The notes beneath the pieces were generated by a model. It was not told where the DNA came from. It made no database searches and saw only the letters and a list, made by a program, of their open reading frames with translations. The position numbers and the translations under genes are program-made. A stretch of 64,000 bases of DNA from an uncultured Candidatus Saccharibacteria bacterium (GTDB lineage Bacteria; Patescibacteriota; Minisyncoccia; Minisyncoccales; CG1-02-41-26), in assembly GCA_964348225.1 (NCBI GenBank), contig CAYGBM010000035.1, positions 9,425 to 73,424 of the forward strand. Reading direction: 5' to 3'. Positions 1 through 64,000 of the stretch are shown piece by piece; the first letter of the stretch is position 1, and each line of letters starts with the position of its first letter.

Positions 1-158
1 GAAACAAGTTTGGGCTCCAAGATCATGGCTGGCTGGTAGGGAATATCAACGATAGGGATACTTGAGAACAAGCTGGTTGCTATGCAAAAACCAATTGCAA
101 TTAAAATGGCAACAAAAAGAAAATACCCAAAGAATAATCTGTTATTGTCTTGCTCCAT
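1..158 (-). CDS. 5'-partial-in-window hydrophobic protein; ATG near 158, running off the window start
   Basis: Reverse-strand reading from ~158 gives MEQDNNRLFFGYFLFVAILIAIGFCIATSLFSSIPIVD... with no stop before position 1. TM-like. Not in ORF track because the stop lies outside the window. Confidence 0.25.
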   Translation of the reverse strand, partial: MEQDNNRLFFGYFLFVAILIAIGFCIATSLFSSIPIVDIPYQPAMILEPKLV

Positions 159-174
159 AAAAAGAGAGTGGTGT

Positions 175-1329
175 CTAATTTGATAATTTAGCAAGTAATT
201 CTTCTGCCTTGTCTTTCTTTTCCCAGGTGAACTCTGGCTCTTCTCTGCCAAAGTGGCCGTAACAGGCGGTTTTTCGGTAAATAGGACGCAAAAGGTCTAA
301 CTGCTGGATAATGCCCCCTGGTGATAAATCAAAGACCTGGGGGATAATTTCAACTAACTTGTGCTCTGGAATTTTGCCAGTGCCAAAAGTATCAACGCTA
401 ATTTCCAAAGGCTCTGTACCGCCAATCACATAAGAAAACCGCATCAAGCACTTTTCAGCCAAATCAGCTGCCACAATGTTCTTAGCAATGTAGCGAGCCA
501 TATAGGCCCCTGCTCTGTCAACCTTGGTGGGATCTTTCCCGGACATAGCCCCACCACCAACAGGCACAGCTCCTCCATAGGTATCAACAACAATTTTACG
601 GCCCGTGGCGCCAGTATCAGCCACTGGACCCCCAATAACAAACCTGCCAGTATTGTTAATGTAGAATTTTGTTTTTTCGTCTAGATAATCTCCACAAACC
701 GGCTTAATCACATTTTCCTTTATGTCTTGCTGAATCTTTTCTAAAGAAACATCAGGATCGTGCTGGGCACACATAACAACAGAGTCTATTCTTTTGGGTT
801 TTTCGTTCTCGTATTCTAGGGTCACCTGCGATTTCCCATCTGGTCTTAAATAATCCATTATTCCTTTTCTCCTTACCCTTGCTAACTTTCTTACCAACTT
901 GTGGGCTAGCATGATGGGCAGAGGCATTAGCTCAGGTGTTTCTCTGCAAGCAAAACCAGTCATCATACCTTGATCCCCAGCCCCCTGTTCTTTAGTGCCC
1001 GTGGTTTTCACTCCCTTGGCAATATCTGCTGACTGGCCATGAATAGTGTTGAATATGCCAACTGTCCTGTAATCAAAACCATATTCTGGTTTATCATAGC
1101 CAATGTCTTTTATCACATCTCTCACTAGGTTATTAACATCAACCCAGGTTTGAGTGGTAATTTCACCACCAACAATAACATATCCATTACCAACCAGCAC
1201 CTCGCAAGCCACTCTGCCATACTTGTCGTCTTTTAAAACATCGTCTAGCACAGTATCTGCAATAGCATCTGAAACCTTGTCAGGATGGCCTTCAGCCACT
1301 GATTCGGAAGTAAATAAAAAATTTTTCAT
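175..1329 (-). CDS. metK: S-adenosylmethionine synthetase
   Basis: [31 protein letters not shown]-terminus. [27 protein letters not shown] and DTYGG motifs are classic MetK. Track ORF extends to 1377, but the conserved start is the internal Met at about 1329. Confidence 0.9.
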
Positions 1330-1393
1330 AAAGCTTGCGTCCGTCCAGCACAGAGAAGCCTCCGGTTCTCTGCACAAGTCAGACGAATTTTAA

Positions 1394-2545
1394 TTAATTT
1401 TTTAAATAAGCACGGCTAAATCTTTTTTGAGCTTCTGTTTTCTCTCGTATTGAAATCTTGCTTTTTTGAATGCCTTTTTCCACAACATCCAAAAGTCTAT
1501 CATATTCATCTTGGCTCACAAAAAAGGGTGTGCCATCCTTGCCACCAACTGTAAACGAATATCTTGCTGGGTCTTCATAAGATGGTTTTGCCCCATATAT
1601 TAACTCGCTTACCAAGCTCAAAGCCCGAATGGTTTTTGGCCCAATACCCTTTAGAGCCAAAAGCTGTTCAAAGTTCTGGGGCTCCTGTGCTTTAGCAAAA
1701 AAGATTGTTTTTTCTAATCTTTTTAAATCAAATTTCTCTTCAAGCACTTTGTGCGAATAAAACTCAACATTGTTCAGCTCCATTTCAGCGAATCCTGGCA
1801 TTCTTTTCTGCTTTATTAAAGCATTTGTCTTTTCAGAAATCAATCTCATATCTTTTAAAAATGTTTTAGGCTCCTCTCTGACCAATTCTGTTGAAACGTC
1901 TTTGTTCTGTCTGCTTTCCCTAGCAGTTAAATTCAAAGGCTTAACCCTAGCTTGTGAAGCAATGCCAGAGTGAGGTTCTTCAACAAATTCTTTAATAGCA
2001 GGGGAGAACCAATGATAACGTCTTGCTTTTTGAATGTCTTGTCGCATGCCCTGTTGAACTACTGTCCACTGTCCTGATTTGCTGAAAATTAAATTGTGGT
2101 GATAGATCTGAAATCCGTCTTGAACTAAACTTGAATCTACCTTAGCTGAAATTTTACTTGCATAAACAAGCTTGTCAATTTTATCCAATGGCCAATGTAA
2201 AAACCCTCCCCATTCTTGAATGTGCTGAGGGGTTTTGCGGGAAGTAGCCCCTTTGCCACCACAAACAAAAATCCCAAGCTGGCTTTCCAACCCCCTGATT
2301 CCTTCTTTTACAGCCCCCAAGGTGGTAGTAGTTAGGCCGCTGGAATTCCAGTCAAAGCCAATCACACACCCTAGGCTTTGAAACCAAGTGGGGTCAGAAA
2401 GCCGCTTCAAAACCTCTTCTGGTCCAAATTCCTCAGCAATAGCCAGCATTATGCCCCGCGACAACCTTTTCATCCTCTCAAAAAGCCACTTAGGACACCT
2501 CCCCCAATCCAATGGAACTGTAGCAATACCTGTTCGCATCCCCAC
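1394..2545 (-). CDS. DUF763-family protein; GTG start, alternative ATG 2 codons in
   Basis: 383 aa. N-terminal block TGIATVPLDWGRCPKWLFERMKRLSRGIMLAIAEEFGPEEVLKRLSDPTWFQSLGCVIGFDWNSSGLTTT recalls the conserved N-terminus of DUF763 proteins. This is from memory, not a search. Confidence 0.45.
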   Translation of the reverse strand: MGMRTGIATVPLDWGRCPKWLFERMKRLSRGIMLAIAEEFGPEEVLKRLSDPTWFQSLGCVIGFDWNSSGLTTTTLGAVKEGIRGLESQLGIFVCGGKGATSRKTPQHIQEWGGFLHWPLDKIDKLVYASKISAKVDSSLVQDGFQIYHHNLIFSKSGQWTVVQQGMRQDIQKARRYHWFSPAIKEFVEEPHSGIASQARVKPLNLTARESRQNKDVSTELVREEPKTFLKDMRLISEKTNALIKQKRMPGFAEMELNNVEFYSHKVLEEKFDLKRLEKTIFFAKAQEPQNFEQLLALKGIGPKTIRALSLVSELIYGAKPSYEDPARYSFTVGGKDGTPFFVSQDEYDRLLDVVEKGIQKSKISIREKTEAQKRFSRAYLKN

Positions 2546-2853
2546 ACCAAACGAGCTTATGCTTCGAGGCTAAGTTTAATTCTATTCTTAAGCTGTCTCA
2601 AAGCTTTCGCTCGCAGTTTAAGATTATGCTCTCGATGAAAAGCATCTTGTTTTGCCCTGTAAGCTTCATAATAAATAAGATGCAATGACTTTCTCAACCT
2701 CGTCGATTCAACAAGTCCTAAATTATGTTCTTTAAATCTTTTACGAAGGTCGCTTGTGCATCCAATATATAAGTTACCATCCTTTTCACTTTTTAATATA
2801 TAGACAAAGAACATAATTTAAAGCTCGTTATGGTGTGGGGACGCATATGTTTT
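2536..2853. mobile_element. GIY-YIG gene enclosed by a ~23-bp inverted repeat (gcatccccacaccaaacgagctt ... aagctcgttatggtgtggggacgc). This is a filled copy of the ccccacacc/ggtgtgggg hairpin family.
   Basis: Left arm ~2536-2560 and right arm ~2831-2853 are near-perfect reverse complements. Uninterrupted copies of the same hairpin occur at ~32177-32210 and ~41761-41795. Confidence 0.5.
2557..2814 (-). CDS. stand-alone GIY-YIG nuclease domain protein
   Basis: 85 aa. FFVYILKSEKDGNLYIGCTSDLRKRFKEHN matches the GIY-YIG motif (Y-x10-YIG ... R ... EHN). Confidence 0.7.
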   Translation of the reverse strand: MFFVYILKSEKDGNLYIGCTSDLRKRFKEHNLGLVESTRLRKSLHLIYYEAYRAKQDAFHREHNLKLRAKALRQLKNRIKLSLEA

Positions 2854-2925
2854 CTTATGCTCTCTTGTGCTGTGCTTTTATCCTAACAAAAAACTGGCTC
2901 TTAAGCCAGCTGCACTCTATATGCT

Positions 2926-2960
2926 TACGTGTTTACCCTGTTAGAAATTTGTAAATTTCT
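2926..2960 (-). terminator. hairpin ccc(t)gttagaaattt-gtaa-atttctaacgggg directly downstream of the nif3-like gene; a second copy lies at 25808-25843
   Basis: 15-bp perfect stem just 3' of the minus-strand stop at 2977. An identical element follows the stop of the 25855-26463 gene. No clear U-tract. Confidence 0.35.
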
Positions 2961-2976
2961 AACGGGGCTTACTAGC

Positions 2977-3921
2977 TCATCTTTCCACTCTAAACAAACC
3001 AGAACAGGGGATAATTTCAATGCCCTTTTTCGCAAGTTCGTCCAAGAAAAGATTAATGCCTAAAGAATCAGAAGACATATGGCCTGCAATTACAACATTA
3101 ATATTAGCTGCCTCCGCCTCTTTTTTGTGTTCCTCTTTCATATGCATAGCAACAATAGTGCCTATGCCAGCTTGCGCCATTTTCTCATAAATCTTAGGGG
3201 TGGGCGAGGTGCCACCAGTAATTTCAGTCATCACAATCTTACCGCACCTATTTTCTTCTTTGCCAACAAAAATCTTAGGACCTGCCCCAATTTCAGCCGC
3301 TTTCCTGTACTCGGGAATATTCCTTAAGATCCTCATTAAATCCTCAAGCCTTTCTACATCTTCACTCTCATCAATCTTATCCTGTAAGAATTTTGCTGCC
3401 AAGTTATCAAAGGGAGTGTGCACGCATACCAGGTTAAACCCAAGCAATTTGGCTGTATCTACTGTTCTTTGATGATTAGCTGCATTAACGCCCCTAGCTA
3501 CCTCTGATATTCTTTCATTCATTAATCTTTCAGCAATATTTATTGGCACACCATATTGACCCAAAACATCAGACTGCAAAGCCATCACATCAGCCAGGTG
3601 GGCCAATCCCTTGCCCAAAGGATGATGAGAGATTACCAGATCAATTTCTCCAAGCTCTTTTGCCAATAAAATCTCAGCTGGCTCAATATCAATACCAACC
3701 AAAACCTTCTTGACGTCTTTATTGTCAGCAATATGAAGAATTCTTGAATCCAAATAAGGATTTTCTAGAGATTCTTTGTCAAAGTCTTTTTTGGCTTTTT
3801 CATCCAATTTTTCATAATTCTTTTTCTTGCGAGCCAAAAACTTCTTAACCCCTTCTTTGCTCCTGAAATCAGCCTCTATGCCTATTTGAATTGCTAAGTT
3901 GAATATTTCTTTTATTGTCAT
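2977..3921 (-). CDS. Nif3-like (DUF34/YqfO) dinuclear-metal-centre protein
   Basis: EIDLVISHHPLGKGLAHL resembles the NIF3 D-L-I-I-T-HHP motif. C-terminal VVIAGHMSSDSLG is like the GH..E block. 314 aa. Confidence 0.5.
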   Translation of the reverse strand: MTIKEIFNLAIQIGIEADFRSKEGVKKFLARKKKNYEKLDEKAKKDFDKESLENPYLDSRILHIADNKDVKKVLVGIDIEPAEILLAKELGEIDLVISHHPLGKGLAHLADVMALQSDVLGQYGVPINIAERLMNERISEVARGVNAANHQRTVDTAKLLGFNLVCVHTPFDNLAAKFLQDKIDESEDVERLEDLMRILRNIPEYRKAAEIGAGPKIFVGKEENRCGKIVMTEITGGTSPTPKIYEKMAQAGIGTIVAMHMKEEHKKEAEAANINVVIAGHMSSDSLGINLFLDELAKKGIEIIPCSGLFRVER

Positions 3922-4073
3922 TTTTTTTGTTTACCCTTATCTTTATTGTGAAGGTAAAGTTTTTCAATTTCTGCTTCTTGTTTTTCCAGATCTAAAATTT
4001 CCCGTCGAATCCGAGCTTTTTCTTTGCGAATAAATTTTCTCCGGCTCTTGCTGAGCCGTTTTCTTGCTGGCAT
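3918..4073 (-). CDS. small basic protein (51 aa), not in ORF track because <60 aa
   Basis: MPARKRLSKSRRKFIRKEKARIRREILDLEKQEAEIEKLYLHNKDKGKQKK. Stop overlaps the nif3 start in an ATGA arrangement, suggesting translational coupling. Coordinates approximate by +-2. Confidence 0.3.
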   Translation of the reverse strand: MPARKRLSKSRRKFIRKEKARIRREILDLEKQEAEIEKLYLHNKDKGKQKK

Positions 4074-4153
4074 ATAGGTAAAACAAAAAAGCATTTAGAT
4101 TGCTTCTCATAGTATGTTATATATTACCCTTATTTTGCTGTCTGGTCAACCCC

Positions 4154-5653
4154 TTACTCACCCTTGATCACTGCCAAAGGTACAAGTTTAGCTACTTTTT
4201 TGCTGAGCCCGGCATTGTGAACCACCTCAACAACTTCATCAATGTTCTTGTAAGCCAAGGGTGCTTCTTCAGCAATGCCCCGCCAAGACCGGCATTTAAC
4301 AATGATTCCTTTTTTCCTAAGATCGTTTATAACCTCTTTGCCAGAGATTGTTCGGGTGGCAGCCTTTCGCGACATTGTTCGACCCGCCCCATGAGAGGTT
4401 GAGAAAAAAGATTCTTCTCCCTGCTCTGTGCCGACTAAAACATAAGAGGCAGTACCCATGCTTCCTGGAATCAAGATAGGCTGGCCTGCTTCCCTATATT
4501 TTGCTGGAATTTCAGGATGTTTGGGCGGGAAAGCCCTTGTTGCTCCTTTGCGGTGAACCGCAACCTCGGTTTCTTCACCATCAATAACATATTTTTCTTT
4601 TTTAATAATATTGTGAGCAACATCATATAAAGCAGTCAAAGAAGCTGCTTTTTCTCCCAACGCTTCTTTCCATGCCTTACGGATAAAATAAGCTATCATC
4701 TGGCGGTTAGCCCAAGCATAGTTGGCGGCTGCTGCCATTGCGGCAAAATATCTCTGCCCTTCTTTCGAGTTAAAAGGACAGCAAGCAAACTCTCTGTCTG
4801 GCACTTTAATTTTATATCTCTGCATCGCTGGAATCATTGTTTTTAAATAATCAGTGCAAACCTGATGCCCAAGCCCCCTTGAGCCAGTATGAATCATAAT
4901 TACAACCTGGTCTTTAAACAATCCGAAAGTTTCTGCTATATTTTTGTCAGATATTTCTTCAACTTTTTGAACCTCTGTGAAGTGATTGCCTGACCCGAGA
5001 GTGCCTACCTGGTCTCTGCCCCTCTCCTTTGCCCTGTCGGAAACAGCAGAAGCATCAGCCCAGCCTAGCTTTCCTCCTCCTTCGCAATTCTCAATATCTT
5101 CTTTCTCTCCATATCCTTTCTCCACCAAATGCTCTGCCCCTTTTTTTAAAATCTTATCTATCTGCTCAACGGACAGCTTTACCTGCCTGCCCCTGCCCAA
5201 GCCTGAAGGAACTTTTTCTTGAATTCCATCAGCTAGTTTTTCTAAATAAGGCTTGATATCCGCTTCTTTGCAATTAGATTTCAACAATTTCATCCCGCAA
5301 TTCAAATCAAAACCCGCCGCGCCAGGTGAAACAACCCCATCGGAAATTCTTACAGCTCCCACAAATCCAATAGGCACGCTGTAGCCTTCATGACAGTCAG
5401 GCATAGCTATAGCGTATTTCACAATTCCGGGCAGGGTAGTGCTGTTTATCAGCTGGGGTATTGACCTATCCCGGAAAATTTCTTCAAGCATCTTTTCTGA
5501 AGCATAAATACGGGCTGGCACCCGCATATCAGCCCGGAAGTCTTTTGGAATCTCCCATAAATAATCATTTACCTTGTTAAACTGCGGCTTTACAGCCCCA
5601 CCTTCGGTGGGTTTAACAGGGTGAATTTTCCTGAAATCTTTTTTGGAAATCAT
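4154..5653 (-). CDS. rtcB: RNA-splicing ligase RtcB (3'-phosphate/5'-hydroxyl nucleic acid ligase)
   Basis: MIHTGSRGLGHQVCTDYL and STSHGAGRTMSR motifs. 499 aa, no intein-sized insertion. Confidence 0.9.
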   Translation of the reverse strand: MISKKDFRKIHPVKPTEGGAVKPQFNKVNDYLWEIPKDFRADMRVPARIYASEKMLEEIFRDRSIPQLINSTTLPGIVKYAIAMPDCHEGYSVPIGFVGAVRISDGVVSPGAAGFDLNCGMKLLKSNCKEADIKPYLEKLADGIQEKVPSGLGRGRQVKLSVEQIDKILKKGAEHLVEKGYGEKEDIENCEGGGKLGWADASAVSDRAKERGRDQVGTLGSGNHFTEVQKVEEISDKNIAETFGLFKDQVVIMIHTGSRGLGHQVCTDYLKTMIPAMQRYKIKVPDREFACCPFNSKEGQRYFAAMAAAANYAWANRQMIAYFIRKAWKEALGEKAASLTALYDVAHNIIKKEKYVIDGEETEVAVHRKGATRAFPPKHPEIPAKYREAGQPILIPGSMGTASYVLVGTEQGEESFFSTSHGAGRTMSRKAATRTISGKEVINDLRKKGIIVKCRSWRGIAEEAPLAYKNIDEVVEVVHNAGLSKKVAKLVPLAVIKGE

Positions 5654-5734
5654 ATATGTCTAAGACCCAACATTTAAATAGTGGGCTCAAAAAACAAAAG
5701 CTGAAGCTTAAAAACTAATCCCCATAAAAAGAGG

Positions 5735-7135
5735 TTATCTTAAATGTTTTAGATGGGTCTTCTTCACCTGCTGTAATAATTCATTTACTCTGTCGCTAAT
5801 TTTCACTTGGTAGGGGTAATCCTTGTCTAGTTCTAACATTCTTGCTGGAATTTTCTTAACCTGTTCCTTAAGATAGTCTTTAATTTCATCTAAGGAGGGT
5901 TGTTTGTAAACCAACTTGCCCCTTTCCATCATTTTCTTTAAAAGTGGTTCTCCCAGTGCCTCTTCTTCCAAGCCGATAATGTCCTTTTCTAACTTCCCGC
6001 CTTTTCTATAAACCCTAAAAACCTGCTTTCTGCCAGGCAAACTCATCTTGCCCGCTGCCAATTTAGCAACATAGGTAATCTTGTCTCTATCCCTTAGTTC
6101 CGCTACCTTATATACTACCTCTAGTTTCGGTGAGTCTGATAAGGTCATATACTCTGTGGCTAAAGCTACATTATCGCAAGGCACATTTTCCTTAGCTAAC
6201 CTATCAATCTTGTATTCATCCATGTTTGTAGCAACAAAAATCTTTACATAATCCAGCTTATTTTTGTCCAATTCTTTCCTCGCATACCTGGCCCAATGGG
6301 CAATATCTCCGCTGTCAATAAAAATGGAGTAGAGCCTGTGTTTTTCCTTGGCTAATTTTTTAGCTACCTTGATAGCATTTTTAATGCCCTGCTCAGTATC
6401 ATAGGTGTCTACCATAAAAGAAGCGCTATCAGGAGCGAACTGAGCCGCTGCCTCCATTGCTTCTATTTCTGAAGGAAAAGACTTAATGAAAAAATGCTGA
6501 GTAGTGGTATGCGGCCTGCGACGTATTTTCATCTGGTATTTCTTAGGCACCAAAGGAGTAACAGCAACAGACATACCCGCTAGATAAGCAGCACGGCTGG
6601 CTTTCATGCCCGATTCAAAAGAATGGGAACGTAAGGGACCAGTAGCCATAGAGAACTTGCCTTGGCTGGCCAATACCGAACGCACCGCCTTAGTCAAAAA
6701 AGGGACGTTGGAAGCAGCAATATTAATTAAAGCGGCCTCAACTAAAGCAGCGTCAATAATGGGAGCAGTTACCCTGACCATTGGCTCTCCCGGAAAAAAA
6801 GGAGTGCCCTCTTCCATTGCGTAGACCGTGCCTCCGAAACCAAACTTCCTGAGATAGCGGGCAAATTCTTGGCTAATAATGCCTAATTTCATTAGGTATT
6901 TGACGTCTGACTCAGAAAAGCTTAGGTTCGATAAATAATTGAGTATCTCCTCCAAGCCACAAAAAAGCATATAGTTGCGGCGGTTGAACTTCCTAATTGT
7001 TAAATCAAACGTGGCTACCTGTTGAGCCATGCCCTTAGCTAGCCAAATAGAGCCTTCAGTAAAGGTATGAGCCATTGGTATTAAGGGCAAATCCTTTTGT
7101 TGTACAAAATGGGGATGAAGAAGCTTATCTTTCAT
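5735..7135 (-). CDS. pncB: nicotinate phosphoribosyltransferase
   Basis: 466 aa. The N-terminal arrangement (NRRNYMLFCGLEEILNYLSNLSFSESDVKYL) parallels the NAPRTase N-domain. Size and overall layout fit PncB. Confidence 0.6.
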   Translation of the reverse strand: MKDKLLHPHFVQQKDLPLIPMAHTFTEGSIWLAKGMAQQVATFDLTIRKFNRRNYMLFCGLEEILNYLSNLSFSESDVKYLMKLGIISQEFARYLRKFGFGGTVYAMEEGTPFFPGEPMVRVTAPIIDAALVEAALINIAASNVPFLTKAVRSVLASQGKFSMATGPLRSHSFESGMKASRAAYLAGMSVAVTPLVPKKYQMKIRRRPHTTTQHFFIKSFPSEIEAMEAAAQFAPDSASFMVDTYDTEQGIKNAIKVAKKLAKEKHRLYSIFIDSGDIAHWARYARKELDKNKLDYVKIFVATNMDEYKIDRLAKENVPCDNVALATEYMTLSDSPKLEVVYKVAELRDRDKITYVAKLAAGKMSLPGRKQVFRVYRKGGKLEKDIIGLEEEALGEPLLKKMMERGKLVYKQPSLDEIKDYLKEQVKKIPARMLELDKDYPYQVKISDRVNELLQQVKKTHLKHLR

Positions 7136-7202
7136 ACTCTTTAAAAATCTTTCTTTAGCTATTTTAATCTAAATATCTTCTAACGTAAAGCTAAGGGATG
7201 AG

Positions 7203-7247
7203 CAAAAAACGAAAACAGGGGAAAGCTTTTAGTCTTTCTCCTGTTTT
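7203..7247 (-). terminator. intrinsic terminator of the 1593-aa gene
   Basis: On the minus strand: aacaggagaaagacuaaaagcuuuccccuguu followed by uuucguuuuuu. Confidence 0.5.
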
Positions 7248-7314
7248 CACCAAAACACCCAAGAGAGAAAAGAAATCTCCACCTTATAGTTCGGGCTCTT
7301 TCTTGTTTCTTTTA

Positions 7315-10300
7315 TTAAGCGACAATATTAATAACTAAACTAACAACGACCCTGGCGATTAAAACAATGGCAAAACCAACAATCGCCCAAACAACAGTGA
7401 GCTTGCCCCGACGGGCTTTTTCTGGAATACCCGCTGAAGTCATCAGCAAGATAGCGCCTAAGATAATCATTATTGGTGCAATAACAGCTGCAATATAGAA
7501 AATCCACTTAACAACCCGATCAACAATCTCCCAGATGCCAGGCACAGGAATTGGAGGACAAATCACTGTCTGCCCGTCTTCAGCACAAACTCCTGCCCTA
7601 CCCCTTGTTCTTACCCTTGTTTCATTGTCCAGCATACCTATCTCACAATCGTCGTCTGGATCGCAAGCGCACTGCAACCCTGCACTGATATCACAACCCA
7701 TATTTGGCTTAACTGAGCTGATGTTTGAGCCACAACATACCTCTCCTTTTTTGCCCGGTGTACCTGGTTCATCAAGGGCAGCAGCAGCACCGAATAACAA
7801 AGCATGCCCTGAAAAAGAAGTTGTCTGAACAGTAACAGTGTTATTATTCTTATCAATGGTGGCTGGCAGAACATTCCATTGGCTTGTGGATTCATTAAAC
7901 TTAGCAAAAACCAAGCTGTCTTCATCAATTAAGGGATTTTCAGCATACGTAATTGAAACGGTAACGGGCTGAAGAAAGGAAAAGACTCTTTGAGAACCAG
8001 CAATTGCTTTTAGGTCATAAACCACGCCGTTGACTATGAACTTGCCAACAGCCGAGGCAGCATTTAATTCTGACTGGCTGGCTGTCCGTTTTGTCATAAC
8101 AACAACAACGTCTTCTGCAACAGCATTTGATGGAAAAATCACTTTTATATTTCCGTCTGCACTATTGACAGTACCTCCTCCAACACCAATATCGCCTTCA
8201 TTAACTTCCGGCTCAGCGCCCAGGCATTTAGCGCAATAAGATCCGCGTCTATCCTCCCCAAAACAGTAATAGTCCTGGGTTAATATCTGAATATCAAGGC
8301 CGCCGGGACAAACGGCATCGCTTAAAGGAATAGGATTAACAACGCACTGATAATCAGTTCCATATTGGTGAGAGCAGTTAATTAAAGATGGAGCTCCGGG
8401 CCCTAAACATTTCACACAGTAATGAGCCTTGATGGTGCCTTCAAGACAGTATTGGTCATTAGTTAATATTTTAATATCAAGCCCATCGGGACAAACAGTA
8501 TCACTAAAGGGAATTGGGTTGCTGATACATTTATAATCAGGACCATATTGCTCACCGCAATAAATACCTGAGGGTAATTCCGGCGGTTTTTCTTTGGGTA
8601 CAACATTTAAGGTAATTGTTTGGGTCTCTCCCTGAGCAGTAAATATTTTAACTGAAGAGCCGTCTTCCATTAAATAATTGGCTACCTCTACTGCATATCT
8701 CCTGCCATCTGTCACAACTATTGAACAAGGCTCTCCTCCAGGGCCGGTTTGGCGGACAGCAGCAGTGCAACTGCCAGGCCCTAAATAATCTTCTTCCCGG
8801 CAAAGCTTGACGATTGCATTGGGCACTGGAGTATTTTTTTCAATATCAATTACCTCAAAGCTAACTTTTGTCAGGCTGATATCAGGCAGGCAGGCAAAAC
8901 AATAATACTGGGGAAGACCGTTATAATCTAAACAATACTGCTCCCTTTCTGCTGCATGGCACTTATCTACACATTTTTCTTTACAATCATAGTAATCACT
9001 CCTGCTTTCTTCTTTTAAGTGAGCACATTGATTTTTACAATCGGTTGTACAGCTAAAATCCTTTTCTAAAGGAAAAACATCAACCTCTAAACCGCATTCT
9101 GCTCTTGCCTTCTCAACACTTAAGCAAGTGTATCCATCAGGGCAATCCACTGGCTCTTTATCTTCAACCCTGGTTAATTTCAGCCAAATGGTATCTCGCA
9201 TATTGGGAAACGTGTCAAAGGCACGATACCCCCCGTAATCAATATAGCCTTCAGCTGAACCCTTTGCATAATATTTACAATAAGGACATAATTGAACTTC
9301 GCAAGCTCCATTCTTTGAAGTATAGGGTCGGCTCACACAGGATGCTGCTTCTCCTCCCAAGGCAGCAGCAAAAAATACCTTAACTTCTGCCCCAACCACT
9401 GGTTGGCTGACATCATCCACTTTTTCATAGGTTCTAAATTGTACTTGTACGCGCTCTTCTTCTGAGCAAGCATTATATTGGCAAGCATCAGGATCTTGGC
9501 GCATATTGACATCAACTGTCATATAGCTACCGCTTGTTCGGAAAGGCTTGGGACAGTCTGTGCAAAGATAACCATGCGCTTCTGCTTGAACTATATAATC
9601 GGTTTCAGGCACTAAAATTACACTGCAGTAGCCATTATTTCCCTGGCAGCCAGTGACAAAATCGCCTGCTGCTGTAAAAACCTGGACATTAACATTAGGA
9701 ATTCTTTCTATGCCATAAGATGACCTGATAGCAACCAGGAAACCTGTTAGAGTTTCTGTTGGTGCTATAATCTCTTTTGGCTTTAAATAAACTGTTTGAC
9801 CAGGCAAAGCAGTGAAGCCAACCACACAAGCAGTGCCCTGGCATTCATAATTATCCTCCTGGACAAAGGCAGTGTATCTTTGAGTTTCAGCTAGCTTAAC
9901 AGAGCAGGCTCCAGCTCCATCAGTAACACAAGAACCTTTTTCTTTGTCCAAATCACTTCCTTCAACTACCTTAACCAAAACACCAGCTACTGGCTCTCCG
10001 GTTGCTGCTTCCTGTACCTGAAAAGGAACATCGACTATTTCCAGACATAAATTAGGAAGGGGCCAAGTCCGGTCAATAAACACACAACCACCCGTGCCCT
10101 TGCCAAGCTCGTTCAAACATTCATACTCATCACAGACATTGCTAAAAAAGCCATCGCCGCAGGCATCACAGGTGCGTGAAAGAGTAGAACATTCTGCAAC
10201 AACAGCAGAACCACTAGGGTCTCTGACTGCGTTATAAGAAGGTCCTACTGAAAACTGATAACTTTTGCCAGGCTCAAGATTGTTAAAAGTCCAGGAGGCT

Positions 10301-12096
10301 TGCTTTTCAGTCACAGCCTCATGAATCCCTCCCTTGAATAAAATTCCTGAATCACATCTGTACAAATTAGAGAAAGAACCATCAGAAGAATCAGCTAAAG
10401 CATTAACAGTGATACTGGTTTTAGTAATATTAGTACATTCTGCCTTCTTAACAGGCTCAATAGGGGTGGCTGTCATATCCATATATTGATAGGCCGCTCT
10501 GTCCGTAGGACAACCAGGTATAGGCATGGTAGCTGCGTCTCTAGGATTGCAGCCATTAGCATTGCAAACTTGCATCATCCTGACATAAGGAGTATTGGGA
10601 CGAGCCCCTACCCCTATACCGGTTTCTTGCCAAGCGCAATCACTGCCTATGCCACCAGCGCAGACGTCCTGGGGAGAAAGAGAAACTATGAGTTGTCGTG
10701 CTTGGTTGTACAAACGATATTCTGTAACCTCACCCCTAACATGCTTCCACTGCCAAGTAACATTAGGCGGTGCACCCTCATTATTCAAATCAACCATTGC
10801 AGGAGCTGAAGAGTATTTAAAGGTGCACCCTTCTTCATCGTCTTCCACTTTAGCTATCAAATTATTCTCTATTGACCGCAAGCCTACCAAATCATCGCAG
10901 TCAATTGGAACCGTTACTGAATACTCTCCAGGGCTTTCTGTTTTGTTCTCTGACCAAAGCCCTGTTAAAACATATTTTACAGCCACAATGGACTTGGAAA
11001 TATAGGTTTCTTTGTAAACAGAATAGCTTAGCTTAACCTCAGCTGTTTCTCCAGGATAACAGGTTGTTTCAGGACAGGTTAACGACTGGACAACAGCATC
11101 TTGAGGCGCATAGTAGCAATCATTTCCATCGCAGTTTGGGGTCGGACAATCTCTAGCCAAGCGCCATTTGTTATCGCCCGAACATCGATAAACCTTAGCA
11201 TTACTGCCTCCAGAGCCAGCCTCACATTTCTGCAAATCCCCTCCAGCATAGTCGCAATCTTCAAGCCCGCACAGGTCGCACCATTGCCCACTAGGGTTAC
11301 AACAAGCCTTGTCGTCAGGACATTCGCTGTCTTTCTCCCAACAGTCCCAAGCTATGCCTATTTTGCATTTATAAATTACTCCCCCCACGCACTTTTGAAG
11401 CTCTACTCTGTGGTCACAAACATCACAGTCTGAAGGCGGACCTTCTGAAGAAACACACCAAAGCTTTTCATCAAAGCCTCTCTGGCACGTGCCATCACCA
11501 GGTACGCCATCTCCATCTAAATCACAAGGAGTACCTTCAGCTGCTTCTTGATAAGTGCAGTTTCCATCTTCATCGCGACCCACTGTGAAGCAATCTCTTT
11601 CTTGACAATACTCCCTGCACTCCATTGCGCCTCTAACATCAACACATTGTCCTTCTTTACCGCCCCCTAAATCACAGGTTGTGCCAGCTGACAAGGCAGT
11701 ATAAGCACAATCGCCATCTTCATCACGAGCCACGCTATAACACTCTTTTTCTTGGCAAGCCTCTCTGCATTCCATTGTTCCTGCAACATCAATACATTGT
11801 CCTACTTTGTCATCGCCCAAGCTACAAGGCGCCCCCTCTAAGGGAGTATAGGTACACTTTCCGCTTGCTTCATCAAACTCTGCATAATAACACGTTCTGC
11901 CCTCACACTGACAACCCCCGCTGTCCTGTCCCTCAGGGAGGAAACAGGTCAATCCAGCACAGCAATCCGAACTTTGATAACAAACATCCCCATACTCAAC
12001 GCAGTCTGCTGAAGAAGCGAGAGAAGGCGCAAGGATTAAAAAAGCGCCTATGACAAAAAGAGCCAAAGGCAAGAATTTAAATATTTTTTTGGGCAT
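7315..12096 (-). CDS. giant (1593 aa) secreted cysteine-rich surface protein with a C-terminal TrbC/VirB2-like two-helix pilin module
   Basis: Signal peptide MPKKIFKFLPLALFVIGAFLILAPSLASSA. >100 Cys, with tandem ~42-aa Cys repeats near the N-terminus and a ~57-aa repeat pair later. C-terminal ~130 aa (GRAGVCAEDGQTVICPPIPVPG...WIFYIAAVIAPIMIILGAILLMTSAG-IPEKARRGK-LTVVWAIVGFAIVLIARVVVSL) is paralogous to the 177-aa protein at 12262-12795. It has the helix / basic loop / helix layout of T4SS pilins. Confidence 0.6.
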   Translation of the reverse strand: MPKKIFKFLPLALFVIGAFLILAPSLASSADCVEYGDVCYQSSDCCAGLTCFLPEGQDSGGCQCEGRTCYYAEFDEASGKCTYTPLEGAPCSLGDDKVGQCIDVAGTMECREACQEKECYSVARDEDGDCAYTALSAGTTCDLGGGKEGQCVDVRGAMECREYCQERDCFTVGRDEDGNCTYQEAAEGTPCDLDGDGVPGDGTCQRGFDEKLWCVSSEGPPSDCDVCDHRVELQKCVGGVIYKCKIGIAWDCWEKDSECPDDKACCNPSGQWCDLCGLEDCDYAGGDLQKCEAGSGGSNAKVYRCSGDNKWRLARDCPTPNCDGNDCYYAPQDAVVQSLTCPETTCYPGETAEVKLSYSVYKETYISKSIVAVKYVLTGLWSENKTESPGEYSVTVPIDCDDLVGLRSIENNLIAKVEDDEEGCTFKYSSAPAMVDLNNEGAPPNVTWQWKHVRGEVTEYRLYNQARQLIVSLSPQDVCAGGIGSDCAWQETGIGVGARPNTPYVRMMQVCNANGCNPRDAATMPIPGCPTDRAAYQYMDMTATPIEPVKKAECTNITKTSITVNALADSSDGSFSNLYRCDSGILFKGGIHEAVTEKQASWTFNNLEPGKSYQFSVGPSYNAVRDPSGSAVVAECSTLSRTCDACGDGFFSNVCDEYECLNELGKGTGGCVFIDRTWPLPNLCLEIVDVPFQVQEAATGEPVAGVLVKVVEGSDLDKEKGSCVTDGAGACSVKLAETQRYTAFVQEDNYECQGTACVVGFTALPGQTVYLKPKEIIAPTETLTGFLVAIRSSYGIERIPNVNVQVFTAAGDFVTGCQGNNGYCSVILVPETDYIVQAEAHGYLCTDCPKPFRTSGSYMTVDVNMRQDPDACQYNACSEEERVQVQFRTYEKVDDVSQPVVGAEVKVFFAAALGGEAASCVSRPYTSKNGACEVQLCPYCKYYAKGSAEGYIDYGGYRAFDTFPNMRDTIWLKLTRVEDKEPVDCPDGYTCLSVEKARAECGLEVDVFPLEKDFSCTTDCKNQCAHLKEESRSDYYDCKEKCVDKCHAAEREQYCLDYNGLPQYYCFACLPDISLTKVSFEVIDIEKNTPVPNAIVKLCREEDYLGPGSCTAAVRQTGPGGEPCSIVVTDGRRYAVEVANYLMEDGSSVKIFTAQGETQTITLNVVPKEKPPELPSGIYCGEQYGPDYKCISNPIPFSDTVCPDGLDIKILTNDQYCLEGTIKAHYCVKCLGPGAPSLINCSHQYGTDYQCVVNPIPLSDAVCPGGLDIQILTQDYYCFGEDRRGSYCAKCLGAEPEVNEGDIGVGGGTVNSADGNIKVIFPSNAVAEDVVVVMTKRTASQSELNAASAVGKFIVNGVVYDLKAIAGSQRVFSFLQPVTVSITYAENPLIDEDSLVFAKFNESTSQWNVLPATIDKNNNTVTVQTTSFSGHALLFGAAAALDEPGTPGKKGEVCCGSNISSVKPNMGCDISAGLQCACDPDDDCEIGMLDNETRVRTRGRAGVCAEDGQTVICPPIPVPGIWEIVDRVVKWIFYIAAVIAPIMIILGAILLMTSAGIPEKARRGKLTVVWAIVGFAIVLIARVVVSLVINIVA
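8215..8585. repeat. second intragenic tandem duplication (~180 bp x2)
   Basis: Protein segments ...YCGEQYGPDYKCISNPIPFSDTVCPDGLDIKILTNDQYC... and ...CSHQYGTDYQCVVNPIPLSDAVCPGGLDIQILTQDYYC... Confidence 0.6.
11510..11895. repeat. three tandem ~126-bp intragenic repeats encoding C-x-C ~42-aa modules
   Basis: Protein repeats CYYAEFDEASGKCTYTPLEGAPCSLGDDKVGQCIDVAGTMECREACQEKE / CYSVARDEDGDCAYTALSAGTTCDLGGGKEGQCVDVRGAMECREYCQERD / CFTVGRDEDGNCTYQEAAEGTPCD. The DNA repeats are visibly similar. Confidence 0.7.
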
Positions 12097-12111
12097 ATTT
12101 TGATCAATAAA

Positions 12112-12160
12112 ATAGCTTAAAATATTTAAATTTTGAAAAATTTAAATATTTTGATAGCTA
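12112..12160. promoter_or_regulatory. near-perfect 30-bp palindrome (aatatttaaatttt-ga-aaaatttaaatatt) with extended arms, 25-60 bp upstream of the giant-protein start
   Basis: 14-bp perfect inverted arms separated by 2 nt at 12121-12150. Flanking tagct.../...agcta extends the symmetry. Position fits an operator or 5'-UTR hairpin. Confidence 0.4.
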
Positions 12161-12261
12161 AAAACAAAAGCTAAAAAAACCTTTAGTAAGCATTGTTTCA
12201 TTATACACCCTGAAAATAGGGGGTAAAGAAAGTTATCCACACTTAGATATTCTCAATAATC

Positions 12262-12795
12262 TCAGTAATAGGGAACAAAAATACTCATCAATAGATTAAA
12301 AATGACCTTACTTAAAATAACAGCCCCCAAGGCAATTAATGTCCATTTAAGCATCTTGCGAGCTAGGGTAGTTTGGCCAAGAGTGCCTCTTGATGTAACA
12401 TAAAAAAAGCCAACAACAACAAGCATTAGAGAACAAACAGCTATGCCTGGAACGAAAACCCAGTTAAGGAAATTTTCAATTACTCCAAAAACAGTAATAA
12501 CAGGACAAATAACCCTTCTCTCAGAAGGCATACAAAAACCTGCCCTGCCTTGTTTAACAGTTTTTTCACCAGCAGCCATTTCTAAAACACAGTTGTCGCT
12601 AGCGCACTTGCAGCTTAAACTACCGCAATCATTATTTTTACAACAAATTTCTCCCTCATTGTCTTGCGCCTTAACCACCTCTGAGGCAGCAAAAAATAGC
12701 CCAAAACACAGCCCAAAAAGCAGGACAAAAGCTGTAAGTTTCAAACAAAAACTTTTTAAATCAAACTTACAGCTTTCAAAGATTCTTTTTTGCAT
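12262..12795 (-). CDS. TrbC/VirB2-like pilin-family membrane protein with short Cys-rich N-terminal region
   Basis: 177 aa. Signal/TM, then CCKNNDCGSLSCKCASDNC...GRAGFCMPSERRVICPVITVFG, then two hydrophobic helices separated by SRGTLGQTTLARK. Collinear with the C-terminus of the 1593-aa protein. Confidence 0.5.
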   Translation of the reverse strand: MQKRIFESCKFDLKSFCLKLTAFVLLFGLCFGLFFAASEVVKAQDNEGEICCKNNDCGSLSCKCASDNCVLEMAAGEKTVKQGRAGFCMPSERRVICPVITVFGVIENFLNWVFVPGIAVCSLMLVVVGFFYVTSRGTLGQTTLARKMLKWTLIALGAVILSKVIFNLLMSIFVPYY

Positions 12796-12803
12796 ATGTT
12801 CCT

Positions 12804-14174
12804 CTAATTTAATTTTAATTTCTGGAATTCTTCACGAACAACCTTCCGGTCGTCCCAAGGGATTTTTTTGCCCTTTTCAACACAAATCCAGGGCTCACAC
12901 CCCTTGCCAGTGATAATCACTGTGTCACCGGGCTTAGCTAACTCCAGTGCCTTTCTAATAGCCTCCCGCCTATCCAAAACCTTAAACACCTGGCGTCGAA
13001 GGAACCGAGTTCCTTCGACAACGCCTTTGGCTATCTGGTTGATGATTTCCATGGGGTTTTCGTCATAAGGGTCTTCATTAGTAATAATAACTTCCCTGCA
13101 ATGCTTGGCTGCAATCTCCCCAAGAATGGGCCTTTTCCACTTGTCCCTTCCGCCCCCACATGCCCCTAAAACGCAAACGAGTTTGCGTTCAGTTATTAGT
13201 TGTTGGTTGTTGGTTGTTAGATTCTGGCTATTATTTATTAAAGTCTGATAAACTTGTTGAAGGGCGTCGGGGGTGAAGGCATAATCTACTACTACTCGGA
13301 ATGGTTCTAAGATAACCTCTTCCATTCTGCCTGGTATCCCTTTTGCTCTCTCCAGCGCCTTTTTACAAATTTCAAGAGAAACCCCCTGCGACAAAGCCAC
13401 ACTTATTGCTGCCAGCGCATTATATACATTAAAGCCGCCTAATAGTTTTAAAGAAAAAAGCATTTCGTCAATTTTAAAATTAACCCCACTTTCCGTTTCT
13501 TGCGCTTGAGTGGCTTTAATGAATTTCCAATTTTCAATTTTCAATTTCCAATCAATTTTCAATTTTTCAATTTTCAATTCGTCCAAACCGAAACAAAACT
13601 TTTGTCGGCTGGGAAAATTCAAAAAATACTCGGCATTTTCATCATCTATATTAATAATATGCATGCCTTTACACTTCTTAAAGTATGCTGATTTTGCTTT
13701 TTTGTAATTTTCAAAACTGCCGTGATGCTCAATATGCTCTTTAAACAAGTTGGTGAAAACCATTGTATCAAATCTAATAAACCTGTGTCTGTGCTGGAGC
13801 ACGCCCTCTGAGGTAACCTCTAAAACAGCGTATTTACAGCCCTTATTCACTGCTTCTCTTAAAAACTTCTGCAACAAACCTCTGCCTGGCATTGTCATCT
13901 TAAGCCTGTTTTCTTTCTCTTTCTCAGCAATTCTAAACTTTATTGAACAAGAACAAGCTGTTTTAAAACCAGCTTGTTCTAAAATTTGGGTTGCCAAATC
14001 AACCACGGTTGTTTTGCCGTGAGTACCGGTTACGCCAATAACCTTGAGTCTTCGTGAAGGAAACCTGTAAATCAAAGCACCTAAAAAAGCCCAGGCAAAA
14101 TGATAAAAGCCAACTAAAAACGAAGGAATAAGTTTCTTAAGAAAATTCTCTGACATATTAATTATTTGTACCAC
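12804..14174 (-). CDS. Mur ligase family protein, MurE-like (UDP-MurNAc-tripeptide synthetase)
   Basis: VIGVTGTHGKTT P-loop. DYAFTPDAL matches MurE DYAHTPDAL. CGGGRDKWKRP and NEDPYDENP resemble MurE C-terminal motifs. Unusual N-terminal TM segment. Contains an in-frame copy of the ttggaaatt/caattttcaa repeat family (~13510-13600, LKIEKLKIDWKLKIENWKF) and a (ttggttg)n microsatellite at 13191-13220 encoding LTTNNQQL. Confidence 0.6.
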   Translation of the reverse strand: MVQIINMSENFLKKLIPSFLVGFYHFAWAFLGALIYRFPSRRLKVIGVTGTHGKTTVVDLATQILEQAGFKTACSCSIKFRIAEKEKENRLKMTMPGRGLLQKFLREAVNKGCKYAVLEVTSEGVLQHRHRFIRFDTMVFTNLFKEHIEHHGSFENYKKAKSAYFKKCKGMHIINIDDENAEYFLNFPSRQKFCFGLDELKIEKLKIDWKLKIENWKFIKATQAQETESGVNFKIDEMLFSLKLLGGFNVYNALAAISVALSQGVSLEICKKALERAKGIPGRMEEVILEPFRVVVDYAFTPDALQQVYQTLINNSQNLTTNNQQLITERKLVCVLGACGGGRDKWKRPILGEIAAKHCREVIITNEDPYDENPMEIINQIAKGVVEGTRFLRRQVFKVLDRREAIRKALELAKPGDTVIITGKGCEPWICVEKGKKIPWDDRKVVREEFQKLKLN

Positions 14175-14230
14175 AATTAAGCTGAAATAAAAATAGCCGG
14201 TCGCCAGGACCGGCTATAGGGATATTACAT

Positions 14231-14809
14231 TTACTTGCCTAAGATCTGCAAGGCTTTTTTTATTCTTTCGTGGGTGGTTTTAATGTTTTTTGGTATTTCA
14301 GATAAGGCTTTTTTAGCCTGCTCTTTTGGAAAGCCAAGATTAACCAAGGCTAAAAACGCCTCGTCGTTTGCAAAAGCATCTTTTCCTTTCTTTGAAGAGG
14401 ACTCTTGGGTTTTAAGCTTGCCAGCAACCTCTAAAATAATTTTCTGGGCTTTCTTTTTGCCAATGCCTGGTACCCCTTCAAAAATTTTCTCATTGCCTTT
14501 TTCAATTTCTTTTTTTATTTTACTTGGAGAACCAATTGAGGAAATTTCAAGGGCAGCCCTGGGTCCTACTCCTGAGATATTGCGCACCAGCCTAAAAAAC
14601 TCCAACTCCTCAAATGTTTTAAAACCAAACAGCTTCAAGCTTCTTTCACCAACATCTAAATGACAAAAGAGTTTGAGATTTTGGCCTGCTTCTGGTATAT
14701 TTTCCATAGAAGAAGAGGAAACAAAAACCTCGTAACCAACGCCGTTGACTTCAAGTATCAAAAAGGTTTCCTTTTTGAAAATGATTTTGCCTGATAAATA
14801 AGAAATCAT
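14231..14809 (-). CDS. ruvA: Holliday junction branch migration protein RuvA
   Basis: MISYLSGKIIFKKETFLILEVNGVGYEVFVS N-terminus and HhH region. 192 aa. Confidence 0.85.
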   Translation of the reverse strand: MISYLSGKIIFKKETFLILEVNGVGYEVFVSSSSMENIPEAGQNLKLFCHLDVGERSLKLFGFKTFEELEFFRLVRNISGVGPRAALEISSIGSPSKIKKEIEKGNEKIFEGVPGIGKKKAQKIILEVAGKLKTQESSSKKGKDAFANDEAFLALVNLGFPKEQAKKALSEIPKNIKTTHERIKKALQILGK

Positions 14810-14888
14810 ACTTTAAAATTTCTAATTTCTAAACAATTTTCAATAACCCAATTTCCAAACATAGCACTCGGCATAAATCTATTTTAAC

Positions 14889-16913
14889 ATGTTTAAGCTA
14901 TATTCCAAGTTCAAACCAACAGGCGACCAGCCTCAGGCAATTGCTCAACTCACCAAGAATATACGAAACGGAGTCCGGGACTCCGTGCTTTTGGGGGTGA
15001 CGGGCAGTGGAAAGACGTTTTCATTGGCAAATGTCATTGAAAAAACACAAAGACCGGTTCTCTGGATAAGCCACAACAAAACATTGGCTGCTCAAACCTA
15101 TCAGGAGTTAAAAGAGTTTTTCCCAAAAAACGGGGTGCATTACTTTGTTAGTTACTATGATTATTACCAGCCTGAAGCCTATATTCCCCAAACCGACACC
15201 TATATTGAAAAAGACGCCAAAATAAACCAAGAAATTGACAGATTAAGGCATGCTGCTGCTCAAGATGTCTTAAGCAGAAAGGACATTATAATTGTGGCTT
15301 CGGTTTCTTGTATTTATAATATTGGCTCGCCCAAGCACTATCAAAAGGTTTCGCTTGAAATCAAGCAAGACCAGGTAATAAAAAGAAAGGATTTTATTGC
15401 CCACTTGGTTTCTTTGCAATATAAAAGAAACGACATAGATTTTAAGCCAGGTGCCTTTCGCGTTCGGGGCGATATCATTGAAATTTATTTGGTAACAGGA
15501 GAAGAGGTTTTAAGAATAGAATTCTTTGGCAATAAAATAGAAAAAATCTCGCTGTTAGAGCCAGAGTCTTCTCTGTCATTACATTGCAAACAACAGCTTA
15601 CAAACTACAAACTATTTCCTGCTCAATTCTGGGTAACGCCTGAAAAGAAATTGGATATTGCCTTGGAAAACATCAAAGGAGAGCTACAAGAAAAGCTCAA
15701 AGAATTGAAAAAACAAAACAAGCTTTTGGAAGCCCAAAGACTGGAACAAAGAACAAATTATGACTTGGAAATGCTCAAACAAGCAGGCTATTGCCATGGA
15801 GTTGAAAACTACTCCCGTCATTTGGAATTTAGAGAACCAGGCTCCCCACCCTTTACCCTGCTTGACTACTTTGGCACTGGCTACCTGGTTATCATAGATG
15901 AATCGCATATGACTATTCCTCAACTGCATGCTATGTACAATACTGACGGAGCTAGAAAAAATGTTTTAATAGAGCACGGTTTCCGCCTACAATCTGCCTT
16001 GGATAACCGGCCTTTGAGCTTTAAAGAATTTGAGAAAAAAGCTGAACAGGTGATTTATGTTTCAGCTACCCCAGGACCTTATGAAATACAAAAAATCTCA
16101 AGAAACAAGACACAAACTCCAAACTTGCTGGTTGAGCAATTAATAAGGCCGACCGGGCTTTTGGAACCTTCTCTTGAAATAAGGCCAACTGAAAACCAAG
16201 TAAAAGATTTAATTGAAGAAATTAAAAAAAGAATAGAAAAAAACCAAAGGACCTTAGCCATTACTCTGACAAAAAGACTGGCGGAGGAGCTGGCTGATTA
16301 TCTTCAAAACCAAGGTATCAAATGCCATTACCTCCATTCTGAAATAAAAACCCTGGAAAGACCAACCATTCTTAAAAAACTAAGAGAAGGAGAGTACGAT
16401 GTTATTGTTGGGATTAATCTTTTGAGAGAAGGGCTTGATTTACCAGAGGTGGGGCTTATTGGCATTTTAGACGCTGACAAAGAAGGGTTCTTGAGAAACG
16501 AAACCACCCTGATTCAAACAATGGGTAGGGCAGCCAGGCATCCACAAGGCCATGTTATTTTATATGCTGATAAAAAAACCTCCTCAATCAAAAGGGCGAT
16601 TGCAGAGGTTGAAAGAAGAAGAAAAATCCAAACAGCTTATAACAAAAAGCACAATATTAGCCCCTCGCCAATTATAAAGCCGATTAGAGAATGGGCTTTT
16701 GGTAAAGAAAAAGAAAAGGAAGTTGCAACTGAGTTTGCCTTACTCAAAGACGTTAAATTGTTAGAAAAAGAAATGAAAAAGGCAGCTAGTAACCTTGACT
16801 TTGAAAGAGCAGCTGAAATCAGAGACCTGATAAAGGAATTGAAACCCCCTCCTTCGCCAAATCTACAACGGAAAAGAAAGCTACGGAGGGCAAGTCAAAA
16901 CAAAAAGAGCTGA
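14889..16913 (+). CDS. uvrB: excinuclease ABC subunit B
   Basis: GVTGSGKTF Walker A, helicase motifs, C-terminal UvrB/UvrC interaction helix LDFERAAEIRDLIKEL. 674 aa. Confidence 0.9.
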   Translation: MFKLYSKFKPTGDQPQAIAQLTKNIRNGVRDSVLLGVTGSGKTFSLANVIEKTQRPVLWISHNKTLAAQTYQELKEFFPKNGVHYFVSYYDYYQPEAYIPQTDTYIEKDAKINQEIDRLRHAAAQDVLSRKDIIIVASVSCIYNIGSPKHYQKVSLEIKQDQVIKRKDFIAHLVSLQYKRNDIDFKPGAFRVRGDIIEIYLVTGEEVLRIEFFGNKIEKISLLEPESSLSLHCKQQLTNYKLFPAQFWVTPEKKLDIALENIKGELQEKLKELKKQNKLLEAQRLEQRTNYDLEMLKQAGYCHGVENYSRHLEFREPGSPPFTLLDYFGTGYLVIIDESHMTIPQLHAMYNTDGARKNVLIEHGFRLQSALDNRPLSFKEFEKKAEQVIYVSATPGPYEIQKISRNKTQTPNLLVEQLIRPTGLLEPSLEIRPTENQVKDLIEEIKKRIEKNQRTLAITLTKRLAEELADYLQNQGIKCHYLHSEIKTLERPTILKKLREGEYDVIVGINLLREGLDLPEVGLIGILDADKEGFLRNETTLIQTMGRAARHPQGHVILYADKKTSSIKRAIAEVERRRKIQTAYNKKHNISPSPIIKPIREWAFGKEKEKEVATEFALLKDVKLLEKEMKKAASNLDFERAAEIRDLIKELKPPPSPNLQRKRKLRRASQNKKS

Positions 16914-16951
16914 AACAGCTCAGAGTAAAAAGCTTATTGCCTGAGCAACTT

Positions 16952-17188
16952 TTATTTCCTTTGATTCTTAGCTTTGTTTTGTTGCTGACGTTCTTTGAGT
17001 TTTTCCATTACTCTTTTTTCTTCTAGGTCTAAAACATAAACATTTTTCAGAAAAACAAATACCTTCATCCTTTCCTCTGCGTTAAGATAGGGGATTTTTT
17101 TAAGCAAAATATCTTTCTTCTCTTTTGGAAGCTCTACTCTTTTAGTAAGGTTTTGCAAGCAAGTGTTTGTGAGAAATGGATTTACCAT
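16952..17188 (-). CDS. hypothetical small protein
   Basis: 78-aa ORF 6 nt downstream of the 735-aa gene on the same strand. No recognisable motif. Confidence 0.3.
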   Translation of the reverse strand: MVNPFLTNTCLQNLTKRVELPKEKKDILLKKIPYLNAEERMKVFVFLKNVYVLDLEEKRVMEKLKERQQQNKAKNQRK

Positions 17189-17194
17189 AATCTT

Positions 17195-19402
17195 TTATTT
17201 TTTTGGTTTTCTTCTTGGTCTTTTTCCCTTGGGCGATCCACCTCCTCCACCCTTTCCTGGGGGAGGGGGTTTTTCCTTGCCCGTAGCTTCTCGGTAAGCT
17301 TCAACAATTAGTTTTATCATAAATCCCAAAAAGCCCATTCTACTCCTGACTGCCCCTTCCCAGTCGTCACGGGAAACATACCTACTGATTGCTTTCATTG
17401 CTTTTTCTTCATCCTCAAAGGTAATGCCCTCATCCTCAAGGCGATCAACCAACCATTCCCTGGTATTGGCATCGTATCTGGCTGGCATCTCAGCATAAGG
17501 TCCTTTACGATTGAAAACTTTGGCAATGAACTCATCAGCCTCAACCCCTTTCTCTTCAGCAAATTCTTCAAGCTCCTTTAAATCTCTCTCTCCTTCTTCA
17601 GTTTTGGCTAAAACACCCTCTACTTCTTCAGCCCAGAGTATTTCTTTTATTCTTTGATGCACCTCTTGCATTGTTTTGCCTGCTCTTTCTGGAGAACGGG
17701 CTATATCTTCAAACTTCATTTTCAGGTTATCCTCAATCATCCACTGGGCTGTCCTACCGCCTTCGTTCATTACTAAAGCATTGTATTCTTTGTCCCATTC
17801 TTTGGCCAATTTTTCTTTTTCCTCTTCTATATCTTTCCGATATTTTTCTGCCAAGTCATTCAAGAATTGTTTACGTTTTTTTTCTGTTTTAAATTTCTCG
17901 CCGGTTTCTTCATTCTCCACTACGAACCCGTGCCACACACCACGCCCTGACTTAAAATCGCTTGGTTTGTGGCCATCTTTAATAAGCTGAAGGGTTGTTT
18001 CTTCTAAAACAACAACACCTGGCTCCCGTCTTTCAAAGATCTTGGCAAAAGCGCTGGTTATCTGAGCTACTTGCTCTTTGGCAAATTCTATTTTGGCTTT
18101 GTCATTGTCAAGTGCGTGCCCCCGCTCTTTGGCAAAGTCCTCCCATTTCTTTTCTGAAAGAGCATTAATTTTGCCAAACATGTCTTCTTCTATTAATTTG
18201 CTGTTTCTTATCCGTTTCTCGCCAGCATATTCCTCTTTTGAGCCAAGCTGCTCCTCAATCCTTTCTTGGGCAGCCTCCCGGATAATGTCCTTCCAATCTC
18301 CCAGCCCTTCCGCAGCCTCTTTTTTAGCTTCCTCTACTAAATCTCTACCTGTAATACCTTCTACCAACTTCTTGTTAAGCTCTATCAGGTCGCTTTTCTC
18401 CTGCGCAAGGTGACCTTTCTCTTTATCGTCTGTTGCCCTTGTAATCTTTTCTTTGATGCGGTCTATTCTTGTATTAAGAGCGTCTATTACAGCAAATTGA
18501 GCATCCATGGCTATGGTCTTTCTTCCGCCAAGATAATTTTTCAAGCCTATGGCATTGTTCAAATCTTGCAGCACCTCCTCTCTTTCTTCAAGCCTGTCTT
18601 TGAATTCACGCTTTTGCCTAAGCTCATCAAAAGCCCCTGCCTGTTCAGCCAGGGTTGCTTTTTTCTCATCAGCAATGTCTAAATCAGGGTCAATGCCCAA
18701 TTCAGCTAACCTCTCGTCATCCCTGTGCTCGTCGAACCAATCCTTAAGAAAGGCAACTTGCACCTCATCAAGCCCTCTTTGCCTGTCTTTTATTTCCTCC
18801 CCCAAGGCTTTTTTAATTGATCCTTTCAGATCGCTCTCAATTTCAAGGCTTCCCCGAAGCACTCGAGAAACCTTTTTTTCTACCTGTTCTGCTGTAATCT
18901 CCCAAGAAAGATAATCAAACTCATCTTTAATATCTGCTTCCCTAACAACGTGCTCTTCTTCCTCAAGGTACAAGCCCTCAATTCTTTCTCTGCCAGCTTC
19001 TTTTTCTGACTCCTCTTCAGCAAATTCAATGGAAAGTCTTGCTTTATCAATGGTTTTTTCAAGCCTCTCTCTTGACACACCTAAAAGGTCTGCTGCTTTC
19101 TCAATTTCCCCCCTAAGGAGAAGGCCTCCGATTTTTACCATGAAGTCTGCCTCTTCTCGATTAAGCTTTTTTTCTCCAAAACGTCCTGACCTTATATCTG
19201 CCACCACTCTCTGGTATTCCCCTGATGTTAAGAAGGGTTTTTCTTCTCCTTTGCCTTCTCCCCTTTCTTGCTTTTTTGCTCCTGAGGCGCCACTCTCAGA
19301 AGATTCAGAAGCTCTGCTTTTCCGTCCTGAGGGATTCCTTTTGGCTTCTTCCAACTCCTCGTCTGTCATCCACCTAAATTCAGATTCTGGTATTTTTGGC
19401 AT
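17195..19402 (-). CDS. hypothetical highly charged (E/K-rich) coiled-coil protein with basic Gly-rich C-terminus
   Basis: 735-aa ORF. Strong codon-level coherence, ends PPPPGKGGGGGSPKGKRPRRKPKK. No family recognised. Confidence 0.5.
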   Translation of the reverse strand: MPKIPESEFRWMTDEELEEAKRNPSGRKSRASESSESGASGAKKQERGEGKGEEKPFLTSGEYQRVVADIRSGRFGEKKLNREEADFMVKIGGLLLRGEIEKAADLLGVSRERLEKTIDKARLSIEFAEEESEKEAGRERIEGLYLEEEEHVVREADIKDEFDYLSWEITAEQVEKKVSRVLRGSLEIESDLKGSIKKALGEEIKDRQRGLDEVQVAFLKDWFDEHRDDERLAELGIDPDLDIADEKKATLAEQAGAFDELRQKREFKDRLEEREEVLQDLNNAIGLKNYLGGRKTIAMDAQFAVIDALNTRIDRIKEKITRATDDKEKGHLAQEKSDLIELNKKLVEGITGRDLVEEAKKEAAEGLGDWKDIIREAAQERIEEQLGSKEEYAGEKRIRNSKLIEEDMFGKINALSEKKWEDFAKERGHALDNDKAKIEFAKEQVAQITSAFAKIFERREPGVVVLEETTLQLIKDGHKPSDFKSGRGVWHGFVVENEETGEKFKTEKKRKQFLNDLAEKYRKDIEEEKEKLAKEWDKEYNALVMNEGGRTAQWMIEDNLKMKFEDIARSPERAGKTMQEVHQRIKEILWAEEVEGVLAKTEEGERDLKELEEFAEEKGVEADEFIAKVFNRKGPYAEMPARYDANTREWLVDRLEDEGITFEDEEKAMKAISRYVSRDDWEGAVRSRMGFLGFMIKLIVEAYREATGKEKPPPPGKGGGGGSPKGKRPRRKPKK

Positions 19403-19502
19403 AGTTATAATTTATTTCTTATATATTTCAGTGTATCCTTGCAATTGCTTAGTGTCAAGAAAGTCTTGTAAAAATTATTCTTATTTGCTACCATTTATCT
19501 AT

Positions 19503-19769
19503 ATGCCTATCACAAAGTCAGCTAAAAAAGCATTGAGGGGGAGCAAGAAAAAGCAGAAAAGGAATATTCAAAGGAAAAGAAAATTAAAAAGCCTTATTAA
19601 AGAGGCAAGGAATTTGGTTAAAGAGAAAAAAACAGAGGAAGCGAAAAAGCTTCTTCCTCAAATATACAAAGCGCTTGATAAAACAGCCAAGAAAGGAACC
19701 ATAAAGAAAAATGCTGCTTCTCGCAAAAAATCAAGGATAACTAAGTTAATAAACAAAGCTAAACCTTAA
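19503..19769 (+). CDS. rpsT: 30S ribosomal protein S20
   Basis: MPITKSAKKALRGSKKKQKRNIQRKRKLKSLIKEARNLV... is typical S20. The track ORF 19029-19769 is an artefactual 5' extension antisense to the neighbouring gene. Confidence 0.85.
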   Translation: MPITKSAKKALRGSKKKQKRNIQRKRKLKSLIKEARNLVKEKKTEEAKKLLPQIYKALDKTAKKGTIKKNAASRKKSRITKLINKAKP

Positions 19770-20749
19770 ATTTCAGCAACCAGCATACGTAGTCCTTGTT
19801 CAGGGTTTATCTTTCCGGTTTTGATATTCAAGTCTGCCTCAAAAATTTTCTGGTAGATTTTTTTTAGTTCTTCCAAGGAAAACCTTGCTATAAGATGCAT
19901 TGTTTTTTTAACAACAAAGGGGTGCATATCAAGCTTTTTACTCAAATTATTTGCTGTTGCCCAATAGACAGTGGCCCCAGACTGTGGTACTTGAGATTTA
20001 ACAAGCAAGAGATTGCGAAATTGAAAGGTTATCATTTTTAAAAGATAAAGCGGGCTTTCTCCCTTATCCAAGTGTTTCTGGAGCAGGTGGAGGGCTGTTT
20101 TTTTCTCCTTTCTGGCTAAAGCTTCAATTGTTTTGAAAATTTCAGTTTCAAGCTTTGGCTTTATAAATAATTCAATATCTTTTTCTTTAATAATGGGAGT
20201 TGCCTTGGGTGATCTCGAAAAAGCTGGGGTTTTTTTGTAAGCTGCCAGTTTTTTAATTTCGTTTGAAAGCTGCCAAAGATCAAAGCCCACAAAAGCAATG
20301 AGCTGATTTAAAGCAGTGCCTTCTATCTCTGTTTCATGCTTTGCAAATTCGCGCTCAGCCCATCTTTTTATTTTTTGGCCTGTTAAGATTTCAAAATTCT
20401 GGCACTTGGCAGTTTTTTGCAAGGCTTTGAAAAGCTTATCTGTTTTTTTGACCTCTCCCTTTTCAATTACCACAACAACATCTTGAGATTCTGAAATCTC
20501 CCCCGTCTTTTTCAAGAAGTCTTTTTTAAATTGCTCTTGAGAAAAAACATTTTCCAAGAAAAACAGCTTTTTCTTAACAAACATTGAACGTTGAAAAAGG
20601 CGATCCCAGAATTCCTTAAAGCTGCTCTGCCCTACATCAATCTTCTCCAAATTCAAAGCGCTTTTGTGCACTTTTCTGTATTGCGCCTCAATCTCCTTCA
20701 CTTTTTGAATTAAACGGTAGGTATCTTTTCCGTACAAAAAAATTAACAT
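19766..20749 (-). CDS. holA: DNA polymerase III delta subunit
   Basis: MLIFLYGKDTYRLIQKVKEIE N-terminus. Length 327 aa and helical C-terminal region consistent with HolA. Confidence 0.6.
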   Translation of the reverse strand: MLIFLYGKDTYRLIQKVKEIEAQYRKVHKSALNLEKIDVGQSSFKEFWDRLFQRSMFVKKKLFFLENVFSQEQFKKDFLKKTGEISESQDVVVVIEKGEVKKTDKLFKALQKTAKCQNFEILTGQKIKRWAEREFAKHETEIEGTALNQLIAFVGFDLWQLSNEIKKLAAYKKTPAFSRSPKATPIIKEKDIELFIKPKLETEIFKTIEALARKEKKTALHLLQKHLDKGESPLYLLKMITFQFRNLLLVKSQVPQSGATVYWATANNLSKKLDMHPFVVKKTMHLIARFSLEELKKIYQKIFEADLNIKTGKINPEQGLRMLVAEI

Positions 20750-20757
20750 AAAAATAA

Positions 20758-20875
20758 TCTAAAATCTAAAAATGAAAATCTAAAAACTACATCTAAAAAG
20801 TTAAATCATTTTTAGCCTCACAGTTTTTAGATCTTAATTGCAGTTTTTACTTTTTAGATTTAAATTTTTAGATTA
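20758..20875. repeat. long imperfect palindrome built from (atctaaaaa)n ... (tttttagat)n
   Basis: Four atctaaaa-type units, then their reverse complements, between holA start and mutM stop. Hairpin-forming intergenic element. Confidence 0.45.
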
Positions 20876-21751
20876 TGTTTGGCATTTAGGACAGAAATGA
20901 GCACTCCTCCCACCAAGCTTAATTCTTTTGATTTCAGCGCCGCATCGCAGGCATTTTTCTTTTGCTCTTCTATAAACCTTTATCACTTCACCGAACCTGC
21001 CCTTCTCTCCTGTGGGAATGCGGTAGTCAGAAACAGATGTACCTTTGAGTTCAATCGCTTTTTTCAAAATCCTTTTCATTGCAAGGTATATCTTTTTTAA
21101 CTCCTCGCTGCTTAACTTGCTTGTTTTACCGAAAGGATTTACGTTAGCTGCAAACAGAATCTCATCAGAATAAATATTGCCAATGCCAGCAATAATCCGT
21201 TGATCCATCAAAACTTGCTTGATTTTACCTCCCTTGTCTTTCAGTCTTGCTTTAAACTGGTTTAAAGTCAAGCTCTTTGATAAAGCGTCCGGGCCTAACT
21301 CCTTAAATTGCTTTGAATTAATTAAATCTTTTGTCTGCCAAAGCTCTACCTTGGCAAACTTCCTCAAATCAGAAAGGGCAATTTGGGATTTATTGTCAAG
21401 AAAAAAAATCAGGTGCAAGAATCTATTCATGGGGTCATTCTCTAAAGGGGTTCCTTTCTCAGCCTGCCACTGGCCCTTTTTGTTTTTTTTCCATCGCCCA
21501 TAAAGCAGATGCCCGGTCAGCTTTTGATGAACTAGAAGAGAAAAGCCCCCTGACAAATCAAAAATGATATTTTTGCCCCTCCTCCATATTTTCTTGATTT
21601 TCCTGCCCTTAATTTCTCTTCTAAATTTCTCAAAGCTTAGGGGTTTTTTAATAATCTTCGGAGCGTCTGTCCAAATATCAAAAAAGGCTCTGCCCAGAAC
21701 CTTTTTTCTTAAGCCTTGAATTGTTGTTTCTACCTCAGGAAGCTCTGGCAT
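20873..21751 (-). CDS. mutM: formamidopyrimidine-DNA glycosylase
   Basis: MPELPEVETTIQGL N-terminus (catalytic Pro2, Glu3). C-terminal zinc finger CLRCGAEIKRIKLGGRSAHFCPKCQ. Confidence 0.9.
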   Translation of the reverse strand: MPELPEVETTIQGLRKKVLGRAFFDIWTDAPKIIKKPLSFEKFRREIKGRKIKKIWRRGKNIIFDLSGGFSLLVHQKLTGHLLYGRWKKNKKGQWQAEKGTPLENDPMNRFLHLIFFLDNKSQIALSDLRKFAKVELWQTKDLINSKQFKELGPDALSKSLTLNQFKARLKDKGGKIKQVLMDQRIIAGIGNIYSDEILFAANVNPFGKTSKLSSEELKKIYLAMKRILKKAIELKGTSVSDYRIPTGEKGRFGEVIKVYRRAKEKCLRCGAEIKRIKLGGRSAHFCPKCQT

Positions 21752-21868
21752 TTATTTTGCAAGCTCAATATATTCCCACAAAGAATGGGGCTTTTCATTT
21801 TTTGATTAAGAACCCCTTTGTCCCTGCTCCATAACAGACACTCTGGCTCAGAGCTTAGAGCCAATAAA

Positions 21869-22261
21869 CTATTTCTCTCCAAGGGATTGTTTTATCTTTC
21901 CGATAATCTCGTTCGGAGTAAAGTGGGCTTTAACCAAGTAATCAACAGCCCCCAGCTTCAACCCTCGCTCAACATCCTCTCTCTGCCCCAAGTTAGAGAG
22001 AATAATTACTGGAATGGAACTTAAGGCAGGGTCGTTCTTCATCTGTGTTAAAACCTCAAAGCCATCTATGCCTGGCAGGATTAAATCTAATAACACCAGG
22101 TCTGGCTTTTTTTCTTTCAACGTCTTCAATCCTTTTTCTCCATCCACTGCCTCCAGAATATCAAATTTCTCTGAGACAAGTTTCCTGGCAATAAGTTCTC
22201 TTAAGAATCTATCGTCTTCAATGATGAGTATTTTTTTCATATTATGGGTTTTAATCGCCAC
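21869..22261 (-). CDS. single-domain response regulator (CheY-like receiver)
   Basis: KKILIIEDDRFLRELIARKL...PDLVLLDLILPGIDGFEV. Conserved DD/D/K positions. Confidence 0.8.
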   Translation of the reverse strand: MAIKTHNMKKILIIEDDRFLRELIARKLVSEKFDILEAVDGEKGLKTLKEKKPDLVLLDLILPGIDGFEVLTQMKNDPALSSIPVIILSNLGQREDVERGLKLGAVDYLVKAHFTPNEIIGKIKQSLGEK

Positions 22262-22311
22262 TCGCCTCAGTCAAATTTCTTTAGACTTTTAGCGAGCGAA
22301 TTATAAATTAA

Positions 22312-22680
22312 TTAACCTATCTGTTTTTTAACTTTTTCGAGCACCTCTTGCGGATCGAACTCAGTCTTAATCAACCAATCTTTTGCCCCCAACTCTCTCG
22401 CTTTGTCAAGCTCAACGGGCTGTCCAGAGTTTGAAATAACAATCACTGGAATCTCCTTTAACTCTTTGTTTTTTTGCATATCTGCCAGCACTTCAAAGCC
22501 TCCTTTTTTGGGCATTATTATATCCAACAGAATCAGGTCTGGTTTTTTCTCTTCCATCATTAGCAATCCTTCTTCTCCATCATTGGCAACAACAACCTCA
22601 TACCCTTGGTTGGCTAATTTCCTTTGCAACAGGCTGTACATTATCTCTTCGTCTTCAATAATTAAAACCTTTTTAGCCAT
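22312..22680 (-). CDS. single-domain response regulator (CheY-like receiver)
   Basis: KKVLIIEDEEIMYSLLQRKL...PDLILLDIIMPKKGGFEV. Confidence 0.8.
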   Translation of the reverse strand: MAKKVLIIEDEEIMYSLLQRKLANQGYEVVVANDGEEGLLMMEEKKPDLILLDIIMPKKGGFEVLADMQKNKELKEIPVIVISNSGQPVELDKARELGAKDWLIKTEFDPQEVLEKVKKQIG

Positions 22681-22854
22681 AAGTTTATTTTAGGTGACCT
22701 TTAAAATTTTTTCCAGCAAGCCAATGCGCTTTTAGACTTCATCTCCCCTTCTTTATCTTATCATAGAAATTATAGAAATTGAAGTCTTTTGCCTGATAGC
22801 ACAAAATGGCAAGCGGCAAAAAAGATATTCTTTCTTTTTGGATGACTGGGCTTT

Positions 22855-24471
22855 TTAGAACCCAACAAGAAACTTTTTAAATTCCTCTTCCGACCTAACA
22901 GGTATTGTGAAGTAAAAGGTAGTGCCTTTTTTCTCCTCGGATTCAAACCAAATTTTCCCTCCATGGGCTTCAATAATGTTTTTGGCAATGAAAAGACCCA
23001 GCCCTGTTCCTTCTGTTTCCGCTTTTATAGCGTTGGCTGCTCTAAAAAATCTCGAGAACACTCTTTTGTGTTGGCTTTTTGGTATGCCAATGCCTGAATC
23101 TCGAACCTCGAATAAGAATTGCTTCTCTTCTTTCGAGTATTCCAGAGAGACCTTAATCTTTCCTGTTTTTGTATAATTCACTGCGTTGTCTATCACATTT
23201 TGAATAACAAAGGCCATTTTTTCCTGGTCAATGGGAAGCTTGGGAGGCCTCCCTCTCGGCTTTTCGAACTCAAATTCAATCTTCTTTTTCTTGGCAACCT
23301 CTCTGAACGGAAAAAGCATTTTTTCTGTTAAAGCAACCAGATCTGTTGTCTGAATTCTGTATAAGAACCTTCCCTCCTCAATCCGGGTTACATTCAACAG
23401 GTCGTTAATCAATTTTATCATTCTTTCATTGCTGGTGTATGTTTTTTCTAAGAACCTCCTCTGGGTATCAGATACCGGTCCTAAGTCTCCGTCTAAGAAC
23501 ATTCTCAAAATCCATTTAATAGCACTAAGCGGTGTTCTTAATTGGTGAGCGGTAATAGAAACAAACTCTGTTTTCATGCTTTCGATAATCTTCTCCCTAG
23601 TAATTTCGTGCAGAATAACCATCATACCCCTTTCTTGCCCCTCCCGAACCACAGGAATGGTAGAAACCTCCAAAATCAAATCTTCGTGCAAACGAAGCTC
23701 CTCTCTAAAAAGGGTTGTGCCTTTTTCTTTGAATAATTTTATTAGAGGGCTGATCTTTGGATGCCCTTCAAGCTCAAGGATCTTCTTTCCCTTTACTTCT
23801 TCTTCTGTTAAGCCGAAAAATTCCTGAGCCCTGGGATTTAAAATAGCAATCTCCTCTCTCTCTGTCACCAAAAGAGCGTCGCTAAAGTTTTCAATAATCG
23901 CTAACGTTCTGTCTCTCTCTCTTTCCGCCTCAGCTCTTGCCGCCTCAACATCCTCCAGGATATTCATCAGGGCTTTCCTTGAAGAAATAAGCTCTCTGGT
24001 GCTATCCTCCAAAGCGGCAGTCCTCTGCTGAACCCTGTTTTCTAAGTTTTCTTCAAGCTTCTTAAAGTCACTAATGTCAATAAGCCCCACAAAATATCCT
24101 ATGTAATTTCCTTCCTTGTCATTCCTTCGGCTAGCCCAAATAACCACTGGGATCTTCTCCTTCGCTTTGCTAAGCAAAACCATCTCTCTTTCGATGGCGC
24201 CTTCTTTCTCCTGAATTTTTCTTTCGAGCTTATCAATCTCTTCTTTTTGTAAAAAAATTGACCGCAAAGGCTGCCCCACCATCTCAATCAAACTATAGCT
24301 GCTCAGTCGTTCAAAGCTCTTGTTTACGTCAATAACTATCCCTAAGGGATTAACACTAATAACCGAAATTGGCAGAAAAGCAGCCAGTTCTCTGACATAC
24401 CACTCCAAATCTTCAAGGTCGCTCTGAAGGCTATCAAGCTCCTCTTGAATTGGTTTTTTTTGCTCAACCAT
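22855..24471 (-). CDS. PAS-domain sensor histidine kinase
   Basis: H-box ITAHQLRTPLSAIKW. ATP-lid GTGLGLFIAKNIIEAHGGKIWFESEEKKGTTFYFTIP. N-terminal PAS-like region and S-helix-type linker (RVQQRTAALEDSTRELISSRKALMNILEDVEAA). Confidence 0.85.
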   Translation of the reverse strand: MVEQKKPIQEELDSLQSDLEDLEWYVRELAAFLPISVISVNPLGIVIDVNKSFERLSSYSLIEMVGQPLRSIFLQKEEIDKLERKIQEKEGAIEREMVLLSKAKEKIPVVIWASRRNDKEGNYIGYFVGLIDISDFKKLEENLENRVQQRTAALEDSTRELISSRKALMNILEDVEAARAEAERERDRTLAIIENFSDALLVTEREEIAILNPRAQEFFGLTEEEVKGKKILELEGHPKISPLIKLFKEKGTTLFREELRLHEDLILEVSTIPVVREGQERGMMVILHEITREKIIESMKTEFVSITAHQLRTPLSAIKWILRMFLDGDLGPVSDTQRRFLEKTYTSNERMIKLINDLLNVTRIEEGRFLYRIQTTDLVALTEKMLFPFREVAKKKKIEFEFEKPRGRPPKLPIDQEKMAFVIQNVIDNAVNYTKTGKIKVSLEYSKEEKQFLFEVRDSGIGIPKSQHKRVFSRFFRAANAIKAETEGTGLGLFIAKNIIEAHGGKIWFESEEKKGTTFYFTIPVRSEEEFKKFLVGF

Positions 24472-24528
24472 TATCTTTTATCCACCTAAAGCGCCTATAA
24501 TCTGTTTAGTTAAAGGTGAAGGAATTTT

Positions 24529-25131
24529 TCATTCCCACTGAAACAAAAAGTCATGAGAGGAATCTCCTCGGTGCATGCATTTTGTTTCTTTGATAGTAAT
24601 CTTCGGGCTTTTGATTACATACTGGGCAATTCTCAAAAAATATCCTGCCTCATAGGCACAAAAAATCGGATGAAGTTTTATGCCTTCAATGCGAATAACA
24701 ATCCATTTCTTGTCTTCGTGCAATTCAGGGTTTGAAATTTTACCTGCTGTCCAATGCTTGCCCCAATAGATTGGAATCTGAGAAACTGATTTCTTGAGCG
24801 AAACAAAATACTTCAATAGCATCTTCACTATGATAGAGAACTTTGGGGCGAGGTTTCCCATATCAAATATTTCTTTCTCTCCCCAGTTAAAGATTCTGGC
24901 TATGGCTATAAGCGAAATTGCCCTTAAGCCAGCTGGATACCATCCAAGCGACTTTATACTTCCATAGTCAATAGGGTGGCCCATTTTTTTTGTTTCTTCC
25001 TCAACTTGTTTTAACCCCTCCCTTCCTTTCTTTTCTAAAACATATTGAGAATCGGTTTGAAAAACCGCTCCCCGCACCTCTCCCTTTGTTTGCATTATAC
25101 TGTCTATTTCTCGTTGGGTAATTGCCTTCAT
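24529..25131 (-). CDS. conserved ~200-aa sensor-associated protein, paralog A
   Basis: Collinear with the 25855-26463 protein (KG-VRG-VFQTD--Y-L ... MG--APK-SIIVK ... QIP-YW-KH-T-G ... HPI-C--AGYF ... T-C). Possibly a DUF2378/V4R-like ligand-binding fold, which is unverified. Confidence 0.5.
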   Translation of the reverse strand: MKAITQREIDSIMQTKGEVRGAVFQTDSQYVLEKKGREGLKQVEEETKKMGHPIDYGSIKSLGWYPAGLRAISLIAIARIFNWGEKEIFDMGNLAPKFSIIVKMLLKYFVSLKKSVSQIPIYWGKHWTAGKISNPELHEDKKWIVIRIEGIKLHPIFCAYEAGYFLRIAQYVIKSPKITIKETKCMHRGDSSHDFLFQWE

Positions 25132-25133
25132 AA

Positions 25134-25730
25134 TTAATGAAAGATTTGTTTAACTTGCTCGGTGCCCAGGCTTTCTCCTGAGCCCTTTTTAAGCTTCATT
25201 AACGCGTTGCGAGCCCCTTCAAGTTCCTTTTTTAACTCTGCCATTTTCACTTCTCTCCCAACCATCAACCTGTTCATTGTTTCCAATTCCTCTATCTTTT
25301 CCCGAAGCTCGCTTTCTGTTTCCTTTATCAGGCTGACGTCAACAAACGAAAAAAGAAAGCCTACGGTCTCGCCCTTCTCGTCTTCCCTGACAATAGCAGA
25401 AACAAGGGCTGTAATTTCTTCTTTTCCTTCAGCCCTCAATGAAACTTCAAAATTCAGAATTTTCCTTTCTTTTAAAAGCTTTTCTGAAAAATCTTTAAAC
25501 TCTGGTTTCTTCTGAAAGATAATATCAAGAAAACTACCAATAAGTTCGTCTTTTTTATAACCAAAGAGACGATCAAAGGCTGAGCCTGTCTCAAGAATAA
25601 CAAAAAGGGGATTAGTAAGACAAACAGGAATCGGCAAAATTTCCCAAAAGCTTTTAATATACCATTCCAGGTCCTGGAGGTCTTCTATGAGCTCTTTTTC
25701 CCGTTTTTCAAAAAAATCTTTTTTAACCAA
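25134..25730 (-). CDS. PAS-like domain protein without kinase domain, with C-terminal coiled-coil motif
   Basis: N-terminus homologous to the N-terminus of the histidine kinase (LEWYIKSFWEILPIPV vs LEWYVRELAAFLPISV). Ends with NRLMVGREVKMAELKKELEGARNAL, a motif shared with the 26529-27485 protein. Confidence 0.6.
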   Translation of the reverse strand: MVKKDFFEKREKELIEDLQDLEWYIKSFWEILPIPVCLTNPLFVILETGSAFDRLFGYKKDELIGSFLDIIFQKKPEFKDFSEKLLKERKILNFEVSLRAEGKEEITALVSAIVREDEKGETVGFLFSFVDVSLIKETESELREKIEELETMNRLMVGREVKMAELKKELEGARNALMKLKKGSGESLGTEQVKQIFH

Positions 25731-25854
25731 AATTATTCATCAGCCAACATTAAAACTAGTAAATAGTCTTAAGAACACTACTTACTACTTACATATTTAC
25801 TACTCACCCCGTTAGAAATTTGTAAATTTCTAACGGGGCTTACTAATTGCTCCG

Positions 25855-26463
25855 CTACTTTGTCCACTCGATTTTATACTCCTCAAAGGGAGTATTGTCC
25901 AGCATTGAACACTTCATTTCAGTGCAAGTAACTACTGAGCCTTTAGGTCTTGTCAGTTGTACTGTTTTGGCAAAGTATCCTGCAAAATAGTGCTTGCACA
26001 AGATGGGATGAAAAGAAAAGTCCTTCAAGCGCAGAAGCATGCTTTTGCTCTCTTTATGCAATTTTACAACCTCAAGCTCACCGGATGTGTAGTGCTTCCT
26101 CCAGTATTTAGGCACCTGTTCTGCAAACTTTTCAATATCAGGAAAAAGCTTAAAAAACAGCTTTACTATTATTGATACCTTGGGGGCATTTTCTCCCATC
26201 TTTTTTATATCCTCATCGCCCCATCCAAAGGATTCTTTTGCTGCCAAAAGAGAAAGGACACGCCAGGCAACAGGATACCAGGCCATCGGCTTTATGTCTC
26301 TGTAAATAAAGTTCACGCCCCACTCCTTCAGCTTTTCTTCCACCTTACTGAGCCCCTCTGCTTCTGCCTGCTTTAAAATATAATCAGCATCTGTTTGAAA
26401 GACTACACCACGGACATCTCCTTTTTTCTTTAAGATTTTTTCGATTTCCTCGTTTGTTGGCAT
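25855..26463 (-). CDS. conserved ~200-aa sensor-associated protein, paralog B
   Basis: See paralog A; 202 aa. Confidence 0.5.
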   Translation of the reverse strand: MPTNEEIEKILKKKGDVRGVVFQTDADYILKQAEAEGLSKVEEKLKEWGVNFIYRDIKPMAWYPVAWRVLSLLAAKESFGWGDEDIKKMGENAPKVSIIVKLFFKLFPDIEKFAEQVPKYWRKHYTSGELEVVKLHKESKSMLLRLKDFSFHPILCKHYFAGYFAKTVQLTRPKGSVVTCTEMKCSMLDNTPFEEYKIEWTK

Positions 26464-26528
26464 TTGTATCTTTAGTTTCTCTTAATTTAATGCTCGACCT
26501 TTGCCAGGTTTTACCCCTTTGAAGGGTT

Positions 26529-27485
26529 CTATTTTTTGCGAGGCTTGCTTGCTTTTCCCCTTATTTCTTCTCTTAGTCTTTCAACCTCTTTCTTTAGATC
26601 TATCATTTTCAGCTCTCTTCCAACAGTTAATCTATGAAACTCTTCTAGTTCGTCAACTCTTTCTTGAAGCTCTTCTGTTCTTTCTTTAACTTTCTCCTCT
26701 AGGCTGGCGGTCAGATCTTGTAGCTCTTTGGTCCGGGATTGGACTTTTATTGCGAGAGTCTCTTTGGATTCTTCCAAGCCGCGGCAAGCCACTTCTCTTT
26801 CTTCTGCCATTATGTTAATAGCCTTACCTACTTCTTCAATCTCATCTCCGGTTTTTATTTTAACCCTATGGCTGAAGTCTTCCTTGCCGAGAATGCCCAG
26901 GTCTTTGATGAGCATTTTTAACGGCGCTGTTATTCTTCTTGAGAAATAAAAAACCACGAAACTAATCACAATAACAATTAATACTAACGAGGCCATGCTC
27001 AGAAGAATAATCTCCCATTGAGCATTTCTTAATTGCTGAAAAGAAACACCCAGCAACAAAGTCCATGGTTTTTCTCTAAGTTCAATATTCAAGGGCTGGC
27101 CTATCAACTTAATTCTCTCTCCCTGAAAAGAACTATTTCGGATTTTTTCTTCTTCTAAGCCTAAAAATGGGTCCTGAATAATCCTGCCTATCATTTCTGG
27201 TTCGTTGGCCCAAAAGATCTGCCCGCTAGGCTTAACAACCCAAAGAAGCAAAATGTCCTCAGCATCGCTTATCATTTTCAATGTCTTGTATGGCCAAAGT
27301 CCTTTTATATAACCGCTTTCAGCCTCGTGAGTAATTACTTGGACTAAGAGACGGTTCCGCTGGAGCATCTCTGTCGCCTCTGTGTTAAGATAATAATTTA
27401 CCAATACTAAAAACGCTAAACAAATAGCTAAAATACTGCATAAAACGCCCAATTTCCAGATTTTCCAAAAAACTCCCCGGAACAT
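26529..27485 (-). CDS. membrane-anchored sensor protein (2 TM + periplasmic region + HAMP-like + coiled coil), no kinase domain
   Basis: N-terminal TM (VLCSILAICLAFLVLVNYYL), second TM (IILLSMASLVLIVIVISFVVFYF) followed by a HAMP-like RRITAPLKMLIKDLGILGKEDFSHRVK. C-terminal HRLTVGRELKMIDLKKEVERLREEI. Confidence 0.55.
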   Translation of the reverse strand: MFRGVFWKIWKLGVLCSILAICLAFLVLVNYYLNTEATEMLQRNRLLVQVITHEAESGYIKGLWPYKTLKMISDAEDILLLWVVKPSGQIFWANEPEMIGRIIQDPFLGLEEEKIRNSSFQGERIKLIGQPLNIELREKPWTLLLGVSFQQLRNAQWEIILLSMASLVLIVIVISFVVFYFSRRITAPLKMLIKDLGILGKEDFSHRVKIKTGDEIEEVGKAINIMAEEREVACRGLEESKETLAIKVQSRTKELQDLTASLEEKVKERTEELQERVDELEEFHRLTVGRELKMIDLKKEVERLREEIRGKASKPRKK

Positions 27486-27573
27486 TTCTGACCTGCCAAA
27501 ACTCTCTTGGCAAACTAAGTATACGGTCCAAACCGTTGAAGATTTAGACGACCTGATTAAAATTTAATTCAGC

Positions 27574-28938
27574 TCACCTTGAACCAAACATTAATATTCC
27601 ATTACCAAGGCTGGTATAGAGATTTCCTATTATGGGTTCGGGTATCTGGATACCACAAGCACAGATAACGAGAAAAGGAGCATTGCCGATGGTTTCTTTC
27701 AATATCTGTGGCGATTTCGGCCTTTCACTCTCTGGAATAACATAGTGAGTTGCGCAACAATAACTATCTAATGCAAAAATAATCTTATCTTTTTCTATGC
27801 CAGAATTATCCATCGCTTTCCGGGGGGCAGAACGTAGCCTATTCAATAGTATCTCCCAGTCGCCTCTTAAAATCTTTAATTCATCACCTTCTTGTAGGGG
27901 AGAATCCAAAGCCATTGAAAGATCAGGTAATATTTTAACCAACAAATTAGGAACGTAAAATGTCTCTGCTCCAGGAACATTTAATATTCTGGCAAGAGGG
28001 TTAAGCGTGCTTGTTAAACGCGCCTTTGATACGTTGGCCTTCTCTGGATCTTTTATTTCTTCATCCAGAAGTCCCCCTATCAGTTCATTGTAAACTTCAG
28101 CCGCAGGCCTACCGTCAATTTCAATCAGCCTTTTTCCCTCTGCCTTTGTTACCATACCGCCCTTCTCGGTTATTTCAAAGCCATGTTCCCGGAATAAACC
28201 AATATTCAAATCAGTATAAACTACTGCTACGACTATACCATCATGAAAAACTTTATCGCCTCCAAATACCCTCCAATCTCCCCCTATGCCTCTGTCCACG
28301 GAGTACGCTCCAAATACAGGGACGTCTTTACCAAGCAAATCTGAAATACCCTTCAAAACTTCATCGTGCTCCATATCAAAAGATGGTATATTAATTACTA
28401 TATCAGGCATAACCATTTCTCCTTGCCCTGCATCTTCTATTGCTTGTGCAAGAGCTTGTTTTACGGCTTCCCTTGAAGAAATGCCATCAAGGGTCACACT
28501 GCCTACCCCCCAAACTATTCCAGGGGTTGCCACCCCCAGAATACCTAATGATTGAGAGGCGGCCGGATACCAAAAATAGCCCCCAGGGGTCATTACTCCG
28601 TAACCGCTGTTTCCTCCGATAATCTTAGTGTCCGGCAAAAGTCGTTTAACTTCGACCCATATTTTTTCTTCGTCATATCCAGAAGCGCAGTACAAAAAAG
28701 CAAAATCAGGGCTTCTCTCCAGCTCTTCTAAAACCATGGCGACCGCCTCTTGCACTGCCTGCTCTTCGTTTTCTACAACAGACCAACCCACGCTTGCAAC
28801 TGGTTCTTTTGATTCTTCAGTCGGAGGAAGAACTACTGGCCCAAGAGACTCTTCAGGAGAAATCCGCCTGACAAGATACCAAATGCTTCCTCCTGCTAAA
28901 ACAATAACTATTAATGCGATGATAATTTTTTTATTCAT
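27574..28938 (-). CDS. FIST-domain sensory protein with N-terminal TM anchor
   Basis: 454 aa. FAFLYCASGYDEEKIWVEVKRLLPDTKIIGGNSGYGVMTPGGY resembles FIST_N. Later VFGAYSVDRGIGG...FALDSYCCATHYV is consistent with FIST_C. Family call from memory. Confidence 0.45.
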   Translation of the reverse strand: MNKKIIIALIVIVLAGGSIWYLVRRISPEESLGPVVLPPTEESKEPVASVGWSVVENEEQAVQEAVAMVLEELERSPDFAFLYCASGYDEEKIWVEVKRLLPDTKIIGGNSGYGVMTPGGYFWYPAASQSLGILGVATPGIVWGVGSVTLDGISSREAVKQALAQAIEDAGQGEMVMPDIVINIPSFDMEHDEVLKGISDLLGKDVPVFGAYSVDRGIGGDWRVFGGDKVFHDGIVVAVVYTDLNIGLFREHGFEITEKGGMVTKAEGKRLIEIDGRPAAEVYNELIGGLLDEEIKDPEKANVSKARLTSTLNPLARILNVPGAETFYVPNLLVKILPDLSMALDSPLQEGDELKILRGDWEILLNRLRSAPRKAMDNSGIEKDKIIFALDSYCCATHYVIPESERPKSPQILKETIGNAPFLVICACGIQIPEPIIGNLYTSLGNGILMFGSR

Positions 28939-29229
28939 TTTTTATGGAAAGCTTAATACATTACCACAAGCCCTACAGCTGAATTCCTCGGCTATACAGA
29001 CAGCAATAATGCATAAAATTACTGAGTATATTTGCTCTCGACCTTTTTATACTTTCACCATTTTCTTCTTGAAACAGATCGCACTGCTCTTTATTTTAAT
29101 TATACTTTTAGCTCTCTTGGAAATCAACCGGGAACTATTTACTTCTTTAACCGGACATGCTATCATAAAAATAGTTTCTTCAGAGTTTATTCGGTTCTTT
29201 GTTCAAATGCCTAAAAAAGGAGAGCTTCA

Positions 29230-29664
29230 ATGAGGTGGAAAATTGGACTGGTAGTGATTATCGGCCTTATGTGGGGAGCGGTTATAATTGATAACTTACT
29301 GGGCAACCGGAAGAGCTTAAAGGTAGCAGCTTTCAACGACCTGGAGATAAGAGAGATCGTCTGCTTCAATAGCCTCGGAGATATTATCTGGATATCTACG
29401 GAGGAAGAATTAGGGAAACACATTCTACCTAGCCCCAACCCCGAAAGCCCAACAAAAATCATTGAGATTTTATATGATAGCAATAACCACTTTTTTGTAT
29501 TCTGTGAGTATAACCACTTAGAGAAATCACTAACAAACATTGGCCCTGCACGAAATGTAAAGTGCTGTAGTGACTACCTTAATGGGGCAGTTCTTCGATA
29601 CGTTCAAAGCCTTTCTGCTTCTGCAGGAGGCTTTTTCGTTGGTTCGTTTTTGATTAACTTCTAG
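29230..29664 (+). CDS. hypothetical membrane-anchored protein
   Basis: 144 aa with an N-terminal TM helix (IGLVVIIGLMWGAVII). No homolog recognised. Confidence 0.35.
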   Translation: MRWKIGLVVIIGLMWGAVIIDNLLGNRKSLKVAAFNDLEIREIVCFNSLGDIIWISTEEELGKHILPSPNPESPTKIIEILYDSNNHFFVFCEYNHLEKSLTNIGPARNVKCCSDYLNGAVLRYVQSLSASAGGFFVGSFLINF

Positions 29665-29665
29665 G

Positions 29666-31921
29666 TTAAAGCATTTCCAGATCTCCCCAATTTTTTCCCT
29701 GGCTCAAATCAACCCTTAAAGAAGCTTTCAATTTTACAATGTTCTCCATAATTTCTTTTATCTTCGAAGAAACTTCCTTTGTTTTATCTGCTTTAACCTC
29801 AAAAAGCAATTCATCGTGAACCTGCAAAATCATTCTTACGTTCTGTCTTAATGCCTCCCCGAATGTTTTTCTCATTTCAGAGTCAATCTTAACCATTGCC
29901 ATTTTCATAATATCGGCTGCTGTTCCCTGAATTGGAAAGTTGCGCGCCATTCTCTCAGCTGCTGCCCTTAATCTTGCATCTCTTGAATTGATCTCTGGCA
30001 AAAATCTTTTCCTGCCAAACAATGTCTCACTGAACCCCTCTTCTTTTATTGAAGCCACAGATTCTTCCGTATATTCAGCAATGCCCTTAAAGTCTTCAAA
30101 GTACTTTTTGATAAATTCTTGGGCTTGTTTGAAGGAAACACCCGTCCTTTCTGAAAAACTGTGAGGACCCATCCCGTATAAAACCCCAAAGTTCAAGGTT
30201 TTAGCCAGCCTCCTTTGTTCTTTTGTTACTTTTTTTTCTGGTACTCCAAAAATTTCAGTTGCTGTCATTGTGTGGATATCTTTTCCTTCTTTAAAAAATC
30301 CGAGCATCTTTCTATCTTCAGCAATGGAGGCAGCAATTCTTAATTCCATCTGTGAATAATCAGCAGAAACAAATTGAAATCCCTTATCTGGGACAAAGCA
30401 CTTTCTAATCTCTCTGCCCAATTCGCCCTTAATAGGAATGTTTTGGAGGTTAGGCTCTGAACAGCTCATCCTGCCTGTTTCTGTGCCCAACTGGTGAAAG
30501 TGAGGATGAATCCTGCCATCTTTGGGGCTAACCATCTTTGGCAAAGCATCAACAAAGCCTGACTTCAGCTTGAAAATTTTTCTGTATTGCAAAATCAGCC
30601 CGACAATAGGATGACCCTCTTTTAGCTTTGCGAGTTCAGCAGCCCCTGTTGAAACAGCGCCTCCCGGTGTTTTCTTCAACCCCTCAAGTGAAAGATGAAG
30701 CTTAGAAAAAAGAATCTCTGCCAGCTGCTGGGGAGAATTTAAATTGAAATCAGTGCCAGCTAACTTGTAGATCTTTTTCTCAAGGGCTGTAATCTTCTGC
30801 CCCAGCCCGGTTGAAAGATTCTTCAAGCATCTCTCGTCTATTTTGATTCCATACTGATTCATCTTTTCAACAATCGGCACTAAAGACTTTTCAATTTTAA
30901 CAATCTTTGCTGACAAAACCCCTTGTTCTTGCAATTTATCTATTTCCTGCTCCACCTTATCTTTCTGCTTTAAAGCCAAAGCTAGGTCAGAGCCAGGTTT
31001 AAGCCCAGGTAGTCTGTTTAACAGGGCGTAGAATTCAAAGCCTTGAAAAGTCTTGATAATTTCCTTTTTGTCAGGGCTCCTAAATTCACAATTCTTCAGC
31101 TTAAACCCAATAGGAACATCGCACTGGATTTCGGCTAAACGTTTTGAAAGAAGGGCTTGCTCTTTGTATTGCTTCAGCTTTTCCAAGACGCTTTTCTTAA
31201 TATTCTTCTCCTTAGCCTTTGCAATATCAAAAGAAGGCTTTTCAATTTCATCATAGAGCTTGTCTAAGCTGCCAAAATCCTGAAGCAGCTGAATAGCTGT
31301 TTTCTCTCCAATGCCACTAACCCCTGGAATATTATCTGAAACATCCCCCCTCAATGCCTTGAAATCCAAGAGCTGAGAAGGCTCCAAGCCTCCATATCTT
31401 TCTTTAACTTTTTCTGCGTCGTATAGCACCGTATCTTTTATACCTCTTCTCATTGTATAAACCTTTGTTTGGGGACCGACCAATTGCAAAGTGTCCAAAT
31501 CACCGCTTAAAATAATGCTCTCTATTTTTGGCAAAACCTGCTGGTTAGCAGCTGAACAAGCAATAGTGCCTATCAAATCATCGGCCTCAAAGCCCTGTTT
31601 TTCAAAAACAGGAACATTGAAAGCTCTAAGTACCCTTTTCACACCGTCAATCTGTTGATAAAGCTCATCAGGCGCTTTAACTCTTTTTGCCTTGTATTCC
31701 TTAAATTCCTTATGGCGGAAAGTGGGTCCTGGCAGGTCAAAGGCAGCTGCCACAAAATCAGGTCGTAATTCGCGAATAGCTTTCAAAAAAACCAAACAAA
31801 AACCATAAACAGCATTAACCAACTCTCCCTTCTTTGTTTTCAGAGGAGGTAGGGCATGATAAGCCCGATGGATTAAGGCATTGCTGTCTATAATTAAAAG
31901 TTTTTTGGGTCCAGCTGTCAT
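29666..31921 (-). CDS. polA: DNA polymerase I, short form (5'-3' exonuclease + polymerase; no room for a 3'-5' proofreading domain)
   Basis: N-terminal 5' nuclease motifs (LLIIDSNALIHRAYHAL, GFEADDLIGT). Polymerase motifs RRLAKTLNFGVLYGMGPHSFSE and LQVHDELLFE. Only 751 aa. Confidence 0.9.
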   Translation of the reverse strand: MTAGPKKLLIIDSNALIHRAYHALPPLKTKKGELVNAVYGFCLVFLKAIRELRPDFVAAAFDLPGPTFRHKEFKEYKAKRVKAPDELYQQIDGVKRVLRAFNVPVFEKQGFEADDLIGTIACSAANQQVLPKIESIILSGDLDTLQLVGPQTKVYTMRRGIKDTVLYDAEKVKERYGGLEPSQLLDFKALRGDVSDNIPGVSGIGEKTAIQLLQDFGSLDKLYDEIEKPSFDIAKAKEKNIKKSVLEKLKQYKEQALLSKRLAEIQCDVPIGFKLKNCEFRSPDKKEIIKTFQGFEFYALLNRLPGLKPGSDLALALKQKDKVEQEIDKLQEQGVLSAKIVKIEKSLVPIVEKMNQYGIKIDERCLKNLSTGLGQKITALEKKIYKLAGTDFNLNSPQQLAEILFSKLHLSLEGLKKTPGGAVSTGAAELAKLKEGHPIVGLILQYRKIFKLKSGFVDALPKMVSPKDGRIHPHFHQLGTETGRMSCSEPNLQNIPIKGELGREIRKCFVPDKGFQFVSADYSQMELRIAASIAEDRKMLGFFKEGKDIHTMTATEIFGVPEKKVTKEQRRLAKTLNFGVLYGMGPHSFSERTGVSFKQAQEFIKKYFEDFKGIAEYTEESVASIKEEGFSETLFGRKRFLPEINSRDARLRAAAERMARNFPIQGTAADIMKMAMVKIDSEMRKTFGEALRQNVRMILQVHDELLFEVKADKTKEVSSKIKEIMENIVKLKASLRVDLSQGKNWGDLEML

Positions 31922-32176
31922 TTTATAATTTTACTCTCAAGTTGCTCCAAAAACAACCAAAAAAACAGGCATGATAACCTGCTTTTTTTCTCGCCCTGTT
32001 AGACAAAAAGCTTTCTTTCTCTAACAGGGCGAGGAGAGGATGGACCCCAATTCCAGAAACCCCTTGGCTGAGCGGATGTTGCTCAGGGATACCCAAAGCT
32101 CCTTTCATCGAGTTCCTTACATCCTTCCACCTCCCCTCAATCTCTATTTTATTCTTCCAAAGGATTATGTCAACCC

Positions 32177-32210
32177 CCACACCAAACGAAGTTATGGTGT
32201 GGGGGTCAAC
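32177..32210. repeat. GC-rich hairpin cccccacacc-aaacgaagttat-ggtgtggggg (empty copy of the element family that hosts the GIY-YIG gene)
   Basis: 10-bp perfect stem. Same sequence at 41761-41795, directly abutting the ruvC stop. Half-sites flank the GIY-YIG ORF at 2536/2853. Confidence 0.6.
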
Positions 32211-32243
32211 CCCGTTAGAGATTAAGAGGTGTGAATTGCAAGA

Positions 32244-32723
32244 CTAAAAATTTTTAACCGTAATTCTTCTTTTCGTCTGGTTTATAAAATCAAATTTTAC
32301 AACCAAGCAATTGCTTGGTAGAATTTTCTTGACCCTGTCTGCCCATTCAACAGCTACAATGTTCTTGGGGTCGGATATAATCTCTCTAAATCCGATGGCC
32401 AAAATTTCCTGTGGCTTTTCTATTCTGTAGCAATCAATATGATAAAACAGTTGGTAGTTTGTAGTTTGTAGTTTGTAGTTCTTTACGATGACAAAAGTTG
32501 GGCTCAGTATCTTCTCCTTGATTCCCAAGCCCTCAGCAAAGCCTTGCAGAAAGGTTGTTTTTCCTCCGCCCAAATCACCTTCTAAAGCAATAACAACAGC
32601 ATTGTTTCGGTATTTGTCCGAATCCTTACTGTCCCTATTTTTCTTGCTATTCTTTAAAATTTTCTTGGCTAATTTCCTGCCTAAAGCCCTTGTTTGCTTT
32701 GCTGAAGACGTTAAGTATTGCAT
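32244..32723 (-). CDS. tsaE: tRNA threonylcarbamoyladenosine biosynthesis protein TsaE
   Basis: ALEGDLGGGKTTFLQGFAEGLGI...SPTFVIVKNY is the TsaE/YjeE P-loop family. Contains an in-frame (tagtttg)4 microsatellite at 32453-32481 (KLQTTNYQLF). Confidence 0.8.
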   Translation of the reverse strand: MQYLTSSAKQTRALGRKLAKKILKNSKKNRDSKDSDKYRNNAVVIALEGDLGGGKTTFLQGFAEGLGIKEKILSPTFVIVKNYKLQTTNYQLFYHIDCYRIEKPQEILAIGFREIISDPKNIVAVEWADRVKKILPSNCLVVKFDFINQTKRRITVKNF

Positions 32724-32785
32724 AATTTAATCGGATTTCATTGACATTGGAAGAATTTTTGGCTAACTTTGAATAATGTAACATT

Positions 32786-33892
32786 ATGAGTATGCCAGAA
32801 GAATTAGAAAAAGCAAAACAACTAATCGAAAGGGCAACCAACATTACTATTGTTCCTCCGCCAGATTTTCAAAGGGACAGCTTTCCAGCCTCTATTGCCC
32901 TCTTTTTAAGTTTAAAAAAACTGGGAAAGAATGTAAACCTGTTAGCTGAGAACTACCCAGAAAGGTTTAAATTCTTGACCGAGAAAGAGGCTGTCTATCC
33001 CTTCCGAGCAGATTTTTTAATCACGGTCAGAGAAGCTGGTGCAAAGCTGGCCAATCTTTTTTATGAAAAAACAGAAAATGGCTTAAACCTTTTTCTTAAA
33101 ACAAATGGCAATGCCTTAAAAAAGGAGGATGTTGTCCTGCAAGCTTTAGAGCCCATATCTCTTGAAAGCCTTTTTATAACTGTTGGGGTTAAAGAACTTA
33201 AAAAAATAGAAAATATTTTAACTAACAGCTCAGCTGGTTTAATAAACATAGACAATCAATTGGAGAATGAGAATTTTGGTGAAGCAAATTTAGTTGAAAT
33301 AAGTTCGCCCACCCTTTCAGAAATAGTTTTAGAGCTCCTTTGTTTAATCAATGAAGATATTGTTGACAGAAAAACAGCCGATGCTTTGCTTGCTGGAATT
33401 ATATACGGCACCTCAAGCTTCCAAAGCCCAAGAATCAATTCTCAAACCTTTCAAAAGGTGAGCTGCTTGCTTGAAAAGGGAGCTAACCTGAAGGAAACAA
33501 GCCTCCGTTTGTACGGAATGCTCGAAAGGGGCTCGCTTCGAATCTTTGGCACTCTAATCAACAAAATACATATTGAAAGAAAACAAAGCCTTGCTTGGGC
33601 CCTTTTGGAAAAAAGAGATTTTGAGAAAACTAACTCATCTGCTTTGAGCCTAAGATTTGCTTTGAAAAAATTAAGTTCTGGCATTTTTCCGTTCCAGAAC
33701 TTTTTAGTGCTTTGGGAGGTGGAATCTTCTCCTTTGTCTGTTAGAGGGGTGTTTTATTCCCCGAGTCAAAAAAAGCTTGAAAAAATATTAGAGAATTTTG
33801 AAGGAGGCCAAAAAGGCAATGGGGTATTGTTCAAAACAAAAGAAACAGACCCTGAAAAAGTAAAGGACAAAGTATTAGAAATTATAGCTTAA
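32786..33892 (+). CDS. DHH/DHHA1-like (NrnA-like) protein with degenerate catalytic motifs
   Basis: 368 aa. Overall architecture resembles NrnA-type phosphoesterases, but no DHH triad is visible. C-terminal GGQKGNG replaces the GGGH motif. Confidence 0.3.
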   Translation: MSMPEELEKAKQLIERATNITIVPPPDFQRDSFPASIALFLSLKKLGKNVNLLAENYPERFKFLTEKEAVYPFRADFLITVREAGAKLANLFYEKTENGLNLFLKTNGNALKKEDVVLQALEPISLESLFITVGVKELKKIENILTNSSAGLINIDNQLENENFGEANLVEISSPTLSEIVLELLCLINEDIVDRKTADALLAGIIYGTSSFQSPRINSQTFQKVSCLLEKGANLKETSLRLYGMLERGSLRIFGTLINKIHIERKQSLAWALLEKRDFEKTNSSALSLRFALKKLSSGIFPFQNFLVLWEVESSPLSVRGVFYSPSQKKLEKILENFEGGQKGNGVLFKTKETDPEKVKDKVLEIIA

Positions 33893-33902
33893 AGAGCTTA
33901 AC

Positions 33903-35210
33903 GTGCAAAAGATTATTGGCCAAATAACGATTGAGCCAGCCCGCCTAAAACAGCTTACCTCATCGATAAAGAATATTGCTGCTTTGCAAAAAGAGCTTAA
34001 GGTGGGCTTGGCTAAAGAAACAACCCAGCTTTTGGAGATTGTTTTGGTGGGGGCAATAAATCTTGAAGCATCTGATGTTCACATAGAGCCTGGAGAGGAA
34101 AAAACCAAATTCAGGTTAAGGGTTGACGGAATGCTCCACGACATTGCCCTCACTGACCCAAAAATCTACGAAAGCCTTCTTTCCAGAATCAAGCTTTTGT
34201 CGGGTATTAAGTTGAATATTACCGAGCAGGCTCAAGACGGCAGGTTCAGCGTAGAGCTTGGTCAAAAAACAATAGAGATAAGAAGCTCAACCCTGCCCTC
34301 GGAATATGGAGAGGCCATTGTTTTAAGAATTTTGGATCCGAAAAACTTAATCGAAATAGAGAAGCTTGGCATTCGAGAAGATATAATAGAGGTTTTCAAA
34401 AAAGAAATCTCCCAGCCCAACGGCATGGTTATTATAACCGGCCCCACTGGCTCTGGTAAAACCACAACCTTGTATTCAATTTTAAACAGGATCAAAAGGG
34501 AAGAACTCAAGATAATAACTATTGAAGACCCCATTGAATATCATTTAGAAGGAATCTCTCAAAGCCAAGTTAATCCAAAAAAGAGCTATGATTTTGCCAC
34601 AGGGCTTCAATCAATTGTCCGGCAAGACCCTGATGTAATATTAGTGGGCGAAATCAGAGACCTGGAAACAGCGAAAATCGCCATTCAGGCCGCCCTGACA
34701 GGCCATCTGGTTCTAACCACCCTCCACACCAATGATGCAGCAGGCACCATTGCCAGGCTCCAAGCCCTGGGAGAAAAGCCTGTAAATATTGCTCCAGCCA
34801 TCAGGTTGGCGGTTGCTCAGAGGCTGGTTAGAAGAGTCTGTGAAAAATGTTCCAAGCTCACAACTGTTTCTCCAAAAGACTTAGCCCGACTTAAGCAAGG
34901 CTTGAAGGCCCTGCCTAAGAAAGCAAAAACAAGCATAAAACTTCCTGTGTTGGGCAAAAAATTAAAAATTCCCAAGACCAAAGGCTGCAAATACTGCAAC
35001 TTTACTGGATTTCGGGGCAGAACGGGCGTGTTTGAATTTTTTCTGGTTGATGACGAAATGGAAAACTTTGTTGTGAAATCTCCTTCTATTGCTGAATTAC
35101 GGAAAAAAGCAAGGCTAAGAGGCATGGTTAGCATGAAAGAAGATGCCCTAATCAAGGTTATCAAAGGCATCACCACTATTGAAGAAGTGGAGAGGGTGGT
35201 TGGAAGATAA
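33903..35210 (+). CDS. type II/IV secretion-family ATPase (PilB/GspE-like)
   Basis: Walker A VIITGPTGSGKTTTLYSIL, DPIEY, Walker B/His box ILVGEIRD / GHLVLTTLHTND. Tetracysteine C-x2-C ... C-x2-C zinc motif (CEKCSK...CKYCNF). Confidence 0.85.
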   Translation: MQKIIGQITIEPARLKQLTSSIKNIAALQKELKVGLAKETTQLLEIVLVGAINLEASDVHIEPGEEKTKFRLRVDGMLHDIALTDPKIYESLLSRIKLLSGIKLNITEQAQDGRFSVELGQKTIEIRSSTLPSEYGEAIVLRILDPKNLIEIEKLGIREDIIEVFKKEISQPNGMVIITGPTGSGKTTTLYSILNRIKREELKIITIEDPIEYHLEGISQSQVNPKKSYDFATGLQSIVRQDPDVILVGEIRDLETAKIAIQAALTGHLVLTTLHTNDAAGTIARLQALGEKPVNIAPAIRLAVAQRLVRRVCEKCSKLTTVSPKDLARLKQGLKALPKKAKTSIKLPVLGKKLKIPKTKGCKYCNFTGFRGRTGVFEFFLVDDEMENFVVKSPSIAELRKKARLRGMVSMKEDALIKVIKGITTIEEVERVVGR

Positions 35211-35224
35211 AGAATGTAAACAAA

Positions 35225-35330
35225 ACCCGCTCAAATTTTGTCCTAAAATCTCCAGCAACCCTATAATACCCAAAGGTTAGCGATTGACTAAAGTATAGTT
35301 ACAATATTCTAGGACAAAATTTGAGCGGGT
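35225..35330. repeat. 21-bp near-perfect inverted repeat (acccgctcaaattttgtccta / taggacaaaatttgagcgggt) enclosing a ~63-nt loop
   Basis: Directly observed, between pilB-like stop and ruvB start. Candidate structured RNA or MITE-like remnant. Confidence 0.4.
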
Positions 35331-35535
35331 AAAAGTTAGCCAAAAGCCACCTTAAAAGAGCTTTTGAGGCCAGAATCCCTTTTCGGGCACAACCTCGCCT
35401 GAGCCAGATTGGCTATACAAAAAGAGATTCCTTGTTTGGCTTTAGGCTAACCCTTACATTGTAGTATATTTTTAAAAAAATGTCAAGTCCTTTCTCTTTT
35501 AGGGATTGTTTAAAATGTCCTAAGGACAAACTTAT

Positions 35536-36549
35536 ATGGGGCTTAAAAAAATACAAGACAATTTGGAAAAAGAAGATGCCCTAGACCTAACCCTCCGGCC
35601 TAGGACATGGAAAGACTATGTAGGACAAGACAAGGTTAAAGAAAATGTCAAAATTATCATTGAGGCAGCCAAACAGAGAGAAGAAACTGCTGAGCACTTG
35701 CTTTTTTATGGAAATCCCGGCCTTGGCAAAACAAGCATCTCTTATTTAGTGGCAAAGGAAATGGCTGCTGATATTAAAACAACCTCAGGTCCTGCGATTG
35801 AACGGGCTGGTGATTTGGCTGCCATTTTAACAAACCTTCAAGAAGGGGGCATTCTTTTTTGCGATGAAATACACAGGCTATCCCGCGTCATAGAAGAATA
35901 TTTGTACCCAGCAATGGAAGATTTTAAGCTGAACCTGATTTTGGGCAAGGGAGCCATGGCAAGAACAATGGAGCTGAAAATTCCCAGATTCACCCTGATT
36001 GGAGCTACAACCCGTTTAGCTTCTATCTCAAGCCCTCTCCGGTCAAGATTCGGAGCAGTCTTTGGGCTTAACTTTTATAGTGTTGAAGATATTGAAAAAA
36101 TCCTTGAGAGGTCATCAAGAATTCTAAAAATCGCAGCAGACAAGCAAGCTTTAAAAATAATAGCAAAATGCTCCCGCTTTACCCCAAGAACCGCCAACCA
36201 CCTTTTAAAAAGGGTAAGAGACTTTGCCCAGGTCAAGGGAAAGGGTAAAATTACCCCATCAATAGCTCAAGAGGCGCTTGGCGCCTTAGAAATCGATGAA
36301 CTAGGCTTAACCTCAAATGACAGAATGGTTTTAGAAGCAATTGTCAAGAAGTTTGACGGTGGCCCGGTAGGCCTTCAAACTCTGGCTGCAGCGACCGCTG
36401 AAGAAGAAGAAACAATTCTTGACATCTACGAGCCCTACCTGATAAGAATCGGCTTTGTTGCCAGAACCCCTCGGGGCAGGGTAGCTACCAAGCACGCTTT
36501 TCAGCATCTCAAAACAAAACCCAAGGGTTCTCAAAAACCTCTTTTTTGA
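35536..36549 (+). CDS. ruvB: Holliday junction DNA helicase RuvB
   Basis: LRPRTWKDYVGQDKVKENV...LLFYGNPGLGKTS. AAA+ sensor motifs. C-terminal winged helix. Confidence 0.9.
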   Translation: MGLKKIQDNLEKEDALDLTLRPRTWKDYVGQDKVKENVKIIIEAAKQREETAEHLLFYGNPGLGKTSISYLVAKEMAADIKTTSGPAIERAGDLAAILTNLQEGGILFCDEIHRLSRVIEEYLYPAMEDFKLNLILGKGAMARTMELKIPRFTLIGATTRLASISSPLRSRFGAVFGLNFYSVEDIEKILERSSRILKIAADKQALKIIAKCSRFTPRTANHLLKRVRDFAQVKGKGKITPSIAQEALGALEIDELGLTSNDRMVLEAIVKKFDGGPVGLQTLAAATAEEEETILDIYEPYLIRIGFVARTPRGRVATKHAFQHLKTKPKGSQKPLF

Positions 36550-36860
36550 AAACCATGAAGAAAACAAGGCTTTTGCCTATTTTAACTATTTTTTTCTTAG
36601 CTGTGCTAATAACAGGAGGGAGCTGGTTTTACGCAAGAAAACCCCTTACACTTGATGCTTCAATAACAAAGAGGGGGCTCCCTCTGCCTTATTGGATCCA
36701 CACAACAGCAGCCTTCGACTTTGGCAGAGATCATCTGCCAACATTCTCACCAAAATGGCATTGGTCAATTATGGCTGTGGATTTTGTTTTTTGGTGTTTA
36801 GTCTTAGGAATGGGCTATTTGTTTTTAAGACTCTTTTTAAAACGAAAAAAATCAGAATGA
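36546..36860 (+). CDS. small 2-TM membrane protein
   Basis: 104 aa. Overlaps ruvB stop and the start of the next gene (ATGA), so it sits in the operon. Confidence 0.4.
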   Translation: MKTMKKTRLLPILTIFFLAVLITGGSWFYARKPLTLDASITKRGLPLPYWIHTTAAFDFGRDHLPTFSPKWHWSIMAVDFVFWCLVLGMGYLFLRLFLKRKKSE

Positions 36861-38164
36861 GAAAAAGGGCTCTAAAACCAAAGGCTTGTTTTTTAGGAAC
36901 TCTTTCGCTTCTATTTTTGCTACTCCCTCTCTGTCGGGCTTTTGCTGGAGAGCAAGCGCTTTTCATCAACGAGATTGCCTGGATGGGCACTGAAGCTTCC
37001 TCTTATGATGAGTGGATTGAATTGTATAATAACTCGGACTTCCCTGTGGGCCTTGATGGCTGGAGGCTGCAGGCCACAGACGACACTCCAGACATCAAGA
37101 TTTCAGGTACTATCCCTGCTGGGGGATTTTTTCTTTTAGAGAGAACGAACGACGAAACGCTACCTAGTATCTCAGCTGATCTAATTTACAAGGGCGCCTT
37201 GAGCAATCAAGGAGAATACCTAAGGCTTATCAACGAACAAGGAGAGATTATTGATGAAATTGACTGTTCCTCTGGCTGGCTAGCTGGCAACAACGCAACC
37301 AAACAAACAATGGAGAGGGTCAGACCTATGTCTGACCCTAATGAGTGGCAGACGAGCCAAGAGCCAGGCGGCACCCCCAAACAACAAAACAGCCAATTGC
37401 CCGAAGATGGGCCTCGGGTAACTTCAGAAACAACAATGCCAGAAGAAACGCTGCCCGAGGACAAACCTTCACTGCCCGAGGACGGGCCTCGGGCAACTGA
37501 GAATGTGTTTATTAATGAGGTTATGCCCTCTCCTGAGGGTCCTGATGCTGAAAATGAGTGGATTGAGCTCTTCAATGTCAATGGGTTTGAGGTTGACCTA
37601 TCAAATTGGCAGCTCAGAGACAGGGTTGGAGCCTTCAAAACATATACCTTTCCCCAGAATACAAGCATTGCTGCTTTTGGATTTCTTCTCTGTCCCAGGA
37701 CAGAAACCAGTATTACTCTTCAAAACAGTGGTGATATCTTGGAGCTTTTAAGCCCTGGAGGAGAAATTGCCCATTCAATAGAATATCCAAAAGCCTCCCG
37801 GGGTCAGTCTTATAACAGATTGCCAGAGAAAGAACCCTTAACAAAGCAGGGTGTTTCAAATTGGCAATGGAGCACAACCCCAACACCTGGAACAGAAAAC
37901 CTTATTAGCCAGCCCCAAAAAGGGGAGACAGCGCAAGAAAAAGAACAGACAGAAGCTCAATCCCTTGATCAACCAAGCCAGCAAACCAGTTCTGCTGGAA
38001 AAGAAGCAAGCAAAAAGGGCTTTGATTTAGAAGAAAAAACCACAGCTGATGTAAGCAAGGAAATGCCTAAACCCTCAAAACGTTTTTTAACCTTTTTAAC
38101 AGCTGTTTCTCTGGCTATTCTGTCTGCTGTAATCGTTTTAATTATCAAGAAAAAATCTCAATAG
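36857..38164 (+). CDS. lamin-tail-domain (LTD) protein with signal peptide, two LTD repeats and C-terminal TM anchor
   Basis: Start moved to MRKRALKPKACFLGTLSLLFLLLP. LFINEIAWMGTEASSYDEWIELYNNSDFPVGLDGWRLQ and VFINEVMPSPEGPDAENEWIELFNVNGFEVDLSNWQLRD are LTD signatures. C-terminal FLTFLTAVSLAILSAVIVLIIKKKSQ. Confidence 0.65.
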   Translation: MRKRALKPKACFLGTLSLLFLLLPLCRAFAGEQALFINEIAWMGTEASSYDEWIELYNNSDFPVGLDGWRLQATDDTPDIKISGTIPAGGFFLLERTNDETLPSISADLIYKGALSNQGEYLRLINEQGEIIDEIDCSSGWLAGNNATKQTMERVRPMSDPNEWQTSQEPGGTPKQQNSQLPEDGPRVTSETTMPEETLPEDKPSLPEDGPRATENVFINEVMPSPEGPDAENEWIELFNVNGFEVDLSNWQLRDRVGAFKTYTFPQNTSIAAFGFLLCPRTETSITLQNSGDILELLSPGGEIAHSIEYPKASRGQSYNRLPEKEPLTKQGVSNWQWSTTPTPGTENLISQPQKGETAQEKEQTEAQSLDQPSQQTSSAGKEASKKGFDLEEKTTADVSKEMPKPSKRFLTFLTAVSLAILSAVIVLIIKKKSQ

Positions 38165-38247
38165 GACTGAAGGAAAAATCTGTTTTAAAGCAAAAGTCCT
38201 GGATCTCTCCAGGGCTTTTTGCCAACTCGCTTCTTTGATTAGCTCAA

Positions 38248-39522
38248 CTAATCAGAATACTCAACTGGGGGAGGGCAGGTAAATGTAATTCCGTCGCAAT
38301 ATCCTGACTGGCTGGGATCTTCATTTGTTTCTGCTATAAAACGCAAACGGTTTCCACAGTAATAACTATCCTCTGCAATTTTTACATACAAGCAAAAATC
38401 ATCCTCGCTAGTTTCAATAACAGGCCTCATACCAACATAGCTTTCAACCTTAGCACAAAAGTCCTCCAGGGTATCTGTGGTAGCGCAATCAATGCCCTTG
38501 TATGTGTCTTGCTCAGCATAAAGACTCCTAATCTCTAATCTTATCAAAGTCAAAGACAACTCTAAGCGAATATCCTCTCTTCTCTCAATTATCTCCCTGA
38601 AAGGAGCTAAAAAAGCAGCCACAACAGCAATAATCAAAAGAATCCCAATAATTCCAACAACAAGAAGCGTTATCTTTGTTTTCCTTTTAGGCTCAAAAAC
38701 TTCCTGGCTTTTGATGACAACAAGTCCTCTGTAAATTAAAAAAGTAAAAGCTAAGGTAAACGGAGCTACAATTACTCCAACAATAGTGCTCAAAACATTA
38801 TTGGCTATCTCCAGGGCTACCCCTGACTCAAGAAGATAACCAAAAATGAACATTAGAATTGCTGTGCAAACTATAGAAATCACCCCTATCACTATGCCCA
38901 GCAGCAACAATCTGCCAAAAACCCCCCACCAATATTCTTTTACCAGGTGTCTGCTTCTTGAAAGGGCATTCATTCCTCTTTTTCCTTCCTGAATCAGAAC
39001 GAATCCAGCGAAGGTAAGCCAAACACTGAAAATAATACCTGGAATAATCAACAAGACGCTGCCGCCCATAATGATCACTGTGCTTAGTATTGAAACCCAA
39101 ATAAAAGGAAGCAGTTTGGGCCAGCCTTTCTTAAAGGCTTCTTTTATGCCAAGGCTTTTGTCGCTAACAGCGGAAATCAAAGAGACTTGCACCCAAAAAC
39201 CGATTATAACGAACAAAATAATGGCTAGGATTGCTGAGAAAAACCAAGCCCACACACCCCCTATCTCCCTTGACAAGGTCCCTGCGCCCAAAAAAATGAG
39301 CGAGGGAACCAAAGAGATTGCCGAAATAGCTAAAAAAACTTTTGCTCTTTCTCTGTATAACCTCCATGCTCCCTTGAATAGCTCACCTACCTTGGGCAAT
39401 CTTAAGGAAGGCTGAGGGGCCGTTGGCTCAAGGGAAGAGCTTGGCAGAGGAGGTCTTGGGGGCGGCTGTTGTGATGAAGAACCTTTGGAAGGCTGGATTG
39501 GGCTTTGAAATATTTCTTTCAT
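38248..39522 (-). CDS. polytopic membrane protein with Pro-rich N-terminus and Cys-containing C-terminal extracytoplasmic domain
   Basis: 424 aa, >=6 TM helices. N-terminal FKGAWRLYRERAKVFLAISAISLVP resembles GP-PDE-type membrane-domain DUF proteins, which is uncertain. Confidence 0.45.
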   Translation of the reverse strand: MKEIFQSPIQPSKGSSSQQPPPRPPLPSSSLEPTAPQPSLRLPKVGELFKGAWRLYRERAKVFLAISAISLVPSLIFLGAGTLSREIGGVWAWFFSAILAIILFVIIGFWVQVSLISAVSDKSLGIKEAFKKGWPKLLPFIWVSILSTVIIMGGSVLLIIPGIIFSVWLTFAGFVLIQEGKRGMNALSRSRHLVKEYWWGVFGRLLLLGIVIGVISIVCTAILMFIFGYLLESGVALEIANNVLSTIVGVIVAPFTLAFTFLIYRGLVVIKSQEVFEPKRKTKITLLVVGIIGILLIIAVVAAFLAPFREIIERREDIRLELSLTLIRLEIRSLYAEQDTYKGIDCATTDTLEDFCAKVESYVGMRPVIETSEDDFCLYVKIAEDSYYCGNRLRFIAETNEDPSQSGYCDGITFTCPPPVEYSD

Positions 39523-39635
39523 AGGTTTTGATTAGTTTGTTATTATATTATTATAACTATTATACTATTATAGCCAATCTTACAAACAAGGCAATATTTA
39601 TTTGCTCCTTAAAGAATGGGAAGAAATTCGATACA

Positions 39636-39677
39636 ATAAAAAAAATTGCGGTCGGTGAATGAACCATCACCGACCCT
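39636..39677 (-). terminator. Rho-independent terminator of the pilin gene
   Basis: Minus-strand RNA: gggucggugaugguucauucaccgacc followed by gcaauuuuuuuu. 9-bp GC-rich stem plus U-tract. Confidence 0.7.
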
Positions 39678-39690
39678 TGCAAAATGAGCA

Positions 39691-40146
39691 TCAGTATTCC
39701 CCCGGAAAGTTGCTTTCCGGAACTTGGTCTTGGAAAGAAAGGCTCCAAATAACCTGCTCCCCGTCTCCATCAACATCCCCACGAGCATAGACTATACAAC
39801 CCTTGCTGTAAGCCTCAACCCGATACTGGTAATAGACCTCATTGGGGCTAAAACCAATGCTGTCCCATTTTCTACGAGCTTCAGTGTCTTTTGGCCAAGA
39901 GATTGAGGAAACGCCAGGGACCTCAGAAGGACACCAGGGCAGTTCCCTATAAACCCCATGCTCTGCCTTGTACCTCTCTTGGCAATCCCGGATCTTCTGT
40001 AGATTCATCTTCATCTCTGACTCTCTTGCCTCGTTCTGAAACATCAGAAAGGAACGAATAGCTATAGCGGCCAGGAAAGCAATGATGGCAACCACGATCA
40101 TAAGCTCAATCAGTGAAAAACCTCTGGTTTTAACCATATCACCCAA
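39691..40146 (-). CDS. type IV pilin (prepilin-type N-terminal cleavage/methylation domain)
   Basis: KTRG-FSLIELMIVVAIIAFLAAIAI is a classic class III signal peptide with a hydrophobic N-terminal helix. The likely start is the second Met (MVKTRG...). Confidence 0.85.
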   Translation of the reverse strand: MGDMVKTRGFSLIELMIVVAIIAFLAAIAIRSFLMFQNEARESEMKMNLQKIRDCQERYKAEHGVYRELPWCPSEVPGVSSISWPKDTEARRKWDSIGFSPNEVYYQYRVEAYSKGCIVYARGDVDGDGEQVIWSLSFQDQVPESNFPGEY

Positions 40147-40344
40147 ACCTCCTCTCTATCCCATAACCATATAAGCAATAAGCTCCTATAGCCTGCTACC
40201 TATTTAATAACAACAGTCTTTCCAAAAGTCAAGTTGATTTTTAGCAAATTTTCCTTTAATATTGAAACGTGTTCGTAAAACTTTAATCTTACTTGCCCGC
40301 CGAAGCCCTGGCGAAGGCGGGAATCTTTAATCATAAATCTAATT

Positions 40345-41100
40345 ATGTCAGGCCATAGTCACTGGGCAACAGTGAAAAGAAAAAAAGGGGCAGAGGATGA
40401 AAAAAGGGGAAAGATTTTTTCCAAGCTCTCGCGCATGATTTCGGTTGCAGCAAGAGAGGGGAGCAATCCGGAGATGAACCCCAAGCTAAAACAGGCACTT
40501 GAAGAAGCGAAACGTTTTAATATGCCAAAGGATAATATTGAGAAAGCTATTAAGCGGGGGGCTGGCGAGCTTGAGGGAGAACAGCTTGAAGAAGTAATGT
40601 ACGAAGCTATTGGTCCTGGGGGGATTAATATAATTCTTGAAGGCATCACTGATAATAAAAACAGAACCTTGGCTGAGGTAAAAAAAATTCTCCAAAGCCA
40701 CAATGCTAAGCTGGCTGATGAAGGCTCTGTAAAGTGGGCTTTTGAGCAAAAAGGAATAATCCTGATAAACCCATCCCTACCTGCTGAACAGACAGGTGAA
40801 GCTCAAATGTCAAAAGAAGAATTAGAGCTGAAAGTAATTGAGACTGGGGCTGAAGATATGCAGTGGCGGAAAATAGAAGATGAAGATTTTCTGGAGATAA
40901 CAACCTCTATTGAAGATTTGGAAAAGGTTAAAGAAAGCCTTAAAAACCAAGGGGTTAACATTGAGTCTTCCACTTTGGGCTGGGCCGCCAAAGAAGAGGT
41001 TGAGGTTTCAGAGGAACAAAGAAAAAAATGCGAGAAGCTTTTTGAAGATTTAGACGAGAACGAGGCAATACAGGAAATATACTCCAATTTAGCTAGCTAA
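40345..41100 (+). CDS. YebC/PmpR-family transcriptional regulator
   Basis: MSGHSHWATVKRKKGAEDEKRGKIFSKLSRMISVAAREG is the universal YebC N-terminus. Confidence 0.9.
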   Translation: MSGHSHWATVKRKKGAEDEKRGKIFSKLSRMISVAAREGSNPEMNPKLKQALEEAKRFNMPKDNIEKAIKRGAGELEGEQLEEVMYEAIGPGGINIILEGITDNKNRTLAEVKKILQSHNAKLADEGSVKWAFEQKGIILINPSLPAEQTGEAQMSKEELELKVIETGAEDMQWRKIEDEDFLEITTSIEDLEKVKESLKNQGVNIESSTLGWAAKEEVEVSEEQRKKCEKLFEDLDENEAIQEIYSNLAS

Positions 41101-41278
41101 ATTGGAGAAATTCCAATTTCCAAGAACCAATTTCCAATGAATTTTCAATGACCAAATTTTCAAACCGTTCACATTAACGGAGCGAAGTGTTTACACCGAA
41201 CGAAGTGAGGTGTTTGAAAATTAAATAATTGAAAATTGAGGTTTCATTGGAAATTGAAAATTGTAAATTGTAAATTAC
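41101..41278. repeat. ~175-bp hairpin-forming repeat element (aatttccaa / caattttcaa family), copy A
   Basis: Fills the yebC-ruvC gap. Nearly identical in reverse complement to 47834-48006, including cattgaaaattcattggaaattggttcttggaaattgga. Shorter relatives at ~13510-13600 and ~14825-14870. Confidence 0.7.
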
Positions 41279-41761
41279 GTGATTATCACAGGAATAGACC
41301 CAGGCACAGCAACTACAGGCTATGGCATTATCAGAAAAACAAAAAGGGGCTTAAGGTGCCTTGATTACGGTATAATCGCAACCAGCCCCAAGCTTTCCCC
41401 AGAGCAACGTTTGAGACAGCTGAACAATCAGCTCAATAAACTTCTCACAATACACAAACCAAAACTAATGGCTGTTGAGGCTGTGTTTTTTTTCAAAAAC
41501 CTGAAAACCGCTATGCCTGTTTCAGAAGCAAGAGGAGTGATACTTCTGGCTGCTGCTAAAAAGAAAATTAAAGTTCAGCAGTTAACGCCCCTGGAAGTAA
41601 AAATGGGTATCTGCGGGTATGGCAGGGCAGACAAAAAACAAATCCAAAAGATGATAAAAGAAATTTTAGGGCTGAAAGAAACCCCAAGACCTGATGATGC
41701 AGCAGATGCTTTGGCTGTGGCTGTGTGCTGCTCTATTAAAAATCGGAAGGTGAAGGCTTGA
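41279..41761 (+). CDS. ruvC: crossover junction endodeoxyribonuclease RuvC
   Basis: (M/V)IITGIDPGTATTGYGII N-terminus, GTG start. 160 aa. Confidence 0.85.
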   Translation: MIITGIDPGTATTGYGIIRKTKRGLRCLDYGIIATSPKLSPEQRLRQLNNQLNKLLTIHKPKLMAVEAVFFFKNLKTAMPVSEARGVILLAAAKKKIKVQQLTPLEVKMGICGYGRADKKQIQKMIKEILGLKETPRPDDAADALAVAVCCSIKNRKVKA

Positions 41762-41942
41762 CCCCCACACCAAACGAACTTATGGTGTGGGGGTTGACAA
41801 CCTCTTTGGAAAATGTACAATTTTGAGTAATACGAAGAAAAAGGTCATACTTTTTCCCTACCTTAACCTTAAGGGGAAAAAGCTCCGATAGAGCAAAAGC
41901 TTTCTTTACCCTGTCAGCCTTAGTTGGACAGGGTAAAACGGG

Positions 41943-42128
41943 GTGAATTCCATGCAACTTGAAGAGCAGATTTTAACCAAGCTATTATCTCAAGACGAAG
42001 ATGAAGACATGGCCCCAGAGGAGGAAGAGATGCCCGAGGAAGAGGAAGAAGAGGAAGAGGAAGAAGAGGGGGCTGACGTAGGCGGTGATGAAGACGAGGA
42101 TGAAGATGAGGATGAAGAAATAATCTAA
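41943..42128 (+). CDS. small extremely acidic protein encoded on a GAR/GAA-rich simple repeat
   Basis: MNSMQLEEQILTKLLSQDEDEDMAPEEEEMPEEEEEEEEEEEGADVGGDEDEDEDEDEEII. Codon repeat gaggaagaagaggaagag.... Could be a real acidic peptide or a simple-sequence artefact. Confidence 0.3.
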   Translation: MNSMQLEEQILTKLLSQDEDEDMAPEEEEMPEEEEEEEEEEEGADVGGDEDEDEDEDEEII

Positions 42129-42221
42129 CGATTTCTAAGAACAAAAACCGAGCACATTAAATATGTGCTCGGTTTTGAAATATGAAGAAAATTAGAGTAA
42201 TATAGGAGAGTAATCTATCAC

Positions 42222-44351
42222 ATGCCAAAGAGACAACGTCAAAGAATAACATACAAAAAAAAGAGAAAGGTATTGAGATTTCTTCTCAAGGCTTTTTTAG
42301 CTGGAATTTTTTGTATTGTGCTTTTGGGGGTAGGAACTTTTATATTTTTTCTGAAGGACTTGCCCAGGCCCGAGAAATTCGCTGAGGGCATTGTTCCCCA
42401 GTCAACAAAGCTCTATGATCGAGAAGGAAAGGTGCTTCTGTACGAAATTGCGGGAGAAGAAAAAAGAACGCTTGTTTCTCTGGAGGAAATCCCGAACTAT
42501 TTAAAATGGGCTGCGATTACAGCTGAAGACAGAAAGTTCTTTGAGCATCGCGGGCTGGATCTGAAAGCAATCGCCAGAGCAATCCTCTATGATTTAAAGA
42601 TACGCCAGCCCGCCCAGGGGGCTTCAACGATCTCTCAGCAGCTGATTCGTTCTTACTTCCTAACAAGAAAGAAAACCCTAAAAAGAAAAACCAGAGAAAT
42701 TATTTTAACCCTTGAGCTAGAACGCAGGTATCCAAAAGACCAAATTTTAGAGTGGTACTTTAACCTTATTCCTTTTGGTTCAAACCTATATGGAGTTGAA
42801 TCTGCCTCGCAGGCCTTCTTTAAGAAGCCGGTCTCGGAAATTTCTCTGGCAGAATCCGCCACCCTGGCAGCTTTAATTAGAGCCCCCTCGCTCTATTGGC
42901 CTTACGGTCCAAACCTAGACAGGCTCATGACAAGAAAAGAATTTATTTTAGAAGAGATGACGAAAGCAAATTTCATCACTAAAGAACAGGCGGAAGAAGC
43001 GAAAAAAGAAGAGATTCAGTTTTCTCAAAACCTCAATCCAATCGTAGCGCCCCATTTTGTTATGTTTGTTAAGGATTATTTGGAGCAGAAATACGGCAAA
43101 AGCTTTTTGGAAAGGGCGGGACTTCGCGTTATAACAACCCTGGATATAGAAATGCAGGAAAAAGCAGAAGAGCTTTTGAGGGAAGGGCTCAAGCAGGTGG
43201 AGGCCTACAATGCCAACAACGGGGGGCTGATAGCTGTCAACCCAAAAACAGGGGAGCTTTTGGTTATGGTCGGCTCAAAAGACTACTTTAGCAGCTCCTC
43301 TCCCGAGGGGTGCGACCCTGGAGTTGACTGCTTGTTTGACCCTGAGGTTAATGTTACAATAAGCCCCCGCCAGCCCGGAAGCGCCTTTAAGCCCTTTGCT
43401 TATGCAGCAGCTCTTGATAAGGGATTTACCCCCAATACATTGCTTTGGGACGTGCCTACTGAATTCAATCCTAACTGCTCCCCAAGCGCCACCCAAGAAT
43501 ACGACAAATACAAGGCAAAATGCTATCATCCGCAAAACTACGACGCAAGATTTAAAGGTATTGTAAGCCTAAGAAGCGCCTTGGCTCAATCCAGGAATGT
43601 GCCCTCGGTCAAGATTTTGCATCTAGCTGGGATTAACGAAACATTAGACTTGGCTGAGGATTTTGGAATCCAAACCCTGAAAGACAGACAACGTTATGGA
43701 CTTGCCTTAGTATTGGGGGGCGGGGAAGTGAAGCTCCTGGAAATGGTATCAGCCTTTGGAGTTTTTGCAAACGATGGGATAAAAACCCCTTTAAATATCA
43801 TCAAAGAAATAAAAGATCCCAAGGGCAATGTGCGTGAAGAAATAAAAAAGGATACGATTAAGGTCTTGTCATCGCAAATTGTAAGGCAAATAAACAATAT
43901 CCTGTCAGATAATGCTGCTCGCGCCCCAATGTTTGGCCTAAGCTCCCCCCTTTACTTTCCAGGCTTTGAGGTTGCTGCTAAAACCGGCACCACCCAAAAT
44001 TATAAGGACGCCTGGACTCTTGGCTACACGCCCTCTTTGGCAGTTGGGGTTTGGGTTGGCAACAACAATAACGAACCCATGGCAAAAAAGCCTGGGGTTT
44101 TCTTGTCCTCTCCAATTTGGCATACCTTTATGCTTTACGCCCTGCCAAATTTTCCAAAACAAGAGTTTAAAAAACCAGATGAAACCACGACCGGCAACCC
44201 GATTTTGGACGGACAGCAGGCTTTAGGAAGCCATTCTATTCTGCATTTTGTAGACAAAAAAAATCCCCAGGGCCCACGTCCGACTAGCCCTGGAAACGAT
44301 GCCCAATACGAAAATTGGGAGGCTGCTGTTTCAAGGTGGCTGGGATTTTAG
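42222..44351 (+). CDS. bifunctional class A penicillin-binding protein (glycosyltransferase + transpeptidase)
   Basis: GT51 motifs AAITAEDRKFFEHRGLD and RQPAQGASTISQQL. TPase motifs SAFKPF, SRN, KTGTT. N-terminal TM. Confidence 0.9.
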   Translation: MPKRQRQRITYKKKRKVLRFLLKAFLAGIFCIVLLGVGTFIFFLKDLPRPEKFAEGIVPQSTKLYDREGKVLLYEIAGEEKRTLVSLEEIPNYLKWAAITAEDRKFFEHRGLDLKAIARAILYDLKIRQPAQGASTISQQLIRSYFLTRKKTLKRKTREIILTLELERRYPKDQILEWYFNLIPFGSNLYGVESASQAFFKKPVSEISLAESATLAALIRAPSLYWPYGPNLDRLMTRKEFILEEMTKANFITKEQAEEAKKEEIQFSQNLNPIVAPHFVMFVKDYLEQKYGKSFLERAGLRVITTLDIEMQEKAEELLREGLKQVEAYNANNGGLIAVNPKTGELLVMVGSKDYFSSSSPEGCDPGVDCLFDPEVNVTISPRQPGSAFKPFAYAAALDKGFTPNTLLWDVPTEFNPNCSPSATQEYDKYKAKCYHPQNYDARFKGIVSLRSALAQSRNVPSVKILHLAGINETLDLAEDFGIQTLKDRQRYGLALVLGGGEVKLLEMVSAFGVFANDGIKTPLNIIKEIKDPKGNVREEIKKDTIKVLSSQIVRQINNILSDNAARAPMFGLSSPLYFPGFEVAAKTGTTQNYKDAWTLGYTPSLAVGVWVGNNNNEPMAKKPGVFLSSPIWHTFMLYALPNFPKQEFKKPDETTTGNPILDGQQALGSHSILHFVDKKNPQGPRPTSPGNDAQYENWEAAVSRWLGF

Positions 44352-44356
44352 CAAAA

Positions 44357-45481
44357 TTAGCTCGCCTTGATCGGCATCAAGATATAAATATAGCTTTCAT
44401 CGCCAACCGGCTTTAAAACTCCAGCTCCCTCTTCTCCATTAAGCTCAAAGACAACCTCTGAGCTTTTTATGTTATTGAAGCCATCAAGTAAAAATCTGTA
44501 ATTGAAGGAAATTTCAACCCTCTCTCCTTCTATCTTAGATGACAATTCAGATTCGCTCTGACCCGTCTCTATGCTCTGGGAAAACACTTTTAACTTATTG
44601 TCTTTAGGTAGGGCTGTTATTTTAACCTCTAAAACCTTGCCGCTAAAAAGCCCTGCTTTTTTGATTTGGTTTTCAAAACTTTCTTTCTCAACCTGAATCT
44701 TGGTTGTATGCTTTTTGGGAATAATTTCTTGGTAATTAGGGTATTCTCCTTCAATTAAACGAGATAGCAGATTTATTTGAGGATGAGAGGTCTCTTCTTT
44801 TAGAAGTTCAAAAAGCACCTGGTTCTGGTTTAAAAAAATATTAGCCTTGCCCTCTTCTTGACTTAAGATATTAAACAACTCTCTCGCAGAAGACTGAGGG
44901 AGAATAAAAGAGCCTTCTTTTTGTCCTGTGTCCTCCAGGTCAATTGTCTTCTCTGCTAACCTAAAACTGTCAGTGCCAACCATCTTTAATATTTTCTTTT
45001 TGAGGTAAAAATAGACCCCTGAGATTTCTGGCCTCACCTGTGAAGAAGAGGTAACATCAATAACCTGGCCCAGCCCCTCAGCAACCTTGTGGATAGGGAT
45101 CTGCCAAGAAACTTCTCTTTCTATTTTTGGAATTACTGGAAAGTCTTCTGGTTTCTGTCCCTGAATTCTGGTTCTTTGATTTTTAGTGGTTAAAACCAAG
45201 TTACCGTTCTCCTCACTCAGCCCTATTTTCTCCTCATTTATCAAATTAACTAAGTTAGCTAAAAAGGTGGCTGGAACTACTAATTTTCCCTTCTTTTCAA
45301 TTTTAGCTAATATCCACCAACGAATTGTAGTTTCTAGATTTGTTGTATTCAGCTCTAAAAAATTTCCCTTGGTTTCCATTAGAACATTTTGCAACACTGG
45401 AAGGTTCAATGTCTTTCGGGTAATCTTCTCGCAATTGTTAATCGCTTTTTTAAGGTTTTCTGTAAGTAATTCGACTTTCAT
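44357..45481 (-). CDS. dnaN: DNA polymerase III beta sliding clamp
   Basis: 374 aa. MKVELLTENLKKAIN start. Three-domain clamp length. Sits next to dnaA. Confidence 0.85.
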   Translation of the reverse strand: MKVELLTENLKKAINNCEKITRKTLNLPVLQNVLMETKGNFLELNTTNLETTIRWWILAKIEKKGKLVVPATFLANLVNLINEEKIGLSEENGNLVLTTKNQRTRIQGQKPEDFPVIPKIEREVSWQIPIHKVAEGLGQVIDVTSSSQVRPEISGVYFYLKKKILKMVGTDSFRLAEKTIDLEDTGQKEGSFILPQSSARELFNILSQEEGKANIFLNQNQVLFELLKEETSHPQINLLSRLIEGEYPNYQEIIPKKHTTKIQVEKESFENQIKKAGLFSGKVLEVKITALPKDNKLKVFSQSIETGQSESELSSKIEGERVEISFNYRFLLDGFNNIKSSEVVFELNGEEGAGVLKPVGDESYIYILMPIKAS

Positions 45482-45791
45482 ATTTTTGGGGTCCGCGAAC
45501 GTTTCACAAATATTCTTCCTTGGGATATATGTGAAAAAATTCGCTTTCCTTAATAATAACTTTAATAACTAATTATTATTGTTGTTGTTGTTGTTGAGAT
45601 ACAAAGAAACTGGGGAAAATAATCTTTTGGTTTGGTTTTTTAACAAGAATCCTTTATTGCTTTTGTTAAAAATATGTGGAGGGTTGTTGGAGGAAGTTTT
45701 GGAAAATTCTGGAGAGGGGAGAGTTTTAAAGTTTTGATGTGTTTTTCTTCACAGAATAATAAATATTTTTCAGCTCGTTTTCCACAGATAG
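45482..45791. other. dnaA-dnaN intergenic region; candidate oriC component
   Basis: DnaA-box-like 9-mers (ttttccaca at ~45778, tgtggaggg, ttcttcaca). AT-rich (att)3(gtt)5 microsatellite at 45572-45596. Confidence 0.3.
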
Positions 45792-47153
45792 TTAGATCTT
45801 ATCATACAGCCTTTGACGTATTAAATTAATCTCAGTGAGCAAAGAATCGTCCTCTTCTATTTGTTTGGAGATTTTTTCGTAAGCGTAGATAGCCGTTGTG
45901 TGGTCTTTGCCTTCAAACTTTCGACCGATTGAAGGATAAGACTCTTGTAATTCCTGTCTTAGGAGATACATAGCTATTTGTCTTGGCCTGACGATTTCTT
46001 TTCTTCTTGTGGGCAAGAAAAGGTCTTCTCGATTTAGGTCATAAAAAGAAGCTACAACCTGAATAATTTTCTTAGAATTTGTAGCCTTCTTGGGCGAGGC
46101 AATTAAATTTCTTAAAAGTTTTTTTACCACAGTCAATTCTGGGCTTTTTTGGTTGAGTTTCTGGAAAACAATTAAGCGATTTAAGGCTCCCTCCATATCC
46201 CTGATATTCCTTTGGATGTTTGTTGCAATATACTCCAGTATTTCAGAGCCAAGCTTAATGTCTTTTTCGCTGCACTTAGATTTTAAAATCGCAATTCGTG
46301 TTTCAATATCAGGTGCCCCAATGTCCGCCATCATTCCACCTTCAAACCTTGACCTCAATCTTTCTTCAATAGCTGGAATTGCATTGGGAGGACGGTCGGA
46401 GGAGAGAATAATCTGTTTTTGGGCCTGGTAAAGAGTATTGAAAATATGGAAGAACTCCTCTTGGGTTTTCTCTTTCCCAGCAAAGAATTGGACATCATCC
46501 ATAATCAGCACGTCAATTTTACAGAGCTCTTTTTTTAGGTTTTCAATTTCTTGATTTCTGATTGATTCAACAATTTTTGAAATAAATCTTTCTGAGGTCG
46601 TATATTTAACCACGCTTTTCTGGGGAAACAAGCCAGCAACGCGGTTGCCTGTTGCCTGGAGAAGATGTGTTTTTCCCAGGCCAACTCCTCCATAAATAAA
46701 CAAAGGATTGTAAACAACCCCTGGCTTCTCAGAAACCGCCCAAGCGGCTGCATGAGCTAATTCATTAAAGCCGCCAACCACGAAATTATCGAAAGTATAG
46801 CGAGAGTTTAGGTTGGTTTTTTGGTTAACCTTGAACTCCTGGAATTGGAGCTGGGGCTCTGAAACAGTTTCTTGGTGCTTTGTCTTTGGTTTGGGTGCTG
46901 GTACGTTTTGAGTTTTTACAATAAAGTCAACCAGGCGGATATTTTTATCTAGCGACCTCAAGATTTTCAAAATAAGGGACTGGTATTTAGAGCTCAGCCA
47001 TTCTTTTGAAAAAGAATTTGGCACAGAGATTGAAATTACCCCGTTTTTATTAGAGATAATTTTAGTGCTGCAAAACCAGGTAGCAAAGTTAGCTCTGGAT
47101 ACAACAAATTGTAGCTGGGCTAAAACTGATTGCCAGAGTTCTTCGTTGCTCAT
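45792..47153 (-). CDS. dnaA: chromosomal replication initiator DnaA
   Basis: AAA+ GGVGLGKTHLLQATGN. Sensor motifs. C-terminal DNA-binding domain (KDHTTAIYAYEKI). Confidence 0.9.
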   Translation of the reverse strand: MSNEELWQSVLAQLQFVVSRANFATWFCSTKIISNKNGVISISVPNSFSKEWLSSKYQSLILKILRSLDKNIRLVDFIVKTQNVPAPKPKTKHQETVSEPQLQFQEFKVNQKTNLNSRYTFDNFVVGGFNELAHAAAWAVSEKPGVVYNPLFIYGGVGLGKTHLLQATGNRVAGLFPQKSVVKYTTSERFISKIVESIRNQEIENLKKELCKIDVLIMDDVQFFAGKEKTQEEFFHIFNTLYQAQKQIILSSDRPPNAIPAIEERLRSRFEGGMMADIGAPDIETRIAILKSKCSEKDIKLGSEILEYIATNIQRNIRDMEGALNRLIVFQKLNQKSPELTVVKKLLRNLIASPKKATNSKKIIQVVASFYDLNREDLFLPTRRKEIVRPRQIAMYLLRQELQESYPSIGRKFEGKDHTTAIYAYEKISKQIEEDDSLLTEINLIRQRLYDKI

Positions 47154-47454
47154 AGTAGAAGTTTTTTAAAATTTTTCTTGGGAAAAATTTAGCTAGTTTA
47201 ATACTATATTATCAACCTATCAATATCATATTACAAGCCTGCTTTAAAATCAATAAAAAATTGCTCTTTGTGGGAAACTTGAGGATAACCTGTGTAAAAT
47301 CTAAAGAAGTTATTAAAACTTTTTTTCCAGATATTACATTTTTTTCTTTCTTTACCTAATCTGAAAAAAATACAAAAGTTTTTCAGCGACACCAGCTTTT
47401 CTCTTAGCTCAAAACAGCAAGCCTGGCAGGTAATCGAAGAAGCGAAAATTTCTT

Positions 47455-47483
47455 TTGGTATTTTATTATTAATCTGGTATACT
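47455..47483 (+). promoter_or_regulatory. sigma70-like promoter (TTGGTA-17 bp-TATACT) reading toward rpmH
   Basis: -35 at 47455-47460, -10 at 47478-47483. About 215 nt upstream of the rpmH ATG. Confidence 0.4.
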
Positions 47484-47489
47484 AAAGAA

Positions 47490-47698
47490 TCCGTTAGCGA
47501 CCCTTCACCCGAGGCTTTGGGTGAAGAGGAGCTTACGAAGGCTTTATCCGCCGAAACGCAGTGTAGGCGGATACATGGAATACAAGAATTACCCGACCAC
47601 CCTCCTTTACTTCGTTTCGGAGGGTGTAAGAACTCGTAAATTCACCCTATACCAAATTTGCTATACAAATTTGGTCGGGTTCATTAACGATTTCCAAC
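47490..47698 (+). ncRNA. highly structured ~200-nt rpmH leader / candidate cis-regulatory or small RNA
   Basis: Multiple nested inverted repeats: cttcaccc-gaggcttt-gggtgaag; atccgcc...ggcggat; accctcc...ggagggt; accaaattt-gctatac-aaatttggt. Long-range acccgacc (47591) pairs with ggtcgggt (47673). No match to RNase P, SRP or tmRNA consensus. Confidence 0.3.
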
Positions 47699-47833
47699 AT
47701 GAGCGTTACTTATAAACCAAAAAAGAAAAAGCGGAAGAGGGTCCACGGTTTTTTAAAAAGAATGAGGACAAAAAGTGGCAGAAGGATTGTTGCTCAGAGA
47801 AGAAGAAAAAAAAGGAAGAGAATTTCAGTTTAG
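47699..47833 (+). CDS. rpmH: 50S ribosomal protein L34
   Basis: [44 protein letters not shown]. Not in ORF track (44 aa). Coordinates +-2. Confidence 0.85.
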
Positions 47834-48006
47834 AAAGCCTCGGTAAATTTTCAATTTACAATTTTCAATTTTCAATGAAATTCTAATTTTCAATTATTTA
47901 ATTTTCAAACACTTTACTTTGTTCAGTGTAAACGGTTTGAAAATTGGAAATTTAGACATTGAAAATTCATTGGAAATTGGTTCTTGGAAATTGGAAATTA
48001 TGTGAA
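47834..48006. repeat. ~175-bp hairpin-forming repeat element, copy B; inverted relative to copy A
   Basis: See copy A. Inserted between rpmH and rnpA, which are usually adjacent. Confidence 0.7.
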
Positions 48007-48357
48007 ATGCTGCCAAAGGCTCATCGTCTTAAAAAAGAGAAAGACTTCCAAGAAGTGATGAAGCAAGGAAGGACAGTAAGTAAAGCTTTTTTGATTTTAA
48101 AATTCAGGAAGAACGATTTAGCAGTAACAAGAATAGGCTTTGTGGTCAGCCAAAAGATTTCCAAGCGAGCAACCATAAGAAACAGGGTTAAGCGAAGATT
48201 AAAAGGTTTAGCAAGAAGCAGTTTGCCAAGGCTAAGGTCTGGTTATGACTTAATCTTTTTTACCAAGAAAGGAATCGAAGAAAAAAACTTCCGGGAGGTT
48301 GAAATAGCAGCAAAGAGCTTATTAGAAAAAGCCGGGCTGCTCATCGGTAAATCTTAA
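48007..48357 (+). CDS. rnpA: ribonuclease P protein component
   Basis: [24 protein letters not shown]...[13 protein letters not shown]. The track start at 47959 lies inside the repeat element and is rejected. Confidence 0.85.
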
Positions 48358-48370
48358 ATCTTTAATCTTA

Positions 48371-48592
48371 ATGACGCAGAAAATAACCCAAAAAATATTT
48401 TTAAAAGCTGTTAGGCTTTATCAACTTTTAATCTCTCCTTTGCTGGGACCGCGCTGTAAGTTTTATCCCTCTTGTTCTGAATACAGTATTTTGGCAATCA
48501 GAGAACATGGAATATTGAAGGGGATTGTTTTGTCTTGCTGGAGAATATTGCGATGCGCTCCCTGGAGTGAGGGAGGAGTAGATTTGCCGTAA
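48371..48592 (+). CDS. yidD: membrane protein insertion efficiency factor YidD
   Basis: [54 protein letters not shown]. Confidence 0.9.
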
Positions 48593-48593
48593 T

Positions 48594-48692
48594 TAAGAAT
48601 TAAAAATTAATAATTAAGAATTTAATTAAAAGTTAAAAGTTTTCGATTGTTGATGTAATTCTTAACTTTTAATTCTTAATTATTAATTTATT
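48594..48692. repeat. AT-rich palindromic element (aattaagaatt / aattcttaatt family), complete hairpin copy
   Basis: aattaagaattaaaaattaataattaagaatttaattaaaagttaaaag - loop - cttaacttttaattcttaattattaatt. Further copies at 50047-50168, and split around the 59449-59823 gene. Confidence 0.7.
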
Positions 48693-48695
48693 GTT

Positions 48696-49502
48696 GTGAA
48701 CCCTCTCATTAGATTTTTTACCATAATATTATATCAGCCACTCTTTAACCTTTTGATACTCATATATGTCTATTTTCCAGGGCATGATTTTGGAGTGGCG
48801 GTGATTCTTTTGACCCTAATTATCAGGCTAATTCTTCATCCTTTCTCCAGAAAGGCAATTGTTTCTCAAAAAGCATTGGGCTTGTTGCAGCCGAAGATTA
48901 AAGAGCTTCAGCAAAAGTATAAGAATGACAAAGCCCAACAAACAAAAGCAATAATGGAGTTGTACAAGAAAGAGAAGATTAGTCCTATGTCTGGCTGCTT
49001 TCCTATCCTCTTGCAGTTGCCCATTCTTATTGCCCTTTACCAGGTCTTCTTGAGGGGATTTGGGCCAGAAATTTTAAGCACTTATCTTTATGGCCCGGTG
49101 CCTAATCCCGGCGAATTCATCCCGACTTTTTTGGGAATTATTAATTTGGCTGAACCTAATTTAATTTTAGCAATACTGGCTGGGGCTTTACAGTTTTTTC
49201 AGTCGAAGATTTCAATGAAGATGCAGCAGGGTAAGAGGAAATCAGGCAAAAAAGACATTTCTTCAATGATGCAAAAGCAGATGTTGTATTTCTTGCCCCT
49301 TCTGACTGTTTTTCTTGTTTGGAGGTTTGGGGCGATTATCGGGCTTTATTGGGTGGTTAGCACCGCCTTTGCAATTGGAGAACATTATTTAGTAAAATTC
49401 AAAGCTCAAAACCCTTCGAAGCAGGGCAAGTCCACCAAGGGGCTGGCAAAAAGCGAGCTTAGTTCCGAGCCTAGTTCCAGGGAAACTACGTCTCAAAAGT
49501 AA
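48696..49502 (+). CDS. yidC: membrane protein insertase YidC (short form)
   Basis: 268 aa, 5 TM. Conserved LLQLPILIALYQVF and GLYWVVS segments. Confidence 0.85.
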   Translation: MNPLIRFFTIILYQPLFNLLILIYVYFPGHDFGVAVILLTLIIRLILHPFSRKAIVSQKALGLLQPKIKELQQKYKNDKAQQTKAIMELYKKEKISPMSGCFPILLQLPILIALYQVFLRGFGPEILSTYLYGPVPNPGEFIPTFLGIINLAEPNLILAILAGALQFFQSKISMKMQQGKRKSGKKDISSMMQKQMLYFLPLLTVFLVWRFGAIIGLYWVVSTAFAIGEHYLVKFKAQNPSKQGKSTKGLAKSELSSEPSSRETTSQK

Positions 49503-49529
49503 AAACCTTTACTTGAGATAACTCTCTTT

Positions 49530-49985
49530 ATGGATAAAAAAAGTCAAAAACAAGCAGAAAAAATAATCAAGGAGTTTTTTGAAAAGATGGGCTTTGAAGT
49601 AGAGATTGATTCTCAGGAGTTAATAGACAATACCTTGTCGTTTAACCTGCTGGCGAAAGAGCCCCAGATTATAATCGGAGAGAAAGGAAAAACGCTTATT
49701 GAAATCCAAAAAGTCTTGGGGAAGATGCTGCGCAAGAAACTAGAGGAACAGGTTTATCTTGACCTTGACATAAACCAATACAAAAAGAACAAGACCAAAT
49801 ACCTGAAAGAGCTGGCCCAAGAATTGGCCAACAGGGTGGCTCTGGAAAAGAGGGAGCGGCCTCTCTTTCCCATGTCAGCTTATGAAAGGCGGATTATCCA
49901 CACAGAACTTGCAGGGAGGGAAGATGTTACAACAGAAAGCAGGGGCGAGGGGCTAGAGAGAAGGGTGGTAATAAAACCAGCCTAG
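49530..49985 (+). CDS. jag: RNA-binding protein Jag/KhpB (KH + R3H)
   Basis: KH-like IIGEKGKTLIEIQKVLGKMLRK. R3H ERPLFPMSAYERRIIHTELAG. Canonical position after yidC. Confidence 0.85.
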   Translation: MDKKSQKQAEKIIKEFFEKMGFEVEIDSQELIDNTLSFNLLAKEPQIIIGEKGKTLIEIQKVLGKMLRKKLEEQVYLDLDINQYKKNKTKYLKELAQELANRVALEKRERPLFPMSAYERRIIHTELAGREDVTTESRGEGLERRVVIKPA

Positions 49986-50046
49986 TTTCTGTTCCGGTTG
50001 ATTTGTGGTAGGATATAATAAGAGTTATTAGGGCTTTTAGTATTGA

Positions 50047-50168
50047 AACAAGGATTAATTAAGAATTAAAAATTAACAATTAAGAATTAAATTTAAAATT
50101 AAAAATTACAACCTCTTAAAAGAAATTCTTAATTAAATTTTTAACTTTTAATTCTTAATTTTTAATTC
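50047..50168. repeat. AT-rich palindromic element, second complete copy
   Basis: aattaagaattaaaaattaacaattaagaattaaatttaaaattaaaaatt - loop - attcttaattaaatttttaacttttaattcttaatttttaatt. Confidence 0.7.
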
Positions 50169-50295
50169 GATGCCCGAGCGAACCCCTCACTTGCTTACAG
50201 GTAAGGGGGAGCGAGGGTGAAGGAGTACGCAGTTCAGGGTTCCAAAGTATTTAGAAAGAGAATCAACCATTGCCTTTGGTTTAACATTTAAAAGC

Positions 50296-50634
50296 TTGGC
50301 TGTTTTGGGGGCTTTGGGGGTGGTGTTATTTCTTCTTTGGTATGTACTTCCAAAGATTATCTTCTTTGTGGTGGTTTTCTTTGTGCTGGCTTTATTTATG
50401 GTGCTTAACTTCCTGAAGATTGAGGGCCAGAAAGTTTATGAAATCTTAACGACCTCCTTTAGCTTCCTTTTTTCCAAGAGAAAATATCTTTGGCAGAAGA
50501 AAGAAGGGTTAAAACCCATAAAGGTTGTAAGAAAAAGAAAAAAAGAAAAAAAGAAAGAGGAAGCTCCCTTAAGACTTGCTCCAAAGAGCAGACTGGGGCA
50601 AATCAAGTCAAAAATAGAGCTTGGACCAAAATGA
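50296..50634 (+). CDS. VirB3-like small membrane protein (TTG start)
   Basis: 112 aa. Two N-terminal TM helices and a lysine-rich tail. Stop overlaps the start of the VirB4 N-domain ORF (ATGA). Position immediately upstream of VirB4 is typical of VirB3-like proteins. Confidence 0.45.
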   Translation: MAVLGALGVVLFLLWYVLPKIIFFVVVFFVLALFMVLNFLKIEGQKVYEILTTSFSFLFSKRKYLWQKKEGLKPIKVVRKRKKEKKKEEAPLRLAPKSRLGQIKSKIELGPK

Positions 50635-51266
50635 GACTAGCTGCCCAATCTTTTTTACAATTTGACCAGATTAGGGAAGGGGTAATTGTGCTGAAGAACA
50701 AAGCCTTGAGAGGGATCTTGATGGTGTCTTCGGTAAACTTTGAATTGAAGTCAGCAGAAGAACAAGACGCCATCATTTTTCAGTTCCAGAATTTTTTGAA
50801 TTCCTTAGACTTTTCCTGTCAAATCATCATTCAATCAAGAAGACTCAACATCACCGGCTATTTTGAGAAGTTAAAAGAGCTTGAACGAGGGCAAAAGAAT
50901 GAGCTGTTAAAAATCCAGACCATTGAGTACCGAAAGTTTGTGGAAAAACTGGTGGCTAAAGGAACCATCATGACAAAACAGTTTTTTGTTGTTGTGCCCT
51001 ATACCATAGGCGAAATGCGGGGTATAAAATCTACAACCCCCTTTAAAAAAGGCGTGAGCATGGCTTTGACTGAAGAGGTATTCCAAAGATGTAGAGATCA
51101 GCTTTACCAGCGGATGGAATTTGTGGGCATTGGCTTGAGAAGATCTGGGTTGGGGGTTGTGCCTCTGACCACTCCCGAGCTCATCGAACTCCTTTGGGGC
51201 TGGCACCATCCAAAAGAATCAGAGGTTGGCTATTACCCCGAGATTTTACCAGAGTTTATGAAGTAA
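50631..51266 (+). CDS. virB4: VirB4/TrbE-family ATPase, N-terminal domain encoded as a separate ORF
   Basis: Start at MRLAAQSF. The block LQFDQIREGVIVLKNKALRGILMVSSVNFELKSAEEQDAIIFQFQNFLNSL...QIIIQS is the hallmark N-terminus of Gram-positive-type VirB4 proteins (I-dG-I...NF-L-S-eEQ). Ends 2 nt before the ATPase ORF, in a different frame. Confidence 0.6.
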   Translation: MRLAAQSFLQFDQIREGVIVLKNKALRGILMVSSVNFELKSAEEQDAIIFQFQNFLNSLDFSCQIIIQSRRLNITGYFEKLKELERGQKNELLKIQTIEYRKFVEKLVAKGTIMTKQFFVVVPYTIGEMRGIKSTTPFKKGVSMALTEEVFQRCRDQLYQRMEFVGIGLRRSGLGVVPLTTPELIELLWGWHHPKESEVGYYPEILPEFMK

Positions 51267-51268
51267 TC

Positions 51269-53089
51269 ATGAAACTTCCCTCTTTTTTCAAAAAAGGAAA
51301 AATTATTGAAAAGCTGGAAATCCAACCAGCAGAGATCAAGGTAGAGGACATTATTGCCCCCTCTTCCATTGAGGTAAAGCAGAACTACATTAAGCTGGGC
51401 GAGAGGTTCTGCAAGTCGTTCTTTGTTTTCTCTTACCCAAGGTATCTCTCTGCTGGCTGGCTTTCCCCTGTTGTTAACCTGAATTATTCTCTTGATATCA
51501 GTTTGCACATCCACCCCGTTGACACCGGGGCTGTTTTGAAAAGGCTGCGCAAAAAACTCACTGAAATCCAAGCTGAACTCGGGGAGAGGCAGGAAAAGGG
51601 ACTAATCAGAGACCCAGCTTTGGAGACAGCCTACAAAGATATTGAGCAGCTAAGAGACGAGCTTCAAACAGCCAGAGAAAGGGTTTTTCGCTTAGGGCTT
51701 TACCTTACTGTTTATGGTGATGATGACAAAGAATTAAGAGCGGTTGAAAGCCTTATCAGGTCAATTTTTGAGGCAAGATTAATCTATGTTAAACCAACTC
51801 TAATGAGAGAGAAAAAGGGGTTTTTCTCAACCCTTCCCTATGGGCTGGACCAAATACTGGTTCACACCCCTATGAACACTGCCCCTCTCTCTAGCATGTT
51901 TCCCTTTGTTTCTCCAGACCTGAGCGCCAACGAGGGGATCCTTTATGGCTTGAATATGCACAACAGCTCAATGGTTTTGTTTGATAGGTTCAGCTTAGAG
52001 AACGCGAACATGGTCGCCTTCGCTAAGAGTGGAGCTGGCAAGTCGTATTTCTGCAAGCTGGAAGTGCTTCGTTATCTGATGCAAGACATCGGCGTCATTG
52101 TCATAGACCCGGAGAACGAGTATGAGTTCCTGTCTGATGCTGTTGGTGGGGCTTTCTTTAAAATATCTTTAACCTCTCCTCACCACTTAAACCCTTTTGA
52201 CTTACCACCCGTTGAAGACAGAACACCAGAAGACGTTATAAGAACGAATGTTATTAACCTGGTCGGACTTTTAAGAATAATGCTCGGGGGGCTGACCCCA
52301 ACAGAGGACGCCATAATTGATAGAGCCTTAACTGAAACGTATGCTGCCAAGGACATTACCCCGGACAGTGACCCTTCAACCTGGAAAGACAAAATCCCTA
52401 TAATGTCTGATTTTGAAGCAGTGCTTTCTGGTATGGAGGGGACAGAGTCTTTACTCAAAAGGGTGAGAAAGTTTACCAAGGGGAGTTATGCTGCTTTTTT
52501 TAACAGCCCTTCAAATGTTTCTTTAGACCAGAATCTTATTATATTCGGAATCCGCGACATGGAAGATGAGCTTCGTCCTATGGCAACCTTTATTATCTTG
52601 AGATACATCTGGAATCAAATCAGGTCGGTGATGAAAAAGAGGATTCTGCTGGTTGATGAAGCCTGGTGGTTGATGCAGACAGAGGACGGGGCTTCTTTCT
52701 TGTTTGGTATTTGCAAAAGAGCAAGGAAATACTGGCTGGGCGTTTCAACCATCACTCAGGATGTTTCAGACTTTATGGGGTCAGCCTACGGCAAGCCTAT
52801 TATTACCAACTCTTCTTTGCAGCTTTTAATGAAGCAAAGCCCAGCCACCATTGATGTTGTCCAAAAAACCTTTAATCTGACCGAGGGTGAAAAGAATACT
52901 CTTCTTCAATGCGATGTTGGGGAAGGCATCTTTATCGCTGGACAAAAAAGAGTGGCTTTAAAGGTTATTGCTTCTTACGCTGAAGACCAGTTTATAACAA
53001 GCTCGCCAGAAGAAGTGAAAAAAATTAAAGAAGCCAAAAAGAAAATGATTAAAGAAGGCTACGCCCCACCAAGAAGGGGCATGTCTTAG
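51269..53089 (+). CDS. virB4: VirB4/TrbE-family ATPase, ATPase portion
   Basis: Start at MKLPSFF. FVFSYPRYLSAGWL...LHIHPVD block. Walker A AFAKSGAGKSYF. Walker B RILLVDEAWWLM. C-terminal GICKRARKYWLGVSTITQDVSDF. Confidence 0.8.
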   Translation: MKLPSFFKKGKIIEKLEIQPAEIKVEDIIAPSSIEVKQNYIKLGERFCKSFFVFSYPRYLSAGWLSPVVNLNYSLDISLHIHPVDTGAVLKRLRKKLTEIQAELGERQEKGLIRDPALETAYKDIEQLRDELQTARERVFRLGLYLTVYGDDDKELRAVESLIRSIFEARLIYVKPTLMREKKGFFSTLPYGLDQILVHTPMNTAPLSSMFPFVSPDLSANEGILYGLNMHNSSMVLFDRFSLENANMVAFAKSGAGKSYFCKLEVLRYLMQDIGVIVIDPENEYEFLSDAVGGAFFKISLTSPHHLNPFDLPPVEDRTPEDVIRTNVINLVGLLRIMLGGLTPTEDAIIDRALTETYAAKDITPDSDPSTWKDKIPIMSDFEAVLSGMEGTESLLKRVRKFTKGSYAAFFNSPSNVSLDQNLIIFGIRDMEDELRPMATFIILRYIWNQIRSVMKKRILLVDEAWWLMQTEDGASFLFGICKRARKYWLGVSTITQDVSDFMGSAYGKPIITNSSLQLLMKQSPATIDVVQKTFNLTEGEKNTLLQCDVGEGIFIAGQKRVALKVIASYAEDQFITSSPEEVKKIKEAKKKMIKEGYAPPRRGMS

Positions 53090-53100
53090 TTACTGTTTTA

Positions 53101-56100
53101 ATGCGGCTCACAAATAGCAAAAAGCTTCTCTTAGCTTTGTTGGCTGTTGGCATTTTATTTCAAGCAGGCGTTGTGTTAGCTTTGGAGTATGAATATCCCA
53201 GTCTGCCTGGCATTGGGGTTTTAAAAGAGGACCAGCCGCTCAGCTTTTACATCAAATATTTTGTCAATCTTTTCTTTTACATTGTTGCTGGAGCTTGCGT
53301 GGTGGTTATAATCTTTGGCGGGATTTTGCATATTATAGCTTCTCAAAAGCCTACCACCCTGGTTAAAGCCAGAGAATATATCAGACGAGGCCTTTTAGGT
53401 CTTTTAATTTTGCTCTGTTCTTTTTTGATTCTTTACACTATCAATCCCCAGCTTTTGCTTTTTAAAATAGACCTTGAAGAAGCAAAAATAGCCTTAGCCC
53501 CGGGCGAGAGAGAGCCTGAAGAGCCCAAAAAAGCAGGGTTTTTAGAAGTGATTCCTGGTGAGCTGGTAATGGATTCCCTCCAGTTTCTTCAGGGCAACGC
53601 TACTTTAAGTGAGGAGTTTGTCGGCGATTTCATCGCAGGCCCCGCTTTTCCAGAATATCCCCGTTTTGAAGTGTCTTTTCAAGAAGCCAAGATTTTAGCA
53701 GAGGCGCTAATTGAAAAAACCGAAATTCTGCATAATTCTTTTTGGGAATGCTGTAAGTGCGGCAATTCCTATGTTCATTATTATTTTGAGATGAAGCTGA
53801 GAGGCGCAGAATGCGGGTGCCTGAGCGGAAAAGATGAGATAATCATTGGAGGCAAAGATATAAATATCACAGACCTTGATACATGCGTTAAAGAAATAAG
53901 GGGCTGTCATAGGGAACGGATAGAATCGTGTAAGGCCTGTATAGCTGCAGGAGGAACTCACGATACCTGCTCGGGCTGTGATTTAGATGAAAACACAGCA
54001 GCCTGCGGTCAGCCAAGCGACTGTTGGGCTTGTAAGAATTTCTGCAGCCAGTGCGGGTGCAGTCCTTCCTGCTTGCGACAAAAAGGGTTAAGAGATAAAA
54101 ATGGCAACTTGGTTCCTTTTGGTGCTACCCCAAAAATGATTGATGAAATCATCAGCTATAGAAGGGATGAGATACTCGGGATTGTCAGCAAGGTTCGGGC
54201 TTTAAAAACAAAGGTGGCTGGGGTTCAGCTTACCTTGCACGACAAAGCCTTAAATGTTATCAAGGCTGCCTATATTATGCAGCATGGCGATGATTTCCTT
54301 TTTCAAACCGAGCTTGAGCAGATTAAAAGAGATTTTGAAAAAGGGCTTGTGTTTTTGAAAGATATATTAGCTCAGAGAAGGTTCACTAAGGAGGATGCTT
54401 CCTCGCAGAACATTTTAGCACAAGACAGCCCTGATGATTTTGAAGATGAGCCAGCAGACGATAGTTTGTTTAATGTTGAATTTCTAGTTCAAACATACCC
54501 GAACTGGTTAGCCACTAAAGAAAAGGTTTTAGAGACTAGGGAAAGCTCAAGTTATTTCACTTTCTATATTCCCATCACAGATGAAATCGGCATTTTTCTC
54601 CGCCAAACCTTAAAGCATAACGAGAAAATAAAACAAGAGGCTGAAGCCTCAAGCCTGTATTTGGTTATTGCTGGTTTAACCCCTCAAGAGTTCCAAGCCC
54701 TGATTGCTGAATGCTTCAGAGGGGCTTTTGGCAATGTGGAGCTTGAAACAATATTTACCAAGCAGGAAATGGAAGAGCTCTTTGATATGGTGATGAGTCT
54801 GGGAATAAGCGAAGGCTTGGGGCAGACAGCCCTTGTTAATATTGACTCTGGCAAAATAAGAGAGGAGATTATTAAAGGCATGGAAGAAGAAACAAAAGAC
54901 AGGCTTCGTGAGAAAGCAGCTGTTTCAGCAGCGGTGATGAAGTGCCTGATTGACTATTGCGGTGGGCCAGCAGGGGTCAGCAGAATGAGCGCCTGCGCTG
55001 CTTGTTCAGCTGGTGAGCCTTTGGGTTGTGGTCGGTGCGCCTGCGGTGCAGACATCACCCAAGAAAAGGTTGGAGAGTGGCAAAGCAAATGCGAAAACGA
55101 TATACCAGCTGATTTTATTTCAAGACAGTTGATTAAATTTGTCACAACAGATGTCCAGGCTTTATTGCCAGACTCCATTGAAAAACTGCTTAAAAGCAAA
55201 GTGGAAGAGGTTATTTTTGATAAAGACCTCAGGGAGTTTTACTTAGATAAAAGCCTGCTTGAACTTTTGCAGAGAGGGGCTGGCGGCATTGCTGAAAACG
55301 TTATCCAGGAGGAATTTCCTGAAATCATTAAGCTTTTACAGACCCAGCTTATTACCTTGTTGCCTAATGCTGTTGGCAACCAGTTGGGTAAGGTTGACCA
55401 GTGGCTTACCGACTACTTTGACAAATACGAAGAAATAGTCAACAAACAAATTGATGAATGGGTCGCCTGGCTCACCGGCAAAATTACCGGCTGGATAGAA
55501 GAGAAATTCGGCTCTAAAAAATACGCTGAAGAGGTGCTCAAAACACTTAAAGAAACTGACGCTTTAGCTGTTGAAGACTTTCTTGACAAGTACGCTACTT
55601 ATGAGGAGGTGGTGCTTCAAGGCACTGGAACCCCTTGTTGTGAGGACAAAGATTGTCCTGCTGCTTTGGGGCCAGGCGGAGGGGATCTTGACCAGGAAAA
55701 TCAGTGTAGGGAGGCAACTTCAAAGTGCGATTCTTCAGCACCCGATGGCGAGTGCAAGTTAGTAGAGAAAAAAAGAGGCATTACTTCAAAACAAGATTTT
55801 GTTGAGCACTGCAAAGAAGAATTAGCCAAGTCTGCAGCTCCCGACCAGACCTTGGCTGACATAAGGGTAGCTTGCGAAGGCCCTATGTGGGATAGCGTGG
55901 CTGATGTTGTTGAAAAAGAAAGAGACAGGCAGGTGGTTGAAGCAGTAACCGACCTTGATACCTACACAGATATGCTTAAGGAGTGGGGCGGTGAATTTAA
56001 AAATGTGATGGTAAGTCAGTTCAAGGCATTGCCTGGCCAGTTCTTGGCAGCTGTTGTTGAGATTTCCATTCAAACAGCAGTTGAGTATGTAAGGGTTTGG

Positions 56101-59100
56101 ACACAGGACAAGATTATGCCCTATATCTACCCCTACTTGAAGCAAGCTAAGGATTTCAGAGAGGGCTTTCGCAGTTTGCTGTCAGCCACCATCAAGGATG
56201 TTCTGCCCGCCTTTTTAAAGAGGGTTTTGGAAAGAAATCTGATTGATAATCTCAACGCCTTGCTGGAGGAATTGTGCAAGGCTGGCAGAAAGAAAGTAGA
56301 AGAAGGCCAGCCCCAGGCGTTTGTTCAGCTTGATACATATAGCTGGTTAACAGCAGAGTATAATGTTCCAGCTGAAACAGCAGAAAGAGCCTGTAGTTTA
56401 GCCAGAAATCTTAATGCTCCTCTGCGTGAAAAACTGCCAGAAGACATTCAAGAAGCCCTGAAAACAGAACTTATGAAGTTTTTGCCAGATAAATGGCAGC
56501 AGGCTTTGAACAAAAACTTAGCTGAACTTCTTTTCGAAGAGTTTGGCATTCCCAACCTTGCAGAACTTATTCAAGCTACACCCAAAAAACTTCTTTGCGG
56601 TGAATTGCCCCTTGCTGAAGGGGGGGCTACCACTTGGCAAAGATGCAGTGCTGCTCAAAACCCGGACGGCACCTTTGATGAAACCAAACTAACAGATTTG
56701 GAAAAAGTTGCTTGCCCATTTATTGACACTTTTTGCCAGAAGTCGGTTCTGGATATATTTCCCTGGCTCAGTCAAAAATTAGGCGCTCTTATCACTGGCA
56801 TACTGCAAAGAGAGTGTTTCTTTGTTTGGGGCAAGGAATGCGGCATAAGCGGAGGTCCTAAGGACTGCAAAAGATGCGAAGCCAATGAGATGGCTTTTAA
56901 AGATAAATGCCACACTGAGTGTTTGGGCAGAAAGATTTCAGACCCAGACCTTGATTGCACAACAGGTGGTACATATGAAAAAGACTGCAGAGCAAGAGAG
57001 GTTGAAGAGGCAAAGCTTGGCTGTGAAAGCTGCAATGCCTTTTTTGAGCAGAGCTTAGGTTTCTCTTTCCTATACTATCCTATCAGGTGCAAGCTTAAAG
57101 TTAAGTGGGGATTCTCTCCAGATGAAGGATACTTTAACTTGCCATCAGCAACCTGTCCTGACATACCTTATCCTCCAACCAATGTTGAGCCAGTTCCTGA
57201 AGAATTGGCTGAACAAATAGAAAAAGAAACATCTATTTATCAATGGTTTTGGGTTATTTTTGCGAAATTAAGACCAGAGATTGACGCTATAGCCAGAAGG
57301 CGGGGGCTTTGGAATGAATGGGCTGTTAAAAAAACAGTCCTCAGAGATAATGAGCCGCCAATGACCTTGCGGGACGACATTAAAGCAACCCTCAATCTTG
57401 ACAGATTCCCTGACAAGCCAGACGAAGTAGAGGAAGCCTTCCAGGTGTTTTTATCCTACTTTCTTGAACAAAGAAAGCTCTATGACCTTTTAACAGATGT
57501 TCCTTTGGGCGTGGTAAAACCCATTGACTTTGAAGGCAGGTCAATTTTAAGAGAAAAAGGACAGGGCGAGAAAAAGAACTTTTTAGCCAAAACAATCTGG
57601 GGCGTTTTGCAAGCAGGCTGCCAAAGGGTTAGAGATGAATTTGACCAGAACATCAGGCCTTCTCCTCGTCCTGCTCCCTATGACCAATTGAGTTCAGCAG
57701 AAGTTGAGGCTTATAAAACAGCCTACAAGATTTGTGTGAATTTAGATTCTACTTTAGGTGTTGCTGTTGGTATTGATAAAAAACTGGTTGAATACACTAA
57801 TGGCTATTACAATATGTTTGTTCTGCTCAGGGACGAAAAACAGGATTACTGGGCGCCTGAAGAAAAACCTGAAAAGTTAAGAGAGCTTTTGAACTATATG
57901 TTCAACAAAACCGCGGTCAATGCTTTGTATGATGGAGGAGTAAAGCTGCAGCAAACAGGCAGTTCTTGGATGTTGCCCGTGTGCCGGGCATTAAAATCCT
58001 CTCCCATAGCTGATGAACTGCGCGTTAAGAAGGAATGTTGTGAGAGAGAAGGAGCAGGCGCTCAACAGACCCGCTGCGTTCAAGGGGCAGATTTGGAAGC
58101 TTTGGGTAAATACATGCAGAATTTGGCTGTTTTGCTTGGCGGTGGGCCTGTCAGCAAAACATTAGGCCAGATGATTCTTGAGAAATGGCCATTCCTTAAC
58201 AATGAGGCAATTATCAACCAGGTTTTTGGCATAATATGCGATAATGTCTGCTCTGGTGAAAGTGATCCAAATTGCCACACCAAATGCATGGGGCTTTTGC
58301 AAAAATCTTTGGCTCAAATATTCAAGGTTGAAGAAGAAATAAGGCTGTTTAACAAGGTTCAGGATGAGTTAAAGAAAACGCCAGCCGAACTCTTGAGTCT
58401 TTTGTTACAAAAACACGACAAAACCCTGCTTGACTTGCTTGACCTTGACCAGGAAACCAGGGATATTCTTGCAGAGCCCATCTCTGAATATTTGGAGGAT
58501 AAGCACTTTATTCTTGGTCGTACCTTTATTGATATACTGGGTGCTGGTTTGGGGCTGGATAAAGACCTGAAAACTGCTTTGGATTTTTATGATGAAGAAG
58601 TTGAGCCGAAACTAAAAAAAGGCCTTAATAAAATCCAAAAGATTATTCAAGACGGGTTTGACCTTATGATTGAAACCCCAGAAGCTATCCTTGCTTATAT
58701 TGCCAAAGTTACTAACCAGCAATGGATGGATAGATTCAGAAAGAGGTTGTTTATGAATATTACAGGCGGTTGTGAGGTAATGGGATATAAAGAATGGAGC
58801 ATTAAGCCCGAACATTTAATGGAATGGTATGTAGATCCTTTGAATGAGGGCAGGGTTTCTGGCGACCTTTTAAACGCTATTATGGAAAAAGGCTTTTATT
58901 TCTTACAAGAAAAAGCAATTGTTGTCTCTACCAGTGAAGCTAGCTGGACCGTAACTGATCCCAACGGTAATGTTTATTTTATTACTCTTGAAGGAGATGA
59001 GCTGAAGATTACTTTCCGCAACCCAGAATGTACACCACCAAGGGTGTACATTAAAGAAAACCAGGAATGTTGTGATTTGGGCAAGTCATTGTTCTGCAAA

Positions 59101-59388
59101 AAAGCAGAAGAAGGGGAAGAGTGCCTGAGATGTCGCTTGCTGGGCATGGGACAAACTAAAAACGACTGCGTTTCAGATGAAAAATACATAGAAGAAGAAG
59201 ACGAAGCCACAGGCCAAACGCTTAAAAAGTGCTGTCGGGGTGAGCCACCTAACATAGATGGAGAGTGCTGCCAAACAGTTATTGATTGCATTGTTGACAA
59301 AATAAGCTACTTTTTAATCACTGGCTTAACCGATGCTTTAACCAGCGGCTCCCCAGCCAATGAAGTAGCGCCAGGACTTGAACCATAG
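53101..59388 (+). CDS. giant (2095 aa) cysteine-rich protein with N-terminal TrbC/VirB2-like pilin hairpin
   Basis: Signal peptide (LLLALLAVGILFQAGVVLA). Hydrophobic helix 1 FFYIVAGACVVVIIFGGILHIIAS, basic loop QKPTTLVKAREYIRRG, helix 2 LLGLLILLCSFLILYTINPQLL. Then ~1950 aa of acidic, helical, Cys-cluster-rich sequence, e.g. CKACIAAGGTHDTCSGCDLDENTAACGQPSDCWACKNFCSQCGCSPSC. Confidence 0.6.
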   Translation: MRLTNSKKLLLALLAVGILFQAGVVLALEYEYPSLPGIGVLKEDQPLSFYIKYFVNLFFYIVAGACVVVIIFGGILHIIASQKPTTLVKAREYIRRGLLGLLILLCSFLILYTINPQLLLFKIDLEEAKIALAPGEREPEEPKKAGFLEVIPGELVMDSLQFLQGNATLSEEFVGDFIAGPAFPEYPRFEVSFQEAKILAEALIEKTEILHNSFWECCKCGNSYVHYYFEMKLRGAECGCLSGKDEIIIGGKDINITDLDTCVKEIRGCHRERIESCKACIAAGGTHDTCSGCDLDENTAACGQPSDCWACKNFCSQCGCSPSCLRQKGLRDKNGNLVPFGATPKMIDEIISYRRDEILGIVSKVRALKTKVAGVQLTLHDKALNVIKAAYIMQHGDDFLFQTELEQIKRDFEKGLVFLKDILAQRRFTKEDASSQNILAQDSPDDFEDEPADDSLFNVEFLVQTYPNWLATKEKVLETRESSSYFTFYIPITDEIGIFLRQTLKHNEKIKQEAEASSLYLVIAGLTPQEFQALIAECFRGAFGNVELETIFTKQEMEELFDMVMSLGISEGLGQTALVNIDSGKIREEIIKGMEEETKDRLREKAAVSAAVMKCLIDYCGGPAGVSRMSACAACSAGEPLGCGRCACGADITQEKVGEWQSKCENDIPADFISRQLIKFVTTDVQALLPDSIEKLLKSKVEEVIFDKDLREFYLDKSLLELLQRGAGGIAENVIQEEFPEIIKLLQTQLITLLPNAVGNQLGKVDQWLTDYFDKYEEIVNKQIDEWVAWLTGKITGWIEEKFGSKKYAEEVLKTLKETDALAVEDFLDKYATYEEVVLQGTGTPCCEDKDCPAALGPGGGDLDQENQCREATSKCDSSAPDGECKLVEKKRGITSKQDFVEHCKEELAKSAAPDQTLADIRVACEGPMWDSVADVVEKERDRQVVEAVTDLDTYTDMLKEWGGEFKNVMVSQFKALPGQFLAAVVEISIQTAVEYVRVWTQDKIMPYIYPYLKQAKDFREGFRSLLSATIKDVLPAFLKRVLERNLIDNLNALLEELCKAGRKKVEEGQPQAFVQLDTYSWLTAEYNVPAETAERACSLARNLNAPLREKLPEDIQEALKTELMKFLPDKWQQALNKNLAELLFEEFGIPNLAELIQATPKKLLCGELPLAEGGATTWQRCSAAQNPDGTFDETKLTDLEKVACPFIDTFCQKSVLDIFPWLSQKLGALITGILQRECFFVWGKECGISGGPKDCKRCEANEMAFKDKCHTECLGRKISDPDLDCTTGGTYEKDCRAREVEEAKLGCESCNAFFEQSLGFSFLYYPIRCKLKVKWGFSPDEGYFNLPSATCPDIPYPPTNVEPVPEELAEQIEKETSIYQWFWVIFAKLRPEIDAIARRRGLWNEWAVKKTVLRDNEPPMTLRDDIKATLNLDRFPDKPDEVEEAFQVFLSYFLEQRKLYDLLTDVPLGVVKPIDFEGRSILREKGQGEKKNFLAKTIWGVLQAGCQRVRDEFDQNIRPSPRPAPYDQLSSAEVEAYKTAYKICVNLDSTLGVAVGIDKKLVEYTNGYYNMFVLLRDEKQDYWAPEEKPEKLRELLNYMFNKTAVNALYDGGVKLQQTGSSWMLPVCRALKSSPIADELRVKKECCEREGAGAQQTRCVQGADLEALGKYMQNLAVLLGGGPVSKTLGQMILEKWPFLNNEAIINQVFGIICDNVCSGESDPNCHTKCMGLLQKSLAQIFKVEEEIRLFNKVQDELKKTPAELLSLLLQKHDKTLLDLLDLDQETRDILAEPISEYLEDKHFILGRTFIDILGAGLGLDKDLKTALDFYDEEVEPKLKKGLNKIQKIIQDGFDLMIETPEAILAYIAKVTNQQWMDRFRKRLFMNITGGCEVMGYKEWSIKPEHLMEWYVDPLNEGRVSGDLLNAIMEKGFYFLQEKAIVVSTSEASWTVTDPNGNVYFITLEGDELKITFRNPECTPPRVYIKENQECCDLGKSLFCKKAEEGEECLRCRLLGMGQTKNDCVSDEKYIEEEDEATGQTLKKCCRGEPPNIDGECCQTVIDCIVDKISYFLITGLTDALTSGSPANEVAPGLEP

Positions 59389-59390
59389 CT

Positions 59391-59880
59391 TATAAATTAA
59401 GAATTGAAAATTAATAATTAAGAATTTAATTAAAAATTAAAAATTGTTGTGAGGTATTCAAATAAAGAAGAATTCAAGAAAGCGCTTAAGAAAAGAGCTT
59501 ACAACTTTTCAATCCAATTGGTGAACTTTACCGAAGGATTACCCAGGGGCAACACTTGCTTTATTATTGGCAATCAACTTCTTCGCAGTGGAACAAGTAT
59601 TGGTGCAAACATTGTAGAAGCCCAGGGCGCGAGCTCAAAAAGAGACTTCATTAATTTTCTCACCTATGCTTTTAAATCTTCCAATGAAACCAGATATTGG
59701 CTCGGCCTTTTACGAGATACAGAAAAAGCAGATCAAGAACAGGCTAATAGTTTGTTAACAGAAGCAGATGAGCTTTCAAAAATATTGAGTTCAATTCTGT
59801 TGTCCTTAAAAGGAAAAAAATAATTCTTAATTCTTAATTAAATTTTTAATTCTTAATTCTTAATTTTTAATTCATATAAG
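59391..59880. mobile_element. four-helix-bundle gene carried in the loop of an AT-rich palindromic element (IVS-like cassette)
   Basis: Left half-element 59391-59448 (aattaagaatt... motifs). Right half 59824-59880 (aattcttaatt... motifs, the reverse complement). The halves match the left and right arms of the intact hairpins at 48594 and 50047. Confidence 0.55.
59449..59823 (+). CDS. four-helix-bundle protein (TIGR02436; 23S rRNA intervening-sequence protein family)
   Basis: GTG start. YNFSIQLVNFTEGLPRGNTCFIIGNQLLRSGTSIGANIVEAQGASSKRDFINFLTYAFKSSNETRYWLGLLRD matches the family pattern (...R.A.SI..NIAEG..R.S.K.F..FL.IA.GS..E..T.L). Confidence 0.7.
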   Translation: MRYSNKEEFKKALKKRAYNFSIQLVNFTEGLPRGNTCFIIGNQLLRSGTSIGANIVEAQGASSKRDFINFLTYAFKSSNETRYWLGLLRDTEKADQEQANSLLTEADELSKILSSILLSLKGKK

Positions 59881-62800
59881 ATGGCAATCTTTAATAGAAA
59901 ATACATCAAAGTCCCTATTATTGCCCTAATTGTTGTTTCTTTACTTTTGCAGTTTTTTCCAGCTCCCAAAAAAGCCCAGGCTTTTGATGTGGTGGAGAGT
60001 GCTAAGAGTCTTTTAAGAAAGATTCAGCAAATAATAGAGGGAATGGTAAGGGCGATTCCAGAGTTTAGCATTAGCGGAGCAGGATTAACATGTAAGGGGG
60101 CTGATAGGATTAGTTTTTTTGGCATAGACTGCTGTAAGCTAGGAGATTTAGGCATACGGTGTTGGTGGCTTGACGATAATCCTTTCAGCCGATTTTCTTT
60201 TAGAACCGATTCAGCAGGGGATATAGAAATTGACCTCGGTTTTCTGGGTACCCTGACTCTTCCCAATCCTTTTGGCAGGCTTGATGAAGAAAGAGCAGAT
60301 AAGGTAGCCAAGCCTGAAGGCTTGGAGATTTGCAGATGGAGGATACCCACAGGCGAGAACGCAATTACTGAAGAAGATGTTGAAAAATTTTGCATTGAAG
60401 AATGCGAGGGTGCAGATGCTACAGAAACAACGTGTGATGCTTGCAAGGGGGAAAAGGTTTTAGAACACAGAAGAAAAGTCCAGCAAGCCTGCGCTGAGTT
60501 AAGAAGAATTGAAAGAACAGCAGCCAGATTAACCTATTTTGCCAAGCAGATTTATTTGAAAACCGATCCTTTAAAAGAATGCCTTTTCCTGCGAAACTGC
60601 CGCACTGTTTGCCAGTTTGCTTTTGGCACTTACAGTTTTAATTTCAATGCCATGGATCTTCTCAGCCTCATTCTGCCAATCGGCTGGCTCACCAAACTTA
60701 ACGAGATTTTGACTGTTATCGTTAATATCGGGAAAACACTCCAAACCCTTAGGACTATTTTAGAGCTCATTAGTGCTGTGCGCGCTTTTGCAACAACCAT
60801 TGGCAGTACCATCCAGGATGCTATGAGCGCCCTTAAAACTTTAACCAGAGGCTCTGTTGCCAGGTGGTTTGATGCTGACACCTGGGAGGAATTTCCTGAC
60901 AACCTTATCAACTTCCAGCTAACAAAGAACAGGGCGCTTGCCAGGATTGACGCAACCAACGAGCGCTTGAAAGAGATTGAAGTGGAAATTCTGAGCCAGG
61001 CTGGCATAAGCGAAGACAATCCAGAATGGAAAAAACTAATGATTATTTTTGAAGCTTACTCTAATGACTTCAGAAATTTTTCCAGTCTGGAGACCCCGGA
61101 TTTGGATTTTATAAAAAACGAAATTAAAGCTATTGCTCAAGCTATTAAAGAGGCTGCAGAGTTTGCTGCTGAAAAAAACAACACTGACGACCGTCGTGAG
61201 CCGCCTCAACCTCAGTTGTCAGATAATCACTTTGAAGAAATTATTTTAGGCAGAAGAGGGCCAGCCCCAGGCTTTATAAGTGAGAACGGGCTTTTGCAAG
61301 CCAAAGAAGCGCTTGACAAGGTCAGGGGGCTCGAGGTGGCGATTGTGGTTGAAGCAGAAAAGCTGGAACAGCAAGATACACTAGATGTATTGAAGAAAGC
61401 AGATGGGGTAACTGACACAGGCGTTTACGAAATCAAGGAAACCTGGCGAATGCCCTGGCCGCCAACAAGATTCGGCGTAATGAGAGAGTCTCTTGAAAGG
61501 ATTGAAGAAATCAGGTTGTCGTCAGAAGATATCCTGCCAGAGCTTGAAGAAATCAAGGATATAGAGGCTGCCTTGGCAAAAAATGCAGAAGAAAGGTATT
61601 TTAGCCCAGAGACTTATGAAAAAGCTCTTGAGGATGACGATTATCCTGATTGCGAGGGCGGAGTGGGATGCAGTGATACTGATCCTGAGCTTGTTGAATG
61701 CAAGGACCTCTGCAATGACAATGGCCAACCCTGCGATAATGACGAAGAGGACTGCAAGGACTATTGCAACAACTATCCCATAGAGGATAAGTATGATTGC
61801 CGGAGCGCCTGTGTCCTGTTTCTTTTAGACGAACCTTATCTCGCCTGTGGGAATTATTGCAATAATCGTTGCGATTCTTCTTCTTGCAGTGTTTCTAGAT
61901 GCAAGAGTGCCTGTGATGAGGGCGAGCGTACATGTGAGGATATTTGCAGAGAAGATTGCGAAGATACTTGTGGGTTCAGAGAAGGGATGTGTTCACAGGG
62001 CTTTAATGTTTGCAAGGATAAGTGCGATGATTCTACAAGCAAGCTTTGGTATCAAGATGAGATAAATTGTATAAAGGCTTGCGGGTCGTCTAACACTCGC
62101 AGCGACTGTTTTAAGGCCTGCGATGAGTTTGACAACCAGGAGGCTGAATGGAGGTGTGAAGAAGAGTGTCATAATACCTGCAATCCTTCCTGCGGTGAGA
62201 GTATTTGCAAAGATGCTTGCGAAAAAGGGCTTCAGAGGGCTGTTGATTGGTGCAGGGCTGTTTACTGCGTTGATAAATGCCAGAATGGAGGTGGCAAGGC
62301 TGAATGTACTGAAGAGAGTTGTAAAGACTGCTGGCGAGACAAACAGGATGCTTTAGCCAACCAAGCAGAGTTTAAAGCTATTCTTGACCCCTTCAGCACC
62401 CAGGCTGATTCCATAAGAAAATATATTACCTTGCATTCTACAGAGCCTGGCTCTTGCGAAACAGCCTATGGCTACGTGCCATCTTACAGTAGATTCTTTG
62501 ATTTGGAATTTGAAATAAAAGGAGGATTTTTAGATAATCTAGATTGCTTTGAAAAAGTGATAGGCAGGGAAAGGGGCTGGCCTTATCCTGCCAGAATTGA
62601 ATTTTATTTTGATGAATGGAAAATATACCTTGAAATTTTAGAAGAGCTTGCAGAGGTTGAAGAAAAGCTTGCTATTATTAAAGAAAGCCTCACCGAGCTT
62701 GAGCCCCTCATAGACGTGCCGCCGGGCAAGGAAGGCGACTTAGAGTTTGGCGATATCTTCAAAACACCCTATGATTTTATAGACGATTTGGTTGAAAAAA

Positions 62801-64000
62801 TTGTCAGAGGAGGACGGGAGGCAATTAAGATTCTTGACCTTGTTGAAACAGGCGTTACTCACGAGAAGCATTTCGGTGAAATGGCCGACGATGAGCTTAA
62901 AGCCTGCATTGAATGTTTGAGAGAAGCGCCTTATGAAAATAAAATAGATGCTTGCAATTCAGAAACAGGGGTTTGGCAAAAAGTCTGCAAGTTTGCAGCA
63001 AGGCCCTATGCTGACTATATTTGTTCCAACGACCTTGACAAAGTAAACGTTTGCCCAGATCTTTTCGAACTTAAAGAAAGATACATTGGTAAAACAACAA
63101 GCATTTTGGATGCTTTAAGCAATATTGTGGAAACAGGTGAGGGGTTAGACCAGGATTTTGACAAACATGATGTCACCCCAGAGGAGATTTTTGCAGAATA
63201 TGAGGACGCTGAATTACCTCCTTGGTTCCACAAATTCCTTGAGCTGGTATTTAAAGCCAGGGAGGCAAAGTGGGATATGCTTGATGTTCAATCATCTGAA
63301 AAAGAGCTCTCAACAGCGCCTTTGCAGGTATATGACGAAGACACATCTGGCAATGCCTGCCCGAGATGGTGCGAAGAGTTCTGCGGTAAAGAATACTGTC
63401 AAAGTTCAGGGCTGGAAGGTTCAAAGCCCGATCCTGCGTTTTGCAGTAATTGCGGCTGGGACCAAGAAGGCGTGGTTTGTTCTTGCTGGCGTCATCTAAA
63501 CCACGGAGAGCTTGTCAGGCTTTTAGAAGAGATGGTGGAAAAGGTTCTGATGGTAAAAGAAAAGCTTGAGGATGCTTCCAAGAAGATAGGCGAGATTGAG
63601 TCCCTTGAGCAGGTTTTACCATTAGCACCGCCAAACCCGCTTAAAGATGTTAGCATTGTCACCAACACTTATTGTCGCAATAAATGCATAGCAGTGGCTG
63701 GGGGCGCAACATCAGGCCCAACCTTTGACCTTTGCTACGACACTTGTCTTAAGTTAAATCCAGGCATAGCAATGAATGATATTGCCCGGAAAATCCAAGA
63801 GATGAACTGGACAGTGGCTTTCTCTGATACATTGACAGCTGGCATAAAATATAATGCCAGGAACCTTGGGCTTTTAAAAACTAAGATTCAGCAGGAGCTT
63901 GGTAAGGTACAGGGCTTAATTGCTGACCTGAACGATATTATAGGGCTTGATATAACAAGCACGCTCCCAGAAAACATTTCAGCAGCCTTGGCTGGCAAAA
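59881..64000 (+). CDS. giant secreted cysteine-rich protein, 3'-partial (>1373 aa; runs off window end)
   Basis: Translated by hand in frame from ATG 59881 to 64000 without a stop. Absent from the track because no in-window stop. Signal peptide MAIFNRKYIKVPIIALIVVSLLLQFFPAPKKAQA. Cys-dense block at ~61640-62340 (CEGGVGCSDTDPELVECKDLCNDNGQPCDNDEEDCKDYCNNY...). Confidence 0.7.
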   Translation, partial: MAIFNRKYIKVPIIALIVVSLLLQFFPAPKKAQAFDVVESAKSLLRKIQQIIEGMVRAIPEFSISGAGLTCKGADRISFFGIDCCKLGDLGIRCWWLDDNPFSRFSFRTDSAGDIEIDLGFLGTLTLPNPFGRLDEERADKVAKPEGLEICRWRIPTGENAITEEDVEKFCIEECEGADATETTCDACKGEKVLEHRRKVQQACAELRRIERTAARLTYFAKQIYLKTDPLKECLFLRNCRTVCQFAFGTYSFNFNAMDLLSLILPIGWLTKLNEILTVIVNIGKTLQTLRTILELISAVRAFATTIGSTIQDAMSALKTLTRGSVARWFDADTWEEFPDNLINFQLTKNRALARIDATNERLKEIEVEILSQAGISEDNPEWKKLMIIFEAYSNDFRNFSSLETPDLDFIKNEIKAIAQAIKEAAEFAAEKNNTDDRREPPQPQLSDNHFEEIILGRRGPAPGFISENGLLQAKEALDKVRGLEVAIVVEAEKLEQQDTLDVLKKADGVTDTGVYEIKETWRMPWPPTRFGVMRESLERIEEIRLSSEDILPELEEIKDIEAALAKNAEERYFSPETYEKALEDDDYPDCEGGVGCSDTDPELVECKDLCNDNGQPCDNDEEDCKDYCNNYPIEDKYDCRSACVLFLLDEPYLACGNYCNNRCDSSSCSVSRCKSACDEGERTCEDICREDCEDTCGFREGMCSQGFNVCKDKCDDSTSKLWYQDEINCIKACGSSNTRSDCFKACDEFDNQEAEWRCEEECHNTCNPSCGESICKDACEKGLQRAVDWCRAVYCVDKCQNGGGKAECTEESCKDCWRDKQDALANQAEFKAILDPFSTQADSIRKYITLHSTEPGSCETAYGYVPSYSRFFDLEFEIKGGFLDNLDCFEKVIGRERGWPYPARIEFYFDEWKIYLEILEELAEVEEKLAIIKESLTELEPLIDVPPGKEGDLEFGDIFKTPYDFIDDLVEKIVRGGREAIKILDLVETGVTHEKHFGEMADDELKACIECLREAPYENKIDACNSETGVWQKVCKFAARPYADYICSNDLDKVNVCPDLFELKERYIGKTTSILDALSNIVETGEGLDQDFDKHDVTPEEIFAEYEDAELPPWFHKFLELVFKAREAKWDMLDVQSSEKELSTAPLQVYDEDTSGNACPRWCEEFCGKEYCQSSGLEGSKPDPAFCSNCGWDQEGVVCSCWRHLNHGELVRLLEEMVEKVLMVKEKLEDASKKIGEIESLEQVLPLAPPNPLKDVSIVTNTYCRNKCIAVAGGATSGPTFDLCYDTCLKLNPGIAMNDIARKIQEMNWTVAFSDTLTAGIKYNARNLGLLKTKIQQELGKVQGLIADLNDIIGLDITSTLPENISAALAGK

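Follow-up and report, generated by a model that had tools for sequence, protein, structure and literature searches.

Positions 50296–64000 (plus strand) of the window, by which we mean the whole 64,000-nucleotide stretch of DNA that was analysed, contain a chromosomal, origin-proximal type IV secretion system (T4SS) that is typical of Patescibacteria and already described. The unusual part of the locus is the 'pilin' gene that follows the ATPase gene: its product, G1, is a 2095-residue cysteine-rich surface protein belonging to a widespread family of giant proteins.

The operon, its adjacency to dnaA and rnpA, arrays of 'VirB2-like pilins' and the lack of a coupling protein or relaxase have all been published (Wang 2023; Quinonero-Coronel 2025), as has a T4SS-like but non-conjugative apparatus close to the origin that includes such pilins (PMC10633639, PMC12102498, PMC12857230). 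The same gene repertoire, lack of relaxase and proximity to dnaA/rnpA are known from Patescibacteria T4SSs (PMC12102498), and the system is essential in Southlakia (PMC10633639). We found no discussion of the size and layout of the giant hairpin proteins in the searchable literature, and the statement in an earlier note on this DNA that this is not a described architecture therefore survives those searches, although the architecture is, as judged from homologous sequences, common in public data.

Core operon and chromosomal setting

The region encodes a PrgI/VirB3-like protein, a TrsD-like protein, VirB4, G1, a PF05635 family protein and a second giant protein, G2 (Table 1). The gene inventory of the earlier note was recovered and the ORF coordinates were confirmed. 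The genes are tightly packed from the first of the operon up to G1, with intergenic gaps of −4, 2 and 11 nt.

Table 1. Coordinates of the T4SS locus, its subfeatures and the other hairpin proteins within the window
Feature	Coordinates	Strand	Basis
PrgI/VirB3-like small membrane protein, 112 aa	50296..50634	+	PF12666 and NF045975 matches; order in relatives
TrsD-like protein, 211 aa (VirB4 N-terminal domain as separate gene)	50631..51266	+	N-termini of VirB4 models; TrsD NF041427
VirB4 ATPase, 606 aa, monoderm/MPF-FATA type	51269..53089	+	NF045971, PF19044, Walker motifs
G1, 2095 aa: signal peptide, pilin-type hairpin, ~1975-aa Cys-rich ectodomain	53101..59388	+	ORF, profiles, AlphaFold
G1 signal peptide, residues 1–27	53101–53181	+	precedes hairpin and LExxYP motif
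G1 pilin-type hairpin, residues 47–115	53239..53445	+	PF18895, NF045849, AlphaFold
Four-helix-bundle gene (23S rRNA-intervening-sequence protein family)	59449..59823	+	PF05635, TIGR02436
G2, secreted Cys-rich protein, signal peptide only	59881..64000 (window end)	+	translation; completed from contig L081
G0, giant Cys-rich protein, 1593 aa, 6.7% Cys, C-terminal hairpin	7315..12096	-	PF18895
Small hairpin protein, 177 aa, 6.8% Cys, C-terminal hairpin	12262..12795	-	PF18895

The PrgI/VirB3-like protein consists of a hydrophobic hairpin (residues 1–40) and a basic tail, and its ORF overlaps the TrsD-like gene by 4 nt. It matches PF12666 (PrgI) weakly and below threshold (E = 0.088), and aligns to positions 37–122 of NF045975, corresponding to the VirB3-like N-terminus of that mycoplasma VirB4 model, at E = 2.3e-8. 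The TrsD-like protein displays matches confined to the N-terminal ~100–150 positions of VirB4 models (NF045975 positions 109–231 and NF045971 positions 4–108), along with a match to TrsD (NF041427, E = 2.8e-6). VirB4 scores 346 bits against NF045971 (CD1110 family; cutoff 325) and matches PF19044 at E = 7e-28, with intact Walker A (AKSGAGKS, residue 252) and Walker B (ILLVDE, residue 459) motifs. The N-domain and ATPase that the earlier note described are both present, but as two genes rather than a single VirB4 ORF.

We compared the locus with 80 related Paceibacteria-type loci from species-level relatives, whose VirB4 proteins are 53–78% identical to the one described here. The order VirB3-TrsD-VirB4 is common to these loci: 77 of the 80 have a TrsD-like match ahead of VirB4, and 33 have homologues of the 112-residue protein further upstream. 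The TrsD-like match is in a different frame from VirB4 in 51 loci, so the split is not a frameshift artefact. Individual TrsD and PrgI/VirB3 profile scores fall below curated cutoffs, and their assignment also uses this conserved order; TrsD has been reported as the most abundant T4SS component near virB4 in Patescibacteria (PMC12102498). All close relatives are Patescibacteria metagenome-assembled genomes, in agreement with the proposed link to ultrasmall episymbiotic bacteria, and judging by those relatives the source organism appears to belong to a Paceibacteria-type group.

The genes dnaA, dnaN, rnpA, yidD, yidC and jag lie directly upstream of the operon, and in 47 of the 80 related loci at least one of dnaA, dnaN, rnpA, yidC and jag is no more than 10 kb away from virB4. 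The GC content of the T4SS region (0.39–0.45) resembles that of the remaining window, with no compositional break. Among window ORFs of at least 110 aa, no match to VirD4, VirB6 or a relaxase was observed at E ≤ 1e-3, as had been claimed, nor was any integrase, relaxase or T4CP matched in the 64 kb. The single PF00437 match (a family also covering VirB11) corresponds to a PilB/PilT-type ATPase at 33903–35210, ~16 kb from virB4. No VirB6-like polytopic protein adjoins the operon, which is also devoid of a VirB6, VirB1-like hydrolase or VirB8 candidate. In known systems, pilin recruitment involves VirB6.

The system derives from monoderm conjugation machinery, has PrgI/VirB3, TrsD and VirB4 as its core at the cytoplasmic membrane, and has no relaxase or coupling protein nearby. 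VirB4, TrsD and PrgI go back to conjugation systems of monoderms (PMC12102498), and the hairpin module of G1 resembles a mycoplasma ICE pilin-like protein, both of which would suit a decayed or atypical ICE with the giant proteins as its mating adhesins. We nonetheless regard that explanation as very improbable. The 3.2 kb beyond position 64000, covered by the overlapping contig L081 and inspected as had been recommended, contain only cysteine-rich ORFs, with no further conjugation function among ORFs of at least 60 aa (read by eye), and Patescibacteria seldom carry relaxases, with 109 homologues reported from 103 genomes (PMC12102498). Retention of the position beside rnpA, yidC, jag and dnaA in 47 of 80 species-level relatives indicates vertical inheritance and argues against mobility. 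Given the housekeeping flanks, the uniform composition and the unmatched relaxase, T4CP and integrase, the ICE reading is largely refuted, and the origin-proximal, non-ICE setting described in the earlier note was upheld.

Giant cysteine-rich proteins and their pilin-type module

G1 contains 78 cysteines (3.7%) and 10 CxxC motifs. Cysteine makes up 3.7–6.8% of the giant proteins versus a median of 0.76% (maximum 2.5%) in 39 other window proteins; the enrichment is real. G1 belongs to a conserved family of giant proteins, with 26 representatives at E ≤ 1e-30; ~30 homologues of about 1400–2400 aa (the largest 2381) can be aligned along its ectodomain in public data. No Pfam domain was matched in the ectodomain, an AlphaFold model of residues 1–900 displayed a mean pLDDT of 54, and a fold search with that model returned no match. 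Because its fold is not predictable, an adhesin role is a guess from size, location, cysteine content and divergence. Relative to the nearest relatives, VirB4 is 76–78% identical and the hairpin module 41–45%, while ectodomain identity does not exceed 25% where any similarity can be detected; by this measure of sequence identity, the ectodomains diverge fast.

The module itself, which opens both G1 and another protein just past the window, is ~120 residues long. A Sec signal peptide leads into a short stretch with the LExxYP motif, after which two helices form a membrane hairpin whose cytoplasmic loop is basic (5 K/R and 1 D/E in G1). AlphaFold places the G1 helices at about residues 47–82 and 84–114 with pLDDT ~95, bearing out the pilin layout (signal peptide, helix, basic loop, helix) that had been noticed in the first 120 residues. 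Residues 54–112 score 23.4–23.7 bits against PF18895 (T4SS_pilin), below the 26.6-bit gathering cutoff, and G1 matches NF045849 at E = 0.013 (~15.2 bits; curated cutoff 40), which indicates remote homology and not membership. Among 57 homologous modules, PF18895 is matched by 46 at E ≤ 0.01 (best 1.1e-10), NF045849, a Mycoplasma ICE pilin-like family, by 34 at the same threshold (best 2e-10), and PF04956 by just one (E = 6.9e-4). PF18895 thus supports the pilin-type layout at the level of the family, G1 itself scoring below the cutoff.

A comparison of the module profile with three annotated VirB2/TrbC proteins of Ti-type plasmids gave an hhalign probability of 0.1%, so a relationship to bona fide VirB2 was not borne out; the template profile was thin and the negative is a weak one. 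A PDB sequence-profile search with the module and a Foldseek search with the hairpin model (best E = 1.9) returned nothing specific, a plain helical hairpin being a generic, non-discriminating fold. We conclude from the profile matches that the module shares ancestry with PF18895, the 'T4SS pilin' family, and with the mycoplasma ICE pilin-like protein. To our knowledge no experiment shows any PF18895 protein forming a pilus, and the name of the family is an annotation.

The hairpin heads one to four paralogous proteins in 65 of the 80 loci, almost all immediately downstream of virB4; 38 loci contain at least two hairpin proteins and 18 at least three, with a median within-locus module identity of 37%. 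The 101 complete proteins with an N-terminal module are 237–2095 aa in length (median 517), so the arrays downstream of virB4 contain no conventional-size pilin of this type. Where a locus has at least two hairpin proteins, the first is the longest in 30 of 32 cases, and the first after virB4 is also richer in cysteine (median 4.1% versus 2.0%). Some relatives encode proteins of ~236–291 aa with a C-terminal hairpin upstream of virB4, and most have a small 3-TM gene after virB4 that is missing at this locus. Co-location of these genes could reflect co-regulation rather than physical interaction.

Two further hairpin proteins are encoded elsewhere in the window, among housekeeping genes 40 kb from virB4. 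G0 matches PF18895 at residues 1520–1588 (38.8 bits, above the 26.6 cutoff), displays a weak fn3 match as well, and was independently recovered by jackhmmer seeded with the G1 hairpin. The 177-residue protein, encoded directly upstream of G0, matches PF18895 at residues 102–169 (25.6 bits, E = 1.3e-5) and is a candidate conventional-size pilin.

G2, by comparison, has no hairpin at either end. The earlier note had described it as a secreted protein of more than 1370 aa, which is correct; its start was moved to 59881, giving 1373 aa (5.2% Cys) within the window and 1780 aa at full length when completed with L081 (99.95% identical over 2001 nt). Its signal peptide and parts of its body are conserved in L001–L003. 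The 3.2 kb past the window encode the end of G2, a cysteine-rich secreted protein of 517 aa and the first part of another hairpin protein, the gene for which lies three genes downstream in L081. G3, like G2, carries a signal peptide only, and both are probable partners in the surface structure of the hairpin proteins. The intervening four-helix-bundle protein matches PF05635 (91.2 bits versus 33.8, E = 5.9e-26) and TIGR02436 (104.8 versus 24, E = 2.8e-30) over its full length; its gene does not separate the G1 and G2 homologues in L003, has copies at other positions in 14 loci, and is probably an unrelated insertion outside the apparatus.

A proposed role for the hairpin and its alternatives

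We consider it reasonably probable that this is an origin-proximal Patescibacteria T4SS in which the hairpin module serves as a handle for VirB3, TrsD and VirB4, and in which the giant ectodomains contact the host. Sec and YidC would insert the hairpin with both ends outside, so that the 1975-residue ectodomain of G1 would fold and oxidise extracellularly; the same topology fits cysteine-rich parts that are C-terminal in G1 and N-terminal in G0. The VirB3/TrsD/VirB4 machine would recognise the hairpin as a handle, perhaps extracting the proteins from the membrane; VirB4 is thought to extract VirB2 in this manner. Subunits of 230 kDa are sterically unlikely to form a full sheath, and the hairpin proteins would therefore be positioned at the apparatus either as subunits in low copy or at the tip, or as a fixed collar outside the cell, where their large, fast-diverging ectodomains could contact the host cell. 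Several observations count against this reading, among them the missing VirB6-like and 3-TM genes beside virB4, the sub-cutoff PF18895 score of G1 and the negative comparison with three VirB2 proteins.

It is also possible, though we hold the idea with considerable doubt, that Paceibacteria-type Patescibacteria use the VirB2-type pilin as a modular carrier. Its hairpin would be an assembly handle that VirB3/TrsD/VirB4 pull from the membrane, and giant, quickly diversifying, disulfide-rich ectodomains, fused C-terminally in G1 and N-terminally in G0, would be mounted on a host-docking extracellular structure built by the T4SS, or at its tip. If so, it would represent a T4SS counterpart of modular type IV pilins, and the first T4SS pilin to carry its own adhesin.

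The hairpin might instead be a membrane anchor and nothing else, with G1, G0 and their paralogues acting as Sec-exported adhesins or envelope proteins that are independent of the T4SS and co-located near the origin, for example for dosage or co-regulation. The distance of 40 kb between virB4 and the genes for G0 and the small hairpin protein indicates that hairpin proteins need not adjoin the T4SS, similarity to three bona fide VirB2 proteins is undetectable in what is a generic fold, and large cysteine-rich extracellular proteins of CPR bacteria have been described with no stated T4SS link (PMC4736985). We nevertheless judge this explanation to be unlikely. The module is more than a generic TM pair, since it keeps the non-membrane motifs LExxYP, GG..Y..S.G.P...AK and TINP, with conserved positions at 90% or more; it specifically matches two T4SS-associated families (PF18895 and NF045849); it occurs directly after virB4, with a conserved order of sizes, in most of the 65 carrier loci; and the T4SS cluster of Southlakia includes small homologues of this family that are essential (PMC10633639).

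The evidence from pilin homology and synteny applies equally to a reading in which G1-type proteins are true polymerising pilins, forming a 'bottle-brush' filament that bridges to the host cell with an ectodomain on every subunit. Short peptides fused to the F-pilin C-terminus are displayed on the pilus surface, indicating that VirB2-type termini can face outward, and no shorter, conventional subunit was found among the 101 complete N-terminal-module proteins (none is below 237 aa). Such a filament seems improbable to us, however: each subunit of a VirB2-type pilus exposes an outer surface of a few square nanometres, too little for a 230-kDa domain on every one, and hairpin proteins of conventional size (177 aa here, ~236–291 aa upstream of virB4 in relatives) could form a shaft. 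No Patescibacteria T4SS has been shown to make a filament, which is treated as a possibility (PMC12857230).

Comparison with known systems

The closest counterparts of the locus are the T4SSs of Patescibacteria (Southlakia epibionticum SEML1_0006–0019; Quinonero-Coronel et al. 2025), with which it shares the MPF-FATA PrgI/VirB3, TrsD and VirB4 core, divergent tandem arrays of PF18895 hairpins beside virB4 (mean pilin identity of 25% in the survey versus the within-locus median reported above), the absence of a relaxase or coupling protein nearby, and proximity to dnaA/rnpA. The Southlakia pilins SEML1_0017–0019 are small (126–138 aa, from gene lengths), unlike G1, and the PF18895 hairpins of SEML1_0014–0019 reach their ends at residues 99 to 180. 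In the proteins described here, an N-terminal hairpin is followed by 110–1975 extra residues, the first gene of the array encodes a conserved cysteine-rich protein of ~2000 aa, and the operon lacks VirB6, the VirB1-like hydrolase and a VirB8 candidate. The 2025 survey called VirB2 by a PF18895 match, in a table without protein lengths and with no discussion of size in its text, and the giant proteins may therefore already be counted there.

With VirB2/TrbC/TraA pilins (PF04956), the module shares a signal peptide, two hydrophobic helices joined by a basic loop, termini that both face the outer side of the membrane, and genes beside virB3 and virB4. Mature G1 comprises ~2070 aa as opposed to ~70–100 aa, and so departs from the VirB2/TrbC-type trait of a small mature subunit (about 7–12 kDa) that packs into a helical filament; its module has no detectable profile similarity to Agrobacterium-type VirB2 (three proteins, thin template profile); and the gene order is B3-(TrsD)-B4-pilin rather than the B2-B3-B4 of diderm T4SSs. 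VirB2 systems are diderm, whereas the host here is monoderm and no filament has been demonstrated. The Mbov_0395 family (NF045849) contains a two-helix module that is similar in sequence and belongs to a monoderm VirB4 system of the same broad lineage, in which a single VirB4 model (NF045975) matches VirB3, TrsD and VirB4 of the window. That family's model spans ~80 positions and its element is a conjugative ICE, in contrast to the giant ectodomains and the chromosomal, relaxase-free setting described here.

Large cysteine-rich extracellular proteins are common in CPR bacteria (Peribacteria), with no stated connection to a T4SS or pilin hairpin (PMC4736985). They are likened here by description, sharing a signal peptide, a length above 1000 aa, 4–7% cysteine, variability between strains and a proposed function in attachment. 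The extended VirB6 paralogues of Rickettsiales, such as Anaplasma VirB6-4 (4322 aa; PMC7648143), have no sequence relationship to G1: they are polytopic VirB6 proteins rather than two-helix pilins, found in diderms, with extensions that are not cysteine-rich. They do share with it a very large hydrophilic extension on a T4SS membrane subunit and, together with the VirB2 arrays of Anaplasma and Bartonella, host dependence, a chromosomal non-conjugative T4SS and diversified arrays of paralogues.

Gene content and chromosomal setting of the operon

The earlier note had read, from the sequence alone, a compact operon of VirB3-like, VirB4, four-helix-bundle and giant Cys-rich genes, and this inventory proved right, both in the positions of the ORFs and in the identities returned by profile searches. 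The first four genes are tightly packed (gaps of -4, 2 and 11 nt). The ATPase scores 346 bits against NF045971 (cutoff 325) and matches PF19044 with an E-value of 7e-28 in profile searches, with its Walker A and Walker B motifs at residues 252 and 459, while the top match of the first protein in the operon is the VirB3-like N-terminus of a mycoplasma VirB4 model (E 2.3e-8). The intervening 211-aa protein matches TrsD and the N-terminal part, but no other part, of VirB4 models; the N-domain that had been assigned to VirB4 is present, but in a separate TrsD-like gene rather than as part of VirB4 itself. Across 80 related Patescibacteria loci, which were collected through VirB4 and are the source of all module, length and synteny counts, a TrsD-like match lies 5' of VirB4 in 77 and in a different frame from it in 51, so a sequencing frameshift does not explain the split. 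An alternative genetic code was likewise ruled out, since the split is conserved, mostly in different frames, and fits the published TrsD.

Features of the window, in order of position (G0, protein with a C-terminal hairpin; G1, hairpin-headed protein after virB4; G2, Cys-rich secreted protein 3' of G1)
Feature	Position	Strand	Match or basis
G0, 1593 aa, 6.7% Cys, signal peptide	7315-12096	-	PF18895 hairpin 1520-1588, 38.8 bits, above cutoff
177-aa protein, 6.8% Cys, C-terminal hairpin, directly upstream of G0	12262-12795	-	PF18895, 25.6 bits
735-aa ORF	17195-19402	-	
Signalling cluster	21869-28938	-	
368-aa ORF	32786-33892		no Pfam match
T2SSE-type ATPase	33903-35210		386 bits
Secreted Lamin-tail-domain protein	36692-38164		
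6-TM protein	38248-39522	-	
Type IV pilin with N-methylation motif	39691-40146	-	
dnaA	45792-47153	-	
112-aa membrane protein, weak PrgI/VirB3 relative	50296-50634	+	profile search
211-aa TrsD-like protein	50631-51266	+	profile search
606-aa VirB4 ATPase, monoderm lineage	51269-53089	+	NF045971, PF19044
G1, 2095 aa	53101-59388	+	ORF, module
124-aa four-helix-bundle gene	59449-59823	+	PF05635/TIGR02436
G2, open frame leaving the window	from 59881	+	ORF

Most relatives carry a small membrane gene directly after virB4, described as having three transmembrane segments, that is absent from the window. Its product is almost Cys-free, has two or three predicted hydrophobic segments (for example L001:1814-2353, L003:6299-6673 and L009:11740-12129, in three of the related loci) and contains the motifs SPEA..ML near its N-terminus and PFWT..VY.ELK at its C-terminus; it has no Pfam match, and no homologue was found anywhere in the window. 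The PF05635/TIGR02436 gene lies between G1 and G2 in the window genome only, and the G1 and G2 homologues abut in L003. This family also has copies in 14 of the related loci, at unrelated positions, a pattern that suggests a small gene that is mobile or often inserted. Promoter and terminator scans returned matches at chance level only.

The operon is flanked by replication-origin housekeeping genes, with dnaN and dnaA on the minus strand and rnpA, yidD, yidC and jag on the plus strand directly upstream. The cumulative GC-skew minimum falls near 40 kb, and the coding strand changes from mostly minus at the left to plus right of 47.9 kb; together with dnaA, these features therefore place a replication origin inside the window. 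The 80 VirB4 relatives, at 53-78% identity, are all from Patescibacteria MAGs, with labels that include Paceibacterota, Nealsonbacteria, Staskawiczbacteria and Gribaldobacteria, and 47 of the 80 have at least one of dnaA, dnaN, rnpA, yidC and jag no more than 10 kb from virB4. Among the ORFs of at least 110 aa in the 64 kb, none has a Pfam match to a relaxase, VirD4 or VirB6. PF00437, a family to which VirB11 also belongs, is matched once, by a PilB/PilT-type ATPase some 16 kb from virB4; VirB6, VirB8 or VirD4 could be encoded elsewhere in the genome, beyond the window. The origin-proximal, non-ICE setting that had been proposed is borne out by these observations and, judging from its gene neighborhood, the T4SS is a vertically inherited chromosomal system rather than an ICE. 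The sequence past position 64000, which the note had proposed to inspect, agrees: a 5.2-kb metagenome contig (L081), found by a 34-nt exact DNA search and 99.95% identical to the window over 2001 nt, reaches 3.2 kb past its end and contains, as read by eye, only Cys-rich ORFs and nothing conjugative.

A type IV pilus-related cluster (32786-40146) lies beside the origin. The dense signalling cluster, which comprises two single-domain response regulators, a PAS-PAS histidine kinase, and V4R, PAS, HAMP and FIST proteins, seemed large for a reduced genome. The 735-aa ORF lacks cysteines, hydrophobic segments and Pfam matches, and tblastn against the 80 related loci found no match to it. Searches of the whole 64 kb for tRNAs and Rfam families gave no matches.

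The operon, its location and its reading as a non-conjugative apparatus are not new, because they have been described previously (PMC10633639, PMC12102498, PMC12857230). Southlakia has a T4SS with a series of predicted pilins that is essential for epibiotic growth, and in that system neither a relaxase nor a coupling protein can be recognised (Wang et al. 2023, PMC10633639). In the Patescibacteria survey of Quinonero-Coronel et al. 2025 (PMC12102498), VirB4 is related to MPF-FATA, TrsD is its most abundant partner and PrgI/VirB3 is also part of the repertoire; VirB2-like proteins, called by PF18895 and PF04956, form arrays of 2-11 genes, relaxases are scarce, and the T4SSs of Paceibacteria lie near dnaA, dnaN, rnpA and rpmH. 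According to a 2025 review, no other monoderm systems share the potential of those of Patescibacteria to make conjugative pili, and pilus-building by the Patescibacteria systems is an open question (PMC12857230). A report of large Cys-rich extracellular proteins in CPR bacteria draws no link to a T4SS (PMC4736985). Our literature searches found no description of pilin-fused giant proteins. The claim of a T4SS-like apparatus with a novel architecture therefore stands for the architecture, and what is new is the giant hairpin-fused Cys-rich family, together with its conserved position at the front of a ‘pilin’ array.

The hairpin module at the N-terminus of G1

G1 begins with a signal peptide (residues 1-27), followed by two hydrophobic helices that are connected by a loop containing five K/R and one D/E. 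Residues 54-112 match PF18895 (T4SS_pilin) at 23.4-23.7 bits (E about 5e-5), just below the gathering score of 26.6 bits. A jackhmmer search with residues 1-135 over all ORFs of the 80 loci returned 126 matches to this module of ~120 residues, and in an alignment of 57 modules three motifs that are not part of the membrane helices are conserved (LExxYP, GG..Y..S.G.P....AK and TINP). When scanned singly, 46 of the 57 match PF18895 at E<=0.01 (best 1.1e-10) and 34 match the mycoplasma-ICE family NF045849 (‘Mbov_0395 pilin-like conjugal transfer protein’; best 2e-10).

Structure prediction and fold comparison, which had been proposed as a check of the hairpin, were informative in their first part only. 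AlphaFold2 with 42 homologues predicted a signal-peptide helix and a two-helix hairpin (residues 47-82 and 84-114) with pLDDT around 95. The best Foldseek match of the hairpin model had an E-value of 1.9, with an archaeal conjugation pilus at rank 44 (E 6.2), and because a bare helical hairpin is too generic to discriminate, we did not count this result either way. A PDB sequence-profile search with the module gave chance membrane-protein matches only, and an hhalign comparison of the module profile with three proteins annotated as VirB2/TrbC on Ti-type plasmids (confirmed by a 100% tblastn match to ‘pilin major subunit VirB2’) indicated no similarity (probability 0.1%).

On its profile matches, the module belongs to the PF18895/mycoplasma-ICE ‘pilin-like’ hairpin family with VirB2 topology. 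Homology to experimentally proven pilins rests on the annotations of others (the Southlakia pilins, for example, match both PF18895 and PF04956) and is not established by hhalign here; to our knowledge, no PF18895 protein is experimentally known to polymerise. The description of the G1 N-terminus as pilin-like thus holds for its layout, its family matches and its predicted hairpin, and is tempered by the sub-cutoff score of G1 itself and the comparison with VirB2.

A conserved family of giant hairpin-headed proteins

The module heads one to four paralogous proteins in 65 of the 80 loci, mostly directly 3' of virB4 (two or more in 38 loci, three or more in 18), and modules within one locus are 27-62% identical. 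Complete hairpin-headed proteins (n=101) range from 237 to 2095 aa with a median of 517, 17 of them being 1000 aa or longer and none shorter than 200 aa; the matches of a separate homology search with the module profile are mostly short gene fragments and were excluded from these length statistics. Of the 32 loci that have at least two hairpin-headed proteins, 30 have the longest next to virB4, and the virB4-proximal protein is richer in Cys (median 4.1% versus 2.0%).

Homologues of G1 were recovered only via the module profile or exhaustive phmmer; a word-indexed homology search gave one weak match for the full-length protein and none for residues 1-140. The phmmer search, with residues 1-1200 against 1.84 billion representatives, returned 3451 matches at E<=1e-3, including 26 at E<=1e-30. 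About 30 matches are proteins of 1400-2381 aa that can be aligned along the ectodomain, with shared motifs up to the extreme C-terminus (CxCGxS, LFSVLT...SAFG, GTPKxLICGE, PYxDTLG, ECCxLG...CxPRCR and CCxTVxxCIxxKF), and the database protein P0123 aligns to G1 13-837 at 30% identity. Because of these alignable giants and their motifs, G1 is, by sequence, an orthologue of a conserved giant T4SS-adjacent family and not a chance fusion. Identity between the window and its nearest relatives is 76-78% for VirB4, 41-45% for the module and at most 25%, or undetectable, for the ectodomain. The same population is represented in the database by a 1126-aa protein from another assembly, P0122, whose gene call is truncated: its first 231 residues are 100% identical to G1 970-1200, and the sequence as printed corresponds to G1 970-2095.

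G1 extends for ~1975 residues C-terminal to the hairpin and has 78 cysteines there, and G2, in which 5.2% of the residues are Cys, has only a signal peptide. Since Cys content in 39 other window proteins has a median of 0.76% and a maximum of 2.5%, the enrichment in the giant proteins is real; it is compatible with oxidised extracellular domains. Neither ectodomain has a Pfam or NCBIfam domain match. An AlphaFold model of G1 1-900 with 28 giant homologues had a mean pLDDT of 54, and a PDB fold search with it gave meaningless axonemal and F-BAR matches, leaving no fold assigned. A weak TrbC match of G2 (E 0.07) was discarded because it covers the signal peptide alone. As completed from L081, G2 is 1780 aa long, without a C-terminal hairpin, and is followed by G3 (517 aa, signal peptide only, 6.2% Cys) and the start of another protein headed by the hairpin module (together L081:3250-5211). 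One indel between L081 and the window, which breaks the G2 frame, is an assembly error or strain variant. The same four-gene order as in the window plus L081 is seen in two related loci (L001 and L002).

Possible roles of the hairpin giants and comparison with Southlakia

G0 carries its hairpin at the opposite protein end from G1, has a weak fn3 match, and forms with its 177-aa neighbor a pair far from virB4. The hairpin thus tolerates giant fusions at either end and, with VirB2 topology, both of its ends would lie outside the cell, where Cys-rich domains belong. This orphan locus favors the main rival explanation, that the hairpin is a mere membrane anchor and its adjacency to virB4 reflects co-regulation, but the specific motifs of the module and its near-universal position after virB4 argue against it, and we regard an anchor-only role as unlikely.

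The giant proteins are conserved in synteny and in order of size, carry export signals, are enriched in Cys and diverge fast in their ectodomains; the module is homologous to T4SS-associated hairpin families, and the core to T4SS ATPase and anchor proteins. VirB2 undergoes VirB4-dependent dislocation from the membrane. If the giants are handled by the T4SS in an analogous manner, Sec and YidC would insert the hairpin with both termini outside, and VirB3/TrsD/VirB4 would recognise it and possibly extract it from the membrane. Proteins of the G1 type might then be mounted at low copy number or at the tip, or form an extracellular collar, with ectodomains that contact the host cell and with G2 and G3 as partners. 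A filament bearing 230 kDa on every subunit is implausible, given the steric clash that we estimate from published pilus geometry. Overall, the observation in the earlier note is confirmed and its interpretation is partly supported.

If the hairpin giants are T4SS parts or substrates, they would be the likeliest surface by which a very large group of uncultivated episymbionts contacts its hosts, and their extreme ectodomain divergence would point to host-range determinants. If the hairpin is an anchor only, it would represent a recurrent mode of adhesin tethering, still useful for annotation, and counting every PF18895 match as a ‘pilin’ would overstate the number of pilus subunits. The conserved ~2000-aa family offers specific proteins to label in cryo-ET and to study by surface proteomics and structural methods, and bears directly on what the essential Patescibacteria T4SS, the role of which has been described as unknown (PMC11665869), builds. 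The Southlakia pilins differ from the proteins described here in both size and layout: SEML1_0017-0019 are 126-138 aa long, whereas the arrays here contain proteins of 237-2095 aa, and SEML1_0014-0019 have a C-terminal or near-C-terminal hairpin, in contrast to the N-terminal one of G1.

Follow-up and report, generated by a model that had tools for sequence, protein, structure and literature searches.

Open reading frames (ORFs) have been described within intervening sequences (IVSs) of 23S rRNA in Leptospira, Coxiella burnetii and Brucella (Ralph & McClelland 1993; Warrier et al. 2016, PMC4990558), and the question of the function and origin of bacterial rRNA IVSs, and of the very large PF05635 family ("23S rRNA IVS protein / four helix bundle protein"), dates from 1993. 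A contig from an uncultured Candidatus Saccharibacteria bacterium raises this question in another setting. Here, a gene of the same family lies between two giant protein-coding genes, enclosed by the arms of a long palindrome. Do these arms belong to the gene or to the site at which it lies, and what may they do at the junction of an operon? The window analyzed below is the whole 64,000-nucleotide stretch of this contig, to which a contig of GCA_012974985.1 is 99.8% identical.

A PF05635 gene, its arms and its operon

The four-helix-bundle protein gene (PF05635/TIGR02436), delineated by ORF calling, HMM matches and an AF2 model, occupies positions 59449..59823 of the forward (+) strand. It opens with a GTG codon that lines up with the start codons (ATG or GTG) of homologous genes, lacks a Shine-Dalgarno sequence, and encodes a protein of 124 aa. 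PF05635 is the sole Pfam match of this protein (E 5.9e-26, 91.2 bits against a cutoff of 33.8), and TIGR02436, "four helix bundle protein", is matched with an E value of 2.8e-30 (104.8 bits, cutoff 24). The family assignment made in the first-pass annotation, an IVS-type four-helix bundle, is thus borne out. The AF2 model, based on an alignment of 31 homologues, reaches a mean pLDDT of 95.9 and contains helices at residues 6-29, 35-59, 64-90, and 96-120. Compared with PDB structures by Foldseek, it resembles most closely 2RLD, the Bacteroides protein BT_0352 (TM 0.79-0.90; 45% identity; profile match E 5e-28), followed by 2GSC, the Xanthomonas protein XCC0516 (TM 0.77-0.84), each of which comprises five chains. 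The next matches are to Avd, a protein of diversity-generating retroelements (DGRs), represented by 4DWL/8UB7 (TM ~0.72, 16% identity).

This gene is flanked by two arms. The left arm (59389..59448, +) is A-rich and built of about eight heptad units, including AATTAAG, AATTGAA, AATTAAT and others, while the T-rich right arm (59821..59880, +) is its reverse complement and forms a 54-bp duplex with it. The fit to the neighboring genes is tight: the left arm starts 1 nt past the stop codon of the upstream giant gene (TAG, 59386-88), and the right arm overlaps the TAA stop of the PF05635 ORF and runs to 1 nt short of the downstream giant gene's ATG (59881), with the 492-nt spacer between the giant genes fully taken up by the cassette. 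It had been proposed that the arms are separated by exactly one ORF and that this ORF would form the loop of a fold. Both expectations hold, as an ORF scan found the single frame 59449-59823, and the MFE fold of 59380-59890 places it in the loop of one terminal stem (z = -5.3, with 0 of 100 shuffles as good). Folded on their own, the arms form 54 intermolecular pairs (49 A-U, 4 G.U, and 1 C-G) at -36 kcal/mol, the outermost of which is 59389:59880. A consensus scan for terminators and promoters placed nothing at the arms and gave overall counts not above those of shuffled sequences, and a terminator or promoter reading of the arms was therefore rejected.

The position between two giant genes, also noted from the letters, is correct, and both genes lie on the same strand. 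Giant gene 1, the upstream host gene (53101..59388, +), encodes a Cys-rich protein of 2095 aa, and giant gene 2, the downstream host gene (59881..64000, +), encodes at least 1373 aa before it runs off the window; neither has a Pfam match. Just before giant gene 1 lies a VirB4/TraC-like ATPase gene (51194-53089), within a gene string that is conserved in Patescibacteria. This long, co-directional string contains all three arm-bearing loci of the window and includes, in order, rpmH, a hairpin (47846-48005), rnpA, yidD, a second hairpin (48591-48690), yidC, jag, and a third hairpin (50052-50168), after which it continues with a small membrane protein gene, orf258, the VirB4/TraC-like ATPase gene, giant gene 1, the cassette, and giant gene 2. 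Ordinary junctions of the string, like those of its relatives, measure 1-11 nt. The geometry of an IVS, with a sense PF05635 ORF inside terminal inverted repeats between co-directional genes, is found here as had been supposed, in a window where searches for rRNA, tRNA, or any Rfam family gave no match and where no RNase III gene (rnc) was found.

Two ORF-less hairpins belong to the same arm family as the cassette. One of them (48591..48690, +) fills the spacer from the yidD stop to the yidC start, and the other (50052..50168, +) lies downstream of jag/khpB. The homology of the cassette arms to these intact palindromes, previously read from the letters, was confirmed by program alignment at 90-94% identity, with 48/51 and 47/52 identical positions for the left arm and 24/26 and 43/46 for the right arm. 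Allowing up to three mismatches, AATTAAGAATTAAAAATTAA occurs 21 times, always at the cassette or the two ORF-less hairpins, where 0.04 occurrences are expected. The loops of these hairpins were also searched for ORF remnants; this candidate was rejected, as only matches of 4-10 nt were seen (e.g. CTTAAAAG), which are not significant. A hairpin of a second heptad family, with opposite polarity and without a cognate gene within the window, is located between rpmH and rnpA (47846-48005), and a gene-less heptad hairpin (41108-41276) lies exactly at the yebC|ruvC junction. Heptad arrays occur elsewhere in the window as well.

Arms and gene in relatives and across the family

The three closest homologues (P0002-P0004), with 72-79% amino acid identity, come from other CPR genomes and carry arms of the same kind. 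Their context is unlike that of the window: higB-higA|IVP|metK, where IVP denotes the PF05635 gene. When the window is aligned with L003, L008, and L009, DNA homology begins and ends at the outer arm edges. Identity to the window amounts to 81-87% in the arms (85% between the left arm of the window and that of L003), 70% in the ORF, 39-48% at third codon positions, and about 40% in the outer flanks, which are unrelated. All three full cassettes retain the terminal stem in the RNAalifold consensus, and the heptad's variable seventh position forms a C:G pair in L009 but G.U or A.U in the others. Because homology with relatives in other contexts stops at the outer arm edges, the arms evidently belong to the cassette and not to the insertion site, and by these identities they are the best-conserved part of the arm-ORF-arm unit.

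The association of arms and ORF is old, since synonymous sites are saturated: between the window ORF and its close relatives, pS reaches 0.8-0.95, with pN at 0.12-0.16. Together with a dN/dS of 0.02 for the PF05635 genes of L003 and L008, these values show strong purifying selection on the protein. The cassette is promoterless by position, and both its arms and its protein are functionally constrained. Gene-less heptad hairpins occur sporadically among relatives (L092, L169, L089, L065, and L003). Given the age of the arm-ORF unit and the 90-94% identity that the hairpins still share with the cassette arms, the ORF-less hairpins of the window are more likely to be young derivatives or copies of these arms than pre-existing targets.

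In a family-wide survey, one genome per GTDB species was searched with the alignment of 31 homologues; more than 3,000 relatives were scored in all, and 80 loci were sampled. These loci come from CPR phyla, Bacteroidota, Ignavibacteriota, Planctomycetota, Verrucomicrobiota, Omnitrophota, Atribacterota, Cyanobacteria, Acidobacteriota, and one Micrarchaeia (DPANN) archaeon. The arm score was defined as the best local inverted repeat between the sequences just upstream and just downstream of the gene. A score of at least 30 was reached by 67 of 78 PF05635 genes (~86%) compared with 3 of 295 control positions (1%) in the same loci. An earlier and stricter scoring had found arms at 42/80 loci; the corresponding figures were 0/224 for random positions and 4% for other small ORFs. 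A search of 2.9 million viral contigs returned seven PF05635 matches, six of them with arms; a phage origin was rejected on account of this small number. The arm-ORF-arm architecture is near-universal in the sampled clade, including bacteria, the DPANN archaeon, and a few viral contigs. None of the 80 PF05635 loci is located in rRNA, and the family name reflects where these genes were first sighted, not their usual location.

These comparisons divide the earlier proposal of a mobile IVS-like cassette that inserts into local palindromes. Its IVS-like character stands, but the notion of insertion into pre-existing palindromes is not supported, as the arms travel with the ORF and 67 of 78 relatives carry flush arms of their own. 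The search for the same arms in relatives, which had been suggested as a test, recovered them with the ORF in unrelated contexts, and gene-less heptad hairpins turned up sporadically.

Tandem 7-nt units build the arms of 79 of 82 cassettes, and in 73/82 the left arm, upstream on the coding strand, has more A than T. The median arm length is 43.5 nt. The heptad unit varies by lineage (AAGAATT, AAAAGTT, AAAAGTC, AAAAATC, AAATATC, AATTTAG, AATTACG, and others), and the units loosely fit A4-5-N-T-Y. Orientation is also nearly uniform. The nearest upstream ORF shares the strand of the PF05635 gene at 70/71 loci, the nearest downstream ORF does so at 74/79, and both neighbors do so at 65/70, which gives p ~1e-4 to 1e-5 when the baseline for neighboring genes of these loci is deliberately set high, at 0.85. 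At the median, the outer edge of the left arm is 1 nt away from the upstream stop codon, and that of the right arm is 6 nt away from the downstream start codon. Contexts include yebC|IVP|ruvC, T4SS_pilin|IVP|T4SS_pilin, and IVP|nrdD, to which cmr3|IVP|cmr2 can be added (PMC3936711). A promoterless gene that landed in a short operon spacer could by itself account for the shared orientation and the flush edges, with no role of the stem in coupling.

Proposed processing at the junction and known systems compared

The description of the element as a cassette, that is, a conserved arm-ORF-arm block lying sense to the host operon and filling a tight junction, is very probably correct. A fuller explanation, held with evenly balanced confidence, is that of a promoterless IVS-type cassette, composed of a PF05635 gene and heptad arms, which is read through and processed by RNase III at the operon junction. 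According to this model, the cassette would sit in the otherwise tight junction of two co-transcribed giant genes in a T4SS-like operon of Patescibacteria and would be transcribed by read-through from the host operon. In the RNA, the arms would pair into a long A-U stem that closes off the cassette and brings the stop codon of giant gene 1 beside the start codon of giant gene 2. This stem would then be cut by RNase III, as happens in the homologous rRNA intervening sequences, and the cut would free a small mRNA and part the flanking cistrons. Alternatively, a residual or intact stem may hold the flanking cistrons together, keeping the upstream stop beside the downstream start. The insertion would thereby stay tolerable to the host operon, and the ORF-less hairpins at other junctions would represent derived copies with the same junction role. 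By homology with Avd, a pentamer that holds an RNA stem-loop, it may reasonably be guessed that the PF05635 protein binds RNA stems, perhaps the heptad stems.

The RNase III step itself is advanced with confidence at, or slightly short of, an even level. A near-perfect duplex of 54 bp is a generic substrate of this enzyme, and the step is proposed for that reason and because the stem of the Coxiella IVS is cut mid-stem around a homologous sense ORF. The Coxiella element has a terminal stem of 28 bp, cleaved by RNase III, and its ORF is sense to the rRNA transcript (PMC4990558); by this measure the 54-bp stem of the window is long enough to be a candidate substrate. The excised Coxiella IVS RNA is quickly degraded, and its protein is seemingly not made (PMC4990558), so excision does not obviously serve expression.

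The likeness to rRNA IVSs extends to several features. In both cases, a homologous ORF (PF05635, 'S23p') lies sense to the host transcript between terminal inverted repeats, which pair into a single long stem; a Shine-Dalgarno sequence is weak or missing, and distribution is sporadic. The differences are equally clear: the host of the present element is a junction of a protein-coding operon, not the tip of an rRNA helix, and its stem has 54 bp of nearly pure A-U built of 7-nt units, as against 28 bp in Coxiella. Cleavage by RNase III is known in Coxiella, whereas the present element is known from its sequence, and the protein is under purifying selection here but decaying in Coxiella. Although the enclosing inverted-repeat stem and the sense ORF are both present, the cassette is not classed as an rRNA IVS, because the defining location at an rRNA helix tip is absent.

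Stem-loops between the cistrons of a polycistronic transcript are also found in phage T7, whose early mRNA contains intercistronic hairpins processed by RNase III that are short, irregular, gene-free, and interrupted by an internal loop. By analogy, the ORF-less hairpins at rpmH|rnpA, yidD|yidC, jag|, and yebC|ruvC likely play a T7-like junction role. Unlike the T7 hairpins, the stems of the window are long and repeat-built, and one of them encloses a gene.

A further parallel is provided by RAYT genes and REPINs (PMC3116915), in which a gene is flanked by inverted short repeats and gene-less hairpin doublets are found elsewhere in the genome. Such gene-less inverted doublets are present within the 64 kb of genome covered by the window, but a Y1 transposase is not. 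RAYT is a Y1 HUH transposase whose chemistry is known, but no catalysis is known for PF05635, a small helical bundle; REPs are GC-rich palindromes of ~20 nt in place of heptad arrays, and REPINs follow no orientation rule relative to operons. An integron gene cassette is likewise a poor description, as the arms face each other in inverted orientation on either side of the ORF, in place of a single 3' attC, and the window contains no integrase.

Heptad repeats as such are widespread. Cyanobacterial STRR heptamers are related heptad repeats. Intergenic heptanucleotide direct repeats upstream of start codons, such as TAACTGA, have been reported from Beggiatoaceae, cyanobacteria, and Bacteroidetes (PMC4679880). 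These arrays resemble the left arm in having 7-nt tandem units just upstream of start codons, oriented with the gene. However, they are one-sided direct repeats that are not tied to one gene family, while the array of the cassette is mirrored downstream as its reverse complement and tied to PF05635 genes.

In the literature outside subscription journals, no account was found that reports, for PF05635 genes outside rRNA, flanking hairpins or heptads, a shared orientation with the operon, or the juxtaposition of stop and start codons. What was first seen in rRNA appears to be a single example of a broader, as yet undescribed class of operon-embedded cassettes. Should the pattern be upheld, a rule of packaging would define the family more than rRNA does, according to which a promoterless gene lies sense to its host operon within a heptad stem that joins the stop and start codons of its neighbors. 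The long-standing question would then be directly testable in tractable carriers; cultured ones include Bacteroides thetaiotaomicron (BT_0352), Nostoc PCC 7120 (alr0549 and paralogues), Flavobacterium, and Xanthomonas (XCC0516), and complete genomes with cassettes include CP011215.1 (Campbellbacteria) and CP075895.1 (Chitinophagaceae). The pattern also matters for the annotation of CPR, Bacteroidota, and cyanobacterial genomes, in which arms and gene-less copies fill junctions of core operons (rpmH-rnpA-yidD-yidC, yebC-ruvC), and it makes the cassette a candidate natural design for inserting a gene without breaking an operon.

Mobility, stem recognition and other explanations

The strongest rival to RNase III processing of a read-through transcript is a mobile element acting at the DNA level, an explanation that is on the whole unlikely. 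Here the arms would be terminal inverted repeats, or hairpins formed in single-stranded DNA or cruciforms for transposition or recombination; the ORF-less hairpins would be MITE-like non-autonomous elements, the protein would have an accessory or maintenance function, and the RNA stem would be a by-product. Such an origin is compatible with the favored explanation. The close similarity of the three window loci speaks for it, together with the lack of arms at the same sites in relatives with 62-79% VirB4 identity. So do the presence of cassettes at many unrelated junctions, their sporadic occurrence within a conserved operon, and the closest proteins, which at 50-60% identity are scattered through many phyla. 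The VirB4 operon is shared, at 62-79% identity, by 80 metagenomic relatives, of which only three carry a PF05635 gene, at two junctions. In L151 and L166, the gene lies upstream of orf258 with flush arms, and in L100 the orthologous giant1|giant2 junction holds a PF05635 gene with 37% protein identity, another heptad unit, and flush arms, pointing to a separate insertion or a replacement.

The arms themselves provide a test of the level at which they are maintained. Where selection on the sense RNA maintains a stem, G.U mismatches usually outnumber A.C mismatches. No such bias was found in the arms, with 126 G.U and 115 A.C mismatches on the sense strand (p = 0.52) and 39 of each in a separate count. 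This result fits maintenance of the palindrome at the DNA level equally well, and complementarity may be renewed there, by concerted evolution or by the mode of copying, rather than policed on the sense RNA. Other evidence weighs against a DNA-level element. Neither a transposase nor an integrase or nuclease is encoded by the cassette, catalysis is not known for PF05635, and no target-site duplication is visible at 59389/59880. Sense orientation at 70 of 71 loci would be unexpected for a symmetric palindrome unless expression is also selected. Recent mobility, sought as identical proteins in several contexts, left no direct sign, since P0012, P0007, and P0077 each occur in one context across 8-17 contigs. 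Nor was an empty site found: among 5.8 billion proteins, the nearest relative has 79-80% VirB4 identity, with giant genes about 30% identical.

A second rival assigns the central role to the protein. In this case a PF05635 pentamer would bind the heptad stems around its own gene and those of the ORF-less hairpins, autoregulating its expression or controlling processing, stability, or translation at operon junctions, much as RAYTs act on REPINs, but on RNA. This possibility is rated as rather improbable. The match to the Avd fold lends it some weight, as Avd is a positively charged pentamer in which all five protomers contact one 11-bp RNA stem-loop (bioRxiv 10.1101/2023.10.23.563531), and the related structures 2RLD and 2GSC have five chains each. 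The strict 7-nt period and the conservation of arm sequence beyond mere complementarity point in the same direction, as does the unit type that ORF-less hairpins share with the neighboring cassette in the window, L089, and L065. For non-DGR members, however, such binding is purely inferential; the hairpin near the L003 cassette has a unit unlike that of the cassette, and the second hairpin family of the window is of opposite polarity and has no cognate gene there. Heptanucleotide arrays are, moreover, more frequent in prokaryotes than any other long simple repeat, and they may arise by slippage and not for the sake of recognition (PMC4679880). A bolder extension, also with a low chance of being right, would make the pentamer and heptad stems a self-propagating or self-regulating RNA-level system, of which the classical rRNA IVSs would be copies landed in rRNA. 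The protein would recognize the stems around its own gene and around gene-less copies and direct their processing or spread, for example by RNase III-defined excision and re-insertion through a reverse transcriptase acting in trans, echoing the part of Avd in DGR cDNA synthesis.

It is very improbable that the arms are incidental, whether as intergenic heptanucleotide repeats or as a bidirectional, terminator-like pair of A-tract and T-tract. Heptad arrays elsewhere in the window and upstream of start codons in other lineages (PMC4679880) would allow for the former, and the A-rich 5' and T-rich 3' polarity resembles the flanks of a terminator. Against this, the arms accompany most PF05635 genes and hardly any control position, they are more conserved than synonymous sites, and their complementarity is kept while units change, as in the C:G pair of L009; further, no terminator-like site scored at the arms, and the downstream genes are co-directional.

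Least probable of all is that the gene is the Avd of a DGR acting to diversify the giant surface proteins. DGRs abound in CPR genomes, giant surface proteins are adjacent, and the protein shares its fold and superfamily with Avd (4DWL, 8UB7), a pentameric barrel that binds an RNA stem-loop; in DGRs, the avd coding RNA pairs through its 3' end with RNA that lies downstream. Avd-like proteins also belong to PF05635 (PMC10053308). This candidate was nevertheless rejected, as neither the 37 scanned ORFs of the window nor the 3 kb past it on L001 yielded a reverse transcriptase, no TR/VR-like long direct repeat (~100-150 nt, differing at A) was seen in the 64 kb, and the protein is much closer to the non-DGR protein 2RLD than to Avd.

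As a separate observation, the L002 contig joins the cassette to an iscU-like gene; this contig is probably an assembly chimera formed through another copy of the arm.

Giant genes and their junction in a relative

The PF05635 cassette of the window lies between two giant genes, giant gene 1 (53101-59388; 2095 aa) and giant gene 2 (59881-64000; at least 1373 aa), both of which are Cys-rich, lack a Pfam match and carry an N-terminal signal or TM segment. A third giant gene (7315-12096; 1593 aa) bears a T4SS_pilin domain at its end. In relatives, the giant genes share only ~30% identity, compared with 62-79% for the adjacent VirB4, indicating that they evolve very fast. In L100, a locus from a relative whose VirB4 is 71% identical to that of the window, the orthologous giant1/giant2 junction holds a different PF05635 gene with 37% identity (L100 9818-10423), and the arms of this cassette are built from AAGATAC units. 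An extra A-rich arm copy is located downstream, which gives the T-rich arm two potential A-rich pairing partners.

Heptad arms and arrays in other contigs

In the Logan contig L002, the cassette of the window (99.9% identical over 1.6 kb) is joined to an oppositely oriented iscU-like gene (L002 1-200), and its outermost arm units carry two substitutions. The join reflects either a chimeric assembly through a further copy of the arm or a second site in the genome. In the compared locus L169 (1-850 and 1592-1943), heptad-repeat arms 77-120 nt long also enclose a non-PF05635 gene, encoding a 144-aa membrane protein of a T4SS-like cluster, or form nested hairpins. Thus, heptad packaging is not strictly confined to PF05635 genes. 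An Ignavibacteriae genome (L061) carries a tandem array of ~235 nt (1555-1790), comprising ~33 copies of the window's unit AATTAAG/AATTGAG, with no complementary array adjoining it; the array is situated 1.2 kb upstream of that genome's own PF05635 cassette.

A second heptad family and GC-clamped palindromes

Two hairpins of a second heptad family (each ~-46 kcal/mol) exactly fill the rpmH/rnpA (47846-48005) and yebC/ruvC (41108-41276) junctions. Their units are AATTTTC/AATTTCC in the left arm and GAAAATT/GGAAATT in the right arm, a polarity opposite to that of the cassette arms. In another organism (L180-L187), the yebC/ruvC junction, which holds the second-family hairpin in the window, is occupied by a PF05635 cassette. 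An arm-like array of this family (13522-13579) is located within a Mur-ligase gene (ORF 12804-14174, minus strand), is translated in frame with it as ELKIEKLKIDWKLKIENWKF, and looks like repeat DNA inserted in frame into the coding region. A further half-site (14803-14860) lies between ruvA and uvrB. Separately, a GC-clamped palindrome of 40 nt (ACCCCGTTAGAAATTTGTAAATTTCTAACGGGG...) occurs at gene ends in two copies that are 98% identical (2935-2974 and 25806-25845), and these look like shared intrinsic terminators.
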